From Nitrospirota bacterium (lineage in GTDB: Bacteria; Nitrospirota; Nitrospiria; Nitrospirales; Nitrospiraceae): a DNA stretch of 64,000 nt. Location of the stretch: NCBI GenBank assembly GCA_963701855.1, contig CAVPBK010000006.1, forward strand, positions 64,001-128,000, in the 5' to 3' direction. Below, piece by piece: positions 1 to 64,000 of the stretch. How positions within the stretch are numbered: the first letter of the stretch is position 1; each line of letters starts with the position of its first letter. The notes under the pieces were generated by a model. The model had not been told where the DNA came from, made no database searches, and saw nothing but the letters and a program-made list of their open reading frames with translations. Both the position numbers and the translations under genes were made by a program.

Positions 1-679
1 GAGGGTTGACGGTTGACGAGGTCTGATTCCCGACGAGGAACCGCGCGATGGTTTCGATTGGCCGTTGGGTCGCAGAGAGCCCGATGCGTTGAGGTTTCGT
101 GAGCGTCAGCGCTTCCAATCGCTCCAGCGACAGAGCCAGATGGGCGCCGCGTTTATTCGGCGCAACGGCGTGGATTTCATCGACGATAACGGTCCGGACC
201 GTCTGCAGTAACCGGCGGCTTTTTTCTGCCGTCAATAAAATAAAGAGCGACTCCGGCGTCGTGACGAGAATATGGGGCGGCCGCTTGAGCATCTGCTGGC
301 GCTCCGTCATCGGCGTGTCGCCGGTGCGGACCAGCACACGGAGTTCCGGCATCAAGAGCCCGGCAGACAGAGCTGCGGTACCGATTTCAGCCAGCGGCTG
401 CTGGAGGTTTTTCTGGATGTCGTTGCTGAGCGCTTTCAGCGGCGAGACGTAGAGCACCTGCGTATGGTCGTCGAGTTCGCGCGCAAGGGCTTGTTTGAAA
501 AGACGATCGATGCAAGAGAGAAAGGCGGCAAACGTCTTCCCGGAGCCGGTCGGCGCCGCAATCAGAACATCAGCCCCAGATTGAATGACTGGCCAAGCCT
601 GAACCTGTACGTCGGTGGGCTGGCCAACCTGCTGGTGAAACCATTCGGCAATGAGAGGATGGAATCGAGAGAGGGGCAT
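1..679 (-). CDS. lhr: Lhr-family DEAD/DEAH-box helicase, N-terminal part (runs off window start)
   Basis: Not in the ORF track. Manual minus-strand translation from ATG at 679 gives MPLSRFHPLIAEWF...APTGSGKT (Walker A)...SPLKALSNDI...VRTGDT...TTPESL...VDEIHA...KRGAHLALSLERL, typical Lhr motifs. Confidence 0.93.
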   Translation of the reverse strand, partial: MPLSRFHPLIAEWFHQQVGQPTDVQVQAWPVIQSGADVLIAAPTGSGKTFAAFLSCIDRLFKQALARELDDHTQVLYVSPLKALSNDIQKNLQQPLAEIGTAALSAGLLMPELRVLVRTGDTPMTERQQMLKRPPHILVTTPESLFILLTAEKSRRLLQTVRTVIVDEIHAVAPNKRGAHLALSLERLEALTLTKPQRIGLSATQRPIETIARFLVGNQTSSTVNP

Positions 680-720
680 GGCACGTGATCGTACCACGCT
701 GCCAGAGGAAGCTCTACCGG

Positions 721-2307
721 TTAAGGCATCGCGCGGACATAGATCTGATTTCCGCCAACCGCACCGAGATTCGTCGACACCGAAGAAAAGACCACAAACC
801 CACCATTGACGCTGACCGATGGAGTATTACTCAATCCGTCTCCTGGCACTGGGAGAGAGCTATTATCCTTTGAAACAAGGCTCGTGCCGTTTCCAACTGT
901 GTCCCTGAGGAAGATCTGCGACGGGGCTGAGCTCAGATCCCCCGTTAGATTACTAGACGCCGAGGTGAAGGCCACGAACTGACCGTCGTCACTGATAGTG
1001 GGTTGGCTGCTGGCTCCATCACCGACCGCTACACCCACGCCGGTGGCCTGCGAGACCAACGTGGTGATATTTAACTGCGTGTCCCTGAGAAAGATCTGCG
1101 ACGGGGCTGAGCTCAGATCCCCCGTTAGATTACTAGACGCCGAGGTGAAGGCCACGAACTGACCGTGCTCACTGACAGTGGATTGGCTGCTGGCTCCACC
1201 ACCGACCGTCACGCCCACGCCGGTGGCCTGCGAGACCAACGTGGTGATATTTAAATGCGTGTCCCTGAGAAAGATCTGCGACGGGGCTGAGCTCAGATCC
1301 CCTGTTAGAGTGCTAGCAGCCGAAGTGAAGGCTACGAACTGACCGTCGCCGCTGATGGTGGGTTGACTGCTGGCTCCATTGCCGACCGCTACGCCCACGC
1401 CGGTGGCCTGCGAGACCAACATGGTGATATTTAACTGCGTATCCCGGAGAAAGATCTGAGACGGGCCTGGGTCTAGATCCCCCGTTAGATTGCTAGCAGC
1501 CGAGGTGAAGGCCACGAACTGACCGTGCTCACTGATGGTGGGTTGGCTGCTGGCTCCACCACCGACCGCTACGCCCACGCCGGTGGCCTGCGAGACCAAC
1601 GTGGTGATATTTAACTGCGTGTCCCGGAGAAAGATCTGAGACGGGCCTGGATCCGGATCCCCCGTTAGATTGCTAGCAGCCGAGGTGAAGGCGACAAAGC
1701 GGCCATCAGCACTGATGGTGGGTTGGCTGCTGGCTCCATTGCCGGCATTGCCGACCGCGTCCTGCGACACGAGGGACGTTTGATTCGTCTGCCAGTCATG
1801 AATATAAATTTGCGACCCGAAGACGCCGGGGATAAGAGTGGCCGATGAGGCAAATGCCACAAAGCGACCGTCGTTGCTGATCGACGGACTGCTGCTGCTC
1901 CCCCCCGGGACTGGAGGAGTGCTATTATCGACGGAGACCACATCCGTCCTCGGATGGATGGCAAACAGCACTGAGCCAGTCGCGGTCTGACCTGTGTTGT
2001 CCGTCACAGTGAATGTCGCTGTGAAGTTGCCTGCTGCGGTCGGGGTACCACTTACGACACCCGTGCCGGCATTGAGAGATAGCCCATTTGGCAAGACTCC
2101 ACCGAATAGTGTCCAGGTGAACGGAGCCATTCCCCCTGTAGACGCGAGATTCGAAATATAGGGCGTGTTGACCACACCGAAATTGGCCGCTGTCGTCGAC
2201 ACCACAATGGTTGAGGTACTGCTGCCCCCACCGCCACCGCCTCCTGAACAGCTTAAGAGTCCGAATCCAAGGGCAATGACCGACAACAGAGACACAATGG
2301 ATTTCAT
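721..2307 (-). CDS. Lipoprotein with putative Ig (He_PIG-like) domain and 7-bladed TolB/PD40-like beta-propeller
   Basis: Lipobox LLSC after MKSIVSLL..., Gly/Ser linker, LPNGLSLNAGTGVVSGTPT Ig-like motif, seven PxISxxGxFVAFxS repeats. Start chosen at MKSIV (2307). Confidence 0.8.
   Translation of the reverse strand: MKSIVSLLSVIALGFGLLSCSGGGGGGGSSTSTIVVSTTAANFGVVNTPYISNLASTGGMAPFTWTLFGGVLPNGLSLNAGTGVVSGTPTAAGNFTATFTVTDNTGQTATGSVLFAIHPRTDVVSVDNSTPPVPGGSSSSPSISNDGRFVAFASSATLIPGVFGSQIYIHDWQTNQTSLVSQDAVGNAGNGASSQPTISADGRFVAFTSAASNLTGDPDPGPSQIFLRDTQLNITTLVSQATGVGVAVGGGASSQPTISEHGQFVAFTSAASNLTGDLDPGPSQIFLRDTQLNITMLVSQATGVGVAVGNGASSQPTISGDGQFVAFTSAASTLTGDLSSAPSQIFLRDTHLNITTLVSQATGVGVTVGGGASSQSTVSEHGQFVAFTSASSNLTGDLSSAPSQIFLRDTQLNITTLVSQATGVGVAVGDGASSQPTISDDGQFVAFTSASSNLTGDLSSAPSQIFLRDTVGNGTSLVSKDNSSLPVPGDGLSNTPSVSVNGGFVVFSSVSTNLGAVGGNQIYVRAMP
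901..1740. repeat. In-frame 180-bp tandem repeat, about 4.7 near-identical units
   Basis: Sequence starting at 901, 1081, 1261, 1441 and 1621 is nearly identical, i.e. a 60-aa period. Confidence 0.95.
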
Positions 2308-2404
2308 ATGAGGCATTCTCCTACGGATTCCTCTATGAGGCAACAGTTGTACCATATTACGCAACTGTGGAAAGATGGGCTAGTCTTACGATGGGGGGTA
2401 TCGA

Positions 2405-3295
2405 GTGACGCGACAGATGACATCACCGCTCGTTGTGCTGGGATCTGGCTACACAGGACGTGTGTTGCACAGAACGGGAACCTCGCAGGGGTGGACTGTC
2501 CATGCCACCAGCAGGAATCCCATGAGCAATCTCGCAGACATTCCTTCGGAACAGCGCCTCGAGTTCGACCTAGAACAGCCTTCGACCTGGCCGAATATTC
2601 CTGCGGGCGCTAATCTCATCTGGTGTTTTCCCGCCACGCCGATTTCCCAGGTCCAGGCCTTCGCACGCACACTCGACGCGCCTCCTCGGCGCATTGTCAT
2701 CTTAGGGAGCACGTCCGCCTACGAGGCGTCCGATCATTCCGTCGAATATCCTCCATCTTGGATTGACGAATCAGCCCCGATCGATCTGACCAAGTCGCGT
2801 GTCCAGGGCGAGGAATATCTGCGCAAACACCATGGCGCCATCGTTCTCCGCGTGGCAGGCATCTACGGACCTGGGCGGAACCCGCTGGATTGGATCAGGC
2901 AAGGCCGCATCGGCCCATCGCGCAAGTGTGTGAACCTGATTCACGTGGAAGACTTGGCGGCAATTTGTCTGGCAGCAATCGAGAAAGGGAAACCCGGCGA
3001 GGCCTACAACGTCAGCGATGGCACGCCTTATCTTTGGAGTGATATCTGCGCAACTGCGCAGCAGCGGTGGAGTGTGGCCGTGACAGCGGCAAACGAAGAC
3101 CGCTCATCGGGAAAACGAATCAGCAACGCCAAGCTTCGGTCTGAGCTAGGCTACACTCTAAAACACCCAGACTTATACGAGGCGCTAGCAATGATCGAAT
3201 CAGGGAACGGGGTAGAAGCGCAGGATGGTCAAAATGGCTTCCAGCAAGGCCCGAGGCGAGACGGAACCGGAGGCGTACCCTCGGGAGAGAACTGA
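2405..3295 (+). CDS. NAD-dependent epimerase/dehydratase (extended SDR) family protein
   Basis: VLGSGYTG Rossmann motif, STSAY, LRVAGIYGPGR, IHVEDLA. The C-terminal tail runs into a repeat element. Confidence 0.85.
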   Translation: MTRQMTSPLVVLGSGYTGRVLHRTGTSQGWTVHATSRNPMSNLADIPSEQRLEFDLEQPSTWPNIPAGANLIWCFPATPISQVQAFARTLDAPPRRIVILGSTSAYEASDHSVEYPPSWIDESAPIDLTKSRVQGEEYLRKHHGAIVLRVAGIYGPGRNPLDWIRQGRIGPSRKCVNLIHVEDLAAICLAAIEKGKPGEAYNVSDGTPYLWSDICATAQQRWSVAVTAANEDRSSGKRISNAKLRSELGYTLKHPDLYEALAMIESGNGVEAQDGQNGFQQGPRRDGTGGVPSGEN

Positions 3296-3475
3296 AAGTA
3301 GATATTATTCCCGCCAATACTAATATGGCACCAGCCCTCGTTTTCTCTTTGCGGATGGTCAAACTGGTTCTCCAACTAGGCCGCAGACGAGAACAAACCG
3401 GAGACGTACCCTCTGGGGTACGTTGAGGATTTGGGTGAGTTGAGAACGACGTTGGAAGCCAGTTTCACCGTCCGA
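3219..3475. repeat. Two MITE/REP-like repeats of family A (partial copy about 3219-3286, full copy about 3350-3475)
   Basis: GGATGGTCAAA...AGGCC...GGAGRCGTACCCTC...GGTACGTTGAGG...GAGAACG core; reverse-orientation relatives of 35818-35943. Confidence 0.75.
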
Positions 3476-4975
3476 TTAGCGGAGGAGGGCCATCACTGCT
3501 AAGCACACCAGCAAATTGTTGATCGCATGGGCCAGAATACCCGGCAGGAGGCTCCCGGTCTTTTCATAAATCCAAGCCCAGAGCACGCCGCTCCAACAGA
3601 CACTCAATAACCCCACCAATCCATAGCCATGCGCGATGCCGAAGATACCGGCGCTGATCAATGCAGCCGGTAGAAAGCGGAACTTGCGGCGGAGAATCGC
3701 GAACAGCAATCCACGAAACGCAAGTTCTTCAAACAGCGGCGCAAAGACCACATATTCGACTAAACTAATGGCCGTCAGAGAAGGCGTAGCCCAGATGAGA
3801 TCTGCGTCGAACCATTCAGCCCAGTGACTCGTGAGATGGAATGGTTCCGACAACCGATCCATGACCCACCCGCCCCACAAACCTGCGGCCACCACCGCCA
3901 AGACCGCGGCCACCAGACGTCCGGCATTGGCCCATCCGATTTCCAGCCCAAAACCGGCATCGAATGTCATGCCGGACGGCCTGAAGAGATGATGGTAGGC
4001 CAAGAGAAGTAACGGCACATTCGTCAGCGGAATGGCCAGCGCCCGCAGTGAGGCATTGTCGGGCGGCGCGTAGAGTAAAAACACCGCCGTGATCATGGCG
4101 CCAATCGCGCCCCCGCGCAGCAACACCGCCGCGCCAATGCCGCCAGGCCACGGCGGCGGCACGCCCGGTTCATGCAGGCGAATGAAACTAGCCGGCTCAT
4201 TTCGTCTGATCCAGAGCAGCACGCACACCACAGTGCCGACGGCCATCGCGCCGAGTTCGACGAACGTCAAGCGATGCGACCGGACAAACTGGCGATCGAC
4301 ACGCACTGCGGCCTGTTCCTGAACCCTGGCCAAGAGCGCGGCATCGTTGGCACGCCGTGCCAGGCGTTCAGCCAGACGGTCGTAAAACCAGCCGGCAGGC
4401 ATCATCTCTGCCAGCTCTGCCTGCCACAAGACATACTGGTCCGCGTCATGCACCGGTCCTTCGCCATAGGCAGCCGTCACCAGATCGGCGAACTGAGGAA
4501 GCGGGTCTTCTGCTTTGGCCCACTCATGCGCGGAGAGGAGTGCCTGCGAGATATGGCCGGCCTCGGCTTGGAGAATCGCCAACTGAAGAGGGACCAACGG
4601 GTCTTCGGAAGTCTTCGCCAGTTCTTGATACCATTCAATCTCGTGCGCCCGTTCAGCCTCGTCGCCGCTGGAGGCCCAAGCCAAGAGCTGTTGTTCCCAC
4701 TGAGGCGCACGCTTGAGCCCCTCCTCCACATCCCTAGTCCGACTGACCATCAGGCTGAGTGCTTGCTCAGGTGACTCGATCTGATCCAGTTTAGATCCCG
4801 ATGTCGACAGCCCCACCACCGACCCCAGAGCCACCGTGAGAAAAAGCGCAGACAATAGCGTAACCGTGGGCGAGAACCGCCCAAAATAGACCCCGACCGT
4901 CGGCGGCACGTCTGTGGCTCGCCACCAAGACTTTGATGGCTGCGGATCGTTGAGAGCGAGCGTGGCAGGTTCCAT
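3476..4975 (-). CDS. CPBP (CAAX protease/Abi) family intramembrane metalloprotease with large N-terminal extension
   Basis: APLFEELAFRG, FGIAH and HAINN motifs; multiple TM helices at the C-terminus. Confidence 0.9.
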   Translation of the reverse strand: MEPATLALNDPQPSKSWWRATDVPPTVGVYFGRFSPTVTLLSALFLTVALGSVVGLSTSGSKLDQIESPEQALSLMVSRTRDVEEGLKRAPQWEQQLLAWASSGDEAERAHEIEWYQELAKTSEDPLVPLQLAILQAEAGHISQALLSAHEWAKAEDPLPQFADLVTAAYGEGPVHDADQYVLWQAELAEMMPAGWFYDRLAERLARRANDAALLARVQEQAAVRVDRQFVRSHRLTFVELGAMAVGTVVCVLLWIRRNEPASFIRLHEPGVPPPWPGGIGAAVLLRGGAIGAMITAVFLLYAPPDNASLRALAIPLTNVPLLLLAYHHLFRPSGMTFDAGFGLEIGWANAGRLVAAVLAVVAAGLWGGWVMDRLSEPFHLTSHWAEWFDADLIWATPSLTAISLVEYVVFAPLFEELAFRGLLFAILRRKFRFLPAALISAGIFGIAHGYGLVGLLSVCWSGVLWAWIYEKTGSLLPGILAHAINNLLVCLAVMALLR

Positions 4976-5132
4976 AATCCTAGAGACTATAACATGCTGT
5001 TTTTCTGGCTCGAAACCCCCTCGAAATGACTAGGCGACGAAGGAAACCGCTCAGAATACCCGTGGCCGAACGCGACCCAACTCCGCTATACTGAGAAGCA
5101 TTTCTAGCAAACTAGGCTAAGGTCGAGGCCAA

Positions 5133-5198
5133 GGCTGAGTGAAGATCTGACGTTCCTTATCTATCTTAGCCTCAACCTTAGCCTGAACCTCAACCTTC
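5133..5198. repeat. Inverted hexamer-repeat hairpin (GGCTAA/GGTCGA... versus ...TTAGCC/TCAACC)
   Basis: ggctaaggtcgaggccaaggctgag followed by cttagcctcaaccttagcctgaacctcaacctt. Confidence 0.6.
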
Positions 5199-5216
5199 TT
5201 TCTGCTTCGGAGTGCA

Positions 5217-6404
5217 ATGTCAGTTCGGAACTTTATTCCCCCACGCCGGTTGCTCCTTGGCCCAGGGCCGAGCATGGTGCATCCGCGAGTCCTGCGTGCC
5301 CTCTCGACTCCTCTCCTCGGCCATTTAGACCCGGCCTTTCTTGCACTCATGGACGACATCCAAGTCCTGTTGCGCCTCGTCTTTCAGACCGAAAATCGCT
5401 TCACCATTGCAGTCTCCGGGACCGGCTCAGCCGGGATGGAGGCTTCGATCGTGAATATCGTTGAGCCCGGCGATGCGGTCATTGTCGGAATCAATGGTGT
5501 CTTCGGCACACGCCTCGCCGCAATGGTTGAACGCTGCGGGGGCAAAGCCATCCGGATTGAAGCCCCCTGGGGACAGATCATCGAACCAGAAGCCATAGAG
5601 ACGGCATTGCGCCGATCCGGCCCGGTCAAAGCTGTGGCCATCGTCCATGCTGAAACCTCAACCGGCGCCTGGCAGCCGCTTGAGACGATCGCCCGCCTTT
5701 GCCGCGACCATGATGCGCTCTTCGTCGTCGATGCCGTGACCTCCCTGGGAGGCGCACCGGTCGAGGTCGATCGTTGGGGCATCGATGTCTGCTATAGCGC
5801 CACCCAGAAATGTTTGAGCTGTCCACCCGGATTGTCTCCCTTCACCCTCAGCGACCGTGCGTTCGCCGCCATCAGAGCTCGCCGCACCCCCTGCCAGAGT
5901 TGGTATTTGGATATGACCTTGATCGCGGACTACTGGGCCGAAGGCGCCAGGGCCTACCATCACACAGCTCCAATCTCCATGCTCTATGCCCTGCGGGAAG
6001 CGTTACGACTCGTCGAAGAAGAGGGATTACCCGCCCGATTCACTCGCCATCAACTCAATAGCGAGGCCTTGATCGCAGGCTTGACCGAACTCGGGCTCAT
6101 TTCCCTTCCCCCGGCGGGACATCGGCTACCGATGTTGACTTGTGTCACAGTCCCCGCTCCTATTCCTGAAACCGAGGTACGAATGAACTTGCTCTCGACT
6201 TATGGCATTGAAATCGGTGGCGGGATCGGCCCCCTCAAAGGGAAGGTCTGGCGCATCGGCTTGATGGGTGAATCATCGACCGAAGCTCATGTCTTGACCC
6301 TGCTCAATGCACTGGAAGAACTGTTTATCCGCGGCGGCGGGCTTTCTACTCCCGGAGTCGCACTCCAAGCGGCCGCACGAGTCTACAGCCGTAGAGCATC
6401 GTGA
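5217..6404 (+). CDS. Alanine/serine--glyoxylate aminotransferase family (class V PLP enzyme)
   Basis: LLGPGPS, SGTGSAGMEA, VHAETSTG, DAVTSLGG, ATQKCLSCPPG (PLP lysine), WRIGLMG. Confidence 0.93.
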   Translation: MSVRNFIPPRRLLLGPGPSMVHPRVLRALSTPLLGHLDPAFLALMDDIQVLLRLVFQTENRFTIAVSGTGSAGMEASIVNIVEPGDAVIVGINGVFGTRLAAMVERCGGKAIRIEAPWGQIIEPEAIETALRRSGPVKAVAIVHAETSTGAWQPLETIARLCRDHDALFVVDAVTSLGGAPVEVDRWGIDVCYSATQKCLSCPPGLSPFTLSDRAFAAIRARRTPCQSWYLDMTLIADYWAEGARAYHHTAPISMLYALREALRLVEEEGLPARFTRHQLNSEALIAGLTELGLISLPPAGHRLPMLTCVTVPAPIPETEVRMNLLSTYGIEIGGGIGPLKGKVWRIGLMGESSTEAHVLTLLNALEELFIRGGGLSTPGVALQAAARVYSRRAS

Positions 6405-6424
6405 CAGCAGAGGACATCGCTCGC

Positions 6425-6580
6425 ATGAAGAGTAAACCATCTCTCTGGATGCTCGCAGCCGGAGCCTTTGCTTTTATCGCTATCATCGCCTACTTAATCT
6501 TCGCTCTGACGCTGGCGGAGCACATGGAGCCGTATCCCGTTCCTGAGGACAAGGCTGCGGCCACAAAGTCGGGGGTATAA
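6425..6580 (+). CDS. Small single-TM membrane protein (51 aa)
   Basis: Below the ORF-track cutoff: MKSKPSLWMLAAGAFAFIAIIAYLIFALTLAEHMEPYPVPEDKAAATKSGV. Fills the gap between co-oriented genes; an in-frame GTG at 6401 overlaps the upstream stop. Confidence 0.65.
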   Translation: MKSKPSLWMLAAGAFAFIAIIAYLIFALTLAEHMEPYPVPEDKAAATKSGV

Positions 6581-6614
6581 TCGGCCACATCATCATCCAT
6601 CGCCTCGATACACC

Positions 6615-7831
6615 ATGATGAAAGCCATTGCCATTCGCTCAGTGCGTGTCATCGACGGGACCGGTCGGACGATCGAGCGAGCCACGGTGATCGTTCGCGG
6701 AACCAAGATTGCCGCGGTCGGATCGGATCGAGACCTCTCCATCCCACATGGTGCGACCAAGATCGATGGCCGAGGACTCACGCTATTACCGGGCTTGATC
6801 GACTGTCATGTGCATCTCTGCCTCGGAGCTGAACCGGATGTCGTCGAGGCGATCGCCAAAGAGACGCCCACACTGACATTACTGAAATCAAGCCAGGCTG
6901 CGCGACAGACCCTGGAGGCAGGCTTCACCACTGTGCGTGACGTGGGGTCGCGAGACCACTCCATCTTTACATTGCAACGGGCTATCGATACAGGTCTCGT
7001 TCCCGGACCTCGCATTGTCGCGAGCAGGCCTGGCGATTTGCATGATCGGCGGCCACGCCCGGTTTATCGGTCAGGAAGTGGAAGGAGACAGAACAAGTCC
7101 GTTCCGTCGTGCGCGCGCAAATCTCCGCCGGGGCCACCGTCATTAAAGTCATTGCATCGGGTGGTGTCCTCACGCCCGGTACCTCGCCGGACCAGGCGCA
7201 AATGACCGTGGAGGAACTCCAGGCCGCCGTGGATGAAGCGCAGCAAGCCGGGAGGAAAGTCGCAGCCCATGCCCATGGATCGTCGGGGATGAAGAATGCT
7301 ATCCGCGCCGGAGTCCATTCGATCGAGCATGCCACGCTCATGGACACAGAAGCCGCGGCCATGATGAAACGGCAGGGTGTCTTCATGGTGCCGACACTCT
7401 CTGCGCTCGCTACCACTGCCGCCTGCCGACTCGGATGCGGCATTCCCGAAAGCGCCTTGGACAAAGCCAAATCCATGACGAAGCGCCATCAAGTAAGCTT
7501 CAAGAACGCTCTGCGGGACGGTATCCAGATTGCGATGGGCACGGATGCGGGGACGCCCTTTAACTTTCACGGCGAGAACGCTCAGGAGCTCGAGCGGATG
7601 GTCGCCTTCGGGATGAGCCCGATGCAGGCGATTCTCGCCTCGACCTCCGCTGCCGCACAGTTGATCGGGATTCAGGACCAGGTGGGAACGATCGAGAAGG
7701 GGAAACTGGCGGATCTCCTCTTATTCAAAGGCAATCCGCTTCGTCGCATCGACCTGCTACGCGATCGCAGCAGGATTATGGGCGTGATGCAGGCGGGCAA
7801 GTTTGTCGCAGGGCCTCTTTCAAGGACGTGA
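6615..7831 (+). CDS. Metal-dependent amidohydrolase (Xaa-Pro dipeptidase-like), split by two +1 insertions
   Basis: PGLIDCHVH, GFTTVRDVG, IKV, AHAHG, SIEH, GTDAG, GKLADLL. Removing C7021 and G7087 restores RIVGAGLAICMIGGH...EVEGTEQVRSVVRAQI. Confidence 0.85.
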
Positions 7832-8298
7832 AACGTTACATGTATTAATCGGTACTTAATCGGACAGACAAGGTCAGATGAATTCGGGCCTCGAAGGACC
7901 GCTCCCGGCCACTTTGCGACAGTCGCTACGGCAAGCTCCACGCCGGAAAGGTGCCGTTCATTAGAGATGGTGCTCGCTTCGCGCTACGCTTGGCTGGATT
8001 GGGTCTGAGTCTGCTGGGGGAGGGTCGTCCGTTGGCTAATACGCGTGTCGGTGTCCACAAAACCTGCCCAAATGTCTTCCCGTACGTTCTCGAACTCATG
8101 TGACCTAGAACTCGACTCGAACCGTCCAGAAATCAGGAGATTGAGGACAGGTTTAGTCGCAGGACAAGCGGTTTAGGAAAGCGTTGTCACCACCCTACTC
8201 CAGCCTACTCAGACTCACTCAGGCCTACTGCAGCCAAGGTGGTCTTTCCCTGATTTTGTGGACACCTTCCGTGCATAATCAGCGAAGGGAGGTGCCTC

Positions 8299-8580
8299 AT
8301 GGGCCAGCAGCGACGGAGTTTCACGCCAGAGTTTAAGCAGGAAGCCGTGGACTTGTGCCGACGCAGTGGGAAGAGCGAGTGCCAGGTGGCGCGGGAGTTG
8401 GGCATTCCCCAACCGACGTTCAATCGATGGATGCGGCAAGCGGCGGGGGCGCCCCAAGGATCCCACAGCTTTCTGGCGACCGAGGAACTCAAGGTCTTGC
8501 GGCGAGAAGTCGAGCAACTCCGCATGGAGCGCGACATCCTAAAAAAAGCCGTGGCCTTCTTTGCCAAGGAGTCGGGATGA
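8299..8580 (+). CDS. IS3 transposase OrfA (HTH)
   Basis: RRSFTPEFKQEAV...VARELGI...LRREVEQLRMERDILKKAVAFF. A7G slippery site at 8541-8548; RBS GGGAGG. Confidence 0.93.
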   Translation: MGQQRRSFTPEFKQEAVDLCRRSGKSECQVARELGIPQPTFNRWMRQAAGAPQGSHSFLATEELKVLRREVEQLRMERDILKKAVAFFAKESG

Positions 8581-9467
8581 GGTATCGCTTCATCCAGGCG
8601 GAGAAGGCCGCGTATCCCGTGGAGGTCTTGTGTCGCGTCCTCAGCGTGGCCCGGAGCGGCTATTACGCCTGGTGCCGTCGTCCGCTCGGTGCACGCGCGC
8701 AGCAGAATCAATGGCTGGTCACGCATATTCGGACCTGTTACCAGGCGTCGCGCGGCCGCTATGGGAGTCCGCGGATTCATCAGGATCTGCGCGCCCACGG
8801 GTTGCGGGTCGGCCGCCATCGCGTGGCTCGGCTCATGCGGCTGCATGGGCTCCGCAGTGTTCGACGGCGGAGCTGGCGCCCACCGGCCAGCGCGCTTCCC
8901 GCGGTGGTGCGGGCGAACGTCTTGCGACGAGCCTTCACCGCCACACGGCCGAATGAGAAGTGGGCCGCCGACATCACCTACGTGCCCACACGCCAGGGTT
9001 GGCTCTATCTCGCCGTGGTGATCGATTTGTACTCGCGGCGGGTGGTCGGCTGGGCCATGGATGCACAGCAGACGATCGCGCTGACGCTGACGGCTTTAGA
9101 GATGGCGCTGCACCAACGGCCTGTGTTGGCCGGGCTCCTGCACCATTCGGATCGAGGCAGCCAGTATGGCGCGGTGGCCTATCAGCACCGGTTAGTCAGC
9201 TGCGGAATCCGGGGCTCGATGAGCCGCCCCGGCAATTGCTGGGACAATGCCGTCGTGGAGAGCTTCTTTGCTACGTTGAAGACCGAGCTGATTCACCGAC
9301 GGCAGTATGCGACTCGCCAAGAAGCCCGCGCCGACATCTTTGAGTACGTAGAGGGCTTCTATAATCGAAGCCGACGCCATTCGCGTTTGGGGTATCGGAG
9401 CCCGATGGACTTTGAGCATCAATACCCATACCATCAATCGGGGGCGTCTACCGTATGGACGCCGTGA
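8577..9467 (+). CDS. IS3 transposase OrfB (DDE integrase core)
   Basis: YGSPRI, WAADITY, HHSDRGSQY, WDNAVVESFF. In the -1 frame relative to orfA, with an ATGA start/stop overlap. Confidence 0.95.
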   Translation: MRYRFIQAEKAAYPVEVLCRVLSVARSGYYAWCRRPLGARAQQNQWLVTHIRTCYQASRGRYGSPRIHQDLRAHGLRVGRHRVARLMRLHGLRSVRRRSWRPPASALPAVVRANVLRRAFTATRPNEKWAADITYVPTRQGWLYLAVVIDLYSRRVVGWAMDAQQTIALTLTALEMALHQRPVLAGLLHHSDRGSQYGAVAYQHRLVSCGIRGSMSRPGNCWDNAVVESFFATLKTELIHRRQYATRQEARADIFEYVEGFYNRSRRHSRLGYRSPMDFEHQYPYHQSGASTVWTP

Positions 9468-9788
9468 TGATCGTCGATCCTGGATCAATGGTGTGCGTCG
9501 ATTTTGCGGCGCGCACGCATGAGATCGCGGTTGGCTTCACATGGAGATGGTCCACACAGAAACCAGTGTCTATAAAATCGGGGGAAGATCAAGGTTTGCG
9601 CTGAACTCGAACTTGGCTGGAGTAGGCTGGAATGAGCTGGAGTGAGTTGGAGTTGAGCACAAAATGAGCACAATTACGATGCCACAACGTAGCGCACGAC
9701 TAACTTCTGCACCCATCTGATTAAGCCCCTTGTCCACAATTTAAGCGGGGCAAAACACGGAATTAATCAAAGGGGTCTTCCCCCCTTC

Positions 9789-10265
9789 TTAACTTTTCCT
9801 TGGCATCACTGGAGCAATCATTTCGGTCGAATCTTCAAGACTGAAGCTCTCTCTAGCCTTGCAATTCAACCCAGAAGTCGCATCGCACTCCAGGTGGAGG
9901 GCCACATAGGTGCCAATCATTCTATAAAGGCTAGCGTGCCAAGCCCCGATCTTCCCGTCAGGTAAACTGAAGCACACACTCCATTTATAGACTCTATGAG
10001 CGCCGATGAACTGTACGAGCTTCAGCTTGTAGACCGGGTCAAAGTGGAATATTCCTTCTTCCGTTGTCCGAGTATCGAGGACCGGGTCATCACAGGTACC
10101 CCCCAGTGATAATGTGACCATCGTGCTCTTCATCGGCTGCCCCTGCTGAATCAGAGTCCCGATTAATTCTGGGGAATATGGGTCTGGGTAAGGAATCGGG
10201 ATACAGCCAGCCACGAGGGAAGAAAACAGGAGAAGAAGAACCCCAATAGTCAACCTGGTTTGCAT
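9789..10265 (-). CDS. Hypothetical lipoprotein (possible carboxypeptidase-regulatory/transthyretin-like fold)
   Basis: Lipobox LVAGC; TRTTEEGIFHF motif; lower GC than the backbone. Confidence 0.6.
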   Translation of the reverse strand: MQTRLTIGVLLLLFSSLVAGCIPIPYPDPYSPELIGTLIQQGQPMKSTMVTLSLGGTCDDPVLDTRTTEEGIFHFDPVYKLKLVQFIGAHRVYKWSVCFSLPDGKIGAWHASLYRMIGTYVALHLECDATSGLNCKARESFSLEDSTEMIAPVMPRKS

Positions 10266-10604
10266 AAGGATTGAATGGCGCTGCCTTGAATTTCGTTTCT
10301 GAAGGGACACACAATTCTTTCTGAACCTATCACAGGAGTAAACGCTCGCCTACGAAATGCACCGCTTTTGACGCAAAATTAGAGTTCTCGTGCCAAACTC
10401 GAATCTTCGAGCCCTAGCTTTTCATACCGTTATTCCAAACAAAATGAAGAATCGCAAAGCATTTGCTGACAAAGACGGCTGGCTTGGGGGTGTCAAAAAC
10501 ATTGTGAAGAACTAGACGCTATCCTTCGGGTTACGTTGAAGATTCATGGTAGCTGTTGAAGAGGTCAAAAAGAACTGATTTTGATCCTGCTGTTTCTCGT
10601 TTGC

Positions 10605-11072
10605 TCAGCTGACACGCGGACTCGACACCATACTGCTTGTGCTCGTTAACCCAGCCCATATCAAATAAATGTTGAAAACGACAAACGTGGCAGCCACACC
10701 CTGTGCACCTGGCCACCCAAAGGGTGTCTCACGAAATATCTCCAGATAGAGTACGCCTATAGGTGTAAGTGGAGCGAGAACATACGTCCATGGAAGGCAT
10801 AATACTAAGCCTAGCAATCCATAAATCAGACCATGCCACAGCATCACGCGTGGCAGAATAGCACCTTCCCTCATCTTCACATATACGATCCCGTAGAAAG
10901 CAATCATCGATAAATTAGGACCAAATCTCCAGGCAACATCAAAGATTCCGCGTACCATCCCTAAAGCATTTCTATACTCTGGAGAACTCAGTGCTAGGAC
11001 GAAATCAAGAGCGGCGAATGCACCCAGACATGCGAACCCAACCCGCACACAACCGATCTTTAGCTTACTCAT
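10605..11072 (-). CDS. Hypothetical multi-TM membrane protein, AT-rich
   Basis: 155-aa ORF with about four hydrophobic segments; AT-rich codons. Confidence 0.6.
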   Translation of the reverse strand: MSKLKIGCVRVGFACLGAFAALDFVLALSSPEYRNALGMVRGIFDVAWRFGPNLSMIAFYGIVYVKMREGAILPRVMLWHGLIYGLLGLVLCLPWTYVLAPLTPIGVLYLEIFRETPFGWPGAQGVAATFVVFNIYLIWAGLTSTSSMVSSPRVS

Positions 11073-11644
11073 CTACATCTTCCCCAACAGAGATTTGAGT
11101 AGGTGCACTGCCTCACGTAACTCCAGAAGCCTCCTACGGTAACCATTGGAATAACGATTATTCCCAACACATGTGTTTTCAAGCCTACCACAAGGCCTGA
11201 AACACGCTGGAGGGAATTGTCTTATTCCGCCTTATGACGTAGGAAGGATGACAGTGGAACTTGAAAGCACTGGTTGAAAGAAATGAAGAGGATTGAAGGT
11301 CAATTTCATTTGTTTTTGGACCAGCATCAGCATAAGTCAAATTCCTTGAGAAATCGACCAACTTTGGGCTGGCATTTTAGATGGGGATTTTGACAAGGGG
11401 GTATTTGGGATTTTCGGGAAGTTGACACCCCGTGGGATCCCGATGGTGCCGTCATTCGATTGAACCACCTGATAGCCGTCGGTCGTGTACTTCTGCTTTG
11501 GGTCGAAAGCGGTCATTGCCTCGGTGACCGGCACGGAAACGGATCCGCAGGGTTATTCGCGGCAGGTGAAAACGCGGCGTGCCGCTGGCGTGCTCGTGGC
11601 GGCGGCCAGGCTCGCCGCGCAAGCCGTCGGTGCGCCACCGGCGT

Positions 11645-12367
11645 TCAGTCTTCGACGCCCACGCCTCTCACGATGAGCACCGCATAGTCCTGCTTCGTGC
11701 AGCCCTCGACCGGAGGCATCGCTCCCCCTGACGCAACTGGAAACGCCGTCTTCTGCGCGTTTGCCGGCGAGCACGAACCACCAACCGCCGCCGGTGTATA
11801 ACGCGCTGAGCGGCAGGCCAAGTGCGTCACATCGTAGAGCGTCGCGCCTTTATCAAGCTCCCAGCGCCTATCACCATTCTTGTCGGCGGGATGAATGGTC
11901 AGCACAGCCGTCACCTCGCGGTTACCCGTGACCAAGTATTTGCCAGGAGGGAGCGGAAAGGTCGGCTGCTCCATAATCAAGCCGTGTTCCTCCAGCCACC
12001 AGTCCGTGCCGTCAAATTTCCAGCGCGCCGGAGCGACGCCACCTGCATCCTTCAACCGTTGATAGTGGTTCAGCTCGACGCCCCGAGGACCCGGGTCCAG
12101 AGGCCACAGACCCCACGATTGCGCGCCGCTCCCGGAGGTCGCACCTGGATCGCCCAACGCCGCGATGAACTGCGTTGATATGCGCTGGAACTTCGTTTGA
12201 CCTCCGCCTTCGGCGTGAACCGGCTGAGCCACGGCGGCTATCGTTACCAGCAAAGCCGTCGCAAGGCATGCGCGGCGAATGAGGCGCTGCGTTCTCCTCG
12301 TGAGCGCCAACACGGCACCTCGCTGTACATGGGTTCGCACCCCGATCGTTCTGAGTTCTGAAATCAT
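11645..12367 (-). CDS. Hypothetical exported protein (Trp/Gly-rich; start uncertain)
   Basis: Signal-like ALLVTIAAVAQPVHA followed by WGLWPLDPGPRG, WWLEEHGLIME and HLACRSARY; GC-rich codon usage. Confidence 0.7.
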   Translation of the reverse strand: MISELRTIGVRTHVQRGAVLALTRRTQRLIRRACLATALLVTIAAVAQPVHAEGGGQTKFQRISTQFIAALGDPGATSGSGAQSWGLWPLDPGPRGVELNHYQRLKDAGGVAPARWKFDGTDWWLEEHGLIMEQPTFPLPPGKYLVTGNREVTAVLTIHPADKNGDRRWELDKGATLYDVTHLACRSARYTPAAVGGSCSPANAQKTAFPVASGGAMPPVEGCTKQDYAVLIVRGVGVED

Positions 12368-12570
12368 CTCTCGACTTTCCTTTCAGGACGGGTAAGCAAC
12401 AACTCGATCACCACAGTGTCCCCAATGGACCGCAAATCTACACCGCGAATGACCGTTTGGGTCGATAGCTGACACTGACTGCCGGCTCGAATCTGAACTA
12501 ATACACGTTAAACGTGAGACGTGTAAGGATTTCCGAGTTCAACACTGCACGTTTCACTTTCTTTTTACGT

Positions 12571-13213
12571 TTACCGCCTCTCGTAGAACAACTCCAGTGC
12601 GGCTGCAAAGCCCTTTAGTACGTCCTTTGCGAAACACGTCCTCAAGCTGTCCGCGTAGCGATCTGACGCCTCCCTCATCGTCTCGTTTGACCACGCCTTG
12701 GGACAATAGCATCTCCGTCGCCACTTCGAGGAGCCGCTGTTTGCGCCCCTCCATCTCAGCCGTGACCAGCTCTTCCATGACCTCCGATGCCCGCTCCTGA
12801 ATTATCTCTTCTTTAAACGTGTCGTACCCTTGATCCGCCACGGTCCGCTCATGAATCACGGCGAGTTCGGCTTTGATCCGCGTCACATTTTTCATCAAGA
12901 CCGCGAATATTTCCTTGCGCCCTTCATCGAAGAGCTTCTTCTCCATCTCGTCGAGGATGACGGCTGGATCTGGCGCTTCATCCCGCGCTGTTTCTTCTCC
13001 CCAATTGAGCCGGTCATAGCTCAGGCGCTTGCCCGGATCGCCGACGACTTCATAGGCGGCATTGATATCACGGATCTTGGCTTCGGCCTGCGTGCTATCG
13101 GGATTGCGGTCAGGATGGTGCTGAAAGACCAGCTTCCTGTAAGCCTTCTTGATCGCATCATCGGACGCGTCGCGCGAAACCCCCAACACTCGGTAGAAGT
13201 CAATTCGTGCCAT
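12571..13213 (-). CDS. DnaJ-domain protein (J-domain only), with a +1 frameshift near the 3' end
   Basis: MARIDFYRVLGV...IKKAYRKL...HPDRN...AYEVVGD. Deleting one base of the run at about 12611 gives the ending KGFAAALELFYERR-stop at 12571. Confidence 0.85.
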
Positions 13214-13259
13214 AGCTGGCGAACTATAGCATGGGGCTTCAGCAGGCTTCACCTTGACT

Positions 13260-14392
13260 CCCTGGCAGAAGCTCCCCAGCCTGTCGCCATCCATTTATTG
13301 TCAGCGAGCAGGCCATCTACGGCGGAACAAATCGGCTGGTACGCGGGATCATCTTTTCAATTTTTCTCATCGGCTAGGCCATCGGCGGAATCACATTCGG
13401 CATCCAGGCCGACCGCTTCGGTCGGACTAAGGTCTTGATCGCGACCATCATCTATGCCGTCTTCATCGGAGCCGCTGCATTATCGGAGACATGGTGGCAC
13501 CTCGCCATCTATCGATTCTTTTCGGCGCTTGGCATCGGGGGTAATGGGCGGCCGGCGTAGCGATCGTCGAGGAAACCTGGCCGGAAAAACGGGCAAAGGC
13601 CGCAGAGATTTTCCAATCCGCCTGAGCTGTCGGGTTCTTTCTGGCCGCCACATTCAACCTTACGCTTAAAGAAACGTACGGATGGCGGGGGCTCTTTCTC
13701 GCCGGCATCCTGCCCGCATTTGTAGCCCTATTTCGTTCGATGGTGGGTAAAGGAACCAGAACGTTGGACTCACGCACAGGAACAACAGACCATCTCTCTC
13801 ACAGCAGTTTTTGAGGGTAACTTACGACGAGGAACCTTGGTGGGTTCGGCCTTAGCCTTCGTGGCTGTAGTTGGCCTCTGGGGTTCGACGAACTGGGCTC
13901 CGACACTCACCCGCGAGCTGCCCGACCTGAAGGGACAGGATCCCGCTATCCTGACAAAATACGTGAGCTACGCCATTATGGCTCTGAACGCGGGAGCGAT
14001 TTTCGGCTATCTGGGCTTCGGCCGCGGCCTGTCTTCTCCTTCATGTGCGTGGGCAGTTTCGTGATGCTCCCGATTACCTTTCTCGTTCCATCCAGCTACA
14101 GTGGTGTGCTTATGCTGCTGCCGATCCTCGGATTCTTTAACAACGGCATCTTTAGCGGGCTTCCCATTTATCTGCCCGAACTCTATCCGACCGGACTTCG
14201 TGCCACCGGCGCCGGATTTTGCTTCACAGCGGGACGTATCCTGGCTTCCGCCTAGCCATTCCTGACAGATTGGCTTGTCACAACTTTCGACACCTTTGGG
14301 CGAGCCACCAGCACTGTGGCATTGATCTATCCGGCAGGATTTGCGGTCTTAATCTTTGCACCGGGGACAGGGGCAAACTACTGCCGGAATAA
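13260..14392 (+). pseudogene. Degraded MFS transporter
   Basis: Fragments ADRFGRTKVL, GIGG*WAAG...ETWPEKRAKA, QSA*AVGFFLAA, YGWRGLF, YLPELYPTGLRATGAGFCF. Several in-frame stops and frameshifts; 5' end missing. Confidence 0.85.
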
Positions 14393-14460
14393 CTGATTCT
14401 GAGTCAGCGTCAAACGTATCGGTCCTTGACATCCCATTAAAGAGGCTTATTAGCTATAGC

Positions 14461-15132
14461 ATGATTAACACACAACCACCAAAAGCTTTGACCCACGACG
14501 AGAAGAAAGCCGCCGAAGCAGCCTTCGCGGGCCACCCCTTCAATGAAGCATGGTCTGCTGCAGCTCGAGCGGTCTACGACGGTATTGTGAAAGCCTTACC
14601 TCACACAGACATCGCGATCCCCGCTCCTTCCAACATAGAAGAATCACCGGAGGTTCTTTCCTCGAAGCGCGAGCCTCTACAGGCTCAAGAGCCTCTCGCA
14701 CTAGCCCACGCAGGTGAGCAGGAGTTGGTGGAGGGGACTACGATGCTTCCAGCTTTTCGCGACAGGGAGGCGGCGATTCAGGCCGGAGTCTTGATCGACG
14801 TGACGCCGACCGCTCTACAACTCGGCATCACGTTCCCCGTCACGATCACCCGACCGCTCTGGGAAATAGGCATTGTTACTGATCAATCGCTCCCCGAAGA
14901 AGATCAAACCAGCCGGTTGCGCGACATTCTGATGGCTTTTCGTCTGCGCCTTGCCAGCCTGACGACAGTATCCCCTCTGCTCGACTTTCCGGTTCTGCTA
15001 GCCTTGCCGCCGGGCAAAGTACCTCAGCCGGTGCCATTGTTCGCCCTCATTCAACCGGACCCCACGCACCAGGCAAACGTGACGCTCTTGCTGCCGAATG
15101 AGGTGTCCTTGTCCATCACCTCGCTGAATTAA
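14461..15132 (+). CDS. Hypothetical protein with DUF6573-like C-terminal domain
   Basis: REAAIQAGVLIDVT...FPVTITRPLW...RLRDIL...TLLLPNE resembles that family. Start chosen at ATG 14461. Confidence 0.6.
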   Translation: MINTQPPKALTHDEKKAAEAAFAGHPFNEAWSAAARAVYDGIVKALPHTDIAIPAPSNIEESPEVLSSKREPLQAQEPLALAHAGEQELVEGTTMLPAFRDREAAIQAGVLIDVTPTALQLGITFPVTITRPLWEIGIVTDQSLPEEDQTSRLRDILMAFRLRLASLTTVSPLLDFPVLLALPPGKVPQPVPLFALIQPDPTHQANVTLLLPNEVSLSITSLN

Positions 15133-15137
15133 TCGGC

Positions 15138-15257
15138 AGCTGAAAAAGTCCGCCAGCAGCGTTCTCGCATCGTTCAGACCCTCAACGTACCCCAGAGGGT
15201 ACGCCTTCGGCCCTTCACTCGCTGCGGCCTTGCTGAACAGTCTTTTTGAGCAGCCTG
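15138..15257. repeat. MITE/REP-like repeat, family A
   Basis: GCTGAAAAAGTCCGCCAGC...GTTCTCGCATCG...CAACGTACCCCAGAGGGTACGCC...CTTTTTGAGCAGCCTG. Overlaps the 3' end of the cca-like gene. Confidence 0.85.
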
Positions 15258-16564
15258 TGGGCTAGGGCGCGTTCCTCCGCCTCGGTTGTGACCATTCCAT
15301 CAATGCGCGCATCCAACAGTTTTCCCAGGATGGTCTTGTACTCTGGCCCAGGCTCTAAACCCATCGCCTGAAGATCCCGCCCTGTCAGTAGCGTCTTCAT
15401 TGTCCTGTTCTTCATATAGGCCACAAGTTGTCGTTTCAGCAGACTCACGCGCACGCCGTGCTGCGCGCTTACCTCCTTCACTAGAAACAGCACAAGGGCC
15501 TCGTCCGAGAAACCTGCCAAGAGGCGATACACCTGCGATGGCCGTACTGTCTCTTTATTGGTAAGACGCTTCAGAGCGCGATCAACCCAACGTCCTACTG
15601 CACTCACCTTCTTGGCCTGCTCCCGTGAAAGCGCTAACCGCCGAATCAGCGCGGCCACCACGACCGCGCTGGACTCGTTCGACAACGCCATGAGGCAGAC
15701 GATCGGCCGGTCGATCACAGAAGCCGGGAATCGACGCGCCCACCAGGCGAGCGCCTTGGGAACGGCAGCGACCATTCGCTTCACGTTTTTCGTGTAGCAC
15801 AAACGTCGGTGGAGGAAGCGAAGCAACTTCAACTGCGCAAGCCGCGCAATCACGCACGCCGGATCGCGCTCGGAAAACAGCAACAAGATTTCGTTCTGCA
15901 ATCGAGGACCGGAGAGTTGCCGGATCAGATTCGTGGAGGCCGCTTGCGCGAGCAGGCGCACTGTGGTGCGCTCAAGGCGGAAACCAAACCGTTGTTCAAA
16001 CCGGATCGCTCTAAAGATGCGCGTGGGATCGTCTTGAAAACTGCCCGCATGCAGTACACGGATCGCGCGCGCCTGAAGATCGCGCCGCCCTCCATAGGGA
16101 TCGAGCAAACGACCGAACTGTCGCGGATTCAGTTGTACCGCTATGGCATTGATCGTGAAGTCCCGCCGGGAAAGATCCTCTTCGATCGACGCCGGCTGAA
16201 CCGTCGGCAGAACAGCGGGCTGCGCGTAGGACTCTCGTCTGGTCGTCGCAATATCCATCTTGAGTCCGTCCGGGAATGTGAGCCGCGCCGTCGAAAACCG
16301 TTCAAACACCGCCAGCCCTGCCCCATACCGGTCGGCCACCAACTGCGCGAAGGCGACCCCATCCCCCTCTACCGTGAAATCGAGATCCCAGATCTCTCGC
16401 TTCAGCAAGAGATCGCGGACGACTCCGCCGACAAGGTACAAGCGCTCCCCACTCTCATCCGCAAGGTTCCCAAGCTCACGAAGCAGAGCAAGTCGCTCCC
16501 GAGGGAGACGACGCAACAGATCGTTTTGAGTCATACGATGCTTCACGGCACGCCATTGTAGCAA
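15215..16564 (-). CDS. Class II tRNA nucleotidyltransferase (CCA-/A-adding type)
   Basis: VGGVVRDLLL, DLDF, RRESYAQPAVLP loop, EDLSRRDFTINA, SFQDDPTRIFRAIRF. Confidence 0.9.
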   Translation of the reverse strand: MLQWRAVKHRMTQNDLLRRLPRERLALLRELGNLADESGERLYLVGGVVRDLLLKREIWDLDFTVEGDGVAFAQLVADRYGAGLAVFERFSTARLTFPDGLKMDIATTRRESYAQPAVLPTVQPASIEEDLSRRDFTINAIAVQLNPRQFGRLLDPYGGRRDLQARAIRVLHAGSFQDDPTRIFRAIRFEQRFGFRLERTTVRLLAQAASTNLIRQLSGPRLQNEILLLFSERDPACVIARLAQLKLLRFLHRRLCYTKNVKRMVAAVPKALAWWARRFPASVIDRPIVCLMALSNESSAVVVAALIRRLALSREQAKKVSAVGRWVDRALKRLTNKETVRPSQVYRLLAGFSDEALVLFLVKEVSAQHGVRVSLLKRQLVAYMKNRTMKTLLTGRDLQAMGLEPGPEYKTILGKLLDARIDGMVTTEAEERALAHRLLKKTVQQGRSE

Positions 16565-17359
16565 TCTCCTTCTCGATGAGGAACAATCTTCCTCATCAAC
16601 AAGACGGGGCGCTCAGGATACGATCCTGGGCGCCTCGTTGGGTCCCCACGTAGTTTCAAATTACCGGTGCCGCTTCCCCTGGCGGTCGTGCTTCTCGCAG
16701 GCAATATGGCGCGCGGCTCGCTCACAATGCAGGTGAAAAATTTTGGATGGAGAAACGTCTTCAGCAGCGAGATCCTTCCAACACTTACTCCAACTGATCG
16801 GCGCCGCGAATCTGCCGATACTACTCTCGATCCAACATATCCAGGCTCACCGAGATGACGACCGGCAACCGACTCAATCACTCAAGTAGTTGAGGTGTGA
16901 CCTTCGTCCCGTTTGTAATCAGTGTGAGGTGACCGCCGATCCTAAGAGGTCTTCGCGGATCTCCGGAATATCGCGCCGCAACAACGGCTCGCCTCCCTGC
17001 ACCAGCCAAACCGCACACCGTCACGATAGAGATGGGAGAAGACACCCTGAATTTCTTCGCGTGCCATCTCCTACCGCCCGACATTGAGCGGCAGATCGCA
17101 GTGGCCGCAGGCAGGATTGCATCCGAGATTTACCCGAAACGTGGCCAATACCGGCCGGCCCGTTATGAGGTTGGTGAAAGGCTTGGGCGCTTGATCAGGA
17201 CCGTGAAGAGGACTGCCGTCATCTATCCTCGCATCGATAGATATGGCCATATTTGGACAGGCTTATGCCGTTTTTTTCTCGTTTCTTCGGAGATCAAAGA
17301 CCTTTTCTCGCCAACTCCTCTAACCTACGAACTTTCTTGATCAATCTCGCTCTAGGCTC

Positions 17360-17375
17360 CGGCACATACCTTGCT
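17360..17375 (+). promoter_or_regulatory. Putative sigma54 (-24/-12) promoter
   Basis: CGGCACATACCTTGCT has GG-N10-GC spacing, 45 bp upstream of the 17421 gene. Confidence 0.7.
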
Positions 17376-17420
17376 GATGGGTTCTAGGTTGAAATTGACT
17401 CTCACCCTGCAAGGAGGTCC

Positions 17421-17816
17421 ATGATGCAGAAGGCAAAAAAGAAAATTCTCCCGGTGCTCGTGATCACCCTGGCCATTGTGGCGTTAGCGATGACCCCGGC
17501 GCTGGCCAAAGACTCAAAAAACAAGAAGCCTAGCCATTCATCTGCAAAAGCGCCGGCAGAGGCAGCCAGCCACGTCCCTGAAGAAAACAATGCGCCCAAA
17601 GCCGGCCATCACGATGAGAAACCAGGACCAGCCTGGATGACGCTCGGCGGCACAGTCAAAAAGATCGAGGGCAACGCGTATACCGTGGAAGATTACGAAG
17701 GCAACCGCGTCAAGCTTTACGTCGGCCAGGGCACGAAACAGATCAAGCAAAAGAAGGTCGGGGACACCGTCCGCGCGGAAATTACGCGAGGCGGCTTCGC
17801 CAATTCCATTCAGTAA
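17421..17816 (+). CDS. Exported small OB-fold-like hypothetical protein
   Basis: RBS AGGAGG, signal peptide (TPALA), GTVKKIEG...YTVED...KVGDTVRAEI. Confidence 0.75.
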   Translation: MMQKAKKKILPVLVITLAIVALAMTPALAKDSKNKKPSHSSAKAPAEAASHVPEENNAPKAGHHDEKPGPAWMTLGGTVKKIEGNAYTVEDYEGNRVKLYVGQGTKQIKQKKVGDTVRAEITRGGFANSIQ

Positions 17817-17862
17817 CCCCTATTTCGAATCCGCGCACCCACCTCACGCGCAGTGGTGCCCT

Positions 17863-17897
17863 TGAACGGGCCGGCCCTGAACAGGCCGGCCCGTTCA
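17863..17897. terminator. Hairpin between convergent genes (probable bidirectional terminator)
   Basis: Perfect 14-bp stem TGAACGGGCCGGCC / GGCCGGCCCGTTCA. Confidence 0.75.
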
Positions 17898-17922
17898 TTA
17901 TGAGCCACTATGCGGCATAGGG

Positions 17923-18687
17923 TCATCGAGCCAACGTCTTCATCGATTTCTGAAACACAATGTCGCCGTAATAGGCCGTGACCTGTTCTTTGGTATTATC
18001 AGTATCGCTCATGATCGCGACGCCATTGATCATCGGTGGCTCCTCCCCGAACGCCTTCTTGTAGTCTTCGTAAATATTTCGCTCTTCGTCGATCCATATG
18101 CCCACATTCTGAGTTCCGCTCTCAACGATCACCATCTTGGCAAAATCGGTATAGGCATTCTCGACGATCGTGCCGACCGGTGTCTTTGTTTCCCATATAT
18201 AGTTCAAGGCAGCGATTGGAATATCGCCGAACAGAGCCTGCCCGGCTTTGAACTTGAGCTTCTTGCTAAAGCTGACTTTTTCGGGATCGTATTCAAAGGT
18301 AATGTAGAGCCGGGCCGGAAAGTCGTCGCCCTCTTTGAATGCCACGTCGCTACGCTGGAGCACGTTGTCGATTTTCCATCGCCACCTGACGATCGGGAAT
18401 TCTTTTGGATCGATCAACACCTGCTTGATCAGGCCAGAGGCCGAGGCTTCGCTCACAGCCTTCACGATCGTCACACCTCCATCTTTCACCACTTCATAGA
18501 AGGTATGTTTTGGTATCTTCTTAAAAGTGAGCGGTTTCCACCCATCTGGCAACACGGTACCGACCTGACTGGCTGAAAATTTTCCCACCTCAAGCACTGT
18601 TCCGCTCTGTGCCCAGAGGCATGTCGGAGCTAACAAGAGCCCCACGCTCATGAGCAACATTCTATGTAACGTTCGGCCCTGTGTCAT
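17923..18687 (-). CDS. DUF3047-family exported protein
   Basis: SEASASGL, PIVRWRWK, DDFPARLYITF, ALNYIW, ERNIYEDYKKAFGE, AIMSDTDNT. Confidence 0.85.
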   Translation of the reverse strand: MTQGRTLHRMLLMSVGLLLAPTCLWAQSGTVLEVGKFSASQVGTVLPDGWKPLTFKKIPKHTFYEVVKDGGVTIVKAVSEASASGLIKQVLIDPKEFPIVRWRWKIDNVLQRSDVAFKEGDDFPARLYITFEYDPEKVSFSKKLKFKAGQALFGDIPIAALNYIWETKTPVGTIVENAYTDFAKMVIVESGTQNVGIWIDEERNIYEDYKKAFGEEPPMINGVAIMSDTDNTKEQVTAYYGDIVFQKSMKTLAR

Positions 18688-18700
18688 ACGCTGTGAATCG

Positions 18701-20290
18701 CTACCGTCGCATCCATGCAAACAATTTCATCAGCAAGGCCTTCGTGCGTGGGGTAAAGTGCGCCTTGCGCCAAAGATTCACGACCTTCTTATTCACCTCG
18801 GCTTGCGTCGGATAGGGATGAATCGTACCGGCGATCGTCTTCGCTCCGGCGCCGGCTTTCATCGCAACTGAGAACTCACCGATCATCTCACCGGCGTGGA
18901 CCGCCACAATAGTCGCGCCGAGAATCTTGTCGGAGCCTTTCTGGATGTGCACTCGCGCGAACCCTTCGTCTTCGCCGTCGAGAATCGCGCGATCGACCTC
19001 ATCGAGCTTATAGGTGTAAGTTTCAACTTCGATGCCTTTCTCCTTTGCTTCCTTCTCATACATCCCAACATGCGCGACTTCCGGCACCGTGAAGGTACAC
19101 CAGGGCATGATCAACGATTCGACGCTGGCATAGCCCACGCCGAAAGGATGTGGGAATAGGGCGTTCTGAATGACCAGCTGCGCCATGGCATCGGCCGCAT
19201 GGGTGAATTTGTAGCGTGAACAAATGTCGCCGGCCGCAAAGATCCTGGGGTTCGTCGTCTGCAGCCGCGCATTCACCTTGACCCCGTTCTTGTCGTACTC
19301 AACACCAACCGTTTCCAGCCCGATGCCTTCGACATTCGGGGTACGGCCGACACCGACCAGAATCTCGTCAACCGTCACATCGTACTGCTGGCCATGTGAA
19401 TCGACAGTGAGCCGCTTGCCGGCATCCGTTTTCTGTACCTTTAAATCTTTCCCGCAACAGAGCAGCTTCACTCCGTCGCGCAACATCTGCTGTTCGACAA
19501 TTTCAGCTGCGTCTCGGTCTTCGTTCGGCAGGATGCCGTGTACCGCTTCAATGAGGCAGACCTGGCTCCCAAAGCGTGCAAACGACTGCGCCAACTCGCA
19601 ACCGATGGGACCGGCGCCGATTACCCCGATGCGTTGCGGCAGTTCCGTCAGCGAGAACACCGTTTCATTGGTGAGATAGCCCGCCTCTTTCAATCCGGGC
19701 GTCGGAGGCACCGACGCCCTTGCTCCTGTGCAGACAGCCGCCTTCGCAAAGTTCAGCGTGCGATGGCCGGCCGGCCCTTCAACTTGAATGGTGTCGGGGC
19801 CGGTAAAGCGCCCGCTGCCGATATAGACATCCACACCCAATTTCGTATAGCGATGAACCGAATCGTTGTGACTGATCCGCGCCCGCAGTTTTCTCATGCG
19901 CTCCATCGCTGCTCCAAAGTCGTATTTGACCCCTGGAGGAATATGCAGGCCGAACTCCTCGGCATTCCGTACATCGGCCCAAGCCCTTGCCGCACGTATG
20001 ATGCCTTTCGAGGGCACACAGCCGACATTCAAGCAGTCGCCACCCATCAAATGTTTTTCAATTAAGGCCACTTTGGCCCCCAGACTTGCAGCCACGACCG
20101 CCGTGATCAATCCCGCAGTCCCGGCTCCGACGACCACAATATTGTAGCGACCAGCCGGTTCGGGATTGACCCAGTTCGAAGGATGCACGTTGCTGACGAG
20201 CGTTCGGTTATGCTCATCGTTCGGCAGCATGAGGTTCTCTTCATGCTTATTCATCACAACGTTCCACTCTTCTGCCGGCTGCAAAACCAT
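18701..20290 (-). CDS. FAD-dependent pyridine nucleotide-disulfide oxidoreductase (MerA/Lpd-like)
   Basis: GAGTAG, GGDCLNVGCVPSK redox disulfide, GAGPIG, HPYPT. No C-terminal Cys-Cys pair. Confidence 0.9.
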   Translation of the reverse strand: MVLQPAEEWNVVMNKHEENLMLPNDEHNRTLVSNVHPSNWVNPEPAGRYNIVVVGAGTAGLITAVVAASLGAKVALIEKHLMGGDCLNVGCVPSKGIIRAARAWADVRNAEEFGLHIPPGVKYDFGAAMERMRKLRARISHNDSVHRYTKLGVDVYIGSGRFTGPDTIQVEGPAGHRTLNFAKAAVCTGARASVPPTPGLKEAGYLTNETVFSLTELPQRIGVIGAGPIGCELAQSFARFGSQVCLIEAVHGILPNEDRDAAEIVEQQMLRDGVKLLCCGKDLKVQKTDAGKRLTVDSHGQQYDVTVDEILVGVGRTPNVEGIGLETVGVEYDKNGVKVNARLQTTNPRIFAAGDICSRYKFTHAADAMAQLVIQNALFPHPFGVGYASVESLIMPWCTFTVPEVAHVGMYEKEAKEKGIEVETYTYKLDEVDRAILDGEDEGFARVHIQKGSDKILGATIVAVHAGEMIGEFSVAMKAGAGAKTIAGTIHPYPTQAEVNKKVVNLWRKAHFTPRTKALLMKLFAWMRR

Positions 20291-20356
20291 CGTGTTGCTC
20301 CCTCATTTCGCCTACGCTTCACGTTTCACGCCTCACGTTTTTTATGGCGATTGCGG

Positions 20357-21094
20357 TCACGCCGGTTTCCCAGACCATTTCTTATATAGGCTTGGCACAA
20401 GGGCCAGAAGCCCTAGCAATACAAATGCTCCAATCACTCCAGGGGAAGCAATGTCTTTCAACGAATTGATCGTACCGAGTTGCCGGCCCGCGTAGGCATA
20501 GACGAAGGAACCGGGGATAATCCCGATCGCCGTCGCCGCCACATAGGTGCCGACATTCATGCGAGTCAGGCCGGATACCAGATTCACCACAAAAAACGGA
20601 AAGAGGGGAATCAGCCGGAGGGTCATGAGATAGCTGAACGCATTATTCGCAAAGCCTTGTTGAACCGGACCCAGCCACTTGCCAAACTTCCGTTCCACCC
20701 AATCGCGCAGCAAGTAGCGGGATGCAAGAAACGCGAGCGTCGCGCCTGTCGTCGCCCCTAGGTTTACGAATCGTGTGCCCCACACAAACCCGAAGAGAAA
20801 TCCGCCTGCCAGTGTCAGAATCACGGCGCCGGGAAGCGAAAGCCCCGTCACGGCCACATAAACCAAGACGAACAACGCGGCGGCGACGGCAGCATGTGCT
20901 TCGGTAAACGACAATAGATAATCACGATTCTCTTTGAGCGCATCCAAGGAGAGGAAGCGACCCAGATCGAAGTAGAAAAATGCAGCCACTGCAACTCCGA
21001 TCGCAAGGACCACGGCAATTTTCCCGACACTCAGCCCACTCTTTGCTTCAGAAGATGGGATATCGTTCGTCATGACGGTTTGTCCGCTTATCAT
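20357..21094 (-). CDS. TVP38/TMEM64 (DedA/SNARE-associated) membrane protein
   Basis: LTLAGGFLFG, GATLAFLASRYL, LRLIPLFPFFVVN, GIIPG. Confidence 0.9.
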   Translation of the reverse strand: MISGQTVMTNDIPSSEAKSGLSVGKIAVVLAIGVAVAAFFYFDLGRFLSLDALKENRDYLLSFTEAHAAVAAALFVLVYVAVTGLSLPGAVILTLAGGFLFGFVWGTRFVNLGATTGATLAFLASRYLLRDWVERKFGKWLGPVQQGFANNAFSYLMTLRLIPLFPFFVVNLVSGLTRMNVGTYVAATAIGIIPGSFVYAYAGRQLGTINSLKDIASPGVIGAFVLLGLLALVPSLYKKWSGKPA

Positions 21095-21427
21095 GGGGAC
21101 TCCTATTCTGGCTGTCAATGTGGACAAGTACCTCTCAGTCGTCTGAAATCCCGTGGTCTTACAGTGGCCATTCTCTGCCACACACAAGCGCTTAGCTGCT
21201 AGAGCAGGATACGGGGAAAGTCGCCCGCAAGAACCGTGAAAGGTCCCTCGGCTTGGCTCAGGACGGTGAGCTGTCGAACCGTAAGACGGAAAAGGTGAGA
21301 GGTAAGACTAGCGAGTGCTCTTCCTCCAAAACGTTTGACGCCTCACGGATCGCTGACAGACTTTTGAGCAGCCTGCTAGAGGTCTACGAAACGAGACGGC
21401 GATTGGATGTTGAGGCAGCAGAGCCAG

Positions 21428-21991
21428 CTATCGTGGCCGGCGATCATGAAGATCGCGATCCATATCGAGCCGGCCGAACGTCCGTTCAACTGGGTCGATC
21501 GTTCCATCCTGGTTGCGGTCGAGTTCTTGGAAATGGTCGTGGGTCAATTCAGGATTGTGCGGGTCTGGAACTCCTGCACCAAGATGATTCCGGCGAGGAT
21601 CGTAGCGCTGGGGGCTCTCTAGCATGCCGTGGTACATAAGATCGGTTCTTGGCTGCACGACGGCTTTCGGCACCCTTCTCCTATGAACTTTCATACGTCG
21701 AGGGCTCTTCGGACTTGTCGACTTAAGCTCAGCCTGTGCCGGCTTGGCCTGCTTCTGAATCGCCTCCGGTAGACGCTCCGTGGCAACGGATGTGGGGTTC
21801 TTCTTGGCATGCTGGATCGACGGGTTTTGCCCTCGTTCAAATTGTTGCTTGGCAGGCTTATCTGCGACAATAGCAGGAGCCGGCTCTCTTGTTTTTTTGG
21901 CAGCCGCGAACGCATCTCCTGCGGCAGCCCCTGAGAAAGCCAGCAAACAGGCATAGACCAATCCCCTCACACTGGAACCCACTCGCGTCAT
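21428..21991 (-). CDS. Exported hypothetical protein with one EF-hand-like motif
   Basis: RBS AGGAGG, signal peptide, FQELDRNQDGTIDPVE. Confidence 0.7.
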   Translation of the reverse strand: MTRVGSSVRGLVYACLLAFSGAAAGDAFAAAKKTREPAPAIVADKPAKQQFERGQNPSIQHAKKNPTSVATERLPEAIQKQAKPAQAELKSTSPKSPRRMKVHRRRVPKAVVQPRTDLMYHGMLESPQRYDPRRNHLGAGVPDPHNPELTHDHFQELDRNQDGTIDPVERTFGRLDMDRDLHDRRPR

Positions 21992-22255
21992 ACCCCTCCT
22001 ATCTAAGAACCCATACAAGTGTAGCAGGTCACACATGCGATCCTAAAACCAAGAAACTCAATGAATTAGAGCCTATGTCATCTTGAGGGGGAAGATAATC
22101 CCGCATTATTCATGACGCTTCCGCTGCAAACGCGGATTCGCCGCGCTTGCGCATGAAGCGCAAGCGCCGTGTACTGGTCCCTCGCTTCACGCGATACACT
22201 TCAATAGAACACGCGTTTGAATAGTTTTTCGACGAACCGGCATGAACCATGTGGG

Positions 22256-22960
22256 CTAAAATGGGAAGTAGAGTTCCACCCCGCCGTAGGCACCATTCTG
22301 AAATGTTTGCGTGTATTGATAGCCTCCTTTGAGCGTCAGATAAAAGCGCTCGACCGGCACTTGAACCAGCGGGCCTGTTTGGACCGCATAGAATTGATTG
22401 TTCCCCATGCCTGCGAGGTCCCACCCAAGGTAGGTGGAGCAACAGCCCTGTTCGCTCTTGTGGACCAACCTGGTAGCTCTGAGGCGGCTCCACACGAAAC
22501 TGTCCAAGTCCGTGTAAGACACGATGCCATGAAATGTTCCCTTTTCATGCCAATAGAAAGCCTCCCCTTGAAGGTACAGGCCGACATCAGTCTCGTCTGA
22601 TCTGCCGCCAGTTTGGCGATCCTCCTGTTTCCATCGAAACTGAGGACCGGCGAACCCGATGAAGTTCCATGGGCCCTGAATAAATTTGATTCCCAACGAT
22701 GGGGACGCAAACTGAACCTCGGCCTTACGATTTACGCCGTTATCTTTAAATGTGTACCCGAGCCCGGCTCCCATGACTTGAATAAACGGTTGGAGATTTG
22801 ACTCTCCCGATGTGAGCGGCGTCCGAACGCCCAAATACGTGAAGTATTCGCCCTGATTGTCGATTTGGTAACCCGTAAAGACGTCTCCGGCTATCCCGGC
22901 ACCGGGCCACAACAGCGCCGCACACAGTGCTACGCAGCAAGTGACGTGAGTTCTCGCCAT
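22256..22960 (-). CDS. bcsS: BcsS-like outer-membrane beta-barrel protein
   Basis: Signal peptide, alternating aromatic beta-strands, C-terminal YFPF beta-signal; overlaps the end of bcsA. Confidence 0.65.
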   Translation of the reverse strand: MARTHVTCCVALCAALLWPGAGIAGDVFTGYQIDNQGEYFTYLGVRTPLTSGESNLQPFIQVMGAGLGYTFKDNGVNRKAEVQFASPSLGIKFIQGPWNFIGFAGPQFRWKQEDRQTGGRSDETDVGLYLQGEAFYWHEKGTFHGIVSYTDLDSFVWSRLRATRLVHKSEQGCCSTYLGWDLAGMGNNQFYAVQTGPLVQVPVERFYLTLKGGYQYTQTFQNGAYGGVELYFPF

Positions 22961-25204
22961 TGGTCCGCTCCCTTCTCCACCTGCTCGATCGCAAAGCCTG
23001 CCAAGACCGCTCCTTCGGCCTGCATCGCCCAACGCCGGCGGACTTTCAGTGCAACGGACTCCACATACAGGATCCCATTCTCGCCGACAAGATCAACCGT
23101 TCCAGGGATGTTTACCGAAAGACCGGTCGCTGAAATCTGCTCGACTGTACCTTCCAGGGTACGGTCTGCCGATACCAGGCGACAGTTCCCTTGATATGCA
23201 AGGCGAAGGTCACTCCGATGTGACTTTCTCAATGGCTTGATGACTTTTCCGAACACGCGCAGTAGGGACCATAAGCTCCGAAATACTCCCGGCTCGGCTT
23301 CGGGTTGATTCCATGCACGGGAATCGGAAAACACGGCGGCGATCAATGAATCGCCGGTCTCGTCGTCCAGATCGATAAATTTCAGTCCGATCTCTATGGA
23401 ATCCGATGACACCCGCTCCTGGCGACACATTCGACTTTCGATGGTGAGACAGTCACCTGCTAGGTTAGCGACGCTGAAGAGCAGATGGTCGTTTACTTCC
23501 AGCAGTGGCCTATTCACGTGAATAAGAGCACCAGTTTCATTCATGTCTTCCACCGTGCCGCTGAACCGTTTCCCTGCTGCGATCAATTCACAGGGCAGTC
23601 GGTGCCTGATGCGAAATGTTTTGCGCCACTCCGGCAGCTCCGCGGCAGCCAAAATGACCACACCAATCAAAATGAGATTGACCAACCCCCAGAAGAGGCT
23701 GACCTCCAATCCCGGGAGAGGAACGTTTGCCATCCACAGGCGAATGCCCGTCACCAGTCCTGCAATGAGCAACCCCATGATAATGAGGTGGGGCAGGATA
23801 TAGGAGAATCGTGAGACCCTGCGCCGCTCCTCTTGAACCACTCCCTTTGGGGTGATGACGAATGGGCGTTTCTTCCAAGGCCGTATCGCGGTCTTGAGCG
23901 ACGGTCCAACTCAGTGCGAGGCTACCCGCCGTTTCGTAGATGTCAGACCAGAAAGCATTTCGCGTGCCCCGGCTGACGGTTCTCAGCATCACGAGCGTCG
24001 CCAGATAATAGGATCCGAAAAAGTTGACGAGCGATGGGACATCAGCCGTGACAGGAATGATTCCGAACAGCAGGGCAATCAACGGGGCGACGAGGCAGAC
24101 GACCCGAGGAATTCCATGAAGAAAGTAGAAGATGGATGCAAAGTATCCGAGTCGTTGGGGCATCGTGAGACCGAGCATGGTGAACGGATTTGTCTGAAAG
24201 AAGATTTGCACATGGCCCGTAGCCCATCGTATCCGCTGTCTCATTGAACTTTCGAAACTTTCCGGCATAAGACCGGCTGCCAGCACCTTATTAAGATAGC
24301 ATGAGCGATAGCCCTTCGCATGGATCACCATGCTCGTGTGGACGTCTTCGGTCACGGTCTCGGTGCGGAATCCGCCGATCTCAACCAGCACACGACGGCG
24401 GAACAACCCGCAGCTTCCCGCGAAGAACGCGCTATTATGGCGATCGCGTCCGGATTGAAGCACACGATAGAACAAGGCTTGCTCATTCTTGAGGATTCCC
24501 TCGAGTTGCAGGTTTTTCTGAAATACGTCGGAATTGTAAAAATGATGCGGCGTCTGGACGAAGGCGACTTGTTCGTCCTGGAAAAACCCTACCGTATCTT
24601 TCAAGAAACTGCTGGTCGGAACGTGATCGACGTCGAAAATCGCAATGATTTCTCCCGATGTTTCATGCAAGGCATGATTCAGGTTTCCAGCTTTCGCATG
24701 TTGTCGATCCGCCCGGCGGATGTATCCACAGTTCAACGATGAAGCTAATACCCTAACCTCGTCTCGTTGACCATCGTCAAGCACATACACCCGGTAGCGG
24801 TCGTTGGGATAGTCCTGGTTGACACAGCCGATCAGCGTGCGGCGAAGAATGCTCAGAGGCTCATCGACAACCGTGACAAAGATATCCACGATCGGATAGC
24901 GGCGCAATGGCACCGGTTGACGTTCGAGCGGCGACCAGGCGTGGTAAGCAAATAATAGGATTTGCACAAAGGCATAGGCTTCCGCCATATAAACCGTCCA
25001 ACTCACTAGGAGGCTTGCCCAGTCGCCGGTGTTCAGGGTATAGAGGCCTCTCCACAACAGGTACCGTGCATACAAGAACAGGGTCAGGGCCAGGATGACC
25101 TGATGCCCCCGTTTCTTCCAGCTGAGGAGGCTGATGACAGCCAGGACAACGAGCGACAGCGGTATGGCCACCGAGGAGTTATAGAATTGATTGAGCCATG
25201 TCAT
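22930..25204 (-). CDS. bcsA: Cellulose synthase catalytic subunit-like GT2 with two PilZ domains, split by a +1 insertion
   Basis: DDG, HAKAGNLN, FDVD, QTPH, TED, QRIRW. Removing G23900 restores WTVLKTAIRPWKKRPFVITPKG (FxVTxK-type gating loop). PilZ motifs RKTFR...DMNETG and RSDLR...QISATG. Confidence 0.88.
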
Positions 25205-25616
25205 AGGTATTTCCTTTATACGGCTCCCTCTTCTGAGTCGTCTCCCTCACGTACTCGCTTCAATTCACGAGACAACCGCATCAACCGATCACCGTGATTA
25301 CTGCTCCTAATCGAAATGCCGCACCATTGACCGGTGATTCCCTATCTTGCCCTGACCAGGATTTCTGGGTTGCTTTCATTTCGCCGCGTGCATGACCACC
25401 TTAGAATGGGATGCCTTTTCTGCCTATACCGAGGACGGAGGGAGAACAGCTATACAGGCGGGGTACTTTCTATGGGGTAGAAATGCCGCACGCGATGCTA
25501 ACCCGCAGTATTCACGAGAGTTCGCGACGAACCGTCATGGATAATGCAGGCTGTCCTGCTTTTCCTGCTTGTAAGCTCTCCCTCTCCTGTCCTACTCTGT
25601 ACACGGAGGCCGGAAT

Positions 25617-26261
25617 ATGGATGAATCTAGTCGTCTAACCAAGACGAAAGAACAGTGGGCGAAGGCTCGGCGTGGCGGTGAAGAACGGGAAGTGTTTTAC
25701 GAAGGAGATGCCCGCCTGCCACCGGGGCAGCATCTCGTCGAGACCTGGCCTGTGCTCGATCTCGGTCAAAAGCCTGACATTCCGCTCTCGGAATGGAAGC
25801 TCACCATCGGCGGATTCGTGACAACACCCGTCACCTGGACCTGGGAAGACTTTCTCGCCCAGCCCCAGTTCAAAGACGTCTCAGACTTCCACTGCGTGAC
25901 GAGCTGGAGCCGGTTCGACAATGAGTGGGAAGGGGTCAGTTTCAAACACATTCTGTCCGTGGTGAAGCCGTTGCCCTCGGCGAAGTTCGTCCTCTTCAAA
26001 TCGTTCGACGACTACACCACCAATTTGCCACTTGACGCCTGCAACGATAAAGACGTGCTGCTGACATACAGATGGAATGGCAGACCCCTCACAAAGGAAC
26101 ATGGAGGCCCGGTTCGTGTGATTGTCCCGAAGCGCTATGCCTGGAAAGGCGCCAAGTGGGTGAAGGAGATTACCTTTTCGGATAAAGATGAAAAGGGGTT
26201 CTGGGAAGTGCGGGGCTACTCGAACAGTGCGTTCCCCTGGGAGAACGATCGATATGGGTGA
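25617..26261 (+). CDS. Sulfite oxidase-like molybdopterin oxidoreductase (YuiH-like, cytoplasmic)
   Basis: RLPPGQ, DFHCVTSWS, HGGPVR, YAWKGAKW, GFWEVRGY. Confidence 0.9.
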   Translation: MDESSRLTKTKEQWAKARRGGEEREVFYEGDARLPPGQHLVETWPVLDLGQKPDIPLSEWKLTIGGFVTTPVTWTWEDFLAQPQFKDVSDFHCVTSWSRFDNEWEGVSFKHILSVVKPLPSAKFVLFKSFDDYTTNLPLDACNDKDVLLTYRWNGRPLTKEHGGPVRVIVPKRYAWKGAKWVKEITFSDKDEKGFWEVRGYSNSAFPWENDRYG

Positions 26262-26447
26262 GCCATTCCAGCCAGCGGAGTGGCGCACGGCAAGCGCGAA
26301 GAACAAGACTCGCGCGACGTGTGAGCCCTATCCCTGCAGTCGCGCTTTTCCCGCCAGACTTGCCCGTTTCGCTTGAGACAGACATCGACGATTGCAGCAG
26401 AAGCCTTCCTAAATAGTGCGGGCTAAAGACAGGGCCCTTTCTTTCCA

Positions 26448-27554
26448 ATGCGCGACATGTCGAGCACCATACGCAAGGTGGAATTCTGGCCAGTGGATGT
26501 GCCCATCACGGACCCTTTCGTCGTCGCCACCGGCGCGCGAACAATTGCGGAAAATGTCTTTCTGCGCGTTACTCTGTCCAATGATGCACAGGGCTATGGC
26601 GAAGCAGCGCCGTTTCCTGAAGTTGGGGGAGAAACTCGTAAGAGCTGCCTTCTCGCACTCCACCAACTCGGCAAGACCGTCCTTGGTCGTTCAGCCGCAG
26701 GCTATACGGAAGTTGGGTGCTTGCTGTTTGAGCAGGCCCCCGCTTATCCAGCAGCACGTTGTGGACTTGAAACCGCCATCATTGATGCCTATTGCCATGT
26801 GGCGAATATCCCGATGTGGCAGCTTTGGGGGGGAGCGGATGTGCGAGCGCGTGAGACGGACATCACCATTCCCATCGCCGACCTCGACAAAACCGTCGCC
26901 CTCGCGCGCGGATGGTATGCGAAGGGGTTCCGCCTCTTCAAAATGAAGGTCGGCAAGGATGTCGAGAGTGATGTCCGGCGTCTGGAAGTCGTGCATCGCG
27001 CACTCCCCGGCATCTCGTTCATCGGCGATGGCAACCAAGGCTTCTCGCGCGAGGACTGTCTGACCTTTGCACAAGGGGTGAAGAACTTTGGCGGGACGAT
27101 GGTGCTGCTTGAACAGCCGGTGGTGCGGGATGACCTCGATAGCATGGAGGCGATTCGTCGAGAGACCGGCATTCCCGTTGCGGCGGATGAATCGGTCCGC
27201 TCGCTCGCAGATGCGCAAGAGGTCGTCGCCCGAAACGCGGCTGACTACATTAATATCAAGATCATGAAGACCGGCGTCGCCGAAGCAGTGGAGATCGCGT
27301 CCTTCACTAAAACATCCGGCCTCAAGTTGATGATCGGCGGGATGGTCGAAACACGCGTGGCAATGGGCTGCTCCTTCAGCCTGGTCCTGGGGCTCGGAGG
27401 CTTCGAGGTGCTTGACCTCGATACCCCGCTCTTGCTGGCCGGTGATCCTGTGACAGGTGGCTACCGATATGACGGTTCACGCCTCCAACCTTGGTCAAGA
27501 CCAGGCCTCGACATGACAACTGCCCTTTCTCCGAACGTCACCACCATCGAATAG
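26448..27554 (+). CDS. Dipeptide (L-Ala-D/L-Glu) epimerase, enolase superfamily
   Basis: GYGEAAP, KMKVG, DGNQG, EQP, ADES, NIKIMK, DLD. Confidence 0.9.
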   Translation: MRDMSSTIRKVEFWPVDVPITDPFVVATGARTIAENVFLRVTLSNDAQGYGEAAPFPEVGGETRKSCLLALHQLGKTVLGRSAAGYTEVGCLLFEQAPAYPAARCGLETAIIDAYCHVANIPMWQLWGGADVRARETDITIPIADLDKTVALARGWYAKGFRLFKMKVGKDVESDVRRLEVVHRALPGISFIGDGNQGFSREDCLTFAQGVKNFGGTMVLLEQPVVRDDLDSMEAIRRETGIPVAADESVRSLADAQEVVARNAADYINIKIMKTGVAEAVEIASFTKTSGLKLMIGGMVETRVAMGCSFSLVLGLGGFEVLDLDTPLLLAGDPVTGGYRYDGSRLQPWSRPGLDMTTALSPNVTTIE

Positions 27555-27555
27555 A

Positions 27556-27756
27556 TCACGTTGTAGCTTCGTCACACTTCTTACAGTTCAACGTCTCTCC
27601 GAGATGCTGGCTCCGGCCCTTCTCTGTCAAAACCCAGAGGCGATTTGTCATCGGTGGCTGATGGCGTACATGCTGACCATGGCCACAGTGCAGATCGGCC
27701 ACCCAATCGCCATATTCATCCATATGATAACCAACAATGGGTTGCTGCACGCACAA
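27556..27756 (-). CDS. DUF3565-family small protein
   Basis: IVGYHMDEYGDWVADLHCGHGQHVRHQPP...LNCKKCD. Confidence 0.85.
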   Translation of the reverse strand: MCVQQPIVGYHMDEYGDWVADLHCGHGQHVRHQPPMTNRLWVLTEKGRSQHLGETLNCKKCDEATT

Positions 27757-27836
27757 GCCTCCTTCGCGTCCCCGTTATCGATTCCATAGAGGTATGCTAC
27801 ACTTGCGCGCATGTTAGCACGAACGAAGGAGCACAA

Positions 27837-28736
27837 GTGATGGGGCAGCCTGATTCAAGAATCGGCTTCGTGGGAGTGGGACGGATGGGGGCCAACATGG
27901 CCCGACGTTTGAAGGATCGAGAGGAAACGATCGTCGCCGTATACGATCGAGATCAAGCCCTTGCCACCGGCCTTGCGACCGAGCTTGGGTGTGAGGCGGC
28001 TGCATCCGCTGCCAGGGTTGCGGAACTTGCAGGCATCATTTTCACGGTCGTGTCCGATGACTCTGCGATGCGCGAAATCTTTTCCACGACCAGCGCAGAG
28101 AATCTGCTCTTCCACTCCAAGAACCGACTCTTCATAAATTGCGCCACCCTCTCGCCGGCTGTGCACATCGAGGTCGAAACTCTCGTGATACAACACGGTG
28201 GCCAGAGCCTTGAAGCCTGCATGGCCAGCAGCATCACACAGGCACGCCAAGGCACCCTCTACCTCATGTGCGGCGGATGTCCGGATGTGTTTGAATCGGC
28301 GAAGCCGCTCTTGGAAAAACTGAGTGCGCAACTCCGCTATATCGGATCGGCAGGAGAAGCCGCAAAGGTCAAAGCCCTGGTGAACATGGTGATGAACTGC
28401 AATACGGCCGCACTCGCAGAAGGGCTTGGGCTTGGCGCATCACTTGGCTTCGATCTGACGATGTTGCGGGACATCTTCGCCCAAACAGGGGCTGCATCGC
28501 GCGTGTTAGAGACAGATGGCGAGGACATGCAGAACCGCGCCCACGACTGCTACTTTTCGGCTGCGCATGCAGCCAAGGACTCAGGCATCGCCCTGGCATT
28601 AGCGAAAACCGCCGGGCTCGCGGTCCCGTTGACTCAAGCGACACACGATCAATACCGGCGGCTAGTTGCCCTCGGCAAAGGTGAGATGGACAAGTCCGCT
28701 GTCTCTGAGCTGACGTTTAAAGATCGAAGCTCCTAG
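27837..28736 (+). CDS. NAD(P)-dependent beta-hydroxyacid dehydrogenase family
   Basis: IGFVGVGRMGANMA, GTLYLMCGG, KALVNMV; RBS AAGGAG upstream. Confidence 0.9.
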   Translation: MMGQPDSRIGFVGVGRMGANMARRLKDREETIVAVYDRDQALATGLATELGCEAAASAARVAELAGIIFTVVSDDSAMREIFSTTSAENLLFHSKNRLFINCATLSPAVHIEVETLVIQHGGQSLEACMASSITQARQGTLYLMCGGCPDVFESAKPLLEKLSAQLRYIGSAGEAAKVKALVNMVMNCNTAALAEGLGLGASLGFDLTMLRDIFAQTGAASRVLETDGEDMQNRAHDCYFSAAHAAKDSGIALALAKTAGLAVPLTQATHDQYRRLVALGKGEMDKSAVSELTFKDRSS

Positions 28737-28772
28737 CTCGTATGGTTCACGACAGTCCGTCATTCCCCGCCC

Positions 28773-29228
28773 TCACCGTTTCTCAAATGGCAGTTCAGAT
28801 CGCTGACTGGCCGGAAAGTAGGTCCAGACCTTCTGCTCATTCTCATCGAAGCTGCCAATGAAGGTCACGAAGCGATCGAGTGTGCGAAACTCAGCCAGTG
28901 TAATAGTACAGTGCGGTACATCGATGACACGAGCATCGAATTGCCCCACCACATAGAGCACACCAGCTCCCGCTTGGTAAAGATTCCGTCGGCTCGCATA
29001 CCCAGTATTGGGGAAGAGCTCAACCTCAAGGGAGCAGCTGCCAGGTCCCCTGAATACGAGATGAAGATCGTGCCGGGAGAGGAATGGATTGGTGGCGGTT
29101 CTGGTGATCGTCAGGCGCACCTGATCTGCCGAGAAGTCTACAGAGGCAGGCACCGGCACATCGTTGTTGCAGGCCGTCAGCAGCAAGAGGAGAGCAGTCA
29201 AGTATCTTGCTGGATTGGCCCCCGTCAC
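28773..29228 (-). CDS. Hypothetical lipoprotein
   Basis: Lipobox LTAC; overlaps the stop of the upstream gene. Confidence 0.7.
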   Translation of the reverse strand: MTGANPARYLTALLLLLTACNNDVPVPASVDFSADQVRLTITRTATNPFLSRHDLHLVFRGPGSCSLEVELFPNTGYASRRNLYQAGAGVLYVVGQFDARVIDVPHCTITLAEFRTLDRFVTFIGSFDENEQKVWTYFPASQRSELPFEKR

Positions 29229-29776
29229 TTGCTTGCCGGAACTTTCGAGACAGCGCCAATCGCATCAAGCCCTGCTTGAGCACAGACATCGTCGAGATGT
29301 GCCCCTGGCGCCCCACCGACGCCAATCCCTCCGACAACCTCACCTCCGATCTCGATCGGGAGTCCGCCCCCCAGCATCAGCACCTGATCGTTCATATCGC
29401 GAAGCGCTTGCAAGGTCGGCACCTTATTAATCAGCTCAGCCAGTTCAGTAGTAGGACGGCGGAGGCTGGCAGCAGTATAGGCCTTCTTCCTGCTACTATC
29501 GAGTGTATGAGACCCTGCCCCATCGGCTCGGGCCATGGCACGAAGCACGCCGGCCCGATCCACGACCGACACGCTCACTCGATAGCCATCCTTGTTGCAG
29601 ACATCCAACGATGCCTGAATTGCCTTGCCGGCCAGCGAGAGCGGCAATACCGATTCTTTCGGCAATTCATCAGAAGCCGACACCGTATAAGACATCAACA
29701 TTACGAACGCCGTTGCAATCATGAGCTGATACGCCATAGGAACAAAACGTTTACGACGCAGTTGAACGCATGCCAT
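29225..29776 (-). CDS. GlcG/HbpS-family heme-binding protein, exported
   Basis: VSVVDRAG, KAYTA, GGGLPI, GGIGVGG, D-x-C-A. Confidence 0.9.
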   Translation of the reverse strand: MACVQLRRKRFVPMAYQLMIATAFVMLMSYTVSASDELPKESVLPLSLAGKAIQASLDVCNKDGYRVSVSVVDRAGVLRAMARADGAGSHTLDSSRKKAYTAASLRRPTTELAELINKVPTLQALRDMNDQVLMLGGGLPIEIGGEVVGGIGVGGAPGAHLDDVCAQAGLDAIGAVSKVPASK

Positions 29777-30219
29777 CGGTGTGTCTCCTGATTTAGAATA
29801 GAAATAGATATAGCGTGAGGAGCCTACGAAGGAGCGAGAGAACTGTCAAGAGGACAACTTTGGACTGGGGACTATGGGAGTGGAGAGTGCGGTCGTCAGC
29901 TCCAGACGACGCGTTCTTGATTGAGGAGGTAATCGATCACTTCGATGCTATTACGCATCTGAATCTGCGCCTTTTCTGACATGGGGAGGACGGCACCGAC
30001 CAGCTTGCCTGACTCGACGTCATCGAGCGACGGAATTCCGTCAGGCCCACGCTTTTCCAGCTCTTGTCGGTAACTTGCCACCGTCGCCTCCTGTTTCTCT
30101 GACAGTTGGATCAGCAATCCTTACGCCAGAGACTCATCATCTATCTGATACGGCGTACTGGTAGCATAGCACATGGAGATCAGTGCCCTGGGTAAAATGC
30201 CTATCATATTGATTGAAGG

Positions 30220-31275
30220 CTACTTTTCAGTCGATCGACGTGCGGAGGTCGAGGCAGGTGCGAGGGCGCCGAGGTATGGGAACTGACCAATTTTTAGAAG
30301 CGGCGTATCAAAACGTAGGCGAAAATCGTCATGCCCTGGGTCAACAAAGTAGGGGTCCCCGGTAATATCTGACTGGGCCTTGAGTTCCGGGGCCGGTTGG
30401 TTCGGATTACCCACCCGAAGATAATCACCATCTCTGTTGTAGAACGCATTGAAAGAGGTGGTAGTCTGACTGGATGGGGCGATCACAAACCCTACTCGAT
30501 TCAGCCCAACCACGTTGCCGGTGACGTTGCTCTCAGATTGCCCGAGGAACGCCGCGCCACCGCCATTTTTGACCAAGGTATTGCTTACGAGCACGGCTTG
30601 GGCACGATCGCTGACTACGACTGCTTCAAACAGACTGCGGGTAATCACGTTTCGCTCCAGCCGCACATTCGACTTGCCGGCAATCGAGACGCCATGATCG
30701 TTGTCATGGATAAAATTTCCGATGAGGACGGCTTCTGAATCGGCAAATTGAACGCCGGTCGTCTCACTTCCCCCGATAACACAATCTTCTATCCGCACAT
30801 CGTGGACTTGCTGACTGAACAATAGGCCATTGATCTTAATCCGGCGGAGAACAATCCCTTGCCCATTGAAGAGACCGACGGCGTGCCCCCCTCGGTCATT
30901 AATCGTCATGTCACTGATTTCAATGTCCGTCGCTCCATAGGGCCACTTGCCCACATGGAGAGCGCCTACCACAATATCGCGCCCCAAAATCGTCACCTGA
31001 TCCACCCCAGCCCCGACGAACTTGATCTTCTCTTTGCTGTGAATGGTCACGTCCTGAGGATAGTGGCCCGCCTTGACGAAGACGGTGTCGCCTTTCTTAG
31101 CGGCATCGACCGCTTCCTGAAGAGAGACGTAGTCCCCGCTTCCATCAAGCGAGACCACAATGGTCCGTGGGCCAAGTGCCGGCCCCTCATCGGCCCATAC
31201 CAGGCCGAAGCCCCAGAATCCAAGCGCCGCGATGAAACCTAAGATCATCACTTGTTTCATCATGCTCGAACTCAT
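30220..31275 (-). CDS. Exported right-handed parallel beta-helix protein
   Basis: DGSGDYVSLQEAVDA pectinesterase-like cap, Asn-ladder repeats, DPYFVD...DFRL. Confidence 0.85.
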   Translation of the reverse strand: MSSSMMKQVMILGFIAALGFWGFGLVWADEGPALGPRTIVVSLDGSGDYVSLQEAVDAAKKGDTVFVKAGHYPQDVTIHSKEKIKFVGAGVDQVTILGRDIVVGALHVGKWPYGATDIEISDMTINDRGGHAVGLFNGQGIVLRRIKINGLLFSQQVHDVRIEDCVIGGSETTGVQFADSEAVLIGNFIHDNDHGVSIAGKSNVRLERNVITRSLFEAVVVSDRAQAVLVSNTLVKNGGGAAFLGQSESNVTGNVVGLNRVGFVIAPSSQTTTSFNAFYNRDGDYLRVGNPNQPAPELKAQSDITGDPYFVDPGHDDFRLRFDTPLLKIGQFPYLGALAPASTSARRSTEK

Positions 31276-31346
31276 ACAAGCCTAAGCAGTTAGAAGTCAA
31301 TCGGGGTTGATTGTGAGGCAAGAGTTCGCATGATATCCTCCACGCC

Positions 31347-31949
31347 ATGATTCTAGTCGGCCTCACAGGCGGCATCGCCACCGGGAAAAGTACCGTTGCC
31401 AAGATGTTCAAGCAATGCGGCGCGGTCGTCATCGATGCCGACGAATTGACCCGTGATATTGTGTTGCCGGATAAACCTGCCTGGCGTCAGATCGTGAAAA
31501 CATTCGGTAAGACCGTCCTCCATCTTGACCACACCCTCAATCGCCGTGAGCTGGGAATCGTTGCTTTCGGAAACCGGACCAAGTTGCACCGACTTGAACA
31601 AATCATCCACCCCCGTGTAGCACGCGAACAAACCAGGCTAACGAGGCAAGCTGCACGAAATGACCCTCAAGCCGTAGTAATCTACGACGTGCCGCTCCTC
31701 TTCGAAGCCGGTGTAGACAAGCGCGTGGATAAAGTCATCGTCGTCACCGCCGACCGAGAAACACAAATCGCCCGTCTCAAGCAAAGAAACGGCCTCTCCC
31801 GCGCTGAAGCCATCCGCCGCATCCGCAGCCAAATGCCCTTGGCAAAGAAGATTCAGCGAGCGGACCATGTGCTAAGTGGAACCCTCCCTCGCCCCTCACT
31901 CCGCCGGCACGTCGGCCAGCTCCTGAAGCAACTTCGACTCCTCGCATAA
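31347..31949 (+). CDS. coaE: Dephospho-CoA kinase
   Basis: [32 protein letters not shown]. Confidence 0.96.
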
Positions 31950-32002
31950 GACCCAACCCTCTGCCGTGCATTCCCTCAACCCCTTGTGTTAAATTTTTGC
32001 CC

Positions 32003-32929
32003 ATGCGCAACGTCGTCATCATTGGTTCAGGCCCAGCCGGCTTGACCGCCGCCGTCTATGCGGCACGGGCAAATCTCTCGCCCCTGCTCATTGAAGGCTG
32101 GCAATCGGGCGGGCAATTAACCACGACGACGGAGGTCGAGAATTATCCTGGCTTCGCCAAGGGCATCATGGGCCCGGAGTTGATGAAAGAAATGCGAGCG
32201 CAGGCCGAACGGTTCGGCACGGAGTTCTTGACCGGTGATGTGACAGCCGTAGACTTTACACAGCGACCATTCACAATTACCGTTGACGCTGAGCAGACAA
32301 TCCACGCAAAGACCGTCATTGTCGCCACCGGCGCATCGGCTATTCAGATCGGATTGAAGAACGAGGCGCGCCTCACAGGGCACGGCGTCTCAACCTGTGC
32401 AACCTGCGATGGGTTCTTCTTCAAGGAAAAGGAACTGATTGTTGTCGGCGGCGGCGACAGCGCAATGGAGGAAGCAACCTTCCTGACTAAATTCGCCAGC
32501 AAGGTTTCCGTTGTCCACCGGCGCGACAAACTGCGAGCCTCTAAAATCATGCAAGACCGCGGGGTGAAGAACGAGAAGATCACATTCGTGTGGAACTCCG
32601 TCGTCGAAGACATTCTCGGCCATGATGTGGTCATCGGCGCCCGCCTCAAGAATCTCGTCACAGGCAAGACGACGGACCTGCCTTGTGCCGGCGTGTTCGT
32701 CGCCATCGGGCACCGTCCCAACACCGCTCTGTTCGCCGGCCAGCTCGCGATGGATGCAAAAGGCTATATTCGAACAGAGAAGGGAACCGCTACTAGTGTC
32801 CCTGGTGTCTTTGCTGCAGGTGATGTGCAGGATTCGGTCTATCGTCAGGCTGTCACTGCAGCAGGCTCAGGCTGCATGGCAGCTATCGACGCTGAACGAT
32901 TCCTTGAATCAGGGAGTCATACCCTCTAA
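32003..32929 (+). CDS. trxB: Thioredoxin-disulfide reductase
   Basis: [33 protein letters not shown]. Confidence 0.97.
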
Positions 32930-32936
32930 ATCCCCA

Positions 32937-33110
32937 CGGGATGCTCAAAATGGTCGTCCAACAAGGCCGCAGGCGAGACAAATACCGGAGGCGTACCCTC
33001 CTCTCCGGTAGGTTGAGGATTTTGTCTCGCCGAGAACGAAGCTCGCGGAACCGCATGTCTCGGCGCGCTGGGGCTGGGAGGGTGAGAAGTCTGCCATTTT
33101 CAGCATCCCG
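32937..33110. repeat. MITE/REP-like repeat, family A, with an internal insertion
   Basis: CGGGATGCTCAAAATGG...GGCGTACCCTC...GTTGAGG...GAGAACG...CCATTTTCAGCATCCCG; the ends are inverted repeats. Confidence 0.8.
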
Positions 33111-33117
33111 ATAAATT

Positions 33118-34296
33118 ATGCGCTGCGCTATCGTCCATTACCACGAACTCGCCCTCAAAGGCCGCAACCGTGAATATTTCGAGGAGCGGCTCGTACGCAA
33201 TATCCAATGGACACTGAAGGACCTCGGCGTCAGACGCGTCGAGAATCTTCGCAGTCGAATTCGCGTGGTCCTGCCTGACACGGTTCCGGACCAGACCATC
33301 AAAGAACGGCTCACACGAGTCTTCGGGATCGCCAACTTTTCACTGGCCCATGGCTTGTCGCTTGATCTCGCACATCCAGATCTTGGGGTGCTCAGCAAAG
33401 CGGTCATCGACTCGCTCCGGTTAGAATCCTTTTCCACCTTCCGTGTATCGGCAAAGCGGGCTGACAAGCGCCTGACCCTGACCTCCATGGAAGTCGCGCG
33501 GGACATTGGCGCTGCCATCTGCGAAGAAACCGGCAAGAAAGTCAGTCTGAAAGATCCCGACCTTACGGTCTATATCGAGCTGCTCTCCAAAGAGGTCTAC
33601 TATGCGACCGAAAAGATTCAGGGGCCTGGGGGAATGCCGGTGGGTGTCAGCGGAAAAGTCGCCTGTCTGATCTCCGGAGGAATCGATTCGCCGGTCGCAG
33701 CCTATCGCATGATGAAACGCGGATGCCGAGCCCTCTTTGTCCACTTCTCCGGCCGGCCGCTCGTCAGCCGTGCCTCAGAAGAGAAAGTGCGCGAACTCGT
33801 GCAACTCCTTACGGTCCATCAATACCGGTCGACGCTCTACGTCATCCCGTTCGGAGAAATTCAACGCGACATTGTGTTCAATGCACCGGCTCCATTTCGC
33901 GTGGTGCTCTACCGACGGGTCATGATCCGCATCGCGCAGGAATTAGCCAAACGTGAGCACTGTTGGGGACTCGTCACAGGTGACAGCTTAGGGCAAGTCG
34001 CCTCGCAAACGCCTGAGAACTTGACGGTCATTGAAGAGGCGGCAGAGCTGCCGATCCTGCGTCCGCTCATCGGCATGGACAAGGTGGAGATCACCGACCA
34101 GGCTCAACAGATCGGCAGTTTCGCCATTTCAATCGAGCCGGATCAAGATTGCTGCTCGCTCTTCACCCCACCACACCCCAGCACAAAAACCAGACTCGAC
34201 GACATTCAGAAGGTTGAACGGGTGTTCGATATTGGCGCGCTGGTGAAGCAGGGCATCGAGAAGGCTGAGCTATCCCAATTCACCTTTCCTCAGTAG
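33118..34296 (+). CDS. thiI: tRNA 4-thiouridine synthase (THUMP plus PP-loop, no rhodanese domain)
   Basis: ELALKGRNR, SGGIDSPVA, TGDSLGQVASQT, RPLIGMDK, DCC. Confidence 0.95.
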   Translation: MRCAIVHYHELALKGRNREYFEERLVRNIQWTLKDLGVRRVENLRSRIRVVLPDTVPDQTIKERLTRVFGIANFSLAHGLSLDLAHPDLGVLSKAVIDSLRLESFSTFRVSAKRADKRLTLTSMEVARDIGAAICEETGKKVSLKDPDLTVYIELLSKEVYYATEKIQGPGGMPVGVSGKVACLISGGIDSPVAAYRMMKRGCRALFVHFSGRPLVSRASEEKVRELVQLLTVHQYRSTLYVIPFGEIQRDIVFNAPAPFRVVLYRRVMIRIAQELAKREHCWGLVTGDSLGQVASQTPENLTVIEEAAELPILRPLIGMDKVEITDQAQQIGSFAISIEPDQDCCSLFTPPHPSTKTRLDDIQKVERVFDIGALVKQGIEKAELSQFTFPQ

Positions 34297-34453
34297 CAGG
34301 GCACTGAAACGGTTCGGCAGCGGCCATGGGGCGTGACTCGCGAGACAGACGAGAAATGCGCGACGTGAACGGATTGGGCTTCCATCTCGGTTGGCCCGTC
34401 TCGCTTGTCCCGCGCCCGCGACGTCCCTTCAACCTACTTTACTCATTGCCAGG

Positions 34454-35002
34454 CTACTGCGCTTGCGCGAGCGCCTTTTCCTTCACGAGTCGGAAATGCG
34501 CTTTCAGATCTCGCCGCATCGCCGCGGCAACCATCCAATCCGGCACCATCATGTCGATCTCAACAAGCAGTTCGAACTCAGCTTTTGTATGAGCCCCGCC
34601 ATCAGCAGGGGTAAGTTTCCAGAACCGACGGTACTGTTTGAAGTCGCCGCCCTTCAATTCTGTCAGTATCCCTCCGGTCGGCAGGATCCTTGTCTCACTC
34701 AAGAGACGCTGTTCTCCTGGGAGCAGGGCATGGCCGATCCGAATATCTGTGAACACCTTACCGTCTTGCTCCCGTGTCTCCACCATCCTCATCCGTCCAT
34801 CGAAAAGATCAGGCCAATGGGCATAGTCGGTTAGTATTCGCTGGATGATTGCCACCTCCACCGGAAAGAAAATCGTGGCCGTCGCCCGTACGCCGCCGGT
34901 GGGTTCTTTACGGACATCCAGCACATCAGGCTCGACCGCACAGCTCCACCCGGACCAGCCGAATACGAGACATCCCACAATGATCATCACACGCCACAAC
35001 AT
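34454..35002 (-). CDS. SRPBCC/START-like exported protein
   Basis: Signal/TM segment, ILTDYAHWPDL, GDFKQYRRFW, C-terminal helix. Confidence 0.65.
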   Translation of the reverse strand: MLWRVMIIVGCLVFGWSGWSCAVEPDVLDVRKEPTGGVRATATIFFPVEVAIIQRILTDYAHWPDLFDGRMRMVETREQDGKVFTDIRIGHALLPGEQRLLSETRILPTGGILTELKGGDFKQYRRFWKLTPADGGAHTKAEFELLVEIDMMVPDWMVAAAMRRDLKAHFRLVKEKALAQAQ

Positions 35003-35155
35003 GGCACGATTATATAGACTCATTGAGAACCAAGCGAGCACTAACAGTGATCCGCGAGACGTGAATCGTTAAACGTGAAACGTTTGAGAGGGAAAGCGCT
35101 CGGCAGTCCACCTTTCACTTTTTCTTTGGGAATGGCAATGGTGCAAGAGCGGCTC

Positions 35156-35423
35156 GCAGGATGCCCGAAAAGACCACCCGTCTCACCCACCCAACCCCGG
35201 CGGCTACTTCACCCTCTCGCCCTGAATCTGCCAAGACAGCCTCTTCACCCTGAGACACGCCTTGTCCCAAGCAAAGCCGCAGCAGTTTATTACTCGCATT
35301 CAAAAGGGTAGCCTGGACTGGTCCCAAACCGCGCGCATCGAGGGCGCACATTCTAATCGTGCGCACTCTTCGAGCGAAAGGGACCATCCAGGCTACCCTC
35401 TCCATCCTTTTTCAGCATCCTGC
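35156..35423. repeat. Long (about 270 bp) MITE with family-A ends and family-B core
   Basis: Ends GCAGGATGCCCGAAAAG / CTTTTTCAGCATCCTGC; internal GCGCGCATCGAGGGCGCACATTCTAATCGTGCGC. Confidence 0.7.
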
Positions 35424-35452
35424 GGAACTTCTCTGTGCTACGATGCGTGACT

Positions 35453-35818
35453 ATGAAACGCTGGTCCTTCCTGCTACTCGTGCTCATCGGCCTGTGGAGC
35501 CTATTAGAAGAGGCTCACGCGCAACCCATGGACGATTCACATGCCACGACAGAACAGTCTTGCAGTTTCGGTATGGCGAAGGGAGAGGCGTCGCAAAGCT
35601 GTCGAGTCCCCTTCCCAACAGGTTGCCTCGTAGCCAATACCCCTGGAACCGACAAACCCTGGACGACCATCTCCAAGGGTGGAAACACATTCTGCCGATT
35701 AGACGAGAACGCCACGGACTGGAAAAGCAAAATCACCGGCTCCTGCACCCGTTGCAAATCCGACCATTGCTCAGCACAGTTTAGCGTCCGCTTCGACTGT
35801 TCCCAACAATTGCACTAG
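35453..35818 (+). CDS. Exported Cys-rich hypothetical protein
   Basis: Signal peptide ending AHA; eight Cys in the mature part. Confidence 0.7.
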   Translation: MKRWSFLLLVLIGLWSLLEEAHAQPMDDSHATTEQSCSFGMAKGEASQSCRVPFPTGCLVANTPGTDKPWTTISKGGNTFCRLDENATDWKSKITGSCTRCKSDHCSAQFSVRFDCSQQLH

Positions 35819-35943
35819 CAGGATGCTGAAAAAGTCCGCCAGCTTCGTTCTCGCATCGTTCGGACACTCAACCTACCCCAGAGGATACGCCTCCGGGTCT
35901 TCATTCGCTACAGCCTTGCTGGGCGGACTTTTTGAGCATCCTG
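35818..35943. repeat. MITE/REP-like repeat, family A (best-preserved copy)
   Basis: Ends CAGGATGCTGAAAAAGTCCGCC / GGCGGACTTTTTGAGCATCCTG; starts at the CTAG containing the upstream stop codon. Confidence 0.88.
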
Positions 35944-36024
35944 AACTGTATTCTCCTGTTGGCCCAGACGTGACAACCGGTGACGCTCTAGTCTGCCAAT
36001 TTAATTTTTCACCGACGGCTAGAC

Positions 36025-37050
36025 ATGTCCTTGGCTGAAGAGATCAAACGTGAAGCCCTTGCCCTTGGCTTCGATGCCGTCGGTATCAGCCAAGTCACCG
36101 GTAGCGGGCCGCCTTCAGCCTTCAGCCTTCAGCCTGACTCCTCCCTTCCCGACCCCGCTCCCCCGTTACCCCATCACTTGCTCAGCCGTCTCACGAAATG
36201 GCTCCGGCAAGGTTATCACGGCACGATGGCTTGGATGACTCGCGACCCAGCCCGTCGAAGCGATCCGCAGCTGGTCTTGCCAGGATGCCGATCGATGGTC
36301 TCGGTCGGAATGAACTACTACACCGATAATCGTGCAAACGAGCAGCCTGGAATGGGACGCATCGCCCGCTACGCCTGGGGAAAGGATTACCATGCAGTGA
36401 TGAGCCAGCGGCTCGCGCAACTCGAAGCGAAGATCGCAGCCCTGGCGCCCGGCGTGACCACAAAGGCCTATGTCGATACCGGCCCGATCATGGAAAAGGC
36501 CTGGGCGCAGCAGGCCGGCCTCGGCTGGATCGGAAAACATTCAAATCTCGTCTCGTCCGAATCTGGCTCCTGGCTTCTACTCGGGGAGATTCTGACGACC
36601 CAGGATCTGAAACCGGATGAACCGGCCACAGATCTGTGCGGAAGCTGCACCCTCTGTATCCAAGCTTGTCCGACAGGCGCCATCGTCGAACCCTATGTCG
36701 TCGATGCCAGACGCTGTATCTCATACTTGACCATCGAACTGCGCGGCGGGCGCGAGGTCATCTCCGACGAGCTCGCCTCTCAGATGGGCAATCGCATCTT
36801 TGGCTGCGACGATTGCCTAGACGTCTGTCCCTTTAATTTGAGAGCAGACCCAACAAGTGAACCAGCCTTTGCTCCCACGCCCTTGACTCTTACTCCCAGC
36901 CTCGACCGTCTGGCTCAGATTGGCCAGGAACAGTTTTCGACCACGTTCAAGGAGAGCCCTCTCAAACGGGCCAAACGAAGCGGGCTTCTTCGCAACGTAG
37001 AGATTGCACAAGAGAATCTCACCCGACAGACAGGGGGCCGGATATCTTAA
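36025..37050 (+). CDS. queG: tRNA epoxyqueuosine(34) reductase
   Basis: YHGTMAWM, IARYAWGKDYH, VDTGPIMEK, CGSCTLCIQACP, CISYLTIE, GCDDCLDVCP. Confidence 0.96.
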   Translation: MSLAEEIKREALALGFDAVGISQVTGSGPPSAFSLQPDSSLPDPAPPLPHHLLSRLTKWLRQGYHGTMAWMTRDPARRSDPQLVLPGCRSMVSVGMNYYTDNRANEQPGMGRIARYAWGKDYHAVMSQRLAQLEAKIAALAPGVTTKAYVDTGPIMEKAWAQQAGLGWIGKHSNLVSSESGSWLLLGEILTTQDLKPDEPATDLCGSCTLCIQACPTGAIVEPYVVDARRCISYLTIELRGGREVISDELASQMGNRIFGCDDCLDVCPFNLRADPTSEPAFAPTPLTLTPSLDRLAQIGQEQFSTTFKESPLKRAKRSGLLRNVEIAQENLTRQTGGRIS

Positions 37051-37119
37051 CTGCCCCCTTTTTTCTTGGCCGGAAGAGGAGTAGGCTATTTCCAGTACTT
37101 AGCAGGGAGGTTTGAACAC

Positions 37120-38478
37120 GTGCATCCTCCGGTCCTGCTACTCATCTCGGCCGATCCCCACACCAGACCGTTGCTGGAACAATCCCTCGACGACCGACGC
37201 GCCACCATCCTTGTTGCCCCAACAACCGAAGAAGGCCTGCGCATCCTGAAAGACCAAGGAGACCTGGCTCTCGTCGTATGTGACGAGAGCCAGGGACGGA
37301 TTGCGAGCCAGGTGATCCTCTCTCAGTCCAGACGCACCGCTCAGCACCTCCCCGTGATCATCCTCGGAACAGACGGATCGGCCAAAGCCGCAGTCGAGGC
37401 CTTGCACCGTGGCGCCACCGACTACCTTGCACAACCGGTCACGATGAAAGATCTCCTGACTGCCATCCACAAAACTCAGGTCTTCGAAACACCAAATCTC
37501 CAAGTACGGACGGAGCGACCCTCAGCATTCGATCAGATCATCAGCCGGTCGCCTCAGATGAAACTGCTCAAACATCTGGCAACCGAAGTTGCCCAAACCG
37601 ATGCGACGACCGTCCTTATCACCGGTGAAAGCGGCACCGGCAAAGAACTCTTTGCTCAGGGCATCCATGCTGCCGGCCCCAGGTCCAAAGGCCCGTTCGT
37701 AGCACTCAACTGCGCCGGCATTCCCGAACACCTCCTCGAATCGGAATTGTTCGGTTATCAGCGCGGCGCCTTTACCGATGCGAAGCAGACCAAACCGGGA
37801 CGATTTCAACAAGCGGAGGGCGGCACACTCTTCCTTGACGAAATCGGTGAGATGAGTCCCTCCGCGCAGGCGAAGCTCTTACGGGTCCTGGAAAATCACC
37901 GGGTCGATCCGCTCGGCGACACACACAGCATCCATGTCGACATTCGCGTAATCGCTGCCACGAACGAAGATTTACCGGCTCAGATCAAAACCGGACGGTT
38001 CCGCCTAGATCTGTACTATCGGCTGAACGTCTATCAACTGCGCATCCCGCCGCTCCGCGAACGGCCAGAAGATATCGAGCCAATCCTGACATCTTTCCTA
38101 GAGATCGCCCGCCGCGATCATGGCTGTCGCATCAAAGGCATTACCCCAGCCGCGCTGGCCATCTTGCAGACCCACGACTGGCCCGGCAATGTGCGGGAGC
38201 TGCACAACGTGGTCGAAGGGCTCACCATCACATGTAAGACCGAGATGATCCAGCCGGACCACCTTCCTATTTCTGTGCGAGACATCCAGTCGGCAGGATC
38301 GAACAGAGAGATCGAGAATACATCGCTCCTGGCCTTCGGCCTCTCGGCTCAGGAGATGGAAAAGAAACTGTTAAAGGAAGCGCTGCAGCGCACAGGCGGC
38401 AACATTTCCGAAGCCAGCCGACTCCTCAAAATCACGCGCAATACGCTGCGATATCGCATGGCAAAATATCAGCTCTAG
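37120..38478 (+). CDS. Sigma54-dependent NtrC-family activator (REC-AAA+-HTH) with atypical receiver
   Basis: GESGTGKE, ESELFG, GAFTDA, LFLDEIG, WPGNVREL, Fis-type HTH. Confidence 0.92.
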   Translation: MHPPVLLLISADPHTRPLLEQSLDDRRATILVAPTTEEGLRILKDQGDLALVVCDESQGRIASQVILSQSRRTAQHLPVIILGTDGSAKAAVEALHRGATDYLAQPVTMKDLLTAIHKTQVFETPNLQVRTERPSAFDQIISRSPQMKLLKHLATEVAQTDATTVLITGESGTGKELFAQGIHAAGPRSKGPFVALNCAGIPEHLLESELFGYQRGAFTDAKQTKPGRFQQAEGGTLFLDEIGEMSPSAQAKLLRVLENHRVDPLGDTHSIHVDIRVIAATNEDLPAQIKTGRFRLDLYYRLNVYQLRIPPLRERPEDIEPILTSFLEIARRDHGCRIKGITPAALAILQTHDWPGNVRELHNVVEGLTITCKTEMIQPDHLPISVRDIQSAGSNREIENTSLLAFGLSAQEMEKKLLKEALQRTGGNISEASRLLKITRNTLRYRMAKYQL

Positions 38479-38597
38479 CAGGTTGTTGAAAAACAGGGGA
38501 GGGGTACTATGGATGGTTCCTTTCGCTCGCAGAGTGCGCACGGTGAGGGACCAATCCAGGCCATCCTTAGGAGAATGAGCCCTCGCATAGGATCCCC

Positions 38598-38846
38598 GTG
38601 TGCGTGTTCATCAATTTGTCCGGGACACCACAACCATCGCTCACCGTAGCCAAAGCAGCGAGAACTCTCACCATCTACAGTGTGGTCTTTCTTCAAGCCG
38701 CATTTGACTTTATTATTATCGCTTTCGTAGCCTTCCTCGCAGTAAAGCAAGTCAACCGCTTCAAGAAGGAAACGCGTCCAGCACCACCAGCAGGGCCGCC
38801 ACCAAGCGCCGCTCCTGCGACGAAATTTCCCACGATGTGGGAATGA
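38598..38846 (+). pseudogene. mscL: MscL (large mechanosensitive channel) C-terminal remnant
   Basis: FINLSG...SLTVAKAA...FLQAAFDFIIIAFVAFLAVKQVNRFKK matches the MscL loop and TM2. The N-terminus is replaced by repeat sequence at 38477-38590. Confidence 0.75.
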
Positions 38847-38896
38847 GAAGATTCACACGATAGATGACCCGCGCAATGCAGAAGGAGGAGATCATC

Positions 38897-39649
38897 ATGC
38901 AGACATTCAAAACCGCCATCCTGGTAACAAACTTGGCCGCTCTGGCAGGCTGTGCGAACTGGGATAAGAGCCCCATTTGTCCTAACACTCACGGATGGCA
39001 GGCTTGGTCTGACAGTCGTTGCAATGCCGACAACGCATCGAAGGATATGGCCGCCGGCGTCCAGGCTGGGGCAGGAGACGAAGATACGCTTGCAGCCGAC
39101 CTTGCCGCAGCTAGGCAACGGAATGCCGAACTCGAGAGGCAGCTGGCTGATCGAGACAAGGAACTAGTTGGACTGCGCGGCGAACTCTCTTCCGAGATGA
39201 CGAAACTGAAAGCAGCTCAGCGTAGATTGATCCCGGCGCTTCGTCCTCAGATCGAGAAGGGTGACATCACCGTCGATCTTAACAATGAGCGGTTGTTGAT
39301 TAACCTGGCTTCCGGCTATCTGTTCGGGTCCGGCCAGGATGTACTAAAACCAGCGGGCGCAGATGCACTGAAGCATGTCGGGGCGGTCTTGAAAGATTTC
39401 CCAGAGTACAAGGTGGCGGTGGACGGTCATACCGACAACGTGCCAATCGGGGGCATACTGACGAAGAAGTTCCCCACGAACAAGGAGCTCTCTGAGTCCC
39501 GTGCGGCCAATGCGGCGAAGGCGCTGATCGAAGGTGGCCTCGGCACCGCGACGACGCATGGGTATGCAGACACCAAGCCGGTTGAACCGAACACGACCGA
39601 TTTGGGTCGGGCGAAGAACCGCCGCGTCGAGGTTCGCGTCACGAAGTAG
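38897..39649 (+). CDS. OmpA/MotB-family peptidoglycan-binding lipoprotein
   Basis: Lipobox LAGC, coiled coil, VDGHTDN, NKELSESRA, GYADTKP, RAKNRRVE. Confidence 0.9.
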   Translation: MQTFKTAILVTNLAALAGCANWDKSPICPNTHGWQAWSDSRCNADNASKDMAAGVQAGAGDEDTLAADLAAARQRNAELERQLADRDKELVGLRGELSSEMTKLKAAQRRLIPALRPQIEKGDITVDLNNERLLINLASGYLFGSGQDVLKPAGADALKHVGAVLKDFPEYKVAVDGHTDNVPIGGILTKKFPTNKELSESRAANAAKALIEGGLGTATTHGYADTKPVEPNTTDLGRAKNRRVEVRVTK

Positions 39650-40175
39650 CGCTTCCCACAGGAGAACGACGACGGGGGCCTCTCCATACCCGAGAAGCTC
39701 CCGTTGCCTCATGAGCCATTTTCACCCGTAAAAAAGAGGAGAGCTGAGAAAGTCGTCTTGAAATCTGAGGATTGATCTTCCACCGCGCGCGACTTTCTCA
39801 ACAGCCTGCAGAAACGTTTCCCTGCGCCCTAAGCATGCCAACCATAGAAGTTCTGCTCTGCCGAAACAGTATTCCCGCAGCCTACTACGATACTGAAACA
39901 AGCCCCCAACTTCGTCTCATCTCAACAGAATTCTCAACGTAGACGGCAAGGCTTATACAGAGCCAGTTCACAGCTACCTTGCTATCTACATTCTCGCGTA
40001 CCTTTCTGCCCAGCCTGTTGGAATCTTCTATCCATAGAACCGCGAGTGGACCATGGCAAGTTATTGATTTGTGGCTCCAGCTTGGGCCAACAGGCGGGGC
40101 TTCATTCTTGCTCAACTGCTCATCCAGGATTTTTGTATGCCCAATGCACAGACGCGAAGAACGGAGGATTCGAGC

Positions 40176-41129
40176 ATGGAACAACCAAGGTCCGCTCTTG
40201 ACCACTATAAACGCGGTCGTGTGCTCAAGCACGCCCACATGTTCGACCAAGCGCGCGAAGAGTTTCTGCACGTGGTCAGTGACCCTCAGTATGCCGGCAA
40301 CGCCCATGTACAGATCGCTATGTGCTTGCGGGCGACGGGGCGCTATGACGAAGCCGTCGAGGCATTCCGCCAAGCCCTGGAAGTGGGCACGTTCTCCTCC
40401 AAAGAAAAAGCGCACATCCTGTACTTCCTGAGACTCACGTTGCAGGCACTCGGTCGATACGCCGAAGCGCTGGAGGCCTATGGCTGGACCAGAAATGAGG
40501 CCCCCGGGTTCCAGGACGTGGCGCAGCGGATTAAACATCTGCTCGCAGGAGGACGCGGCCTGCTCCCCCGGCGTCGACCGGCTGCTCAGTCCGTAGTTGG
40601 AAACATGCTCAAACTTGAGGAACAACTCACGCCTCAGGTGCTGAATCTGCTAGGACAGGCCTGGACATCATTCGGCCAGTATGCGGATAGATTGGTGACC
40701 CGAGGGGACCAAAAACAGAGCCCCAGTTTCCGAGATGTGGGCCCCTCCAGTGGAGAACGAGAGCTCACGTCGACACGATGCAGTCCACCAGCATCCAGGG
40801 GTCGGAAGAGAAACACACGTCGGCACGTTCGCGTCGCAGTCCGATTGCAGAGCCACTTTTCATCAAAGAGTCAGAGAGTGGACGGTAAAGGAGAGCTGCG
40901 AGACCTCTCCCTTGCGGGCTGTCGCGTCACGAGTCTCGTGGCTGTCCCCGTGGGAGCCGAATTGGAGTGTTGTATCTTCTCGCAGGACGCAGACAATCCA
41001 TTCACCATCGACGGCGCAACGGTGCGCTGGAGCCGTCCTCAGGAATTCGGCTTGGCCTTCACCAAGATACGTCCGGGCGTACAGAGGCAAATCGCGCAGC
41101 TGTGTAGAGAACGGGTACCACTAGAATAG
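40176..41129 (+). CDS. TPR plus C-terminal PilZ domain protein
   Basis: TPR-like helices (GRYDEAVEAFRQAL); RRHVR...DLSLAGC...ATVRW...FGLAF. Confidence 0.8.
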   Translation: MEQPRSALDHYKRGRVLKHAHMFDQAREEFLHVVSDPQYAGNAHVQIAMCLRATGRYDEAVEAFRQALEVGTFSSKEKAHILYFLRLTLQALGRYAEALEAYGWTRNEAPGFQDVAQRIKHLLAGGRGLLPRRRPAAQSVVGNMLKLEEQLTPQVLNLLGQAWTSFGQYADRLVTRGDQKQSPSFRDVGPSSGERELTSTRCSPPASRGRKRNTRRHVRVAVRLQSHFSSKSQRVDGKGELRDLSLAGCRVTSLVAVPVGAELECCIFSQDADNPFTIDGATVRWSRPQEFGLAFTKIRPGVQRQIAQLCRERVPLE

Positions 41130-41206
41130 AAGAGCTTGGGATGACGCAACGCAGTGGGCCTTTCGGCAGATGGCCGTGGACCGGCTAAACCAGTACGACA
41201 ACATCG

Positions 41207-41372
41207 GGGAGCTGCACAACGTAGTCGAAGGACTTACCATCACATGTAAGAACGAGATGGTCCAGCCGAACCACGTCCCTGTCTCTGTGCGAAGATCTGG
41301 ATTGAACGGAGAGATCGAGAAAACAGCGCTCCTGGCCTTCGGCCTCTCGGCCCAGGAGATGGAAAAGAAACT
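41207..41372 (+). pseudogene. Diverged duplicate of the 3' part of the NtrC-family gene (about 38195-38370)
   Basis: ELHNVVEGLTITCKNEMVQPNHVP...LLAFGLSAQEMEKKLL versus ELHNVVEGLTITCKTEMIQPDHLP...LLAFGLSAQEMEKKLL. Confidence 0.9.
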
Positions 41373-41899
41373 GCTGCGACCTCGTTGTATGGCTTGTTTG
41401 AACACCCTCACTCGAGCATGCGGACCACCAGAAGCGTACTGAACGATATGAATGTCAGCCACAGCCCACGGTCAAACCACCTGGCAGGATCTCGTCCGAT
41501 TGCACGGGGCGCGCCTCTCTGATGTCGAGTCAAGTAGCGACCTCGTTTCGCACACCTTTTGCACCTCGTCATGTCGCCATCAAAGTACTATCCGACTGTC
41601 TCTTTCGAACAAACCACTGCTTTCCAAGAAGTCCTGTATTCCAATAAAGTAACGAGCGGAATCAGGGACTTTTCGAAGCTCTTCGTCTAGAAAGAGATAC
41701 TGCCCATTATTCTCAGAAAACTGGAGAACACCGTCCCCGAACGACCTATCAATGTTTGATCCTATGATCCAAAAACCTCGTTTGGGACTGCCATCTAAGA
41801 GGACGGCTCCCCAACCCGTTAACTCATGATCAGCAGCTGTCTTTTGCAATTCCTCAACATGCGTTCGTAGTACGCCCCAAGAATTTGACGAAGCGATTG

Positions 41900-42535
41900 T
41901 TATGCTCTCGGTGGAACAAGTGGCCCCTCATCCATGATGGCTGAATGCAAACGCAAGAACCAGTCGTATTGTTCGGCATGGATCGGATGCAATTCCCGTA
42001 ACTGGAGAACACGCATGCCGGCCGACTGACCCCACACAACGTTACATGGGTGGACTAGTCGAGTATCATCAAAGTGCAGCAAAGCGCGATGCTGATTCGG
42101 AACGTCCCGAGGCCACCAACTGTCGTCAGTAACCACGCTCTCATCGAGCGCGACACACGGGAAGGTAGTCCGCTTTTCAGTCTGCACGGCCTTGACTAGT
42201 GCCTGACTGACCACTTGCAGGCGGCCTTCTCAAGATTTTTCGATATGGCGCTCGAAGCCGACGCCCCCTCGTACAAGGAGGTCATTGAACAATGTCTGCA
42301 TCACCCCCCCCTGAACGGCCTCAATCAAGCGTGTTAGTTGAGGCGACGCCATGACGAAAGCATCTGAAAAGACACGAAGGGAAACGTCCTGCCTCAGCAT
42401 CTTAATAATGGCAGTGCTCTCAATCATCTTGTCGTAAACTTTGACAATTCCATCAAAGTCCGCTTCGACGAGGCTAGAGAATCCTAGTACATCAATAAAC
42501 GCGACATACTGTTCGGCATTCTCCATGTGCGGCAT
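41900..42535 (-). pseudogene. Class III nucleotidyl-cyclase-like protein interrupted by one in-frame TGA (42230-42232)
   Basis: YVAFIDVLGFS...FSDA...LVRGGVG then, in the same frame, VVSQALVKAVQTEK; AT-rich. Confidence 0.65.
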
Positions 42536-42674
42536 TCAAACAAGGTTACAGATGATCCGTCCAAGCTCGCTCATTCTCTCCTCAGGAATGAGGACTGATT
42601 GATCTTCCACTGTGCGCGTTCAACGAGGGCCTTCTGTTTCTTCACTTTCTCCAGAGGGGGCAGGCAAACCGTCC

Positions 42675-42733
42675 TTCACTGCGCGCATCGAACGAGCACA
42701 TTCTTATCGTGCGCGTTCTGCGAGCAAGAAGGA
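42675..42733. repeat. Family-B repeat (59 bp), direct copy of 58702-58760
   Basis: TTCACTGCGCGCATCGAACGRGCACATTCTTATCGTGCGCGTTCTGCGAGCARGAAGGA; 57/59 identical. Confidence 0.92.
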
Positions 42734-42748
42734 TGGGTGCCTGCTCCC

Positions 42749-43768
42749 TCACCCTCCCATCGTCAGCACCACTCGGAACCGCGCCTTGCCGCTCAGCATG
42801 CGATCGTAGGCGGTCGCGGCTTGTTCGAGCGGGAAGGTCTCGACCATGGGACGAATGCCGGTCAGCGCACAGAAGTTCAGCGTGTCTTCCGAATCCCGTG
42901 CGGTCCCGGATGGCCAGCCCTGAATCGACCGTCTCGGACCAATGAGTTGAATGGGCGTGACAGTAATGGGGTCGGCTGATGCCCCCACTACCAGCAACTT
43001 GCCACCGACACCGAGTCCATCGATCAGCTCCGACATCGATTTGCTGTTCGGAGCGGTGGCCAGAATGACCGAGGCGCCGCCAAGCCTGGTCAATTCGTTT
43101 GCTGCGTTGGTCGTGTCTGTGTCGAGATAGCGAGCAGCGCCTAATTTCAGCGCCAACGCTTCCTTGTCTTGGCCCCGCCCGATCGCCACGGTGCGAAAGC
43201 CCATCTTACTGGCAAACTGAACGCCGAGATGCCCCAGTCCGCCCAGTCCCTGCACCGCCACCAGGTCGCCAGCTTGCGCACCGCTGTGGCGCAAGCTGTT
43301 GAAGGTCGTGACGCCAGCGCACAGAATCGGCGCCGCCTCGACCGGCGAGAGAGCGTCTGGAATTGCGGCAACAGCTTCGCTCCGGGCAATCATGTATTGG
43401 GCATACCCGCCATCTTCCTGGAATCCCGTGACCTGAAAATTCTGACAGCCCATGAAATCCCCACGGCGACAGGAGACGCATTGTCCGCAATGTCCGCCGT
43501 GCCACCCCACGCCGACCCGTTGGCTCTTCTTCCAAATCGTCACACCAGGTCCAACGGCATCGATCACACCGGCGACCTCGTGCCCCGTCACTCGTGGATA
43601 TTGCAGGCCAGGCCAGTGCCCTTCCTTCACAAAAACGTCACTATGACAGACGCCGCAAGCCTGTATCTTGATGCGGACGGTATGAAGCCCCGGCTCCGGC
43701 ACCTGCCGATTCACGGTTTCGAACGCGCCGCCCGGACCGCTAACTTGCACCGCAGTCATCTGTGACAT
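42749..43768 (-). CDS. Zinc-dependent alcohol dehydrogenase (MDR family)
   Basis: CGVCHSD, GHE, CGQCVSCRRGDFMGC, LCAGVT, GLGGLG. Confidence 0.95.
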   Translation of the reverse strand: MSQMTAVQVSGPGGAFETVNRQVPEPGLHTVRIKIQACGVCHSDVFVKEGHWPGLQYPRVTGHEVAGVIDAVGPGVTIWKKSQRVGVGWHGGHCGQCVSCRRGDFMGCQNFQVTGFQEDGGYAQYMIARSEAVAAIPDALSPVEAAPILCAGVTTFNSLRHSGAQAGDLVAVQGLGGLGHLGVQFASKMGFRTVAIGRGQDKEALALKLGAARYLDTDTTNAANELTRLGGASVILATAPNSKSMSELIDGLGVGGKLLVVGASADPITVTPIQLIGPRRSIQGWPSGTARDSEDTLNFCALTGIRPMVETFPLEQAATAYDRMLSGKARFRVVLTMGG

Positions 43769-44185
43769 GACTGGCCTCCTCGGGTTGGATTGCACATGAA
43801 TAATAAACACGACGCGCGAGTCATGGAGCGCGGGTGACAATTCTTGCGCGTCGCGCTCATCTCACAATTCTCGCGTATCTCAACGTTCTGCGCAGGGTGT
43901 GCTCTGGTTATCCGACGAGACTAGCGCCGTCGTGAGCGTGGGATCGATCGGGAAATCAATCCTCACTCCGCTGCCTCCTTCTTTCCATCCAAAATGTCGA
44001 GTCACGCAACGACCCCTTTGACCTTCGCAATCGACTTCCTAAACTGAACGATTTGCGAACCGTATGATTCGAGCTTTCACACCAAAAGACTCCTAGTTCA
44101 CAATCAACTGTTTTTGAACACTACCCTAGAGGAAAAAAGAAGGCTCCGGCTTCTTCGATCGTGGATGTTCGAGGCCACCCACGAA

Positions 44186-45352
44186 TTACTGCCTTACACT
44201 TATCTCCAGTCTCTCCCCATCTCGCTCAACGGTCACAAGAAGGGGAAGTGATATCGGATCCGTCCAATTTCCTAATGGCTGACCATTCAACGCTAGAATC
44301 TGATCACCTGGTTTGAGTCCTGCCCGAAAGGCCGGGCCCCCTTGGAGAAGACCGAGCAGCCGCATCCCCTTTCCGGGCCAGCTATAGTCAGCGACCACCC
44401 CCAGAGGATTGTCGCCAAACGCCGCCGCCAGGGCTGCTAACCCATAGGCTGTGGCTTCTTCGACCACAAGACGACGGACAACGGGGTATGACTCATAGAA
44501 CCGACCTGTGGTTACCTCTGCCACAGAGGGACTGTTTGTCGACGATGCGATCTGGCGAAAGACCGTGATACCGCTCTCCACCTTAAGAAGCCGAAGTTCG
44601 AAGGACGCGGACATTGGCTCGCCAGAGCCCGATATGGCCAGACGATAGGTCAGCAGACTGTCCGCACCGACGAGTTTACCCACGCGAATCGTCGTATCTT
44701 CATCAACTCGCCCGGTATATTGAATGCCAACTTCATCGAGAACCGTTCGCAAATCCTCCCGTTCCACAAGCACCAAATCCCGATGTTGTGTGCGCAAAAA
44801 ATTTAGCGTCAGATCAAGCCATGAGATGACTCGGTTATCTGTTGTTCCAGCGACCGGCAAAACCGCCAGTCGCTGTGGCAGCGGAGAGATGGTGGGAGGC
44901 ATGAACACAGGAATCACGGAAACCTGCAACCCTCCCCTCACGAGAGCTTTTATCGACCGAGATCCCTCCGGTCTCGTAGCCTTCCCACAAACTTTCCAGG
45001 CCAAAGAACGAACGACATCAGGCGTACCCCACATGCAAAGCTGATTATCCTGTAGCACCACGTAATAGGGGTTGGCAGGCTCTGCCGGGAAATAGCAGTT
45101 GGGAAAGAATGGACAGTGCAACAGGTACCCCATCCACTCGCCTTTCGGATAGAGCTGGTACTCCCATATGGCTTGCTGTCCATCATCCTGGACCACACGG
45201 TCAGGTTTCCCCAAATTCTTCAATACTTGCTCTTTCGGCGTAGATACGGCCAAACGGTCGTCAAGTTTTCCTGCATCGTACATGTAGGGGAGAAACACCC
45301 CGCAGCCGGACAGGGGAAGCAACAACATGAGACAGAACAGTGCTCGCTGCAT
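44186..45352 (-). CDS. Multidomain lipoprotein: BamE/SmpA-like, CsgG-like and PDZ domains
   Basis: Lipobox LSGC; KEQVLKNLGKPD...WEY; VEREDLRTVLDE...GKLVGADSLL; GPAFRAGLKPGDQILALNG. Confidence 0.7.
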   Translation of the reverse strand: MQRALFCLMLLLPLSGCGVFLPYMYDAGKLDDRLAVSTPKEQVLKNLGKPDRVVQDDGQQAIWEYQLYPKGEWMGYLLHCPFFPNCYFPAEPANPYYVVLQDNQLCMWGTPDVVRSLAWKVCGKATRPEGSRSIKALVRGGLQVSVIPVFMPPTISPLPQRLAVLPVAGTTDNRVISWLDLTLNFLRTQHRDLVLVEREDLRTVLDEVGIQYTGRVDEDTTIRVGKLVGADSLLTYRLAISGSGEPMSASFELRLLKVESGITVFRQIASSTNSPSVAEVTTGRFYESYPVVRRLVVEEATAYGLAALAAAFGDNPLGVVADYSWPGKGMRLLGLLQGGPAFRAGLKPGDQILALNGQPLGNWTDPISLPLLVTVERDGERLEISVRQ

Positions 45353-45581
45353 GGCGCTTTTCCCACTGCCGTATGGAATGCGGAAGGTTTTCTCAAAGGG
45401 GGCTGTCTTCAAGTTAGCCATAAGGAACTTGTTATTGGAAGCCGTGAACGCCAGCCAGATGTGGCCGGTACCCTTGATCAATCCCGGGTTGAGTGTCTTG
45501 CTCTTCGTGCTCAGAAGAGCGGAATCGCCCCATACATCCATCTAAACCCTTGCTACCTCCTGGCCCTTAGGGAATCGGCTC

Positions 45582-46436
45582 TCACCGTCCTTCGCTGGGT
45601 GGCTCCCCAGGATTGATGAGGATGGGGGCCTTCAGTTGGTCCGGCAAGAGAATCAGTTTGGAATTGGGGCTGTCATACAATTTGTACCGAAGATAGGCTG
45701 GTGTGAGTGTATGTGAGATGGTCTCCTGCGCCTTGGCTTGTCCGACGGCCCGGATACGGTTCCCTTCTGCCTCACCTTCGGCCCGAATTCGAATCGAATC
45801 GCCCTCGCCTTTCGCCCGTGTGCGGGCAATCTCGGCATCCTTGGACGCGATAGTCAGTTCGAATTCTTTTTGTTCCTTCTCCTGCTCCTTCGCCTGTTTC
45901 TGCTCAATCGCGCGCAAGACAATTGGCGGAAAATCGACATCGGCCAAGGCGATACTATGGATTTCCAAGTGACGTCCTTTGAGCTTTTCGACCACCACCG
46001 CCTGAATCTTGCTCGCAATCTCCGCGCTCTTCTCCGGCACCGTCACCATGGTATAGCCGGAGACCACGCTCCGCACCGTGGCCATAAACTGGGGTTTGAC
46101 AATCCGCGGATAGAAGTCCGGACCCATTTCTTGGGCCAAAAAATACAGCTCCTCCGGAATGGGCCGGAGGATGATGGCCGCCTTGATGAGCACCTGCAGA
46201 TCATCCGCGCTCAAGGCATCAATGTCCTCGGTAAAGCTCTGCCACCGAATATCGTAGAGGTACACGCTATTCCAGGGCGCCTGGAAGTAATACCCGTCCT
46301 TCAGTGTTTCAGTGGAAAGCCCTTGGGAGAACGGACGCCAAGACAACCCGCGTTGGCCTGGTTGGACGGTGGTGCCGCAGGCCGTGGTCAGCAGCAGTCC
46401 GACGAGCACAAGACTCGTCATAGTTGGGCGTGTCAT
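45582..46436 (-). CDS. SPFH/prohibitin (band 7) family protein with lipobox-like N-terminus
   Basis: TTACG, TVQPGQRG, APWN, VRSVVSGYT, AIEQKQ coiled coil, AEGEA repeats. Confidence 0.9.
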   Translation of the reverse strand: MTRPTMTSLVLVGLLLTTACGTTVQPGQRGLSWRPFSQGLSTETLKDGYYFQAPWNSVYLYDIRWQSFTEDIDALSADDLQVLIKAAIILRPIPEELYFLAQEMGPDFYPRIVKPQFMATVRSVVSGYTMVTVPEKSAEIASKIQAVVVEKLKGRHLEIHSIALADVDFPPIVLRAIEQKQAKEQEKEQKEFELTIASKDAEIARTRAKGEGDSIRIRAEGEAEGNRIRAVGQAKAQETISHTLTPAYLRYKLYDSPNSKLILLPDQLKAPILINPGEPPSEGR

Positions 46437-46473
46437 AGATTCCTCCCGGTACAGCCACGCCATGCGTGGCAGG

Positions 46474-46830
46474 TTAGTAACCTCGTGATCGTGTCGACTG
46501 ATTGGACGAATGCCCCCCACCCAGTTCCAGGTGCAGATCGGCGAGCCGGTCCTGTTCACGTGCAGCGTCTTCGTAGAACTGAACTAAGAGCCGTGTGCCT
46601 GTCACCCATTCAGACTCCGGTCCGAAAAGCCGCTCATAGGCCACAATCGAACCGGTCAATGCCTCGGCCTGTTGGCGTGACTCCGCCGCCTGGCGGCTGT
46701 AATAAGCCGCGATTGCCCAGTGGTCTTGGCCGGGATCGCGCGAGGCGGGATCCAGCAGAGTAGTGGATCTTCCGCTGCAACCAGATTGGAGGAAGATGGC
46801 GAGAAACACAATGAGGATGGCTGTATGCAT
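46474..46830 (-). CDS. Hypothetical helical lipoprotein
   Basis: QSGC lipobox, DHWAIAAYYSRQA; RBS GGAG. Confidence 0.7.
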   Translation of the reverse strand: MHTAILIVFLAIFLQSGCSGRSTTLLDPASRDPGQDHWAIAAYYSRQAAESRQQAEALTGSIVAYERLFGPESEWVTGTRLLVQFYEDAAREQDRLADLHLELGGGHSSNQSTRSRGY

Positions 46831-47334
46831 CGTGGGATCTCCTCCGTCATCCCCAAAGGACGGTCACTGGGCGAGAGGCACACGTGGTTGAAGGAACCTG
46901 ACCGCCACGGAAACGCTGACCGAACGGCACTGTGATTATCGCATTCGCATCCGCTTCAGCACAATATGGGAAACTCTGAAAGAGGATCGGTTCTGCACCC
47001 GCCCCAGCGCCGAGAAACGCTTCTGGAGCCATTTCTTTTCCCAATGTGCGGAGGGTGAACAATCGTGGCCAGACAGTGCCACGTTCACGATTCAGCCTCA
47101 GACTGGAATGGGAACCCGGAGACGAGACAGAAGCCCTTGCTCCAGCGCCTCTGCTGCATTCCTGGATATTCAGACGAAAGGCATACGGACCAGAGGCTAG
47201 GGGGCAATTAGAAAGAGTGCCTCTCCTCTCGCCTCGTGCCCCTCGCCCTTCACCAGATCTCTATGCAATTTCACAACGAACCGTCATGATTACTACGAGA
47301 TCCGTATTGACTTACTGAGCCCGCTCAGAACACT

Positions 47335-48321
47335 TCAATGGACGTCTTGACCAGTCCTGAAAAAATCAATGATCGCCTTATTGTTTCCCGGCCATTCAGG
47401 ATGCGTTCCCGTTCCTTCGCAGTAGCGTGTTGCGACATTGTTCTTACACCCCCTGTACGTTACACAGCCCTCAGCGTCTTTTACAAGACTTGTAGCATCG
47501 CAACCATTACAGGCAGCCCACCATTGTATTGCTTCGTTACCATATCCTGGGAACAGGGTGTCATGACTACTGTGCATAACCAAAACGGGAAGCGGGTTGG
47601 GACATTGATAGGCTTTCAAGTCCTCAGCCCTGATACCCGCCGCACTCGGAGCAATCGCCGCTGGAATATGTTTGGTGCCATTGATAAAGGCTATGGCCAT
47701 AGCCGTAGTCCCGCCATCAGAATGACCGGTGAGAAAAATCCGTTTGTTGTCGATACACCATTTCTTTTCGATCAGTCCAGGTATTTCAGCAAGCTCCTCG
47801 ATCGTTTTGGGAGTCATTGTGTGGTGATCGGCATAGGCCACAATAAAACCTGCCGCCGTCGCCTCTTGCGTAAGATGCACAAAGTCTTCTGACTCATATC
47901 GATTTGTCCGCGCCGGCGCATAGACCATAAGTAACGGATGGGCAATGTTTGAATTGTAATTGACCGGCGTTTTAACCATATAGCGAATACCGGCTGATGT
48001 CTTTTCATCATTGCTGGCACCTGCATGACCGGGTTTTGTTCCTGGGTCGCAGTACTCTGTATCATTGTTGACTGTATACAAAGCCTCCCCGAGCATTTTG
48101 CCACGATTAACGGCTTCAGTATCATTCCTTCCAGCATATCGAATCGCACCCGCGCCGATAACACCCATCAGCAATACGCCTATTGCTACGGCAACAATAG
48201 TTGTTCGGTTGAGCTCTTTCTTCCCAAAGCGCACCCACTCCGGCTTCACGATACCGATAACTAACAGGGCGACCGAAAGGACAATCGTCACACTGAAGAT
48301 CATTGGAAACATTGCGTTCAT
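47335..48321 (-). CDS. Membrane-anchored alpha/beta-hydrolase (PHB depolymerase/LpqC-like esterase), AT-rich
   Basis: GHSDG nucleophile elbow, HSSHD, WAACNGC, THPEWP; two N-terminal TM helices. Confidence 0.8.
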   Translation of the reverse strand: MNAMFPMIFSVTIVLSVALLVIGIVKPEWVRFGKKELNRTTIVAVAIGVLLMGVIGAGAIRYAGRNDTEAVNRGKMLGEALYTVNNDTEYCDPGTKPGHAGASNDEKTSAGIRYMVKTPVNYNSNIAHPLLMVYAPARTNRYESEDFVHLTQEATAAGFIVAYADHHTMTPKTIEELAEIPGLIEKKWCIDNKRIFLTGHSDGGTTAMAIAFINGTKHIPAAIAPSAAGIRAEDLKAYQCPNPLPVLVMHSSHDTLFPGYGNEAIQWWAACNGCDATSLVKDAEGCVTYRGCKNNVATRYCEGTGTHPEWPGNNKAIIDFFRTGQDVH

Positions 48322-48659
48322 CAGTTGTACTCGCTTCTTTACGTATGAGCGGCTTCGGGGTCAGCAACTGTCCTACCGGTCAAGCCTGCCAACCCACATC
48401 ATCCACGAAGGTTTACTACAACCGCCGATACGACGCTGCGACAAGTCTGACGGCAGGCTGCGCTCACCGCAGTCAGACGTCAGAGCCAGTCCCCTGGCCT
48501 CCGCGCGCCTGTCGCGTGTGACGACTGCGCGATTTCTGGGCAAGCCGTCATGAAGATTTTGATTCGTGGCGGATGTGACCGCAGAGAACTCACAAGCCGC
48601 GGCTGATGTGTTCGATCACCTAACATGTGGCGTCGTGTCGGATTGTGTCATCAGCTGTA

Positions 48660-49001
48660 TCAACGTCTCTTCAACAAGGCCCGAAACTCTTCCGGTATGG
48701 GCATGGACCTAAACGGATGAACATACGCACCGCCGGTATTCCCCACCGGCACCCAAATGCGTGAAAATAGCAACGCACCGATAATCCTCGCCACTTGACC
48801 GCTCATCTCTATTGGGTCCTGGCGTCTCCAGCCGACCTTCAGCATCCACCAATGCGCGTTCGCATGCGCGAATGCGAACGATTGGCTCAGGATATGCGCG
48901 CGTTCTAGGTGATAAAACGCCCTGTCCAGGTTATTGCCAGAGTAGTGCTCGGCTGCAGCATGCATCTCCTTCTCGTAGGCTTGTCTTCGTTCTGCGTGCA
49001 T
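48660..49001 (-). CDS. DUF3703-family protein
   Basis: HLERAHILSQ, HWWML, PVGNTGGA, SMPIP. Confidence 0.88.
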   Translation of the reverse strand: MHAERRQAYEKEMHAAAEHYSGNNLDRAFYHLERAHILSQSFAFAHANAHWWMLKVGWRRQDPIEMSGQVARIIGALLFSRIWVPVGNTGGAYVHPFRSMPIPEEFRALLKRR

Positions 49002-49129
49002 TCTTCTACCCCTGGCAATCAACCAGACATTGATGCCGAGAAAACTTCGGGCTCATTTACGAGCCGACTCTCGCGAATTACTCAGCCTTGGAAGCGTTCA
49101 AGGCACGGCTCAGAAACGTCTGTTTTGAA

Positions 49130-49585
49130 TCATTTTGTCGTGTCCGATGCCTGATGTTTTTCGGGTCGGATAAGATTTGGCTTTCCCTCTTCACCTATGA
49201 AGACGACCAATAATCTCAATGGTACTTCTCCTAAATTCTTTGCGCTATGCACGATGTTTACAACCTCCAGAAACCCGGTCCCGGCCTTAAATGTTTGTCG
49301 AGCGCCATCCTCAAATTCCACCGTCATTATTCCCTCAAGGACATGGACATAGGTTGGGGCCGAATGTATGTGGCGACCGTTTTCCTTTCCCGGTTGGATT
49401 TCGACCAGGACCGAAGCCATTTCTGCATTCTCAGTTTTGGGGTATTCAATCTTTTGGCCGCCGATCGTTGAAGAACTCTTCATCACAGCGGTGACTGTGA
49501 CATCTTGTGGCTCCGCCCACGCTGAGACGGTCGTTTGGACAAAGACCGTGATCAAGAAGATCGAGAAAATTGTTCTCATCGTCAT
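49130..49585 (-). CDS. Exported cupin-domain protein
   Basis: Signal peptide AWA; HIHSAP...VLEG...E...HSAKN cupin motifs; RBS GGAGG. Confidence 0.88.
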   Translation of the reverse strand: MTMRTIFSIFLITVFVQTTVSAWAEPQDVTVTAVMKSSSTIGGQKIEYPKTENAEMASVLVEIQPGKENGRHIHSAPTYVHVLEGIMTVEFEDGARQTFKAGTGFLEVVNIVHSAKNLGEVPLRLLVVFIGEEGKPNLIRPEKHQASDTTK

Positions 49586-49619
49586 ACCTCCATTGCCATG
49601 TACTTTCGAACCGGGGAGA

Positions 49620-49812
49620 GGATATGTCCAACGCTCTTGAAAGCGGCAGTAAGACATCACTCAACGTCACTATCTCAATGAGCCGAGACTCCCCTTCAAC
49701 AACGGGAATGGTACCACAGTGACGGCACATCATTTTCATTACGGCCGACCGAACCGTATCTGTCTTCTTGGACGTCACGAGACCAGTTGACATGCTCGTG
49801 GACAATAGCCAC
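49620..49812 (-). pseudogene. CBS-domain protein remnant
   Basis: RBS CAGGAGG plus GTG GCT ATT GTC CAC GAG, then a frame change to MSTGLVT...AVMKMMCRHCGTIPVV...LIEIVTLSDVL (one CBS repeat). Confidence 0.65.
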
Positions 49813-49891
49813 CTCCTGCTCACAATGCCACGACGACCGGGCCAGGTCACCGGCTTCCGACGAACGTTCGGCTCGTTCACGAGCAAAACAA

Positions 49892-49929
49892 CACGGGCGA
49901 CCCCGCACCATAGTAGGAGGTCGCCCGTG
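49892..49929 (-). terminator. Probable intrinsic terminator downstream of amoC
   Basis: 11-bp stem CACGGGCGACC / GGTCGCCCGTG followed on the minus strand by TTGTTTT. Confidence 0.65.
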
Positions 49930-50009
49930 GATGGCACTGAGGACACCAACAGCCTCTTTCTTCTAACCGGCCAGGTTTGTGGCCAGCTCACAGAAGCTGA
50001 CTGAAGGAT

Positions 50010-50810
50010 TTAGTACGGGATCACGTGCAAGCAGTCCTTGCTCTCGTTGTTCCAGACCACATCGCACAGGTTCGACATGCGCGCCACGATCTGCGCTGCC
50101 ACGCCGCCCGTGCCACCGAACAACCCGCACCAGCCCAGGGTCACAAACCCCCAGTGCAACGGCGCGGCAAAGAGTTCATCGACAAACCAGAACGCATGCC
50201 CCCACTCGTTGAGTCCCACGTTGGGCAGAATCATCATCGGCCCCACAACCGCCCCCACCAAGGGGAACGAGACCGCCTTGCTGAACTGCGGCAGTCGGGT
50301 CATGGCATAGAGATACCAGGATACGCCACAGGTTATGTACAACGGGAAGGTGAAGTAGAAGGCGATGATATGGCTCGCAGTAAAGCTCGTATCGCGGATG
50401 ATCACCTGGTGCCATGACGCATCCTGCTCAAGGGTGTAGCTCCCTGCCCAGTATACGCCAAACACATACACCGCGCCCCACATCATGAAGTAAAAATACC
50501 GCTTGAGTTCCGTCTTGGGATCCACGTTCGCCACGTTGCGATCCCGTGTGCTCCAAATCCACCCTATACAACTGGCCGAGAAGATGATGTTGGAAATCAC
50601 GTTAAACCGCCACAGGCCCATCCAGACGGTCTCGAACTCCGGCGTCATGGAGTCCAAACCGTGGGAATAGCCGAAGACGCGCTGAAACACGACCTCGGCA
50701 CCCACTGCCGTCAACATTGCGAACCAACCAATCTTAAGAGGCCTGGAGTCGTACCAGAGCGCCATATCATATCCGAGGTTGCTCTCACCGAATGTAGCTG
50801 TTTTTGCCAT
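50010..50810 (-). CDS. amoC: Ammonia monooxygenase subunit C, stand-alone copy
   Basis: [20 protein letters not shown] and [12 protein letters not shown]...PLHWGF AmoC/PmoC motifs; GLDSMTPEF and ELKRYFY; RBS GGGAGG. No amoA/amoB adjacent. Confidence 0.97.
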
Positions 50811-50954
50811 GTTCTTAACCTCCCTTCATATACTTAAGGACCACCTTTGTGGGTTGGTCCTGGACGTCTCTTCGAAAGATCTTGCCCACTATTTCCACCT
50901 CCTCCTTTCTATGAGATCCACACGGGCAACCGTCAATCCATGGCGACGTAAATG

Positions 50955-50970
50955 AGCAATTCACATTCCA
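50955..50970 (-). promoter_or_regulatory. Putative sigma54 promoter for amoC
   Basis: Minus strand TGGAATGTGAATTGCT has GG-N10-GC spacing with TTGCT. Confidence 0.7.
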
Positions 50971-51077
50971 GCAGAGATCTCGCATGACTTCGCCATCGAT
51001 GATGCTGAAAATCATCGGAGTGAGCGATTTCGTTCGAGAATTTCTGCAGCAAACAAAATGACGTGCCGAAGACGAGC

Positions 51078-51112
51078 TGCTGAATTATCAGCACGGTGCC
51101 GAAAAATCAGCT
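51078..51112. promoter_or_regulatory. Tandem palindromic enhancer-like sites upstream of amoC
   Basis: TGCTGAATTATCAGCA (51078-51093) and TGCCGAAAAATCAGCT (51097-51112). Confidence 0.7.
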
Positions 51113-51569
51113 TTCACTCGGAACACTCACAGGGGCTATGTGAGAAGCCAGGCAATGAATGGCGAGAGGTATCGAGCTTCTGTATTTAGGCCGGAAAAGT
51201 TTTCCGTTTCATACCAGGACCGATTGACAGGGTGGATGAACGAACACAACGTGGCGTGACGGCCGTTCTTATTCTATGTGCCGGTGCATGACGTCCAAGA
51301 TAGAGGCTTACGACACCCGTTGATAGTCAGGCTAGTGATTTTTGACGAGCATCGGGCGTATTATTGATCTCCTGTGATATGATCGAGACGCTACTATCTC
51401 CGTCGGTTGAGTGAGGTGCGCATTCGGCGACTCTCTGTTGAAGACTTGCCAGGAGCTTATGCTTCGCGCAATGACGGGACGAGAGAGAGTTCGCCAACAG
51501 GGCGACGGCCAGCCCAGCATCCCCTTTTGCTGGTCGTGACGGAACCTGCGTCTATTCAGGAGAGGACAT

Positions 51570-53580
51570 ATGAAACCCAACCTTCACAATGAAACCACTC
51601 AGTGGTCGGCCACGCCCGATGACCTCTCTCATTCCGATATTGAAGACCGTACAGGGGCCGAGACATTGCTTGCCGGAGAAAATCGCCTACTCGAGATGCT
51701 CGCCACCGGATGTACGCTCACGGAATTTCTTGACGCTTTGTGCCGACTCATCGAAGAGAGCGCGAGCGGAACTCTCTGTGGGATTGTGCTGGTAGATTCT
51801 ATCGGCAATCGGCTACAGCATGGTGCAGCGCCCAGCCTTCCTCTCAGCTACAACGAGTCGATCCATGGCAGACCGGTGAATCTCCTATCAGGTCCCTGCG
51901 CCATGGCGGTCTCTCTCAAAGAACAAGTGATTGCCGCCGATGTCGCGTCGGACACAAGATGGGATACATACAAATGGCGTACTCTGGCAATGGCACATGG
52001 GCTGCGGGCCTGTTGGTCCACGCCTATCTTGTCATCCAATGACACAGTATTGGGCGCCTTCGCAATCTACTCGCGCGAACCTGGTAGCCCTAGTGCGTAC
52101 CATCAACACCTCATCGGACAGATCACGCATCTGGCGACGGTAGCTATTGAGCATAAGCATAGGGAGGAGAAGCTCCGTCAAGACGAACGGGAGCTTCGGC
52201 GCATCACCGACGCCATCGATCAACGCATTGCTGTCCACGGGCCTGATGGAAAAATACTCTATGCGAACCGAGTGATGCTCGAATATAGCGGCCTGAGCAT
52301 GGAAGACGTCATGGCGGATGACTTTCGCGCACGGCTCGCTCATCCTGATGATTTGGAGCGATCACGGGTCGAGCGCCAGCAGGGGATCGAACGCGGAACC
52401 CCGTTTGAACTTGAGTTGCGCGCTCGCCGCAAGGACGGACAGCACCGCTGGTTTCTCGTCCGCTATAACCCGTTCCGGGACGATGAGGGACGGATCATTC
52501 GCTGGTATTCGACCGGAACCGACATCGACGACCGTAAACGAGACGAAGAGAGGACTCAAAAAGAAAACTTGGCATTGCGCGAAGAGATCGATCACTCTTC
52601 GATGTTCGAGGAAATCGTCGGTTCGTCGGAACGTCATCCGCAACATACTGAAGCAAGTCACCAAAGTGGCACCGTCGGATTCCACGGTACTCGTGCTGGG
52701 TGAGACCGGGACGGGGAAGGAGCTTATTGCCCGGGCCATTCACAAGCGCTCGAAACGGTCGTCCCGGGCGTTTATTACCGTCAATTGCGCGGCGATCCCC
52801 GCGTCGCTCATTGCCTCTGAGCTGTTCGGACACGAGAAAGGCGCGTTTACGGGTGCGATGCAACGGCGTCTCGGGCGATTTGAACTAGCCGATGGCGGGA
52901 CGATCTTCCTTGACGAAATCGGGGACCTACCGGCCGAGACTCAAATCGCTCTCCTGAGAGTCCTGCAAGAGGGAGAAATTGAACGGGTCGGCGGCAGCCA
53001 ATCGATTTCTGTGGACGTGCGCGTGCTGGCCGCCACGAACCGCGACCTGAAGGAGGCCATGGCGGCAGGCACATTTCGTCAGGATCTCTTTTACCGGCTG
53101 AATGTCTTCCCAATTCAGGTTCCCGCGTTACGCGAACGGATAGACGACATCCCGTTACTCGTCAGCTACCTGATTGAGCGCTATGCGAAGAGGGCCGGGA
53201 AACAGATTAGGAACATACAGAAAGAAACCCTGGAGTTATTTCAAGCATACGACTGGCCCGGCAACATTCGCGAGCTACAGAATGTCATCCAGCGAGCTAT
53301 CGTGCTGTGCGAGAACGAAACATTTTCCGTCGACGAGACCTGGCTGAAACGGGAGAAGCGCCGGCTGTCGGGGTCGGTGATTCCCTTAGGCGCCACGCTC
53401 GCCGAGCACGAAAAAGAAATTATTGAAGCTGCGTTGACGGATTGCGGGGGGCAGGTTAGCGGCCCAACCGGCGCCGCGGCCAAGCTCGGACTCCCAAGGC
53501 AGACACTTGAGTCGAAAATCACGGCCCTGGGAATTAACAAGCATCGGTTCAAGACCCGACAAGCCGACCATGCACGATAA
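51570..53580 (+). CDS. Sigma54 enhancer-binding protein, GAF-PAS-AAA+-HTH (FhlA-like), split by a +1 insertion
   Basis: GAF ([10 protein letters not shown]), PAS/PAC (HPDD...RRKDG...WF), [30 protein letters not shown]. Removing C52632 restores [17 protein letters not shown]. Confidence 0.9.
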
Positions 53581-53736
53581 AAAGACCGTACGTTGTTTGC
53601 TCGCCAACTGTAAGAGCCGGTCTCTCGCGAATTGTTCCTTCTGGTTTAGACAGCTCCTCTGATTTCGTCCCCTCCCACCGCCTTCAACCCAATCGGTTCG
53701 GAGAATTAGAACGTCCCCTAATATTTCTGCCTCATT

Positions 53737-53770
53737 TGCCGATCATTCAGCAAATGCTGAAATTTCGGCA
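53737..53770. promoter_or_regulatory. Tandem palindromic enhancer-like sites upstream of the ftsH cluster
   Basis: TGCCGATCATTCAGCA (53737-53752) and TGCTGAAATTTCGGCA (53755-53770). Confidence 0.75.
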
Positions 53771-53812
53771 GTTGCTTTCACGCCAAGTACAAGCATCTCA
53801 ATCGTTTACAAC

Positions 53813-53828
53813 TGGCCTCTTCATTGCA
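53813..53828 (+). promoter_or_regulatory. Putative sigma54 promoter
   Basis: TGGCCTCTTCATTGCA has GG-N10-GC spacing, 35 bp before the ATG at 53864. Confidence 0.78.
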
Positions 53829-53863
53829 CTAGTTTTATATCGTTCAGGTCGCAGAGGTCACAG

Positions 53864-54130
53864 ATGACAATAAAGTTTGAAAAAGAAACCCGCCGTCTCA
53901 AGACGATGATTTGTCTGAGCGGTCGGCTGCAAGCGAGACATCTGGAGGAATTGAAGAGGCAAATGGAAGGAACTCGGTCGCGAATTGCGCTGGACCTCAA
54001 CGGAGTGACGCTCGTGGATGTCGAGATAATTCGATTTCTGAACGCCTGTGAGAAATGCGGTGTCGAGCTCCTCAATTGCTGGCCGTACATACGGGAGTGG
54101 ATGATCTGTGAGAAAGGCAGGGAAGGATAA
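53864..54130 (+). CDS. Small STAS-like protein
   Basis: LSGRLQ...IALDLNGVTLVD...FL...GVELLNC..YIREW. Confidence 0.75.
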   Translation: MTIKFEKETRRLKTMICLSGRLQARHLEELKRQMEGTRSRIALDLNGVTLVDVEIIRFLNACEKCGVELLNCWPYIREWMICEKGREG

Positions 54131-54183
54131 GGCGATGCAGTTCAGACAACCACAATCAGCCCATATAAAAGGAGGGAATTCCA

Positions 54184-54300
54184 ATGCCAAATATTACTGT
54201 TCAAAATGGAGATCACACCATGAAGCACATCATTTTCTTCATTCTTGGTGCCGTGATTCTTATTGGTCTGGTACTGGCTACTGGTCTCCTCAGACCCTAA
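54184..54300 (+). CDS. Small single-TM peptide (38 aa, or 26 aa from ATG 54220)
   Basis: Strong RBS AAGGAGG before ATG 54184; MPNITVQNGDHTMKHIIFFILGAVILIGLVLATGLLRP-stop. Below the ORF-track cutoff. Confidence 0.55.
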   Translation: MPNITVQNGDHTMKHIIFFILGAVILIGLVLATGLLRP

Positions 54301-54466
54301 AACCGAATGCTACGGCTTTGGCGGATGCCCAGACCATGCGACAGATTCCTTTGTCTCAGCCCGTCAGCAAGAAGACCAAAGAGAACACGTCAAACAGAAG
54401 CGTGAGCGCAACAACCCCAATCCTTCGATCCACCTAGGATCGTGACAGAGAGAGGAACTAATTGCG

Positions 54467-56287
54467 ATGCCAGTGAATAAAAAAATATCCTTTTCGGTCC
54501 TGTGTGTCTTTCTCACGATTGGGGCAGTCATGTTCGTGCACAATTTCATCACGCCCATGCAGATGCTTGAAGAGCTTCCGTATAGCGAATTTAAGGCGCT
54601 CCTGGCGGACGGCAATGTGGCGGAGGTCACGGTCACTCGTCAGTCATTGCTCGGGAAACTGAAGCCGGAAGAAGGATCAAAAGAACCGAAGCTGTTTACG
54701 ACTGTCCGGGTTGAAGATCCTGATTTAGTCAAGGAACTCAACGTACGCAACGTCAAGTTCACCGGCATGATTGAGAATACGTTCTTGCGAGATATCATGT
54801 GGTGGGTCATTCCTGCGCTAATCTTTGGCGGTATCTGGTTTTTTGTGATTCGGCGCCTCGGTCAGGGGCTTGGACAGGGTCAAAAAGGGTTCATGACCGT
54901 GGGGAAGTCGAAGGCGAAGATCTATGCGGAGAAGGATACGAAAGTGACTTTCGCGGATGTAGCCGGCGTGGAGGAGGCGAAGGAAGAACTGGGCGAGGTG
55001 ATTGATTTTCTCAAGACGCCGGAAAAATTCACGCGTCTCGGAGGAAAGATTCCGAAAGGCATCCTGCTCGTCGGTCCGCCTGGAACCGGCAAGACGCTCC
55101 TGGCTCGCGCTGTGGCAGGAGAGGCAGGCGTGACGTTTTTCAGCATCAGCGGGTCCGAGTTTGTGGAAATGTTTGTGGGAGTGGGGGCCTCCCGCGTGCG
55201 AGATCTGTTCGAGCAGGCGAAGATCAAGGCACCCTGTATTATCTTCATCGACGAACTGGATGCGTTGGGAAAAGCCCGTGGGGCAGGACCCATGGCGCAT
55301 GAGGAGCGTGAACAAACCCTGAATCAGTTGCTGGTCGAGATGGACGGCTTTGATCCCCGCATCGCCGTCATTCTGATGGCGGCGACCAATCGGCCTGAAA
55401 TCTTGGATCCTGCACTGTTGCGGCCAGGCCGGTTCGACAGGCAAGTCTTGGTCGATCGCCCGGATAAGATCGACCGTCTGGCCATCTTGCGCGTTCATGC
55501 CAAGAAGGTAACCCTCGGTCTCGATGCGGACCTCGAGGTGATCGCTGGGATGACCCCAGGATTCTCAGGCGCCGACCTCGCCAATATCGTCAATGAAGCA
55601 ACGCTCTTGGCTGTGCGCCGGAATAAAGGGCAGGTGGGTCTCCCAGAATTGCAGGAAGCGGTGGAGCGGGTCGTCGCCGGGTTGGAGAAGAAAAACCGAG
55701 TCCTCAACAAGATGGAGAAGGAACGCGTCGCCTACCATGAAGTGGGCCACGCCTTGGTAGCGTTGTCGTTTCCTGGCTCAGACCCGATACAGAAGATCTC
55801 CATCATTCCTCGCGGGATTGCTGCCTTGGGTTATACCCTGCAGCTTCCGACGGAGGATCGCTTTCTGATGGCCAAGACGGAGTTGGAAAACAAAATTGCC
55901 GTCTTACTCGGAGGGCGGAATGCGGAAGAATTGATCTTCGGCGAGGCCTCCACGGGCGCACAGAACGACTTGGTCAGGGCCACGGACATTGCCAAGAGCA
56001 TGGTCAAATCCTACGGGATGAGCGAAAAGCTAGGCACCGTTACCCTGAATCGTGAACGCCAGCCTCTCATCATGCAGATTCAGGCGCCTCAGGAAAAAGG
56101 CGACTACTCTGAGGAGACCGCCCGCGAGATCGACTGTGAAGTGCGCCGTATCATCGACGAGCAATACGATCGCGTGAGATGGCTCTTAGCTGAAAAGAAA
56201 CGCGCACTCGTAGAAGGAGCAAGAGCCCTGCTCGATCGCGAGGTAATCAGTGGTAGTGAGCTTAAAGTCATCATGGACAATCACTGA
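54467..56287 (+). CDS. ftsH: ATP-dependent zinc metalloprotease FtsH
   Basis: Two TM helices, [52 protein letters not shown]. Confidence 0.97.
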
Positions 56288-56390
56288 AATGCAACCGCAC
56301 ATATGCAGATGCTCGAAATCCTAGCAGGAAGAACAGCGGGAACGCCGCGAAGTGTCAGACGCAAGACCCCATCAAGAAAGGAGACATGTA

Positions 56391-56633
56391 ATGAGGTGCG
56401 CACGCTGTGATGGATTGATGGTGCATGAGACGTTTGAAGACCTTATAGGACTCGGGTCAGGTGACCATGAGTATGCCGGATGGCGCTGCATCAACTGTGG
56501 GGCGATTGTCGATCCCGTGATTCCTGCACATCAATGTCTCACGTCGCAGACAGCAGCGACTAATCCGGCATTGCACGCTGTCTCCTTAGTCTCAAGGGCC
56601 AGACCCAGCAGAAGCAGACGATCAACATGGTGA
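56391..56633 (+). CDS. Small CxxC...CxxC zinc-ribbon protein
   Basis: RBS AGGAG; MRCARCDGLM...GWRCINCGAIVDPVI. Confidence 0.8.
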   Translation: MRCARCDGLMVHETFEDLIGLGSGDHEYAGWRCINCGAIVDPVIPAHQCLTSQTAATNPALHAVSLVSRARPSRSRRSTW

Positions 56634-56732
56634 TCCAATGATACCCGATAACCACGCAGAGATACGGAGACCGGTTTCTTCTACTCGTTTGGATGGCGCC
56701 GCAGCTCTGCACGGCGTCTCCCGCTGAGGTGG

Positions 56733-56765
56733 GCAGGCCTCTCCTTACACCCCGGAGGGGCCTGT
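56733..56765 (+). terminator. GC-rich hairpin, possible terminator or processing site
   Basis: GCAGGCCTCTCC / GGAGGGGCCTGT, weak U tract. Confidence 0.45.
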
Positions 56766-56882
56766 CTCTTCAGTGAACAATCAGAAGCGGATGACAAGAA
56801 TGAAGGAGCGGGACTGTCGGAAGTGATGAGGAGGGCAGCATGGACCAGAATTTAGCAAGGTCCCAAAACAGGGAGGTTGGCC

Positions 56883-57464
56883 ATGATTAAGCAAATGACA
56901 CGAGCAGGTTCTATGGTGCTCCTTCTTGTTGCCACGCTGCACCTCGGCTTAGCCGCTGCGCATGGAGGAGCGGATTTGGAATTAGACCCTTGCGTGCGCT
57001 GGGTCGGTGAAAGCGCAGTGCATTTCAGTACCTACCAGCCGCAGTATGAACTGAAAGCTCAATACTGCACAGACATTCCCAAGACAGGCGAGACCTTCCT
57101 GGTCGTGGACCTCGTGGACCCGGCATTGCGTAACGTGCCGGTCGGCATGCGAATCGTGAAGGGGAACGGAAACAATGAGGCAGAAGTTCAGACGGTGGCA
57201 GACTGGCGTCCAAGCCATCACCCGGCCGGAGTAATCAGTGGAGAAACCAATCTGGATGAGGGTCTGTACAGAGTCATCATTACAGCGGAGGGGCGGAATC
57301 CTTTGCGCTATCAGTATCTCTTGCGTGTACAGATGATCGATTATCAGAAGTTGGTGAATTCCGTGGTGGTACCACTGCTCGGCGTACTGTTATGCGCCTG
57401 GCTGGGGTACAAGCTCCTACGATCGAAGTGGCTGCGGAATCGGTGGGCAGGCGTCCGTTCGTAG
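56883..57464 (+). CDS. AmoD/AmoE (PmoD-family) periplasmic protein with C-terminal membrane anchor
   Basis: Signal peptide then HGG; DPC...VHFSTYQP...YCTDIPKTGETFLVVDLVDPALRNVPVGMRI; C-terminal TM helix. Matches the amo/pmo orf4/orf5 pattern from recall. Confidence 0.8.
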   Translation: MIKQMTRAGSMVLLLVATLHLGLAAAHGGADLELDPCVRWVGESAVHFSTYQPQYELKAQYCTDIPKTGETFLVVDLVDPALRNVPVGMRIVKGNGNNEAEVQTVADWRPSHHPAGVISGETNLDEGLYRVIITAEGRNPLRYQYLLRVQMIDYQKLVNSVVVPLLGVLLCAWLGYKLLRSKWLRNRWAGVRS

Positions 57465-57524
57465 GAAGCCGGGCGCTCCAGCGCGCGAGCACATGGTTCA
57501 CCATTTCAGAGTAGGAGGCTGACA

Positions 57525-57764
57525 ATGGCTATGCAATTTCTGAAACTTTCTGGCCTGCGCTTCGTGACATCGCAAACCGACACACCTTTGAAAAAGAAAG
57601 GCAAGATTCCCTGGTATGTCTACTTTATCGGAGCCGCAATCTATACCGCTCTTGCCGGTTGGCTGTTCGCGGAATCGTCTCCTCTGGCATGGATTTGCCT
57701 CATCAGCGCGCCGGTGGGGTTTTTCTATGCCTGGGGAGCCTGGAAAAAAGAGAAACAAGGCTAG
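57525..57764 (+). CDS. Small two-TM membrane protein
   Basis: RBS AGGAGG; two hydrophobic helices. Confidence 0.65.
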   Translation: MAMQFLKLSGLRFVTSQTDTPLKKKGKIPWYVYFIGAAIYTALAGWLFAESSPLAWICLISAPVGFFYAWGAWKKEKQG

Positions 57765-57942
57765 AGGTACAGTCTAAACCCTGTGCGACAACGAGCCCGA
57801 CTATGGTGCGATGGACAGAATCCACTCCTTAATAAGCCCGGTTGCCGAGCTGAGGTCGCTAGAGAGCACTGGATCGAAAAAAGACGGCCAATGGCCAACT
57901 GCTCCAATCAAGCGGAGACGTCATGGATGAGGAGGAAATCTG

Positions 57943-58593
57943 ATGGAATCATTGATGGACACTCTTGTCGACCGTCGGGCAAACAACAATGCGGGTCTTA
58001 TACCGTTCCCCGCTCCAACCTATGCGCAAGCTCGCTGGTTCTTCGGCGGTTTGGTACGCGCCATGTATCGACTCGAGGTGGTCGGCGCCGAGCGCCTCCC
58101 CATCACCGGGCCTGTGGTGTTCGCACCGAATCACGACTCGTTGCTCGACGGAATCGTCCTCGGAGCAGCGATCTCAAGGGAACTCCGTTTCCTCGCGAAG
58201 GCAGAGCTCTGGCAGTCCCGACTGCTTGGGTGGATGCTCGACGGGCTCGGCGCGATCGGGATTACGCGTGGTTGCGGCGACCACCTCGCTCTCGCTCGGA
58301 TGCGGCAGGCGCTCAACGCAGGACAGGCTGTTGCAATCTTCCCGCAAGGCGCCGTTCGCGGCGACCGCGTGTGGCACCGGGGTGCCGCGCGCATGGCGCT
58401 CGTGACGGGCGCGCCTCTTGTGCCGGTCCGCCTTGTCGGCACAGCACGGGCTCTCTCACGGGACAGAATCGGCTTCCCGCGGTTGCGAGTCATCTTCGGA
58501 GAGCCTATCAAAGTCATGCGGGAGCAGGAAGAGCCGATTGCGGCGACAAAGCTGACCGAGCGGTTACGAATCGCGGTCGAATCGCTGACCTAG
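57943..58593 (+). CDS. Lysophospholipid acyltransferase (PlsC family)
   Basis: NHDSLLD (HX4D), FLAKAEL, IFPQG, VPV. Confidence 0.9.
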   Translation: MESLMDTLVDRRANNNAGLIPFPAPTYAQARWFFGGLVRAMYRLEVVGAERLPITGPVVFAPNHDSLLDGIVLGAAISRELRFLAKAELWQSRLLGWMLDGLGAIGITRGCGDHLALARMRQALNAGQAVAIFPQGAVRGDRVWHRGAARMALVTGAPLVPVRLVGTARALSRDRIGFPRLRVIFGEPIKVMREQEEPIAATKLTERLRIAVESLT

Positions 58594-58701
58594 TCCACCT
58601 CTCATATTCTGAGCATACGTCTCCCGCAAGTACGAGAACGCCTCAGCCCAGATCCACACCCTCCCTCATCCATCAATCATAAGAGAGTGGTCAGATTGTC
58701 G

Positions 58702-58760
58702 TTCACTGCGCGCATCGAACGGGCACATTCTTATCGTGCGCGTTCTGCGAGCAGGAAGGA
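58702..58760. repeat. Family-B repeat, direct copy of 42675-42733
   Basis: 57/59 identity. Confidence 0.92.
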
Positions 58761-58975
58761 CATCTGGCCGCGCCCGCTCTTCTAACCATCACGAACAGAT
58801 CCTAACGACGACCTGCGATAGAAAAGACACTCCTCCCTTCTTTTACTCGAATGCTGCCCGTTCCTATCCGCTCTCGCTCATCCTCGCACGCCGCATCTGC
58901 GACCTCTCAAGACTCCACCTACATGACCGATAGCACACACATCCATTCACAGAATCAATCGAACACGAGGGCTCC

Positions 58976-59659
58976 ATGCTCTGCTGGTCACCATCGATAC
59001 AAACGAGCGCCTTCCTCACGGCATTCTTGCTGGCGATCTCACTCTATGAAGGGCAGGTATACGGCGCCCCGCGGGAGCAATTAATTCCCATCTTGGGCGT
59101 AACCACGGGCCAAAATCAGGTCGGCACGGTCTCCTATGTGAGGGTTTCGTTCGACGAACGGCAAGACCAGGCAGGACTGATGCTGCACTTCCACCCGACA
59201 CCGGGACGATTCTCGCACATGGCCCAGACTTCAATCGAACAGGCGATCAGACGGAGCGCGCGATCCCTGGGCATCTCCACCGACTCTTGGACGGTCAAAC
59301 TCTCCATTCCCTATGAAGGCATGACGATCTACGGGGACAGTGTGTCAGCGATGGTGAGCCTCAGCGTCGCGGCCATGGCACAAGGCAAGATGGTACCGAC
59401 CGGCCACGTACTGACGGGAACGATCACTCCCGAAGGTGAGATCGGCCCGGTCGGATCTGTCCCGTTAAAAATACAGGCGGCAAGGGCAGCGAAACTCCGC
59501 CGAGTCGTGGTATCCAAGCAGACACCTGCTACCGAGAGTACAGGGAGCCTTCCGGTCTCGATCCAGGTATCGACGGTGCAATCGGTCCCAGAAGCCTTGG
59601 ATGCCCTCACCGACTCATCGCCCGCGAATTCAGCTATCACCGAAGGCGAACCACGGTAA
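58976..59659 (+). CDS. Exported Lon-type (S16) protease domain without ATPase
   Basis: N-terminal hydrophobic signal; YGDSVSA (Ser), TGTITPEGEIGPVG, PLKIQAA (Lys). Confidence 0.8.
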   Translation: MLCWSPSIQTSAFLTAFLLAISLYEGQVYGAPREQLIPILGVTTGQNQVGTVSYVRVSFDERQDQAGLMLHFHPTPGRFSHMAQTSIEQAIRRSARSLGISTDSWTVKLSIPYEGMTIYGDSVSAMVSLSVAAMAQGKMVPTGHVLTGTITPEGEIGPVGSVPLKIQAARAAKLRRVVVSKQTPATESTGSLPVSIQVSTVQSVPEALDALTDSSPANSAITEGEPR

Positions 59660-62045
59660 CTCCATCTCCGCCTTCTGCCCGATCTCCCGCACGGAACTCC
59701 GCCACATAGGGTGAGTCTTTCAAGTAGTCTCGCAACGACACTTTGAGTTTCCCCGTGCCATGGCCATGAATGATGCGCAGAAACGGCGCGCCAGCCATCG
59801 TCGCACGATCCAGCGCTGCAACCACGTCGTCCAAGGCCTCGTCCGCCGCCTTCCCTCGAATATCTAAAACCGTCTGTTCATCCAGTCCCAGCCCGCCATT
59901 TGACGGGAACCGGCGTGGGCTCGATGGTGGAACTGGCTTCGACGATGCCGCCTGCCCCCGTGCGAGGCCAACAAGATTCGCCACTGTGGCCAGCACTTCC
60001 CCCTCCCCCACCTTCACCCTCACACGCTTCTTCCCTTGTGGCGTTTCGAGCAATGTGCCGGTCATGCCGAGCCCGCTGATCTCGACCTGATCCCCCACCC
60101 CCAACTGCGCAAGCGGAATCGGCGTTCCAGCCGGAGCCAATTCGACTCTCGTCTGCGCCTCGAGTTCGAACAACCGCTGCTTCGCTGCTTTGGCTTTGAT
60201 CAATTTCTGCTCGCCCTTGACGGCATCTACCGTGGCTTGCACTTCAGCTCGCGCGCGACTGAACTGCTCACTGAGTTTTCGCTTAAGGCCCTTCTGCGCT
60301 TCCCGTTCTGTGTCCTTCAAATGAGCCAACTGTGCCTTCGCTCGTTGCTCAGCCTGTTCTGCTTCACGTCTGGCTTCGACAGCGCGGGCCAGGTCGTCAG
60401 TCAACTGCCGCTGCGTGACTTGTAGATGGTGGAGCATCGTTTCCATGACTCGGTCGTCTTTATGGAGCTTCAGTCTCGCCTCATCCAGCAAGGCCCGGTC
60501 CATCCCCAACCAACCGGCAATCTCAAGCGCAGACGATCCACCAGGCACCCCCATGAAAAGTCGATAGGTCGGCGAGAGCGTCGCGACGTCAAATTCGACC
60601 GCGGCGTTTGCGAAGCCTGGCATCGTGTGGGCCAGGGCCTTCAGTGAGCCGTAGTGCGTAGTCGCGACGACTTTCATCCCCAGCGTGGCCAGCCGACAGA
60701 GTAACGCTTCGGCCAAGGCCGCTCCTTCTGTCGGATCGGTCGAGGTGACCGGTTCATCGAGAAGAACCAACCATTGCCGCGGGGCGCCATGTGGGTCGCT
60801 TCTGCGCTGACGGTCTGTTTCATCGAGCAGCTGAATCATCTGAGTCATGTGTGCAGAAAAGCTGGACAGGTCACGAGCCAAGTCTTGGGCATCGCCGATA
60901 TCGGCATAGATGTCGGGGAAAATTGCCATCTCGGACTCCGCGTCACAGGGCAGGTGCAATCCAGCCCGAACCATCAAGGCAAAGAGCCCAACGATCTTCA
61001 GGGTCACAGTTTTCCCGCCCGTATTGGGACCGGAGATAACGAGCACATGAATCAATTCATCCAAGACAATATCGTTGGCAACCACCTGTTCTTTCGACAG
61101 CACGAGCAAGGGATGTCTGGCACGCAGCAACCGTACGCGTCCTTCTGCGTTGAGATCGACTGGATGCGCCTTGAGTTGGCGGCCAAACGATGCCCGTGCC
61201 GAAATACCGTCAAGCACGGCCAGCGCTTCGAGCCCCGCCAGCACAACCTCGGCTTGTGCGGCGACGAGGGCGGACAACTTACGGAGAATGCGGTGCACTT
61301 CCCGCTCAATTTCAAGGTCAGCCACTTTGATCGAATTGTTCAGCTCAACGAGTTCACGCGGCTCGATAAATACCGTCGCTCCGCTGGCCGACACGTCATG
61401 GACGATCCCTGGAACCCGTCCCCGCATATCGGCTTTCACCGGAATAACATAGCGGCCTTCTCGCTGAGCAAAGTACTGTTCTTGGAGAATGTCCTCATAA
61501 CGGCGCGACTGGAGCATCTGATTTACTTGATCGCGCATCTGCTGTTTGAGCCCCTGTGCCTGATGGGTCAATCGACGCAACTCCGGTGTCGCCGATTCCT
61601 TAATCGAGCCGTCAGGATGGATCGCTGCATTCAGTGCGGTTTTTATAGGCCGCCACTCCTCCACCGATTGCAGCGAGTGCGCGGCGGATGCCAGCGCGGG
61701 AGCGTCATGCTGATGCCGCCTCACAAAACTGCTATTCTCCTCCAACAATTCCAGGACTATTGCGGAATCCCGGAGTTCATGAACCTCCAATACTGCCCCT
61801 TTTTTGGCCCGGGCGAGCGGATCCCGAATATCCGGAAATGCCATGGCCGGCAGGGCCTCGCCGGATGCTTGTAGCTGTCCCATCTCCGTCGTTTCCTGTT
61901 GGCGCCGCTGTGAATCCTGGAGGCTGGTCGCCAATTCGAGGGTGCAACAACGCGCCGCTCCCATCGTAGATCGAGCGTGTCCGGCAAGTGCCTCAAGCAG
62001 TCTGGACCACTCCAGCACCTGCATGGTCTTTTCGAAGAGATTCAC
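59637..62045 (-). CDS. mutS2: Endonuclease MutS2
   Basis: GIVHDVSASGATVFIEP, SGPNTGGKT, SSFSAHM, TTHY, C-terminal Smr domain (IIHGHGTG...GGDGVT). Confidence 0.96.
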   Translation of the reverse strand: MNLFEKTMQVLEWSRLLEALAGHARSTMGAARCCTLELATSLQDSQRRQQETTEMGQLQASGEALPAMAFPDIRDPLARAKKGAVLEVHELRDSAIVLELLEENSSFVRRHQHDAPALASAAHSLQSVEEWRPIKTALNAAIHPDGSIKESATPELRRLTHQAQGLKQQMRDQVNQMLQSRRYEDILQEQYFAQREGRYVIPVKADMRGRVPGIVHDVSASGATVFIEPRELVELNNSIKVADLEIEREVHRILRKLSALVAAQAEVVLAGLEALAVLDGISARASFGRQLKAHPVDLNAEGRVRLLRARHPLLVLSKEQVVANDIVLDELIHVLVISGPNTGGKTVTLKIVGLFALMVRAGLHLPCDAESEMAIFPDIYADIGDAQDLARDLSSFSAHMTQMIQLLDETDRQRRSDPHGAPRQWLVLLDEPVTSTDPTEGAALAEALLCRLATLGMKVVATTHYGSLKALAHTMPGFANAAVEFDVATLSPTYRLFMGVPGGSSALEIAGWLGMDRALLDEARLKLHKDDRVMETMLHHLQVTQRQLTDDLARAVEARREAEQAEQRAKAQLAHLKDTEREAQKGLKRKLSEQFSRARAEVQATVDAVKGEQKLIKAKAAKQRLFELEAQTRVELAPAGTPIPLAQLGVGDQVEISGLGMTGTLLETPQGKKRVRVKVGEGEVLATVANLVGLARGQAASSKPVPPSSPRRFPSNGGLGLDEQTVLDIRGKAADEALDDVVAALDRATMAGAPFLRIIHGHGTGKLKVSLRDYLKDSPYVAEFRAGDRAEGGDGVTVVRLR

Positions 62046-62072
62046 CGATACCTCAAGGGAAAATTCGTCGCG

Positions 62073-62261
62073 CTAGGAGCCTGTCTGACATTGCCTTCGT
62101 GACGAGACGAAGGAGGGCCAGGCAGATGCGCGGCCACAGGCCACGAAAAACCGGAGGCGTATTCACTGGAATACGGTGAGGATTTTTCGAGGCCGAGAAC
62201 AACATAGATGCCTGGCCATCATTCGCCGCAGTAGAACGGTCAATGTCGGATAGGCTCCTAG
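62073..62261. mobile_element. MITE with 17-bp terminal IRs flanked by CTAG
   Basis: CTAG-GAGCCTGTCTGACATTG ... CAATGTCGGATAGGCTC-CTAG (15/17 match); internal core resembles family A. Confidence 0.8.
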
Positions 62262-62370
62262 GATCGACGAACTCTAACGAACCCGGCGACAGAGACGCAA
62301 GGCACAGGTCCGTGAGCGGCGCACTCATTCTCTCGGCATCCCGTTGAGGTGGCAGGGGAAACTGCTGTGA

Positions 62371-63501
<1,131 letters not shown>

Positions 63502-63586
63502 GTACCACTGAGGTCAAACCGACCTCAGCCCGATTCTGTTCCATGCTGACTCCTATTTCTGGAATGACCGATTTGACGGAACCGCA

Positions 63587-64000
63587 ATGAGACTGCGCAA
63601 ACAAACGCTCGACGACGTCGTGCTGCGAGACAAGCGTGTCATCATCCGGGCCGACTTCAATGTCCCGTTGGACGATTCGCACCAAATCACCGACGATACC
63701 CGCATTCGTTCGACCCTGCCGACCATCAATCGAGCCATCGACGACGGCGCCAGGGTGATCCTCTGTTCGCATCTCGGCCGACCGAACGGAAAATTCGACT
63801 CCACATATAGTCTGGCCCCGGTGGCAAAACGCCTGGGACGGCTTATGGGCAAAGACATTATATTTGCACCCGATTGCATCGGCCCGGCAGTGGAAGCTCT
63901 TGTCGCCAAGATGAAGCCTGGCGACGTTCTTCTCCTTGAAAACCTCCGATTCCATAAGGGGGAAGAGAATAACGACGACGCCTTTTCGAAAGCGCTGGCG
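63587..64000 (+). CDS. pgk: Phosphoglycerate kinase, N-terminal part (runs off window end)
   Basis: Not in the ORF track. MRLRKQTLDD...RADFNVPL...DDTRI...SHLGRP...LLENLRF. Confidence 0.96.
   Translation, partial: MRLRKQTLDDVVLRDKRVIIRADFNVPLDDSHQITDDTRIRSTLPTINRAIDDGARVILCSHLGRPNGKFDSTYSLAPVAKRLGRLMGKDIIFAPDCIGPAVEALVAKMKPGDVLLLENLRFHKGEENNDDAFSKALA

Follow-up and report, generated by a model that had tools for sequence, protein, structure and literature searches.

A probable sigma-54 regulon tied to AMO in one lineage of comammox Nitrospira

The locus described here lies in a 64,000-nucleotide stretch of Nitrospirota DNA (the window), where the gene for a sigma-54 activator stands between a divergent, stand-alone amoC and a co-oriented operon that includes ftsH. 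A first-pass annotation had reported these genes together with two GG-N10-GC promoters and four TGCYGA-N4-TCRGCW sites, and every one of them was found where it had been placed. The activator (51570-53580, plus strand), recognised by family profiles and from its translation, has a GAF-PAS-AAA+-HTH architecture split into two frames: the first (51570-52703) carries the GAF and PAS domains, and the second (52318-53580) carries Sigma54_activat (PF00158, 1.6e-72), AAA_lid_14 and HTH_8. The translation shows a GAFTGA loop and a Walker A motif (GETGTGKE). Among named activators FhlA is the best match, but with NF011958 the protein reaches 382 of the 830 bits required, and the match is limited to the AAA+/HTH part; NifA and NorR likewise fall below their NCBIfam cut-offs, and none of the three names was adopted. 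In LOV domains the PAS core carries a conserved cysteine motif that binds flavin. Although the solved chains nearest to the PAS domain of the activator are LOV domains (E ~1e-4), the aligned stretch holds no cysteine, and an assignment as a blue-light sensor was rejected.

Of the four amoC copies that the genome carries, the stand-alone one (50010-50810, minus strand) encodes a protein of 266 aa that matches the Pfam AmoC profile (6e-104) and exceeds the equivalog cut-offs of the NCBIfam models NF041641 (AmoC_BACT; 337 bits against 319) and TIGR03078 (331 against 281). Folding places a terminator-like hairpin followed by a UUGUUUUG tract 3' of the gene (49892..49929, minus strand), with an MFE of -31.1 kcal/mol and z = -3.13; an equally good fold arose in one of 200 shuffles, and the calls of a simple terminator scan did not include it. 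Because of this hairpin, the stand-alone amoC is taken to be monocistronic. Its leader contains a short upstream open reading frame (50815..50889, minus strand) that begins with GTG, spans 24 codons, has a strong AGGAGG and stops 4 nt ahead of the amoC start; the Shine-Dalgarno sequence and much of the peptide are kept in six of seven aligned loci and the frame is truncated in L009, and its translation is uncertain. Further upstream lies a -24/-12 promoter of sigma-54 type, TGGAATGTGAATTGCT (50955-50970, minus strand), identified by position and conservation. A survey of promoters and enhancers covered 78 amoC starts in species-representative genomes. Tandem enhancer sites were present at 18 of these starts, and in all 18 a TGG-N8-TTGC box lies 144-161 nt before the start codon; the other 60 had no tandem sites, and a box was seen in only two, at 370 and 404 nt. 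In two of the 18 loci the promoter heads a whole amoCAB operon, an arrangement that fits general control of AMO expression as well as repair. Other amoC singletons have PmoD-like genes downstream, with or without a two-TM protein, and one locus (L108) shows the compact order amoC, PmoD-like gene, two-TM protein gene. In one clade-A-type locus, amoC lies 196 nt upstream of an ftsH of the housekeeping type; like the pairing reported in Methylocystis (Dam et al., 2013; PMC3794950), this is a separate instance of a C subunit gene next to ftsH and counts in favour of an AMO-related role.

On the other side of the activator, the operon begins with a STAS-like protein of 88 aa (53864-54130, plus strand), for which STAS_2 scores 23.0 bits against a gathering cut-off of 29.2; its orthologs are 70-90% identical. 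The nearest atlas clusters are 88-aa 'MlaB/STAS' clusters, of whose members 10% carry STAS_2, which makes them a lead only. The TM peptide of the first-pass annotation is real, but corresponds to a hydrophobic single-helix peptide of 38 aa (54184-54300, plus strand) and not to an open reading frame of 109 aa. The peptide is recognised by its conservation: it recurs in 21 further loci, with a tandem duplicate in several relatives, and its 27 copies in 22 loci (the window included) have a mean column identity of 73%. A zinc-ribbon protein with four cysteines (CxxC...CxxC; 56352-56633, likely start 56391, plus strand) belongs to a family found mainly in Nitrospirota so far, with 13 paralogous matches in this genome. 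The last gene of the operon (57525-57764, plus strand) encodes a protein of 79 aa with two predicted TM helices.

Between the zinc-ribbon gene and this last gene lies a member of the PmoD/AmoD family (56877-57464, plus strand), which matches PmoD (PDB 6CPD) with E = 2.3e-8. A signal peptide is followed by a periplasmic domain, in which C39 and C64 are invariant and a His is also present, and by a C-terminal TM helix; the protein so shows the signal peptide, two invariant cysteines and C-terminal helix that define the family in the available text of Fisher et al. (2018; PMC6189053). This resembles PmoD itself, with its signal peptide, cupredoxin-like domain, two Cys plus His and TM helix (Fisher et al., 2018; PDB 6CPD). 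CuA-forming PmoD proteins, however, carry Cx7MxH, whereas the module protein carries Cx7AxH, as do its counterparts in 17 orthologous loci (18 rows with the window, besides a duplicate of the window locus). The closest paralog in the genome (66% identity) heads the main amo/copCD cluster, and the PmoD-like paralog of the main cluster has Cx7MxH. Since Cx7MxH is described as needed for the CuA site (Fisher et al., 2018; PMC6189053), no CuA site is expected in the module protein, and it was not placed in the CuA-forming subgroup, whose Cx7MxHxnC motif it lacks through an Ala in place of Met. The step of copper reloading proposed in the first-pass annotation therefore found no direct support.

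The membrane protease (54467-56287, plus strand) is of the FtsH2 type (TIGR01241, 783 bits, cut-off 600), with FtsH_ext, AAA and Peptidase_M41 domains and readable Walker A, Walker B and HEVGH motifs. A tree, the check that had been suggested for its status as a paralog, separates it from the housekeeping copy: one clade with support 100/99 unites the module copies within an FtsH2 type found across Nitrospira, and the housekeeping FtsH, present in every relative and about 50% identical, lies on the far side of a long branch. This assembly is without the housekeeping ftsH and its seven neighbour genes. Where the module ftsH is present, it stands between the genes for the 38-aa peptide and the zinc-ribbon protein; of the two activator clades, one has it in a patchy pattern and the other lacks it. 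Linkage of amoC, activator and operon is kept across many genomes, as had been anticipated, but FtsH, anticipated as part of the same synteny, is optional and occurs in just 12 of the 21 modules whose content could be read.

The two transcription units share a conserved control design. The TGCYGA-N4-TCRGCW motif gives seven strand matches in the window, corresponding to four sites (51078, 51097, 53737 and 53755), against an expected number of 0.15, and none of 100 shuffles reached seven. Across the 4.3 Mb of the genome there are 11 exact sites, and exact tandem pairs occur only at these two promoters. On the amoC side, two 16-bp palindromes (51078..51112, without strand) start 19 bp apart, and their centres lie about 140 and 159 bp ahead of the predicted start; this tandem enhancer is accompanied by a -24/-12 box in 19 of the 20 loci in which amoC adjoins the activator. 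Ahead of the operon, two further 16-bp palindromes (53737..53770, without strand) start 18 bp apart, with centres about 94 and 76 bp from the predicted start, and enhancer and box recur in all 22 loci with the STAS-like gene. The operon promoter, again of sigma-54 type and recognised by position and conservation, is TGGCCTCTTCATTGCA (53813-53828, plus strand), with the consensus CTGG(C/T)CTCTTC(A/G)TTGCA in seven of seven aligned loci. The loose GG-N10-GC pattern is about as common in the window as chance predicts (5 found against 4.5 expected), so that the weight of both promoters rests on position and conservation. When near-identical sites are included, the genome holds four tandem pairs, two here and two at a paralogous regulon; a TGG-N8-TTGC box is correctly placed downstream of all four and of none of the seven single sites. 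Enhancer pairs and boxes form conserved islands within variable intergenic DNA, sigma-70-like promoters were found in neither intergenic region, and rpoN is present at C4:154263-154745. The core of the first-pass annotation, an adjacent GAF-PAS sigma-54 activator with two outputs behind conserved tandem enhancers and -24/-12 promoters, is thus borne out, and the predicted sigma-54 regulon tied to AMO is judged to be real and unpublished. Gene content, sites, promoters, linkage and FtsH phylogeny are read directly from the genomes; binding of the activator to the palindromes and co-induction of both units are predicted from sequence. No RNA run contained more than a fraction of 0.09 of the window's sequence words.

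It could be argued that the circuit is dead in this genome, the activator being a pseudogene and both sigma-54 promoters silent. The activator frame is broken between PAS and AAA+ by an extra A at 52630 relative to four orthologs, and damage is seen elsewhere too, with an independent extra A further on in the activator of G018 and a rearranged activator in G014. However, four metagenomes, each from a different study, yielded contigs that all lack the extra base, and one of these contigs, 276 nt long, equals the window except for one letter and the gap at the extra A. Such near-identical contigs argue against a frameshift that is real and fixed; the extra A is either an assembly error or a strain-specific mutation, which are indistinguishable here. 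The intact protein has 669 aa in G011 and G015, and open frames of about 679 aa are found in most orthologs. Among the single-PAS-type orthologs listed (81-93% identical), 13 of 16 have open frames of 658-712 aa, and the target genes in the window are all intact. A dead circuit is therefore unlikely.

The distribution of the module bears on what it serves. A search of 251 family genomes recovered the activator in 25, all of them amoC-bearing (amoC at E <= 1e-20 in 23, and amoC fragments at contig edges beside the activator in two), and in 19 loci fetched around the activator its divergent partner is amoC or amoCAB. Among amoC-bearing genomes, no module turned up in 9 of the 30 from the genus or in 31 of the 33 from a sister genus, and AMO can evidently do without it. 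An envelope or copper stress regulon, in which the small proteins would handle periplasmic metal or membrane stress and amoC would be a later passenger, would account for several observations. The same genome encodes a paralogous three-GAF activator with near-identical tandem sites and sigma-54 boxes, whose regulon comprises zinc-ribbon plus PmoD-like and STAS-like plus HlyD genes flanking TetR, HlyD and AcrB (RND efflux). FtsH2 also occurs in non-comammox Nitrospira in another context, and the native FtsH2 of Nitrospira has CopD-like and MlaE-STAS genes as neighbours; in two genomes of a sister genus, a homologous activator stands opposite a detoxification-type operon (tautomerase/aldehyde dehydrogenase); and three loci (L028, L032 and L033) keep the operon without amoC. 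The confinement of the activator to amoC-bearing genomes and its pairing with amoC or amoCAB in those 19 loci nevertheless speak against a passenger role, as does the description of PmoD-family genes as otherwise tied to amo/pmo clusters in the accessible part of PMC6189053, and we consider a stress regulon improbable.

We lean towards reading the locus as an AMO-dedicated sigma-54 regulon of a single comammox Nitrospira lineage, a circuit for AMO biogenesis and maintenance. A dimer of the activator would sit on each 16-bp palindrome (TGCYGA-N4-TCRGCA), two palindromes per promoter, and in response to a cytoplasmic signal would remodel sigma-54 RNA polymerase at the two divergent -24/-12 promoters. 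The first would yield AmoC, here from a monocistronic, terminator-bounded unit and in some relatives as part of the whole amoCAB. The second would yield the STAS-like protein, the 38-aa TM peptide, the zinc-ribbon protein, a periplasmic PmoD-family protein anchored by one helix and the two-helix membrane protein, together with the FtsH2-type protease in about half of the modules. The output would be fresh AmoC with accessory or assembly factors, and FtsH, where present, may clear unassembled or damaged subunits; each of these maintenance steps is a proposal.

The circuit could instead switch isoforms, an AmoC variant and its partners altering the properties of AMO, for example at low oxygen or low ammonia. 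PAS and GAF are typical redox and small-molecule sensor domains, 11 of 13 activator-linked copies fall on one side of the AmoC tree (the other two lie elsewhere), and the module has a PmoD variant of its own, in which 18 orthologs share the change from Met to Ala. However, support for the tree is weak (65/95) and the stand-alone AmoC is 89-93% identical to the other three copies. In G010, moreover, the promoter heads amoC-amoA-amoB with the sole amoA found in that genome, which leaves no alternative to switch from. Isoform switching is thus quite unlikely.

In photosystem II, the damage-prone D1 protein is turned over in an FtsH-dependent manner, and in the phage-shock regulon the sigma-54 activator PspF controls a membrane-stress operon. 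The module follows a similar logic without sequence or regulatory homology to either, and the likeness is one of analogy only. On the model of D1, the first-pass annotation proposed a damage-triggered repair cycle, in which the activator would sense AMO inactivation, FtsH would extract damaged AmoC, a spare copy would replace it and the PmoD-like protein would reload copper. The dedicated FtsH clade agrees with such a cycle, as does the adjacency of ftsH to a monocistronic pmoC in Methylocystis, for which a role in quality control was suggested in the text available to us (Dam et al., 2013; PMC3794950). Likewise, amoC3 of N. europaea is described in the accessible part of a review as a copy whose induction accompanies recovery after starvation, heat and oxidative stress (PMC13058606), and amoC transcripts rose in N. 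inopinata under ATU inhibition of AMO, according to the portion of a preprint that could be consulted (bioRxiv 10.64898/2026.09.02.748776). The ATU data, however, come from an organism with another AmoC type (~76% identical), whose genus mostly lacks the activator (31/33). FtsH is absent from 9 of 21 modules, the PmoD-like protein is without the CuA methionine, the promoter drives whole amoCAB in two loci, and the AmoC copy is not divergent from its paralogs. A repair cycle is rather unlikely. True AMO turnover, a bacterial counterpart of D1 repair in which the activator would sense lost AMO function and induce AmoC with the helix proteins while a recruited FtsH2 copy removed damaged AmoC, is similarly doubtful; here three products of the operon (38-aa peptide, two-helix protein, anchored PmoD variant) might dock on AMO as helices that assemble or stabilise it. 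An observation that counts against the preferred reading comes from the accessible part of a study of Nitrosospira, in which ftsH rose and amoC fell at acid pH (PMC13687032).

The preferred reading, a circuit for AMO biogenesis and maintenance, can be set beside several known systems. The activator has the common plan of NifA/FhlA/NorR-type enhancer-binding proteins (GAF/PAS sensor, AAA+ with GAFTGA, Fis-type HTH, tandem palindromes and -24/-12 promoters), but differs in its predicted targets, with amoC or amoCAB on one side and genes for small membrane and periplasmic proteins on the other. The amoC3 gene of N. europaea has a sigma-E-type promoter, unlike the module amoC, whose predicted control is by sigma-54 and an adjacent activator. 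Both are extra amoC genes outside amoCAB with their own regulation, but amoC3 is divergent (67.5% identity, as given in the available part of PMC13058606), in contrast to the module copy with its close paralogs. In Methylocystis sp. SC2 and Rockwell an orphan C subunit gene adjoins ftsH, for which quality control was speculated in the text available to us (Dam et al., 2013; PMC3794950); given this earlier record, the statement in the first-pass annotation that no such module had been described holds only in part. That case belongs to another phylum, its available description includes no activator, enhancer, PmoD-like gene or small-protein set, and unlike there, the Nitrospira module FtsH is optional and lies in a separate, predicted co-regulated operon. 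'FhlA' was listed in all comammox genomes, with no regulon given in the accessible text (Camejo et al., 2017; PMC5596200), and some of these proteins may be the module activator. Nothing relevant emerged from literature searches that paired amoC with sigma-54, rpoN or enhancer-binding protein, or comammox with FtsH.

In summary, the AMO of comammox Nitrospira has so far had no transcriptional regulator in the literature, and the locus supplies a candidate activator, its likely binding site and two predicted promoters. It also offers candidate AMO accessory proteins, namely the 38-aa helix, the two-helix protein, the PmoD variant, the zinc-ribbon protein and FtsH; such a list matters because recent AMO structures, as far as their available descriptions go, show extra helices that are unassigned. 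The locus also gives a testable regulatory framework to the long-standing notion of joint action by FtsH and orphan C subunits.

This locus has a genuine regulatory architecture, conserved across relatives and so far unpublished, built around a gene for a sigma-54 activator with GAF, PAS, AAA+, and HTH domains (51570-53580), which lies between a divergent amoC and a co-oriented operon. The coordinates of genes and sites in the first-pass annotation all held on re-examination of the window. The amoC gene (50010-50810, minus strand) scored above the curated cut-offs for bacterial AmoC, and its closest AmoC records came from Nitrospira MAGs, one carrying the label clade B. It is monocistronic in the window, since a terminator-like hairpin with a strong fold and a U tract lies directly downstream (49892-49929, 3' of amoC). 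This hairpin separates amoC from genes for a secreted cupin and a DUF3703 protein (48660-49660, minus strand), which recur downstream of amoC in four other loci (L026, L034, L041, and L043), the cupin alone being found in L094. The amoC leader contains a short ORF (50815-50889, minus strand) with a strong AGGAGG and a stop codon 4 nt before the amoC start; its peptide is partly kept in relatives, where it starts with ATG rather than the GTG of the window, and is truncated in L009. The activator-linked amoC copies could not be called a separate orthologous group, the AmoC tree being too poorly resolved. On the other side, in the orientation of the activator, follow genes for a STAS-like protein (88 aa), a 38-aa hydrophobic peptide (54184-54300), FtsH, a zinc-ribbon protein, a PmoD-family protein, and a two-helix protein (79 aa). 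The peptide corresponds to a transmembrane peptide proposed earlier and is genuine, while the overlying 109-aa ORF (54108-54437) is spurious: conservation switches frame there, and the 38-aa peptide is the conserved product. The activator and these operon genes, with FtsH as an optional member, are referred to here as the module.

The palindrome TGCYGA-N4-TCRGCW occurs at four sites in the window, against an expectation of 0.15. A scan of the 4.30 Mb genome, suggested in the first-pass annotation, returned 11 exact sites, and the only exact tandem pairs were the two of this locus. When one mismatch per site was allowed at a spacing of 18-19 bp, the genome-wide search yielded two extra pairs, both at a paralogous regulon. 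A sigma-54 -24/-12 box of the form TGG-N8-TTGC, a pattern with a density of 0.17 per kb across the genome, was found correctly oriented downstream of all four tandem pairs. The seven single exact sites elsewhere in the genome were not counted as regulon targets, as none had such a box within 300 bp. The loose promoter pattern by itself occurs in the window at chance-level frequency; the promoter calls therefore rest on position and conservation. The genome contains rpoN, and a promoter scan found no sigma-70-like promoter in the two intergenic regions. A conserved TCAA-N4-TTA stretch (53796-53812) between the operon enhancer and its -24 box resembles an IHF site. An Rfam scan of 48000-59000 gave no match at E <= 0.1, and none of the RNA runs screened shared more than 0.09 of the stretch's words.

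Conservation was followed in 27 further loci taken around activator orthologs in related genomes. The tandem pair was present upstream of the STAS-like gene in 22/22 loci having that gene and upstream of amoC in 19/20 loci where amoC adjoins the activator, the exception being a rearranged locus; the linkage of amoC, activator, and tandem sites expected in other genomes was found. In alignments, the tandem pairs and -24/-12 boxes stood out as conserved blocks amid variable spacer DNA. A second set covers 78 amoC starts in genomes chosen as species representatives; it overlaps the first and comes from the same collection, and the two are not independent. The tandem pair occurred at 18 of these starts, each with a box 144-161 nt upstream of its start codon; among the remaining 60, none had the pair and two had a box, at a different distance. 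Searching 251 genomes of the family at E <= 1e-80 recovered the activator in 25. Of these, 23 were among the 50 genomes of the window's genus (the window's own genome counted), and two were among the 49 of a sister genus. In the same 251 genomes, amoC was found in 64. It passed E <= 1e-20 in 23 of the 25 activator genomes, and the other two carried amoC fragments at contig edges beside the activator. Conversely, the activator was absent from 9 of 30 amoC-bearing genomes in the genus and 31 of 33 in the sister genus. Through its distribution and its targets, this is a sigma-54 regulon tied to AMO.

The activator is read in two frames in the window, the first encoding GAF and PAS domains (51570-52703, divergent from amoC) and the second a GAFTGA-bearing sigma-54 AAA+ domain, its lid, and an HTH of the Fis type (52318-53580). 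Compared with four orthologs, the window has an extra A at 52630 (GGACG to GGAACG). Two related genomes (G011 and G015) encode an uninterrupted activator of 669 aa, and the activator gene of G018 (L005) carries an independent +1 A at another position. The extra A is missing from contigs of four metagenomes in four studies, four DNA contig sets having been compared; in one contig of 276 nt, a single letter and the gap at the extra A are the only differences from the window. A frameshift that was real and fixed would have spoken against a working regulon, and these contigs show that it is not fixed. Either the assembly is wrong at the extra A or the lesion is peculiar to this strain. A LOV or light-sensor reading of the PAS domain was ruled out, as the cysteine motif is absent, and FhlA was ruled out as the activator's identity on score. 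In the accessible part of an earlier report, an 'FhlA' in comammox genomes was described as puzzling, its regulon being missing (Camejo et al., 2017; PMC5596200).

The module varies in content. FtsH is present in 12 modules. It is missing in nine, where the genes for the peptide and the zinc-ribbon protein adjoin; in another four modules, the far end could not be read. Activators fall into two clades in their tree, two-PAS and one-PAS. None of the seven rows of the two-PAS clade has FtsH; the one-PAS clade includes 12 with FtsH, five without, and two sister-genus genes lacking the module. Both types co-occur in one genome. An amoC linked to a two-PAS activator can be the lead gene of amoCAB, as in G010, where amoA and amoB come next and no second amoA was found in the genome. 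In the window's genome, the amoC of the main amoCAB (L002, G000:C5:104000-120000) has a TTGACA-type promoter region in place of a sigma-54 box, and an IS1595-family transposase gene (6488-7408) lies upstream, between a PmoD/CopC/CopD cluster and the operon. Signs of decay or rearrangement were seen in G014 (L008), with the activator in pieces and duplicated enhancer and amoC fragments, and in G178 (L031), with FtsH split over two frames; G148 (L027) has a partial FtsH duplicate. Two modules without amoC encode a Band_7/SPFH protein, of a family that partners FtsH, among the genes upstream of the activator (L028, 7166-8083, and L033, 4998-5855, both minus strand), and no enhancer pair was found on that side.

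The FtsH of the window is about 50% identical to the housekeeping FtsH of relatives and 83-86% identical to a second type, FtsH2, which is also found in genomes without amoC, beside CopD-like and MlaE-STAS or VIT1 genes. The proposal that it is a distinct paralog is borne out by the tree, since the module copies form a clade inside FtsH2 with support of 100/99. A search with PF01434 gave one match in the window's genome, so one M41 gene was seen. This could suggest that the window copy is the only, hence housekeeping, FtsH, a reading ruled out because both other FtsH loci fall in apparent assembly gaps: housekeeping ftsH is absent together with all seven neighbours seen in a relative, and the neighbours of native FtsH2 (VIT1 and a phosphorylase; C1 208073-210406 of 210578) stop 172 bp short of the contig C1 terminus. 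Both missing copies were probably lost in assembly gaps. In the accessible text of Dam et al. (2013; PMC3794950), two Methylocystis strains have ftsH next to a pmoC that is monocistronic, and quality control was raised as a speculation. One further pairing of a C-subunit gene with ftsH was seen here, in a clade-A-type MAG with a 76%-type AmoC (L126, 5995-8829), where 196 nt separate amoC from a downstream ftsH of housekeeping type in the same orientation, which is 76% identical to the housekeeping copy of the genus.

The PmoD-family protein matches 6CPD (E = 2.3e-8) and keeps both invariant Cys and the His, with Ala at the position of the CuA Met. This Met is required for the CuA site, according to the accessible part of Fisher et al. 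(2018; PMC6189053). It is present in a 66% identical paralog that heads the main amo/copCD cluster. Cleavage at an invariant AAA-HG at the signal-peptide end could leave an N-terminal His on the protein. The zinc-ribbon protein has four Cys and belongs to a Nitrospirota-centred family without a name, with 13 paralogous matches in the window's genome. Where a singleton amoC lacks the activator, a PmoD-like gene often comes next (L056, L058, L063, L074, L078, L108, L116, and L119); in L108 (6001-7900), amoC, the PmoD-like gene, and the two-helix protein gene follow in order on one strand. A predicted complex of AmoC with the 38-aa peptide scored 0.00 in a run without controls and speaks neither for nor against binding.

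The paralogous regulon (L001, G000:C6:1076000-1090000; 2628-13471) has a sigma-54 activator of 864 aa with three GAF domains. Beyond it come, in order, a pair of tandem palindromes, CTGGAACACGAGTTGCC, and genes for a zinc-ribbon protein, a PmoD-like protein (64% identical), and a methyltransferase. A second pair and box precede a STAS-like gene and HlyD, and genes for TetR, HlyD, and AcrB (RND efflux) lie between the two target sets. Its tandem sites and sigma-54 boxes are near-identical to those of the amoC locus. In the sister genus, a PAS-GAF-PAS activator with a sensor about 75% identical is divergent from genes for a 141-aa protein, a tautomerase_3, and an aldehyde dehydrogenase (L038 and L039); palindrome-like sites are present there and the STAS/PmoD module is not. 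The efflux-linked regulon and the tautomerase/aldehyde dehydrogenase context together allow the amoC locus to be read as an envelope or metal stress regulon.

The accessible portions of the published work found contained nothing that ties amoC to sigma-54, to rpoN, or to enhancer-binding proteins, and nothing in this sense on FtsH in comammox. As far as the accessible text goes, amoC3 of N. europaea is a stress and recovery copy (2026 review; PMC13058606), and a preprint describes unassigned helices on the AMO of N. inopinata and a rise in amoC transcripts when this organism was exposed to ATU (2026; 10.64898/2026.09.02.748776). The first-pass annotation had proposed a cycle in which a spare amoC, FtsH, and a copper protein replace and remetallate AMO; this specific repair cycle is possible, with two of its three steps unsupported. 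As a sigma-54 activator regulon, the locus offers clear experimental handles.
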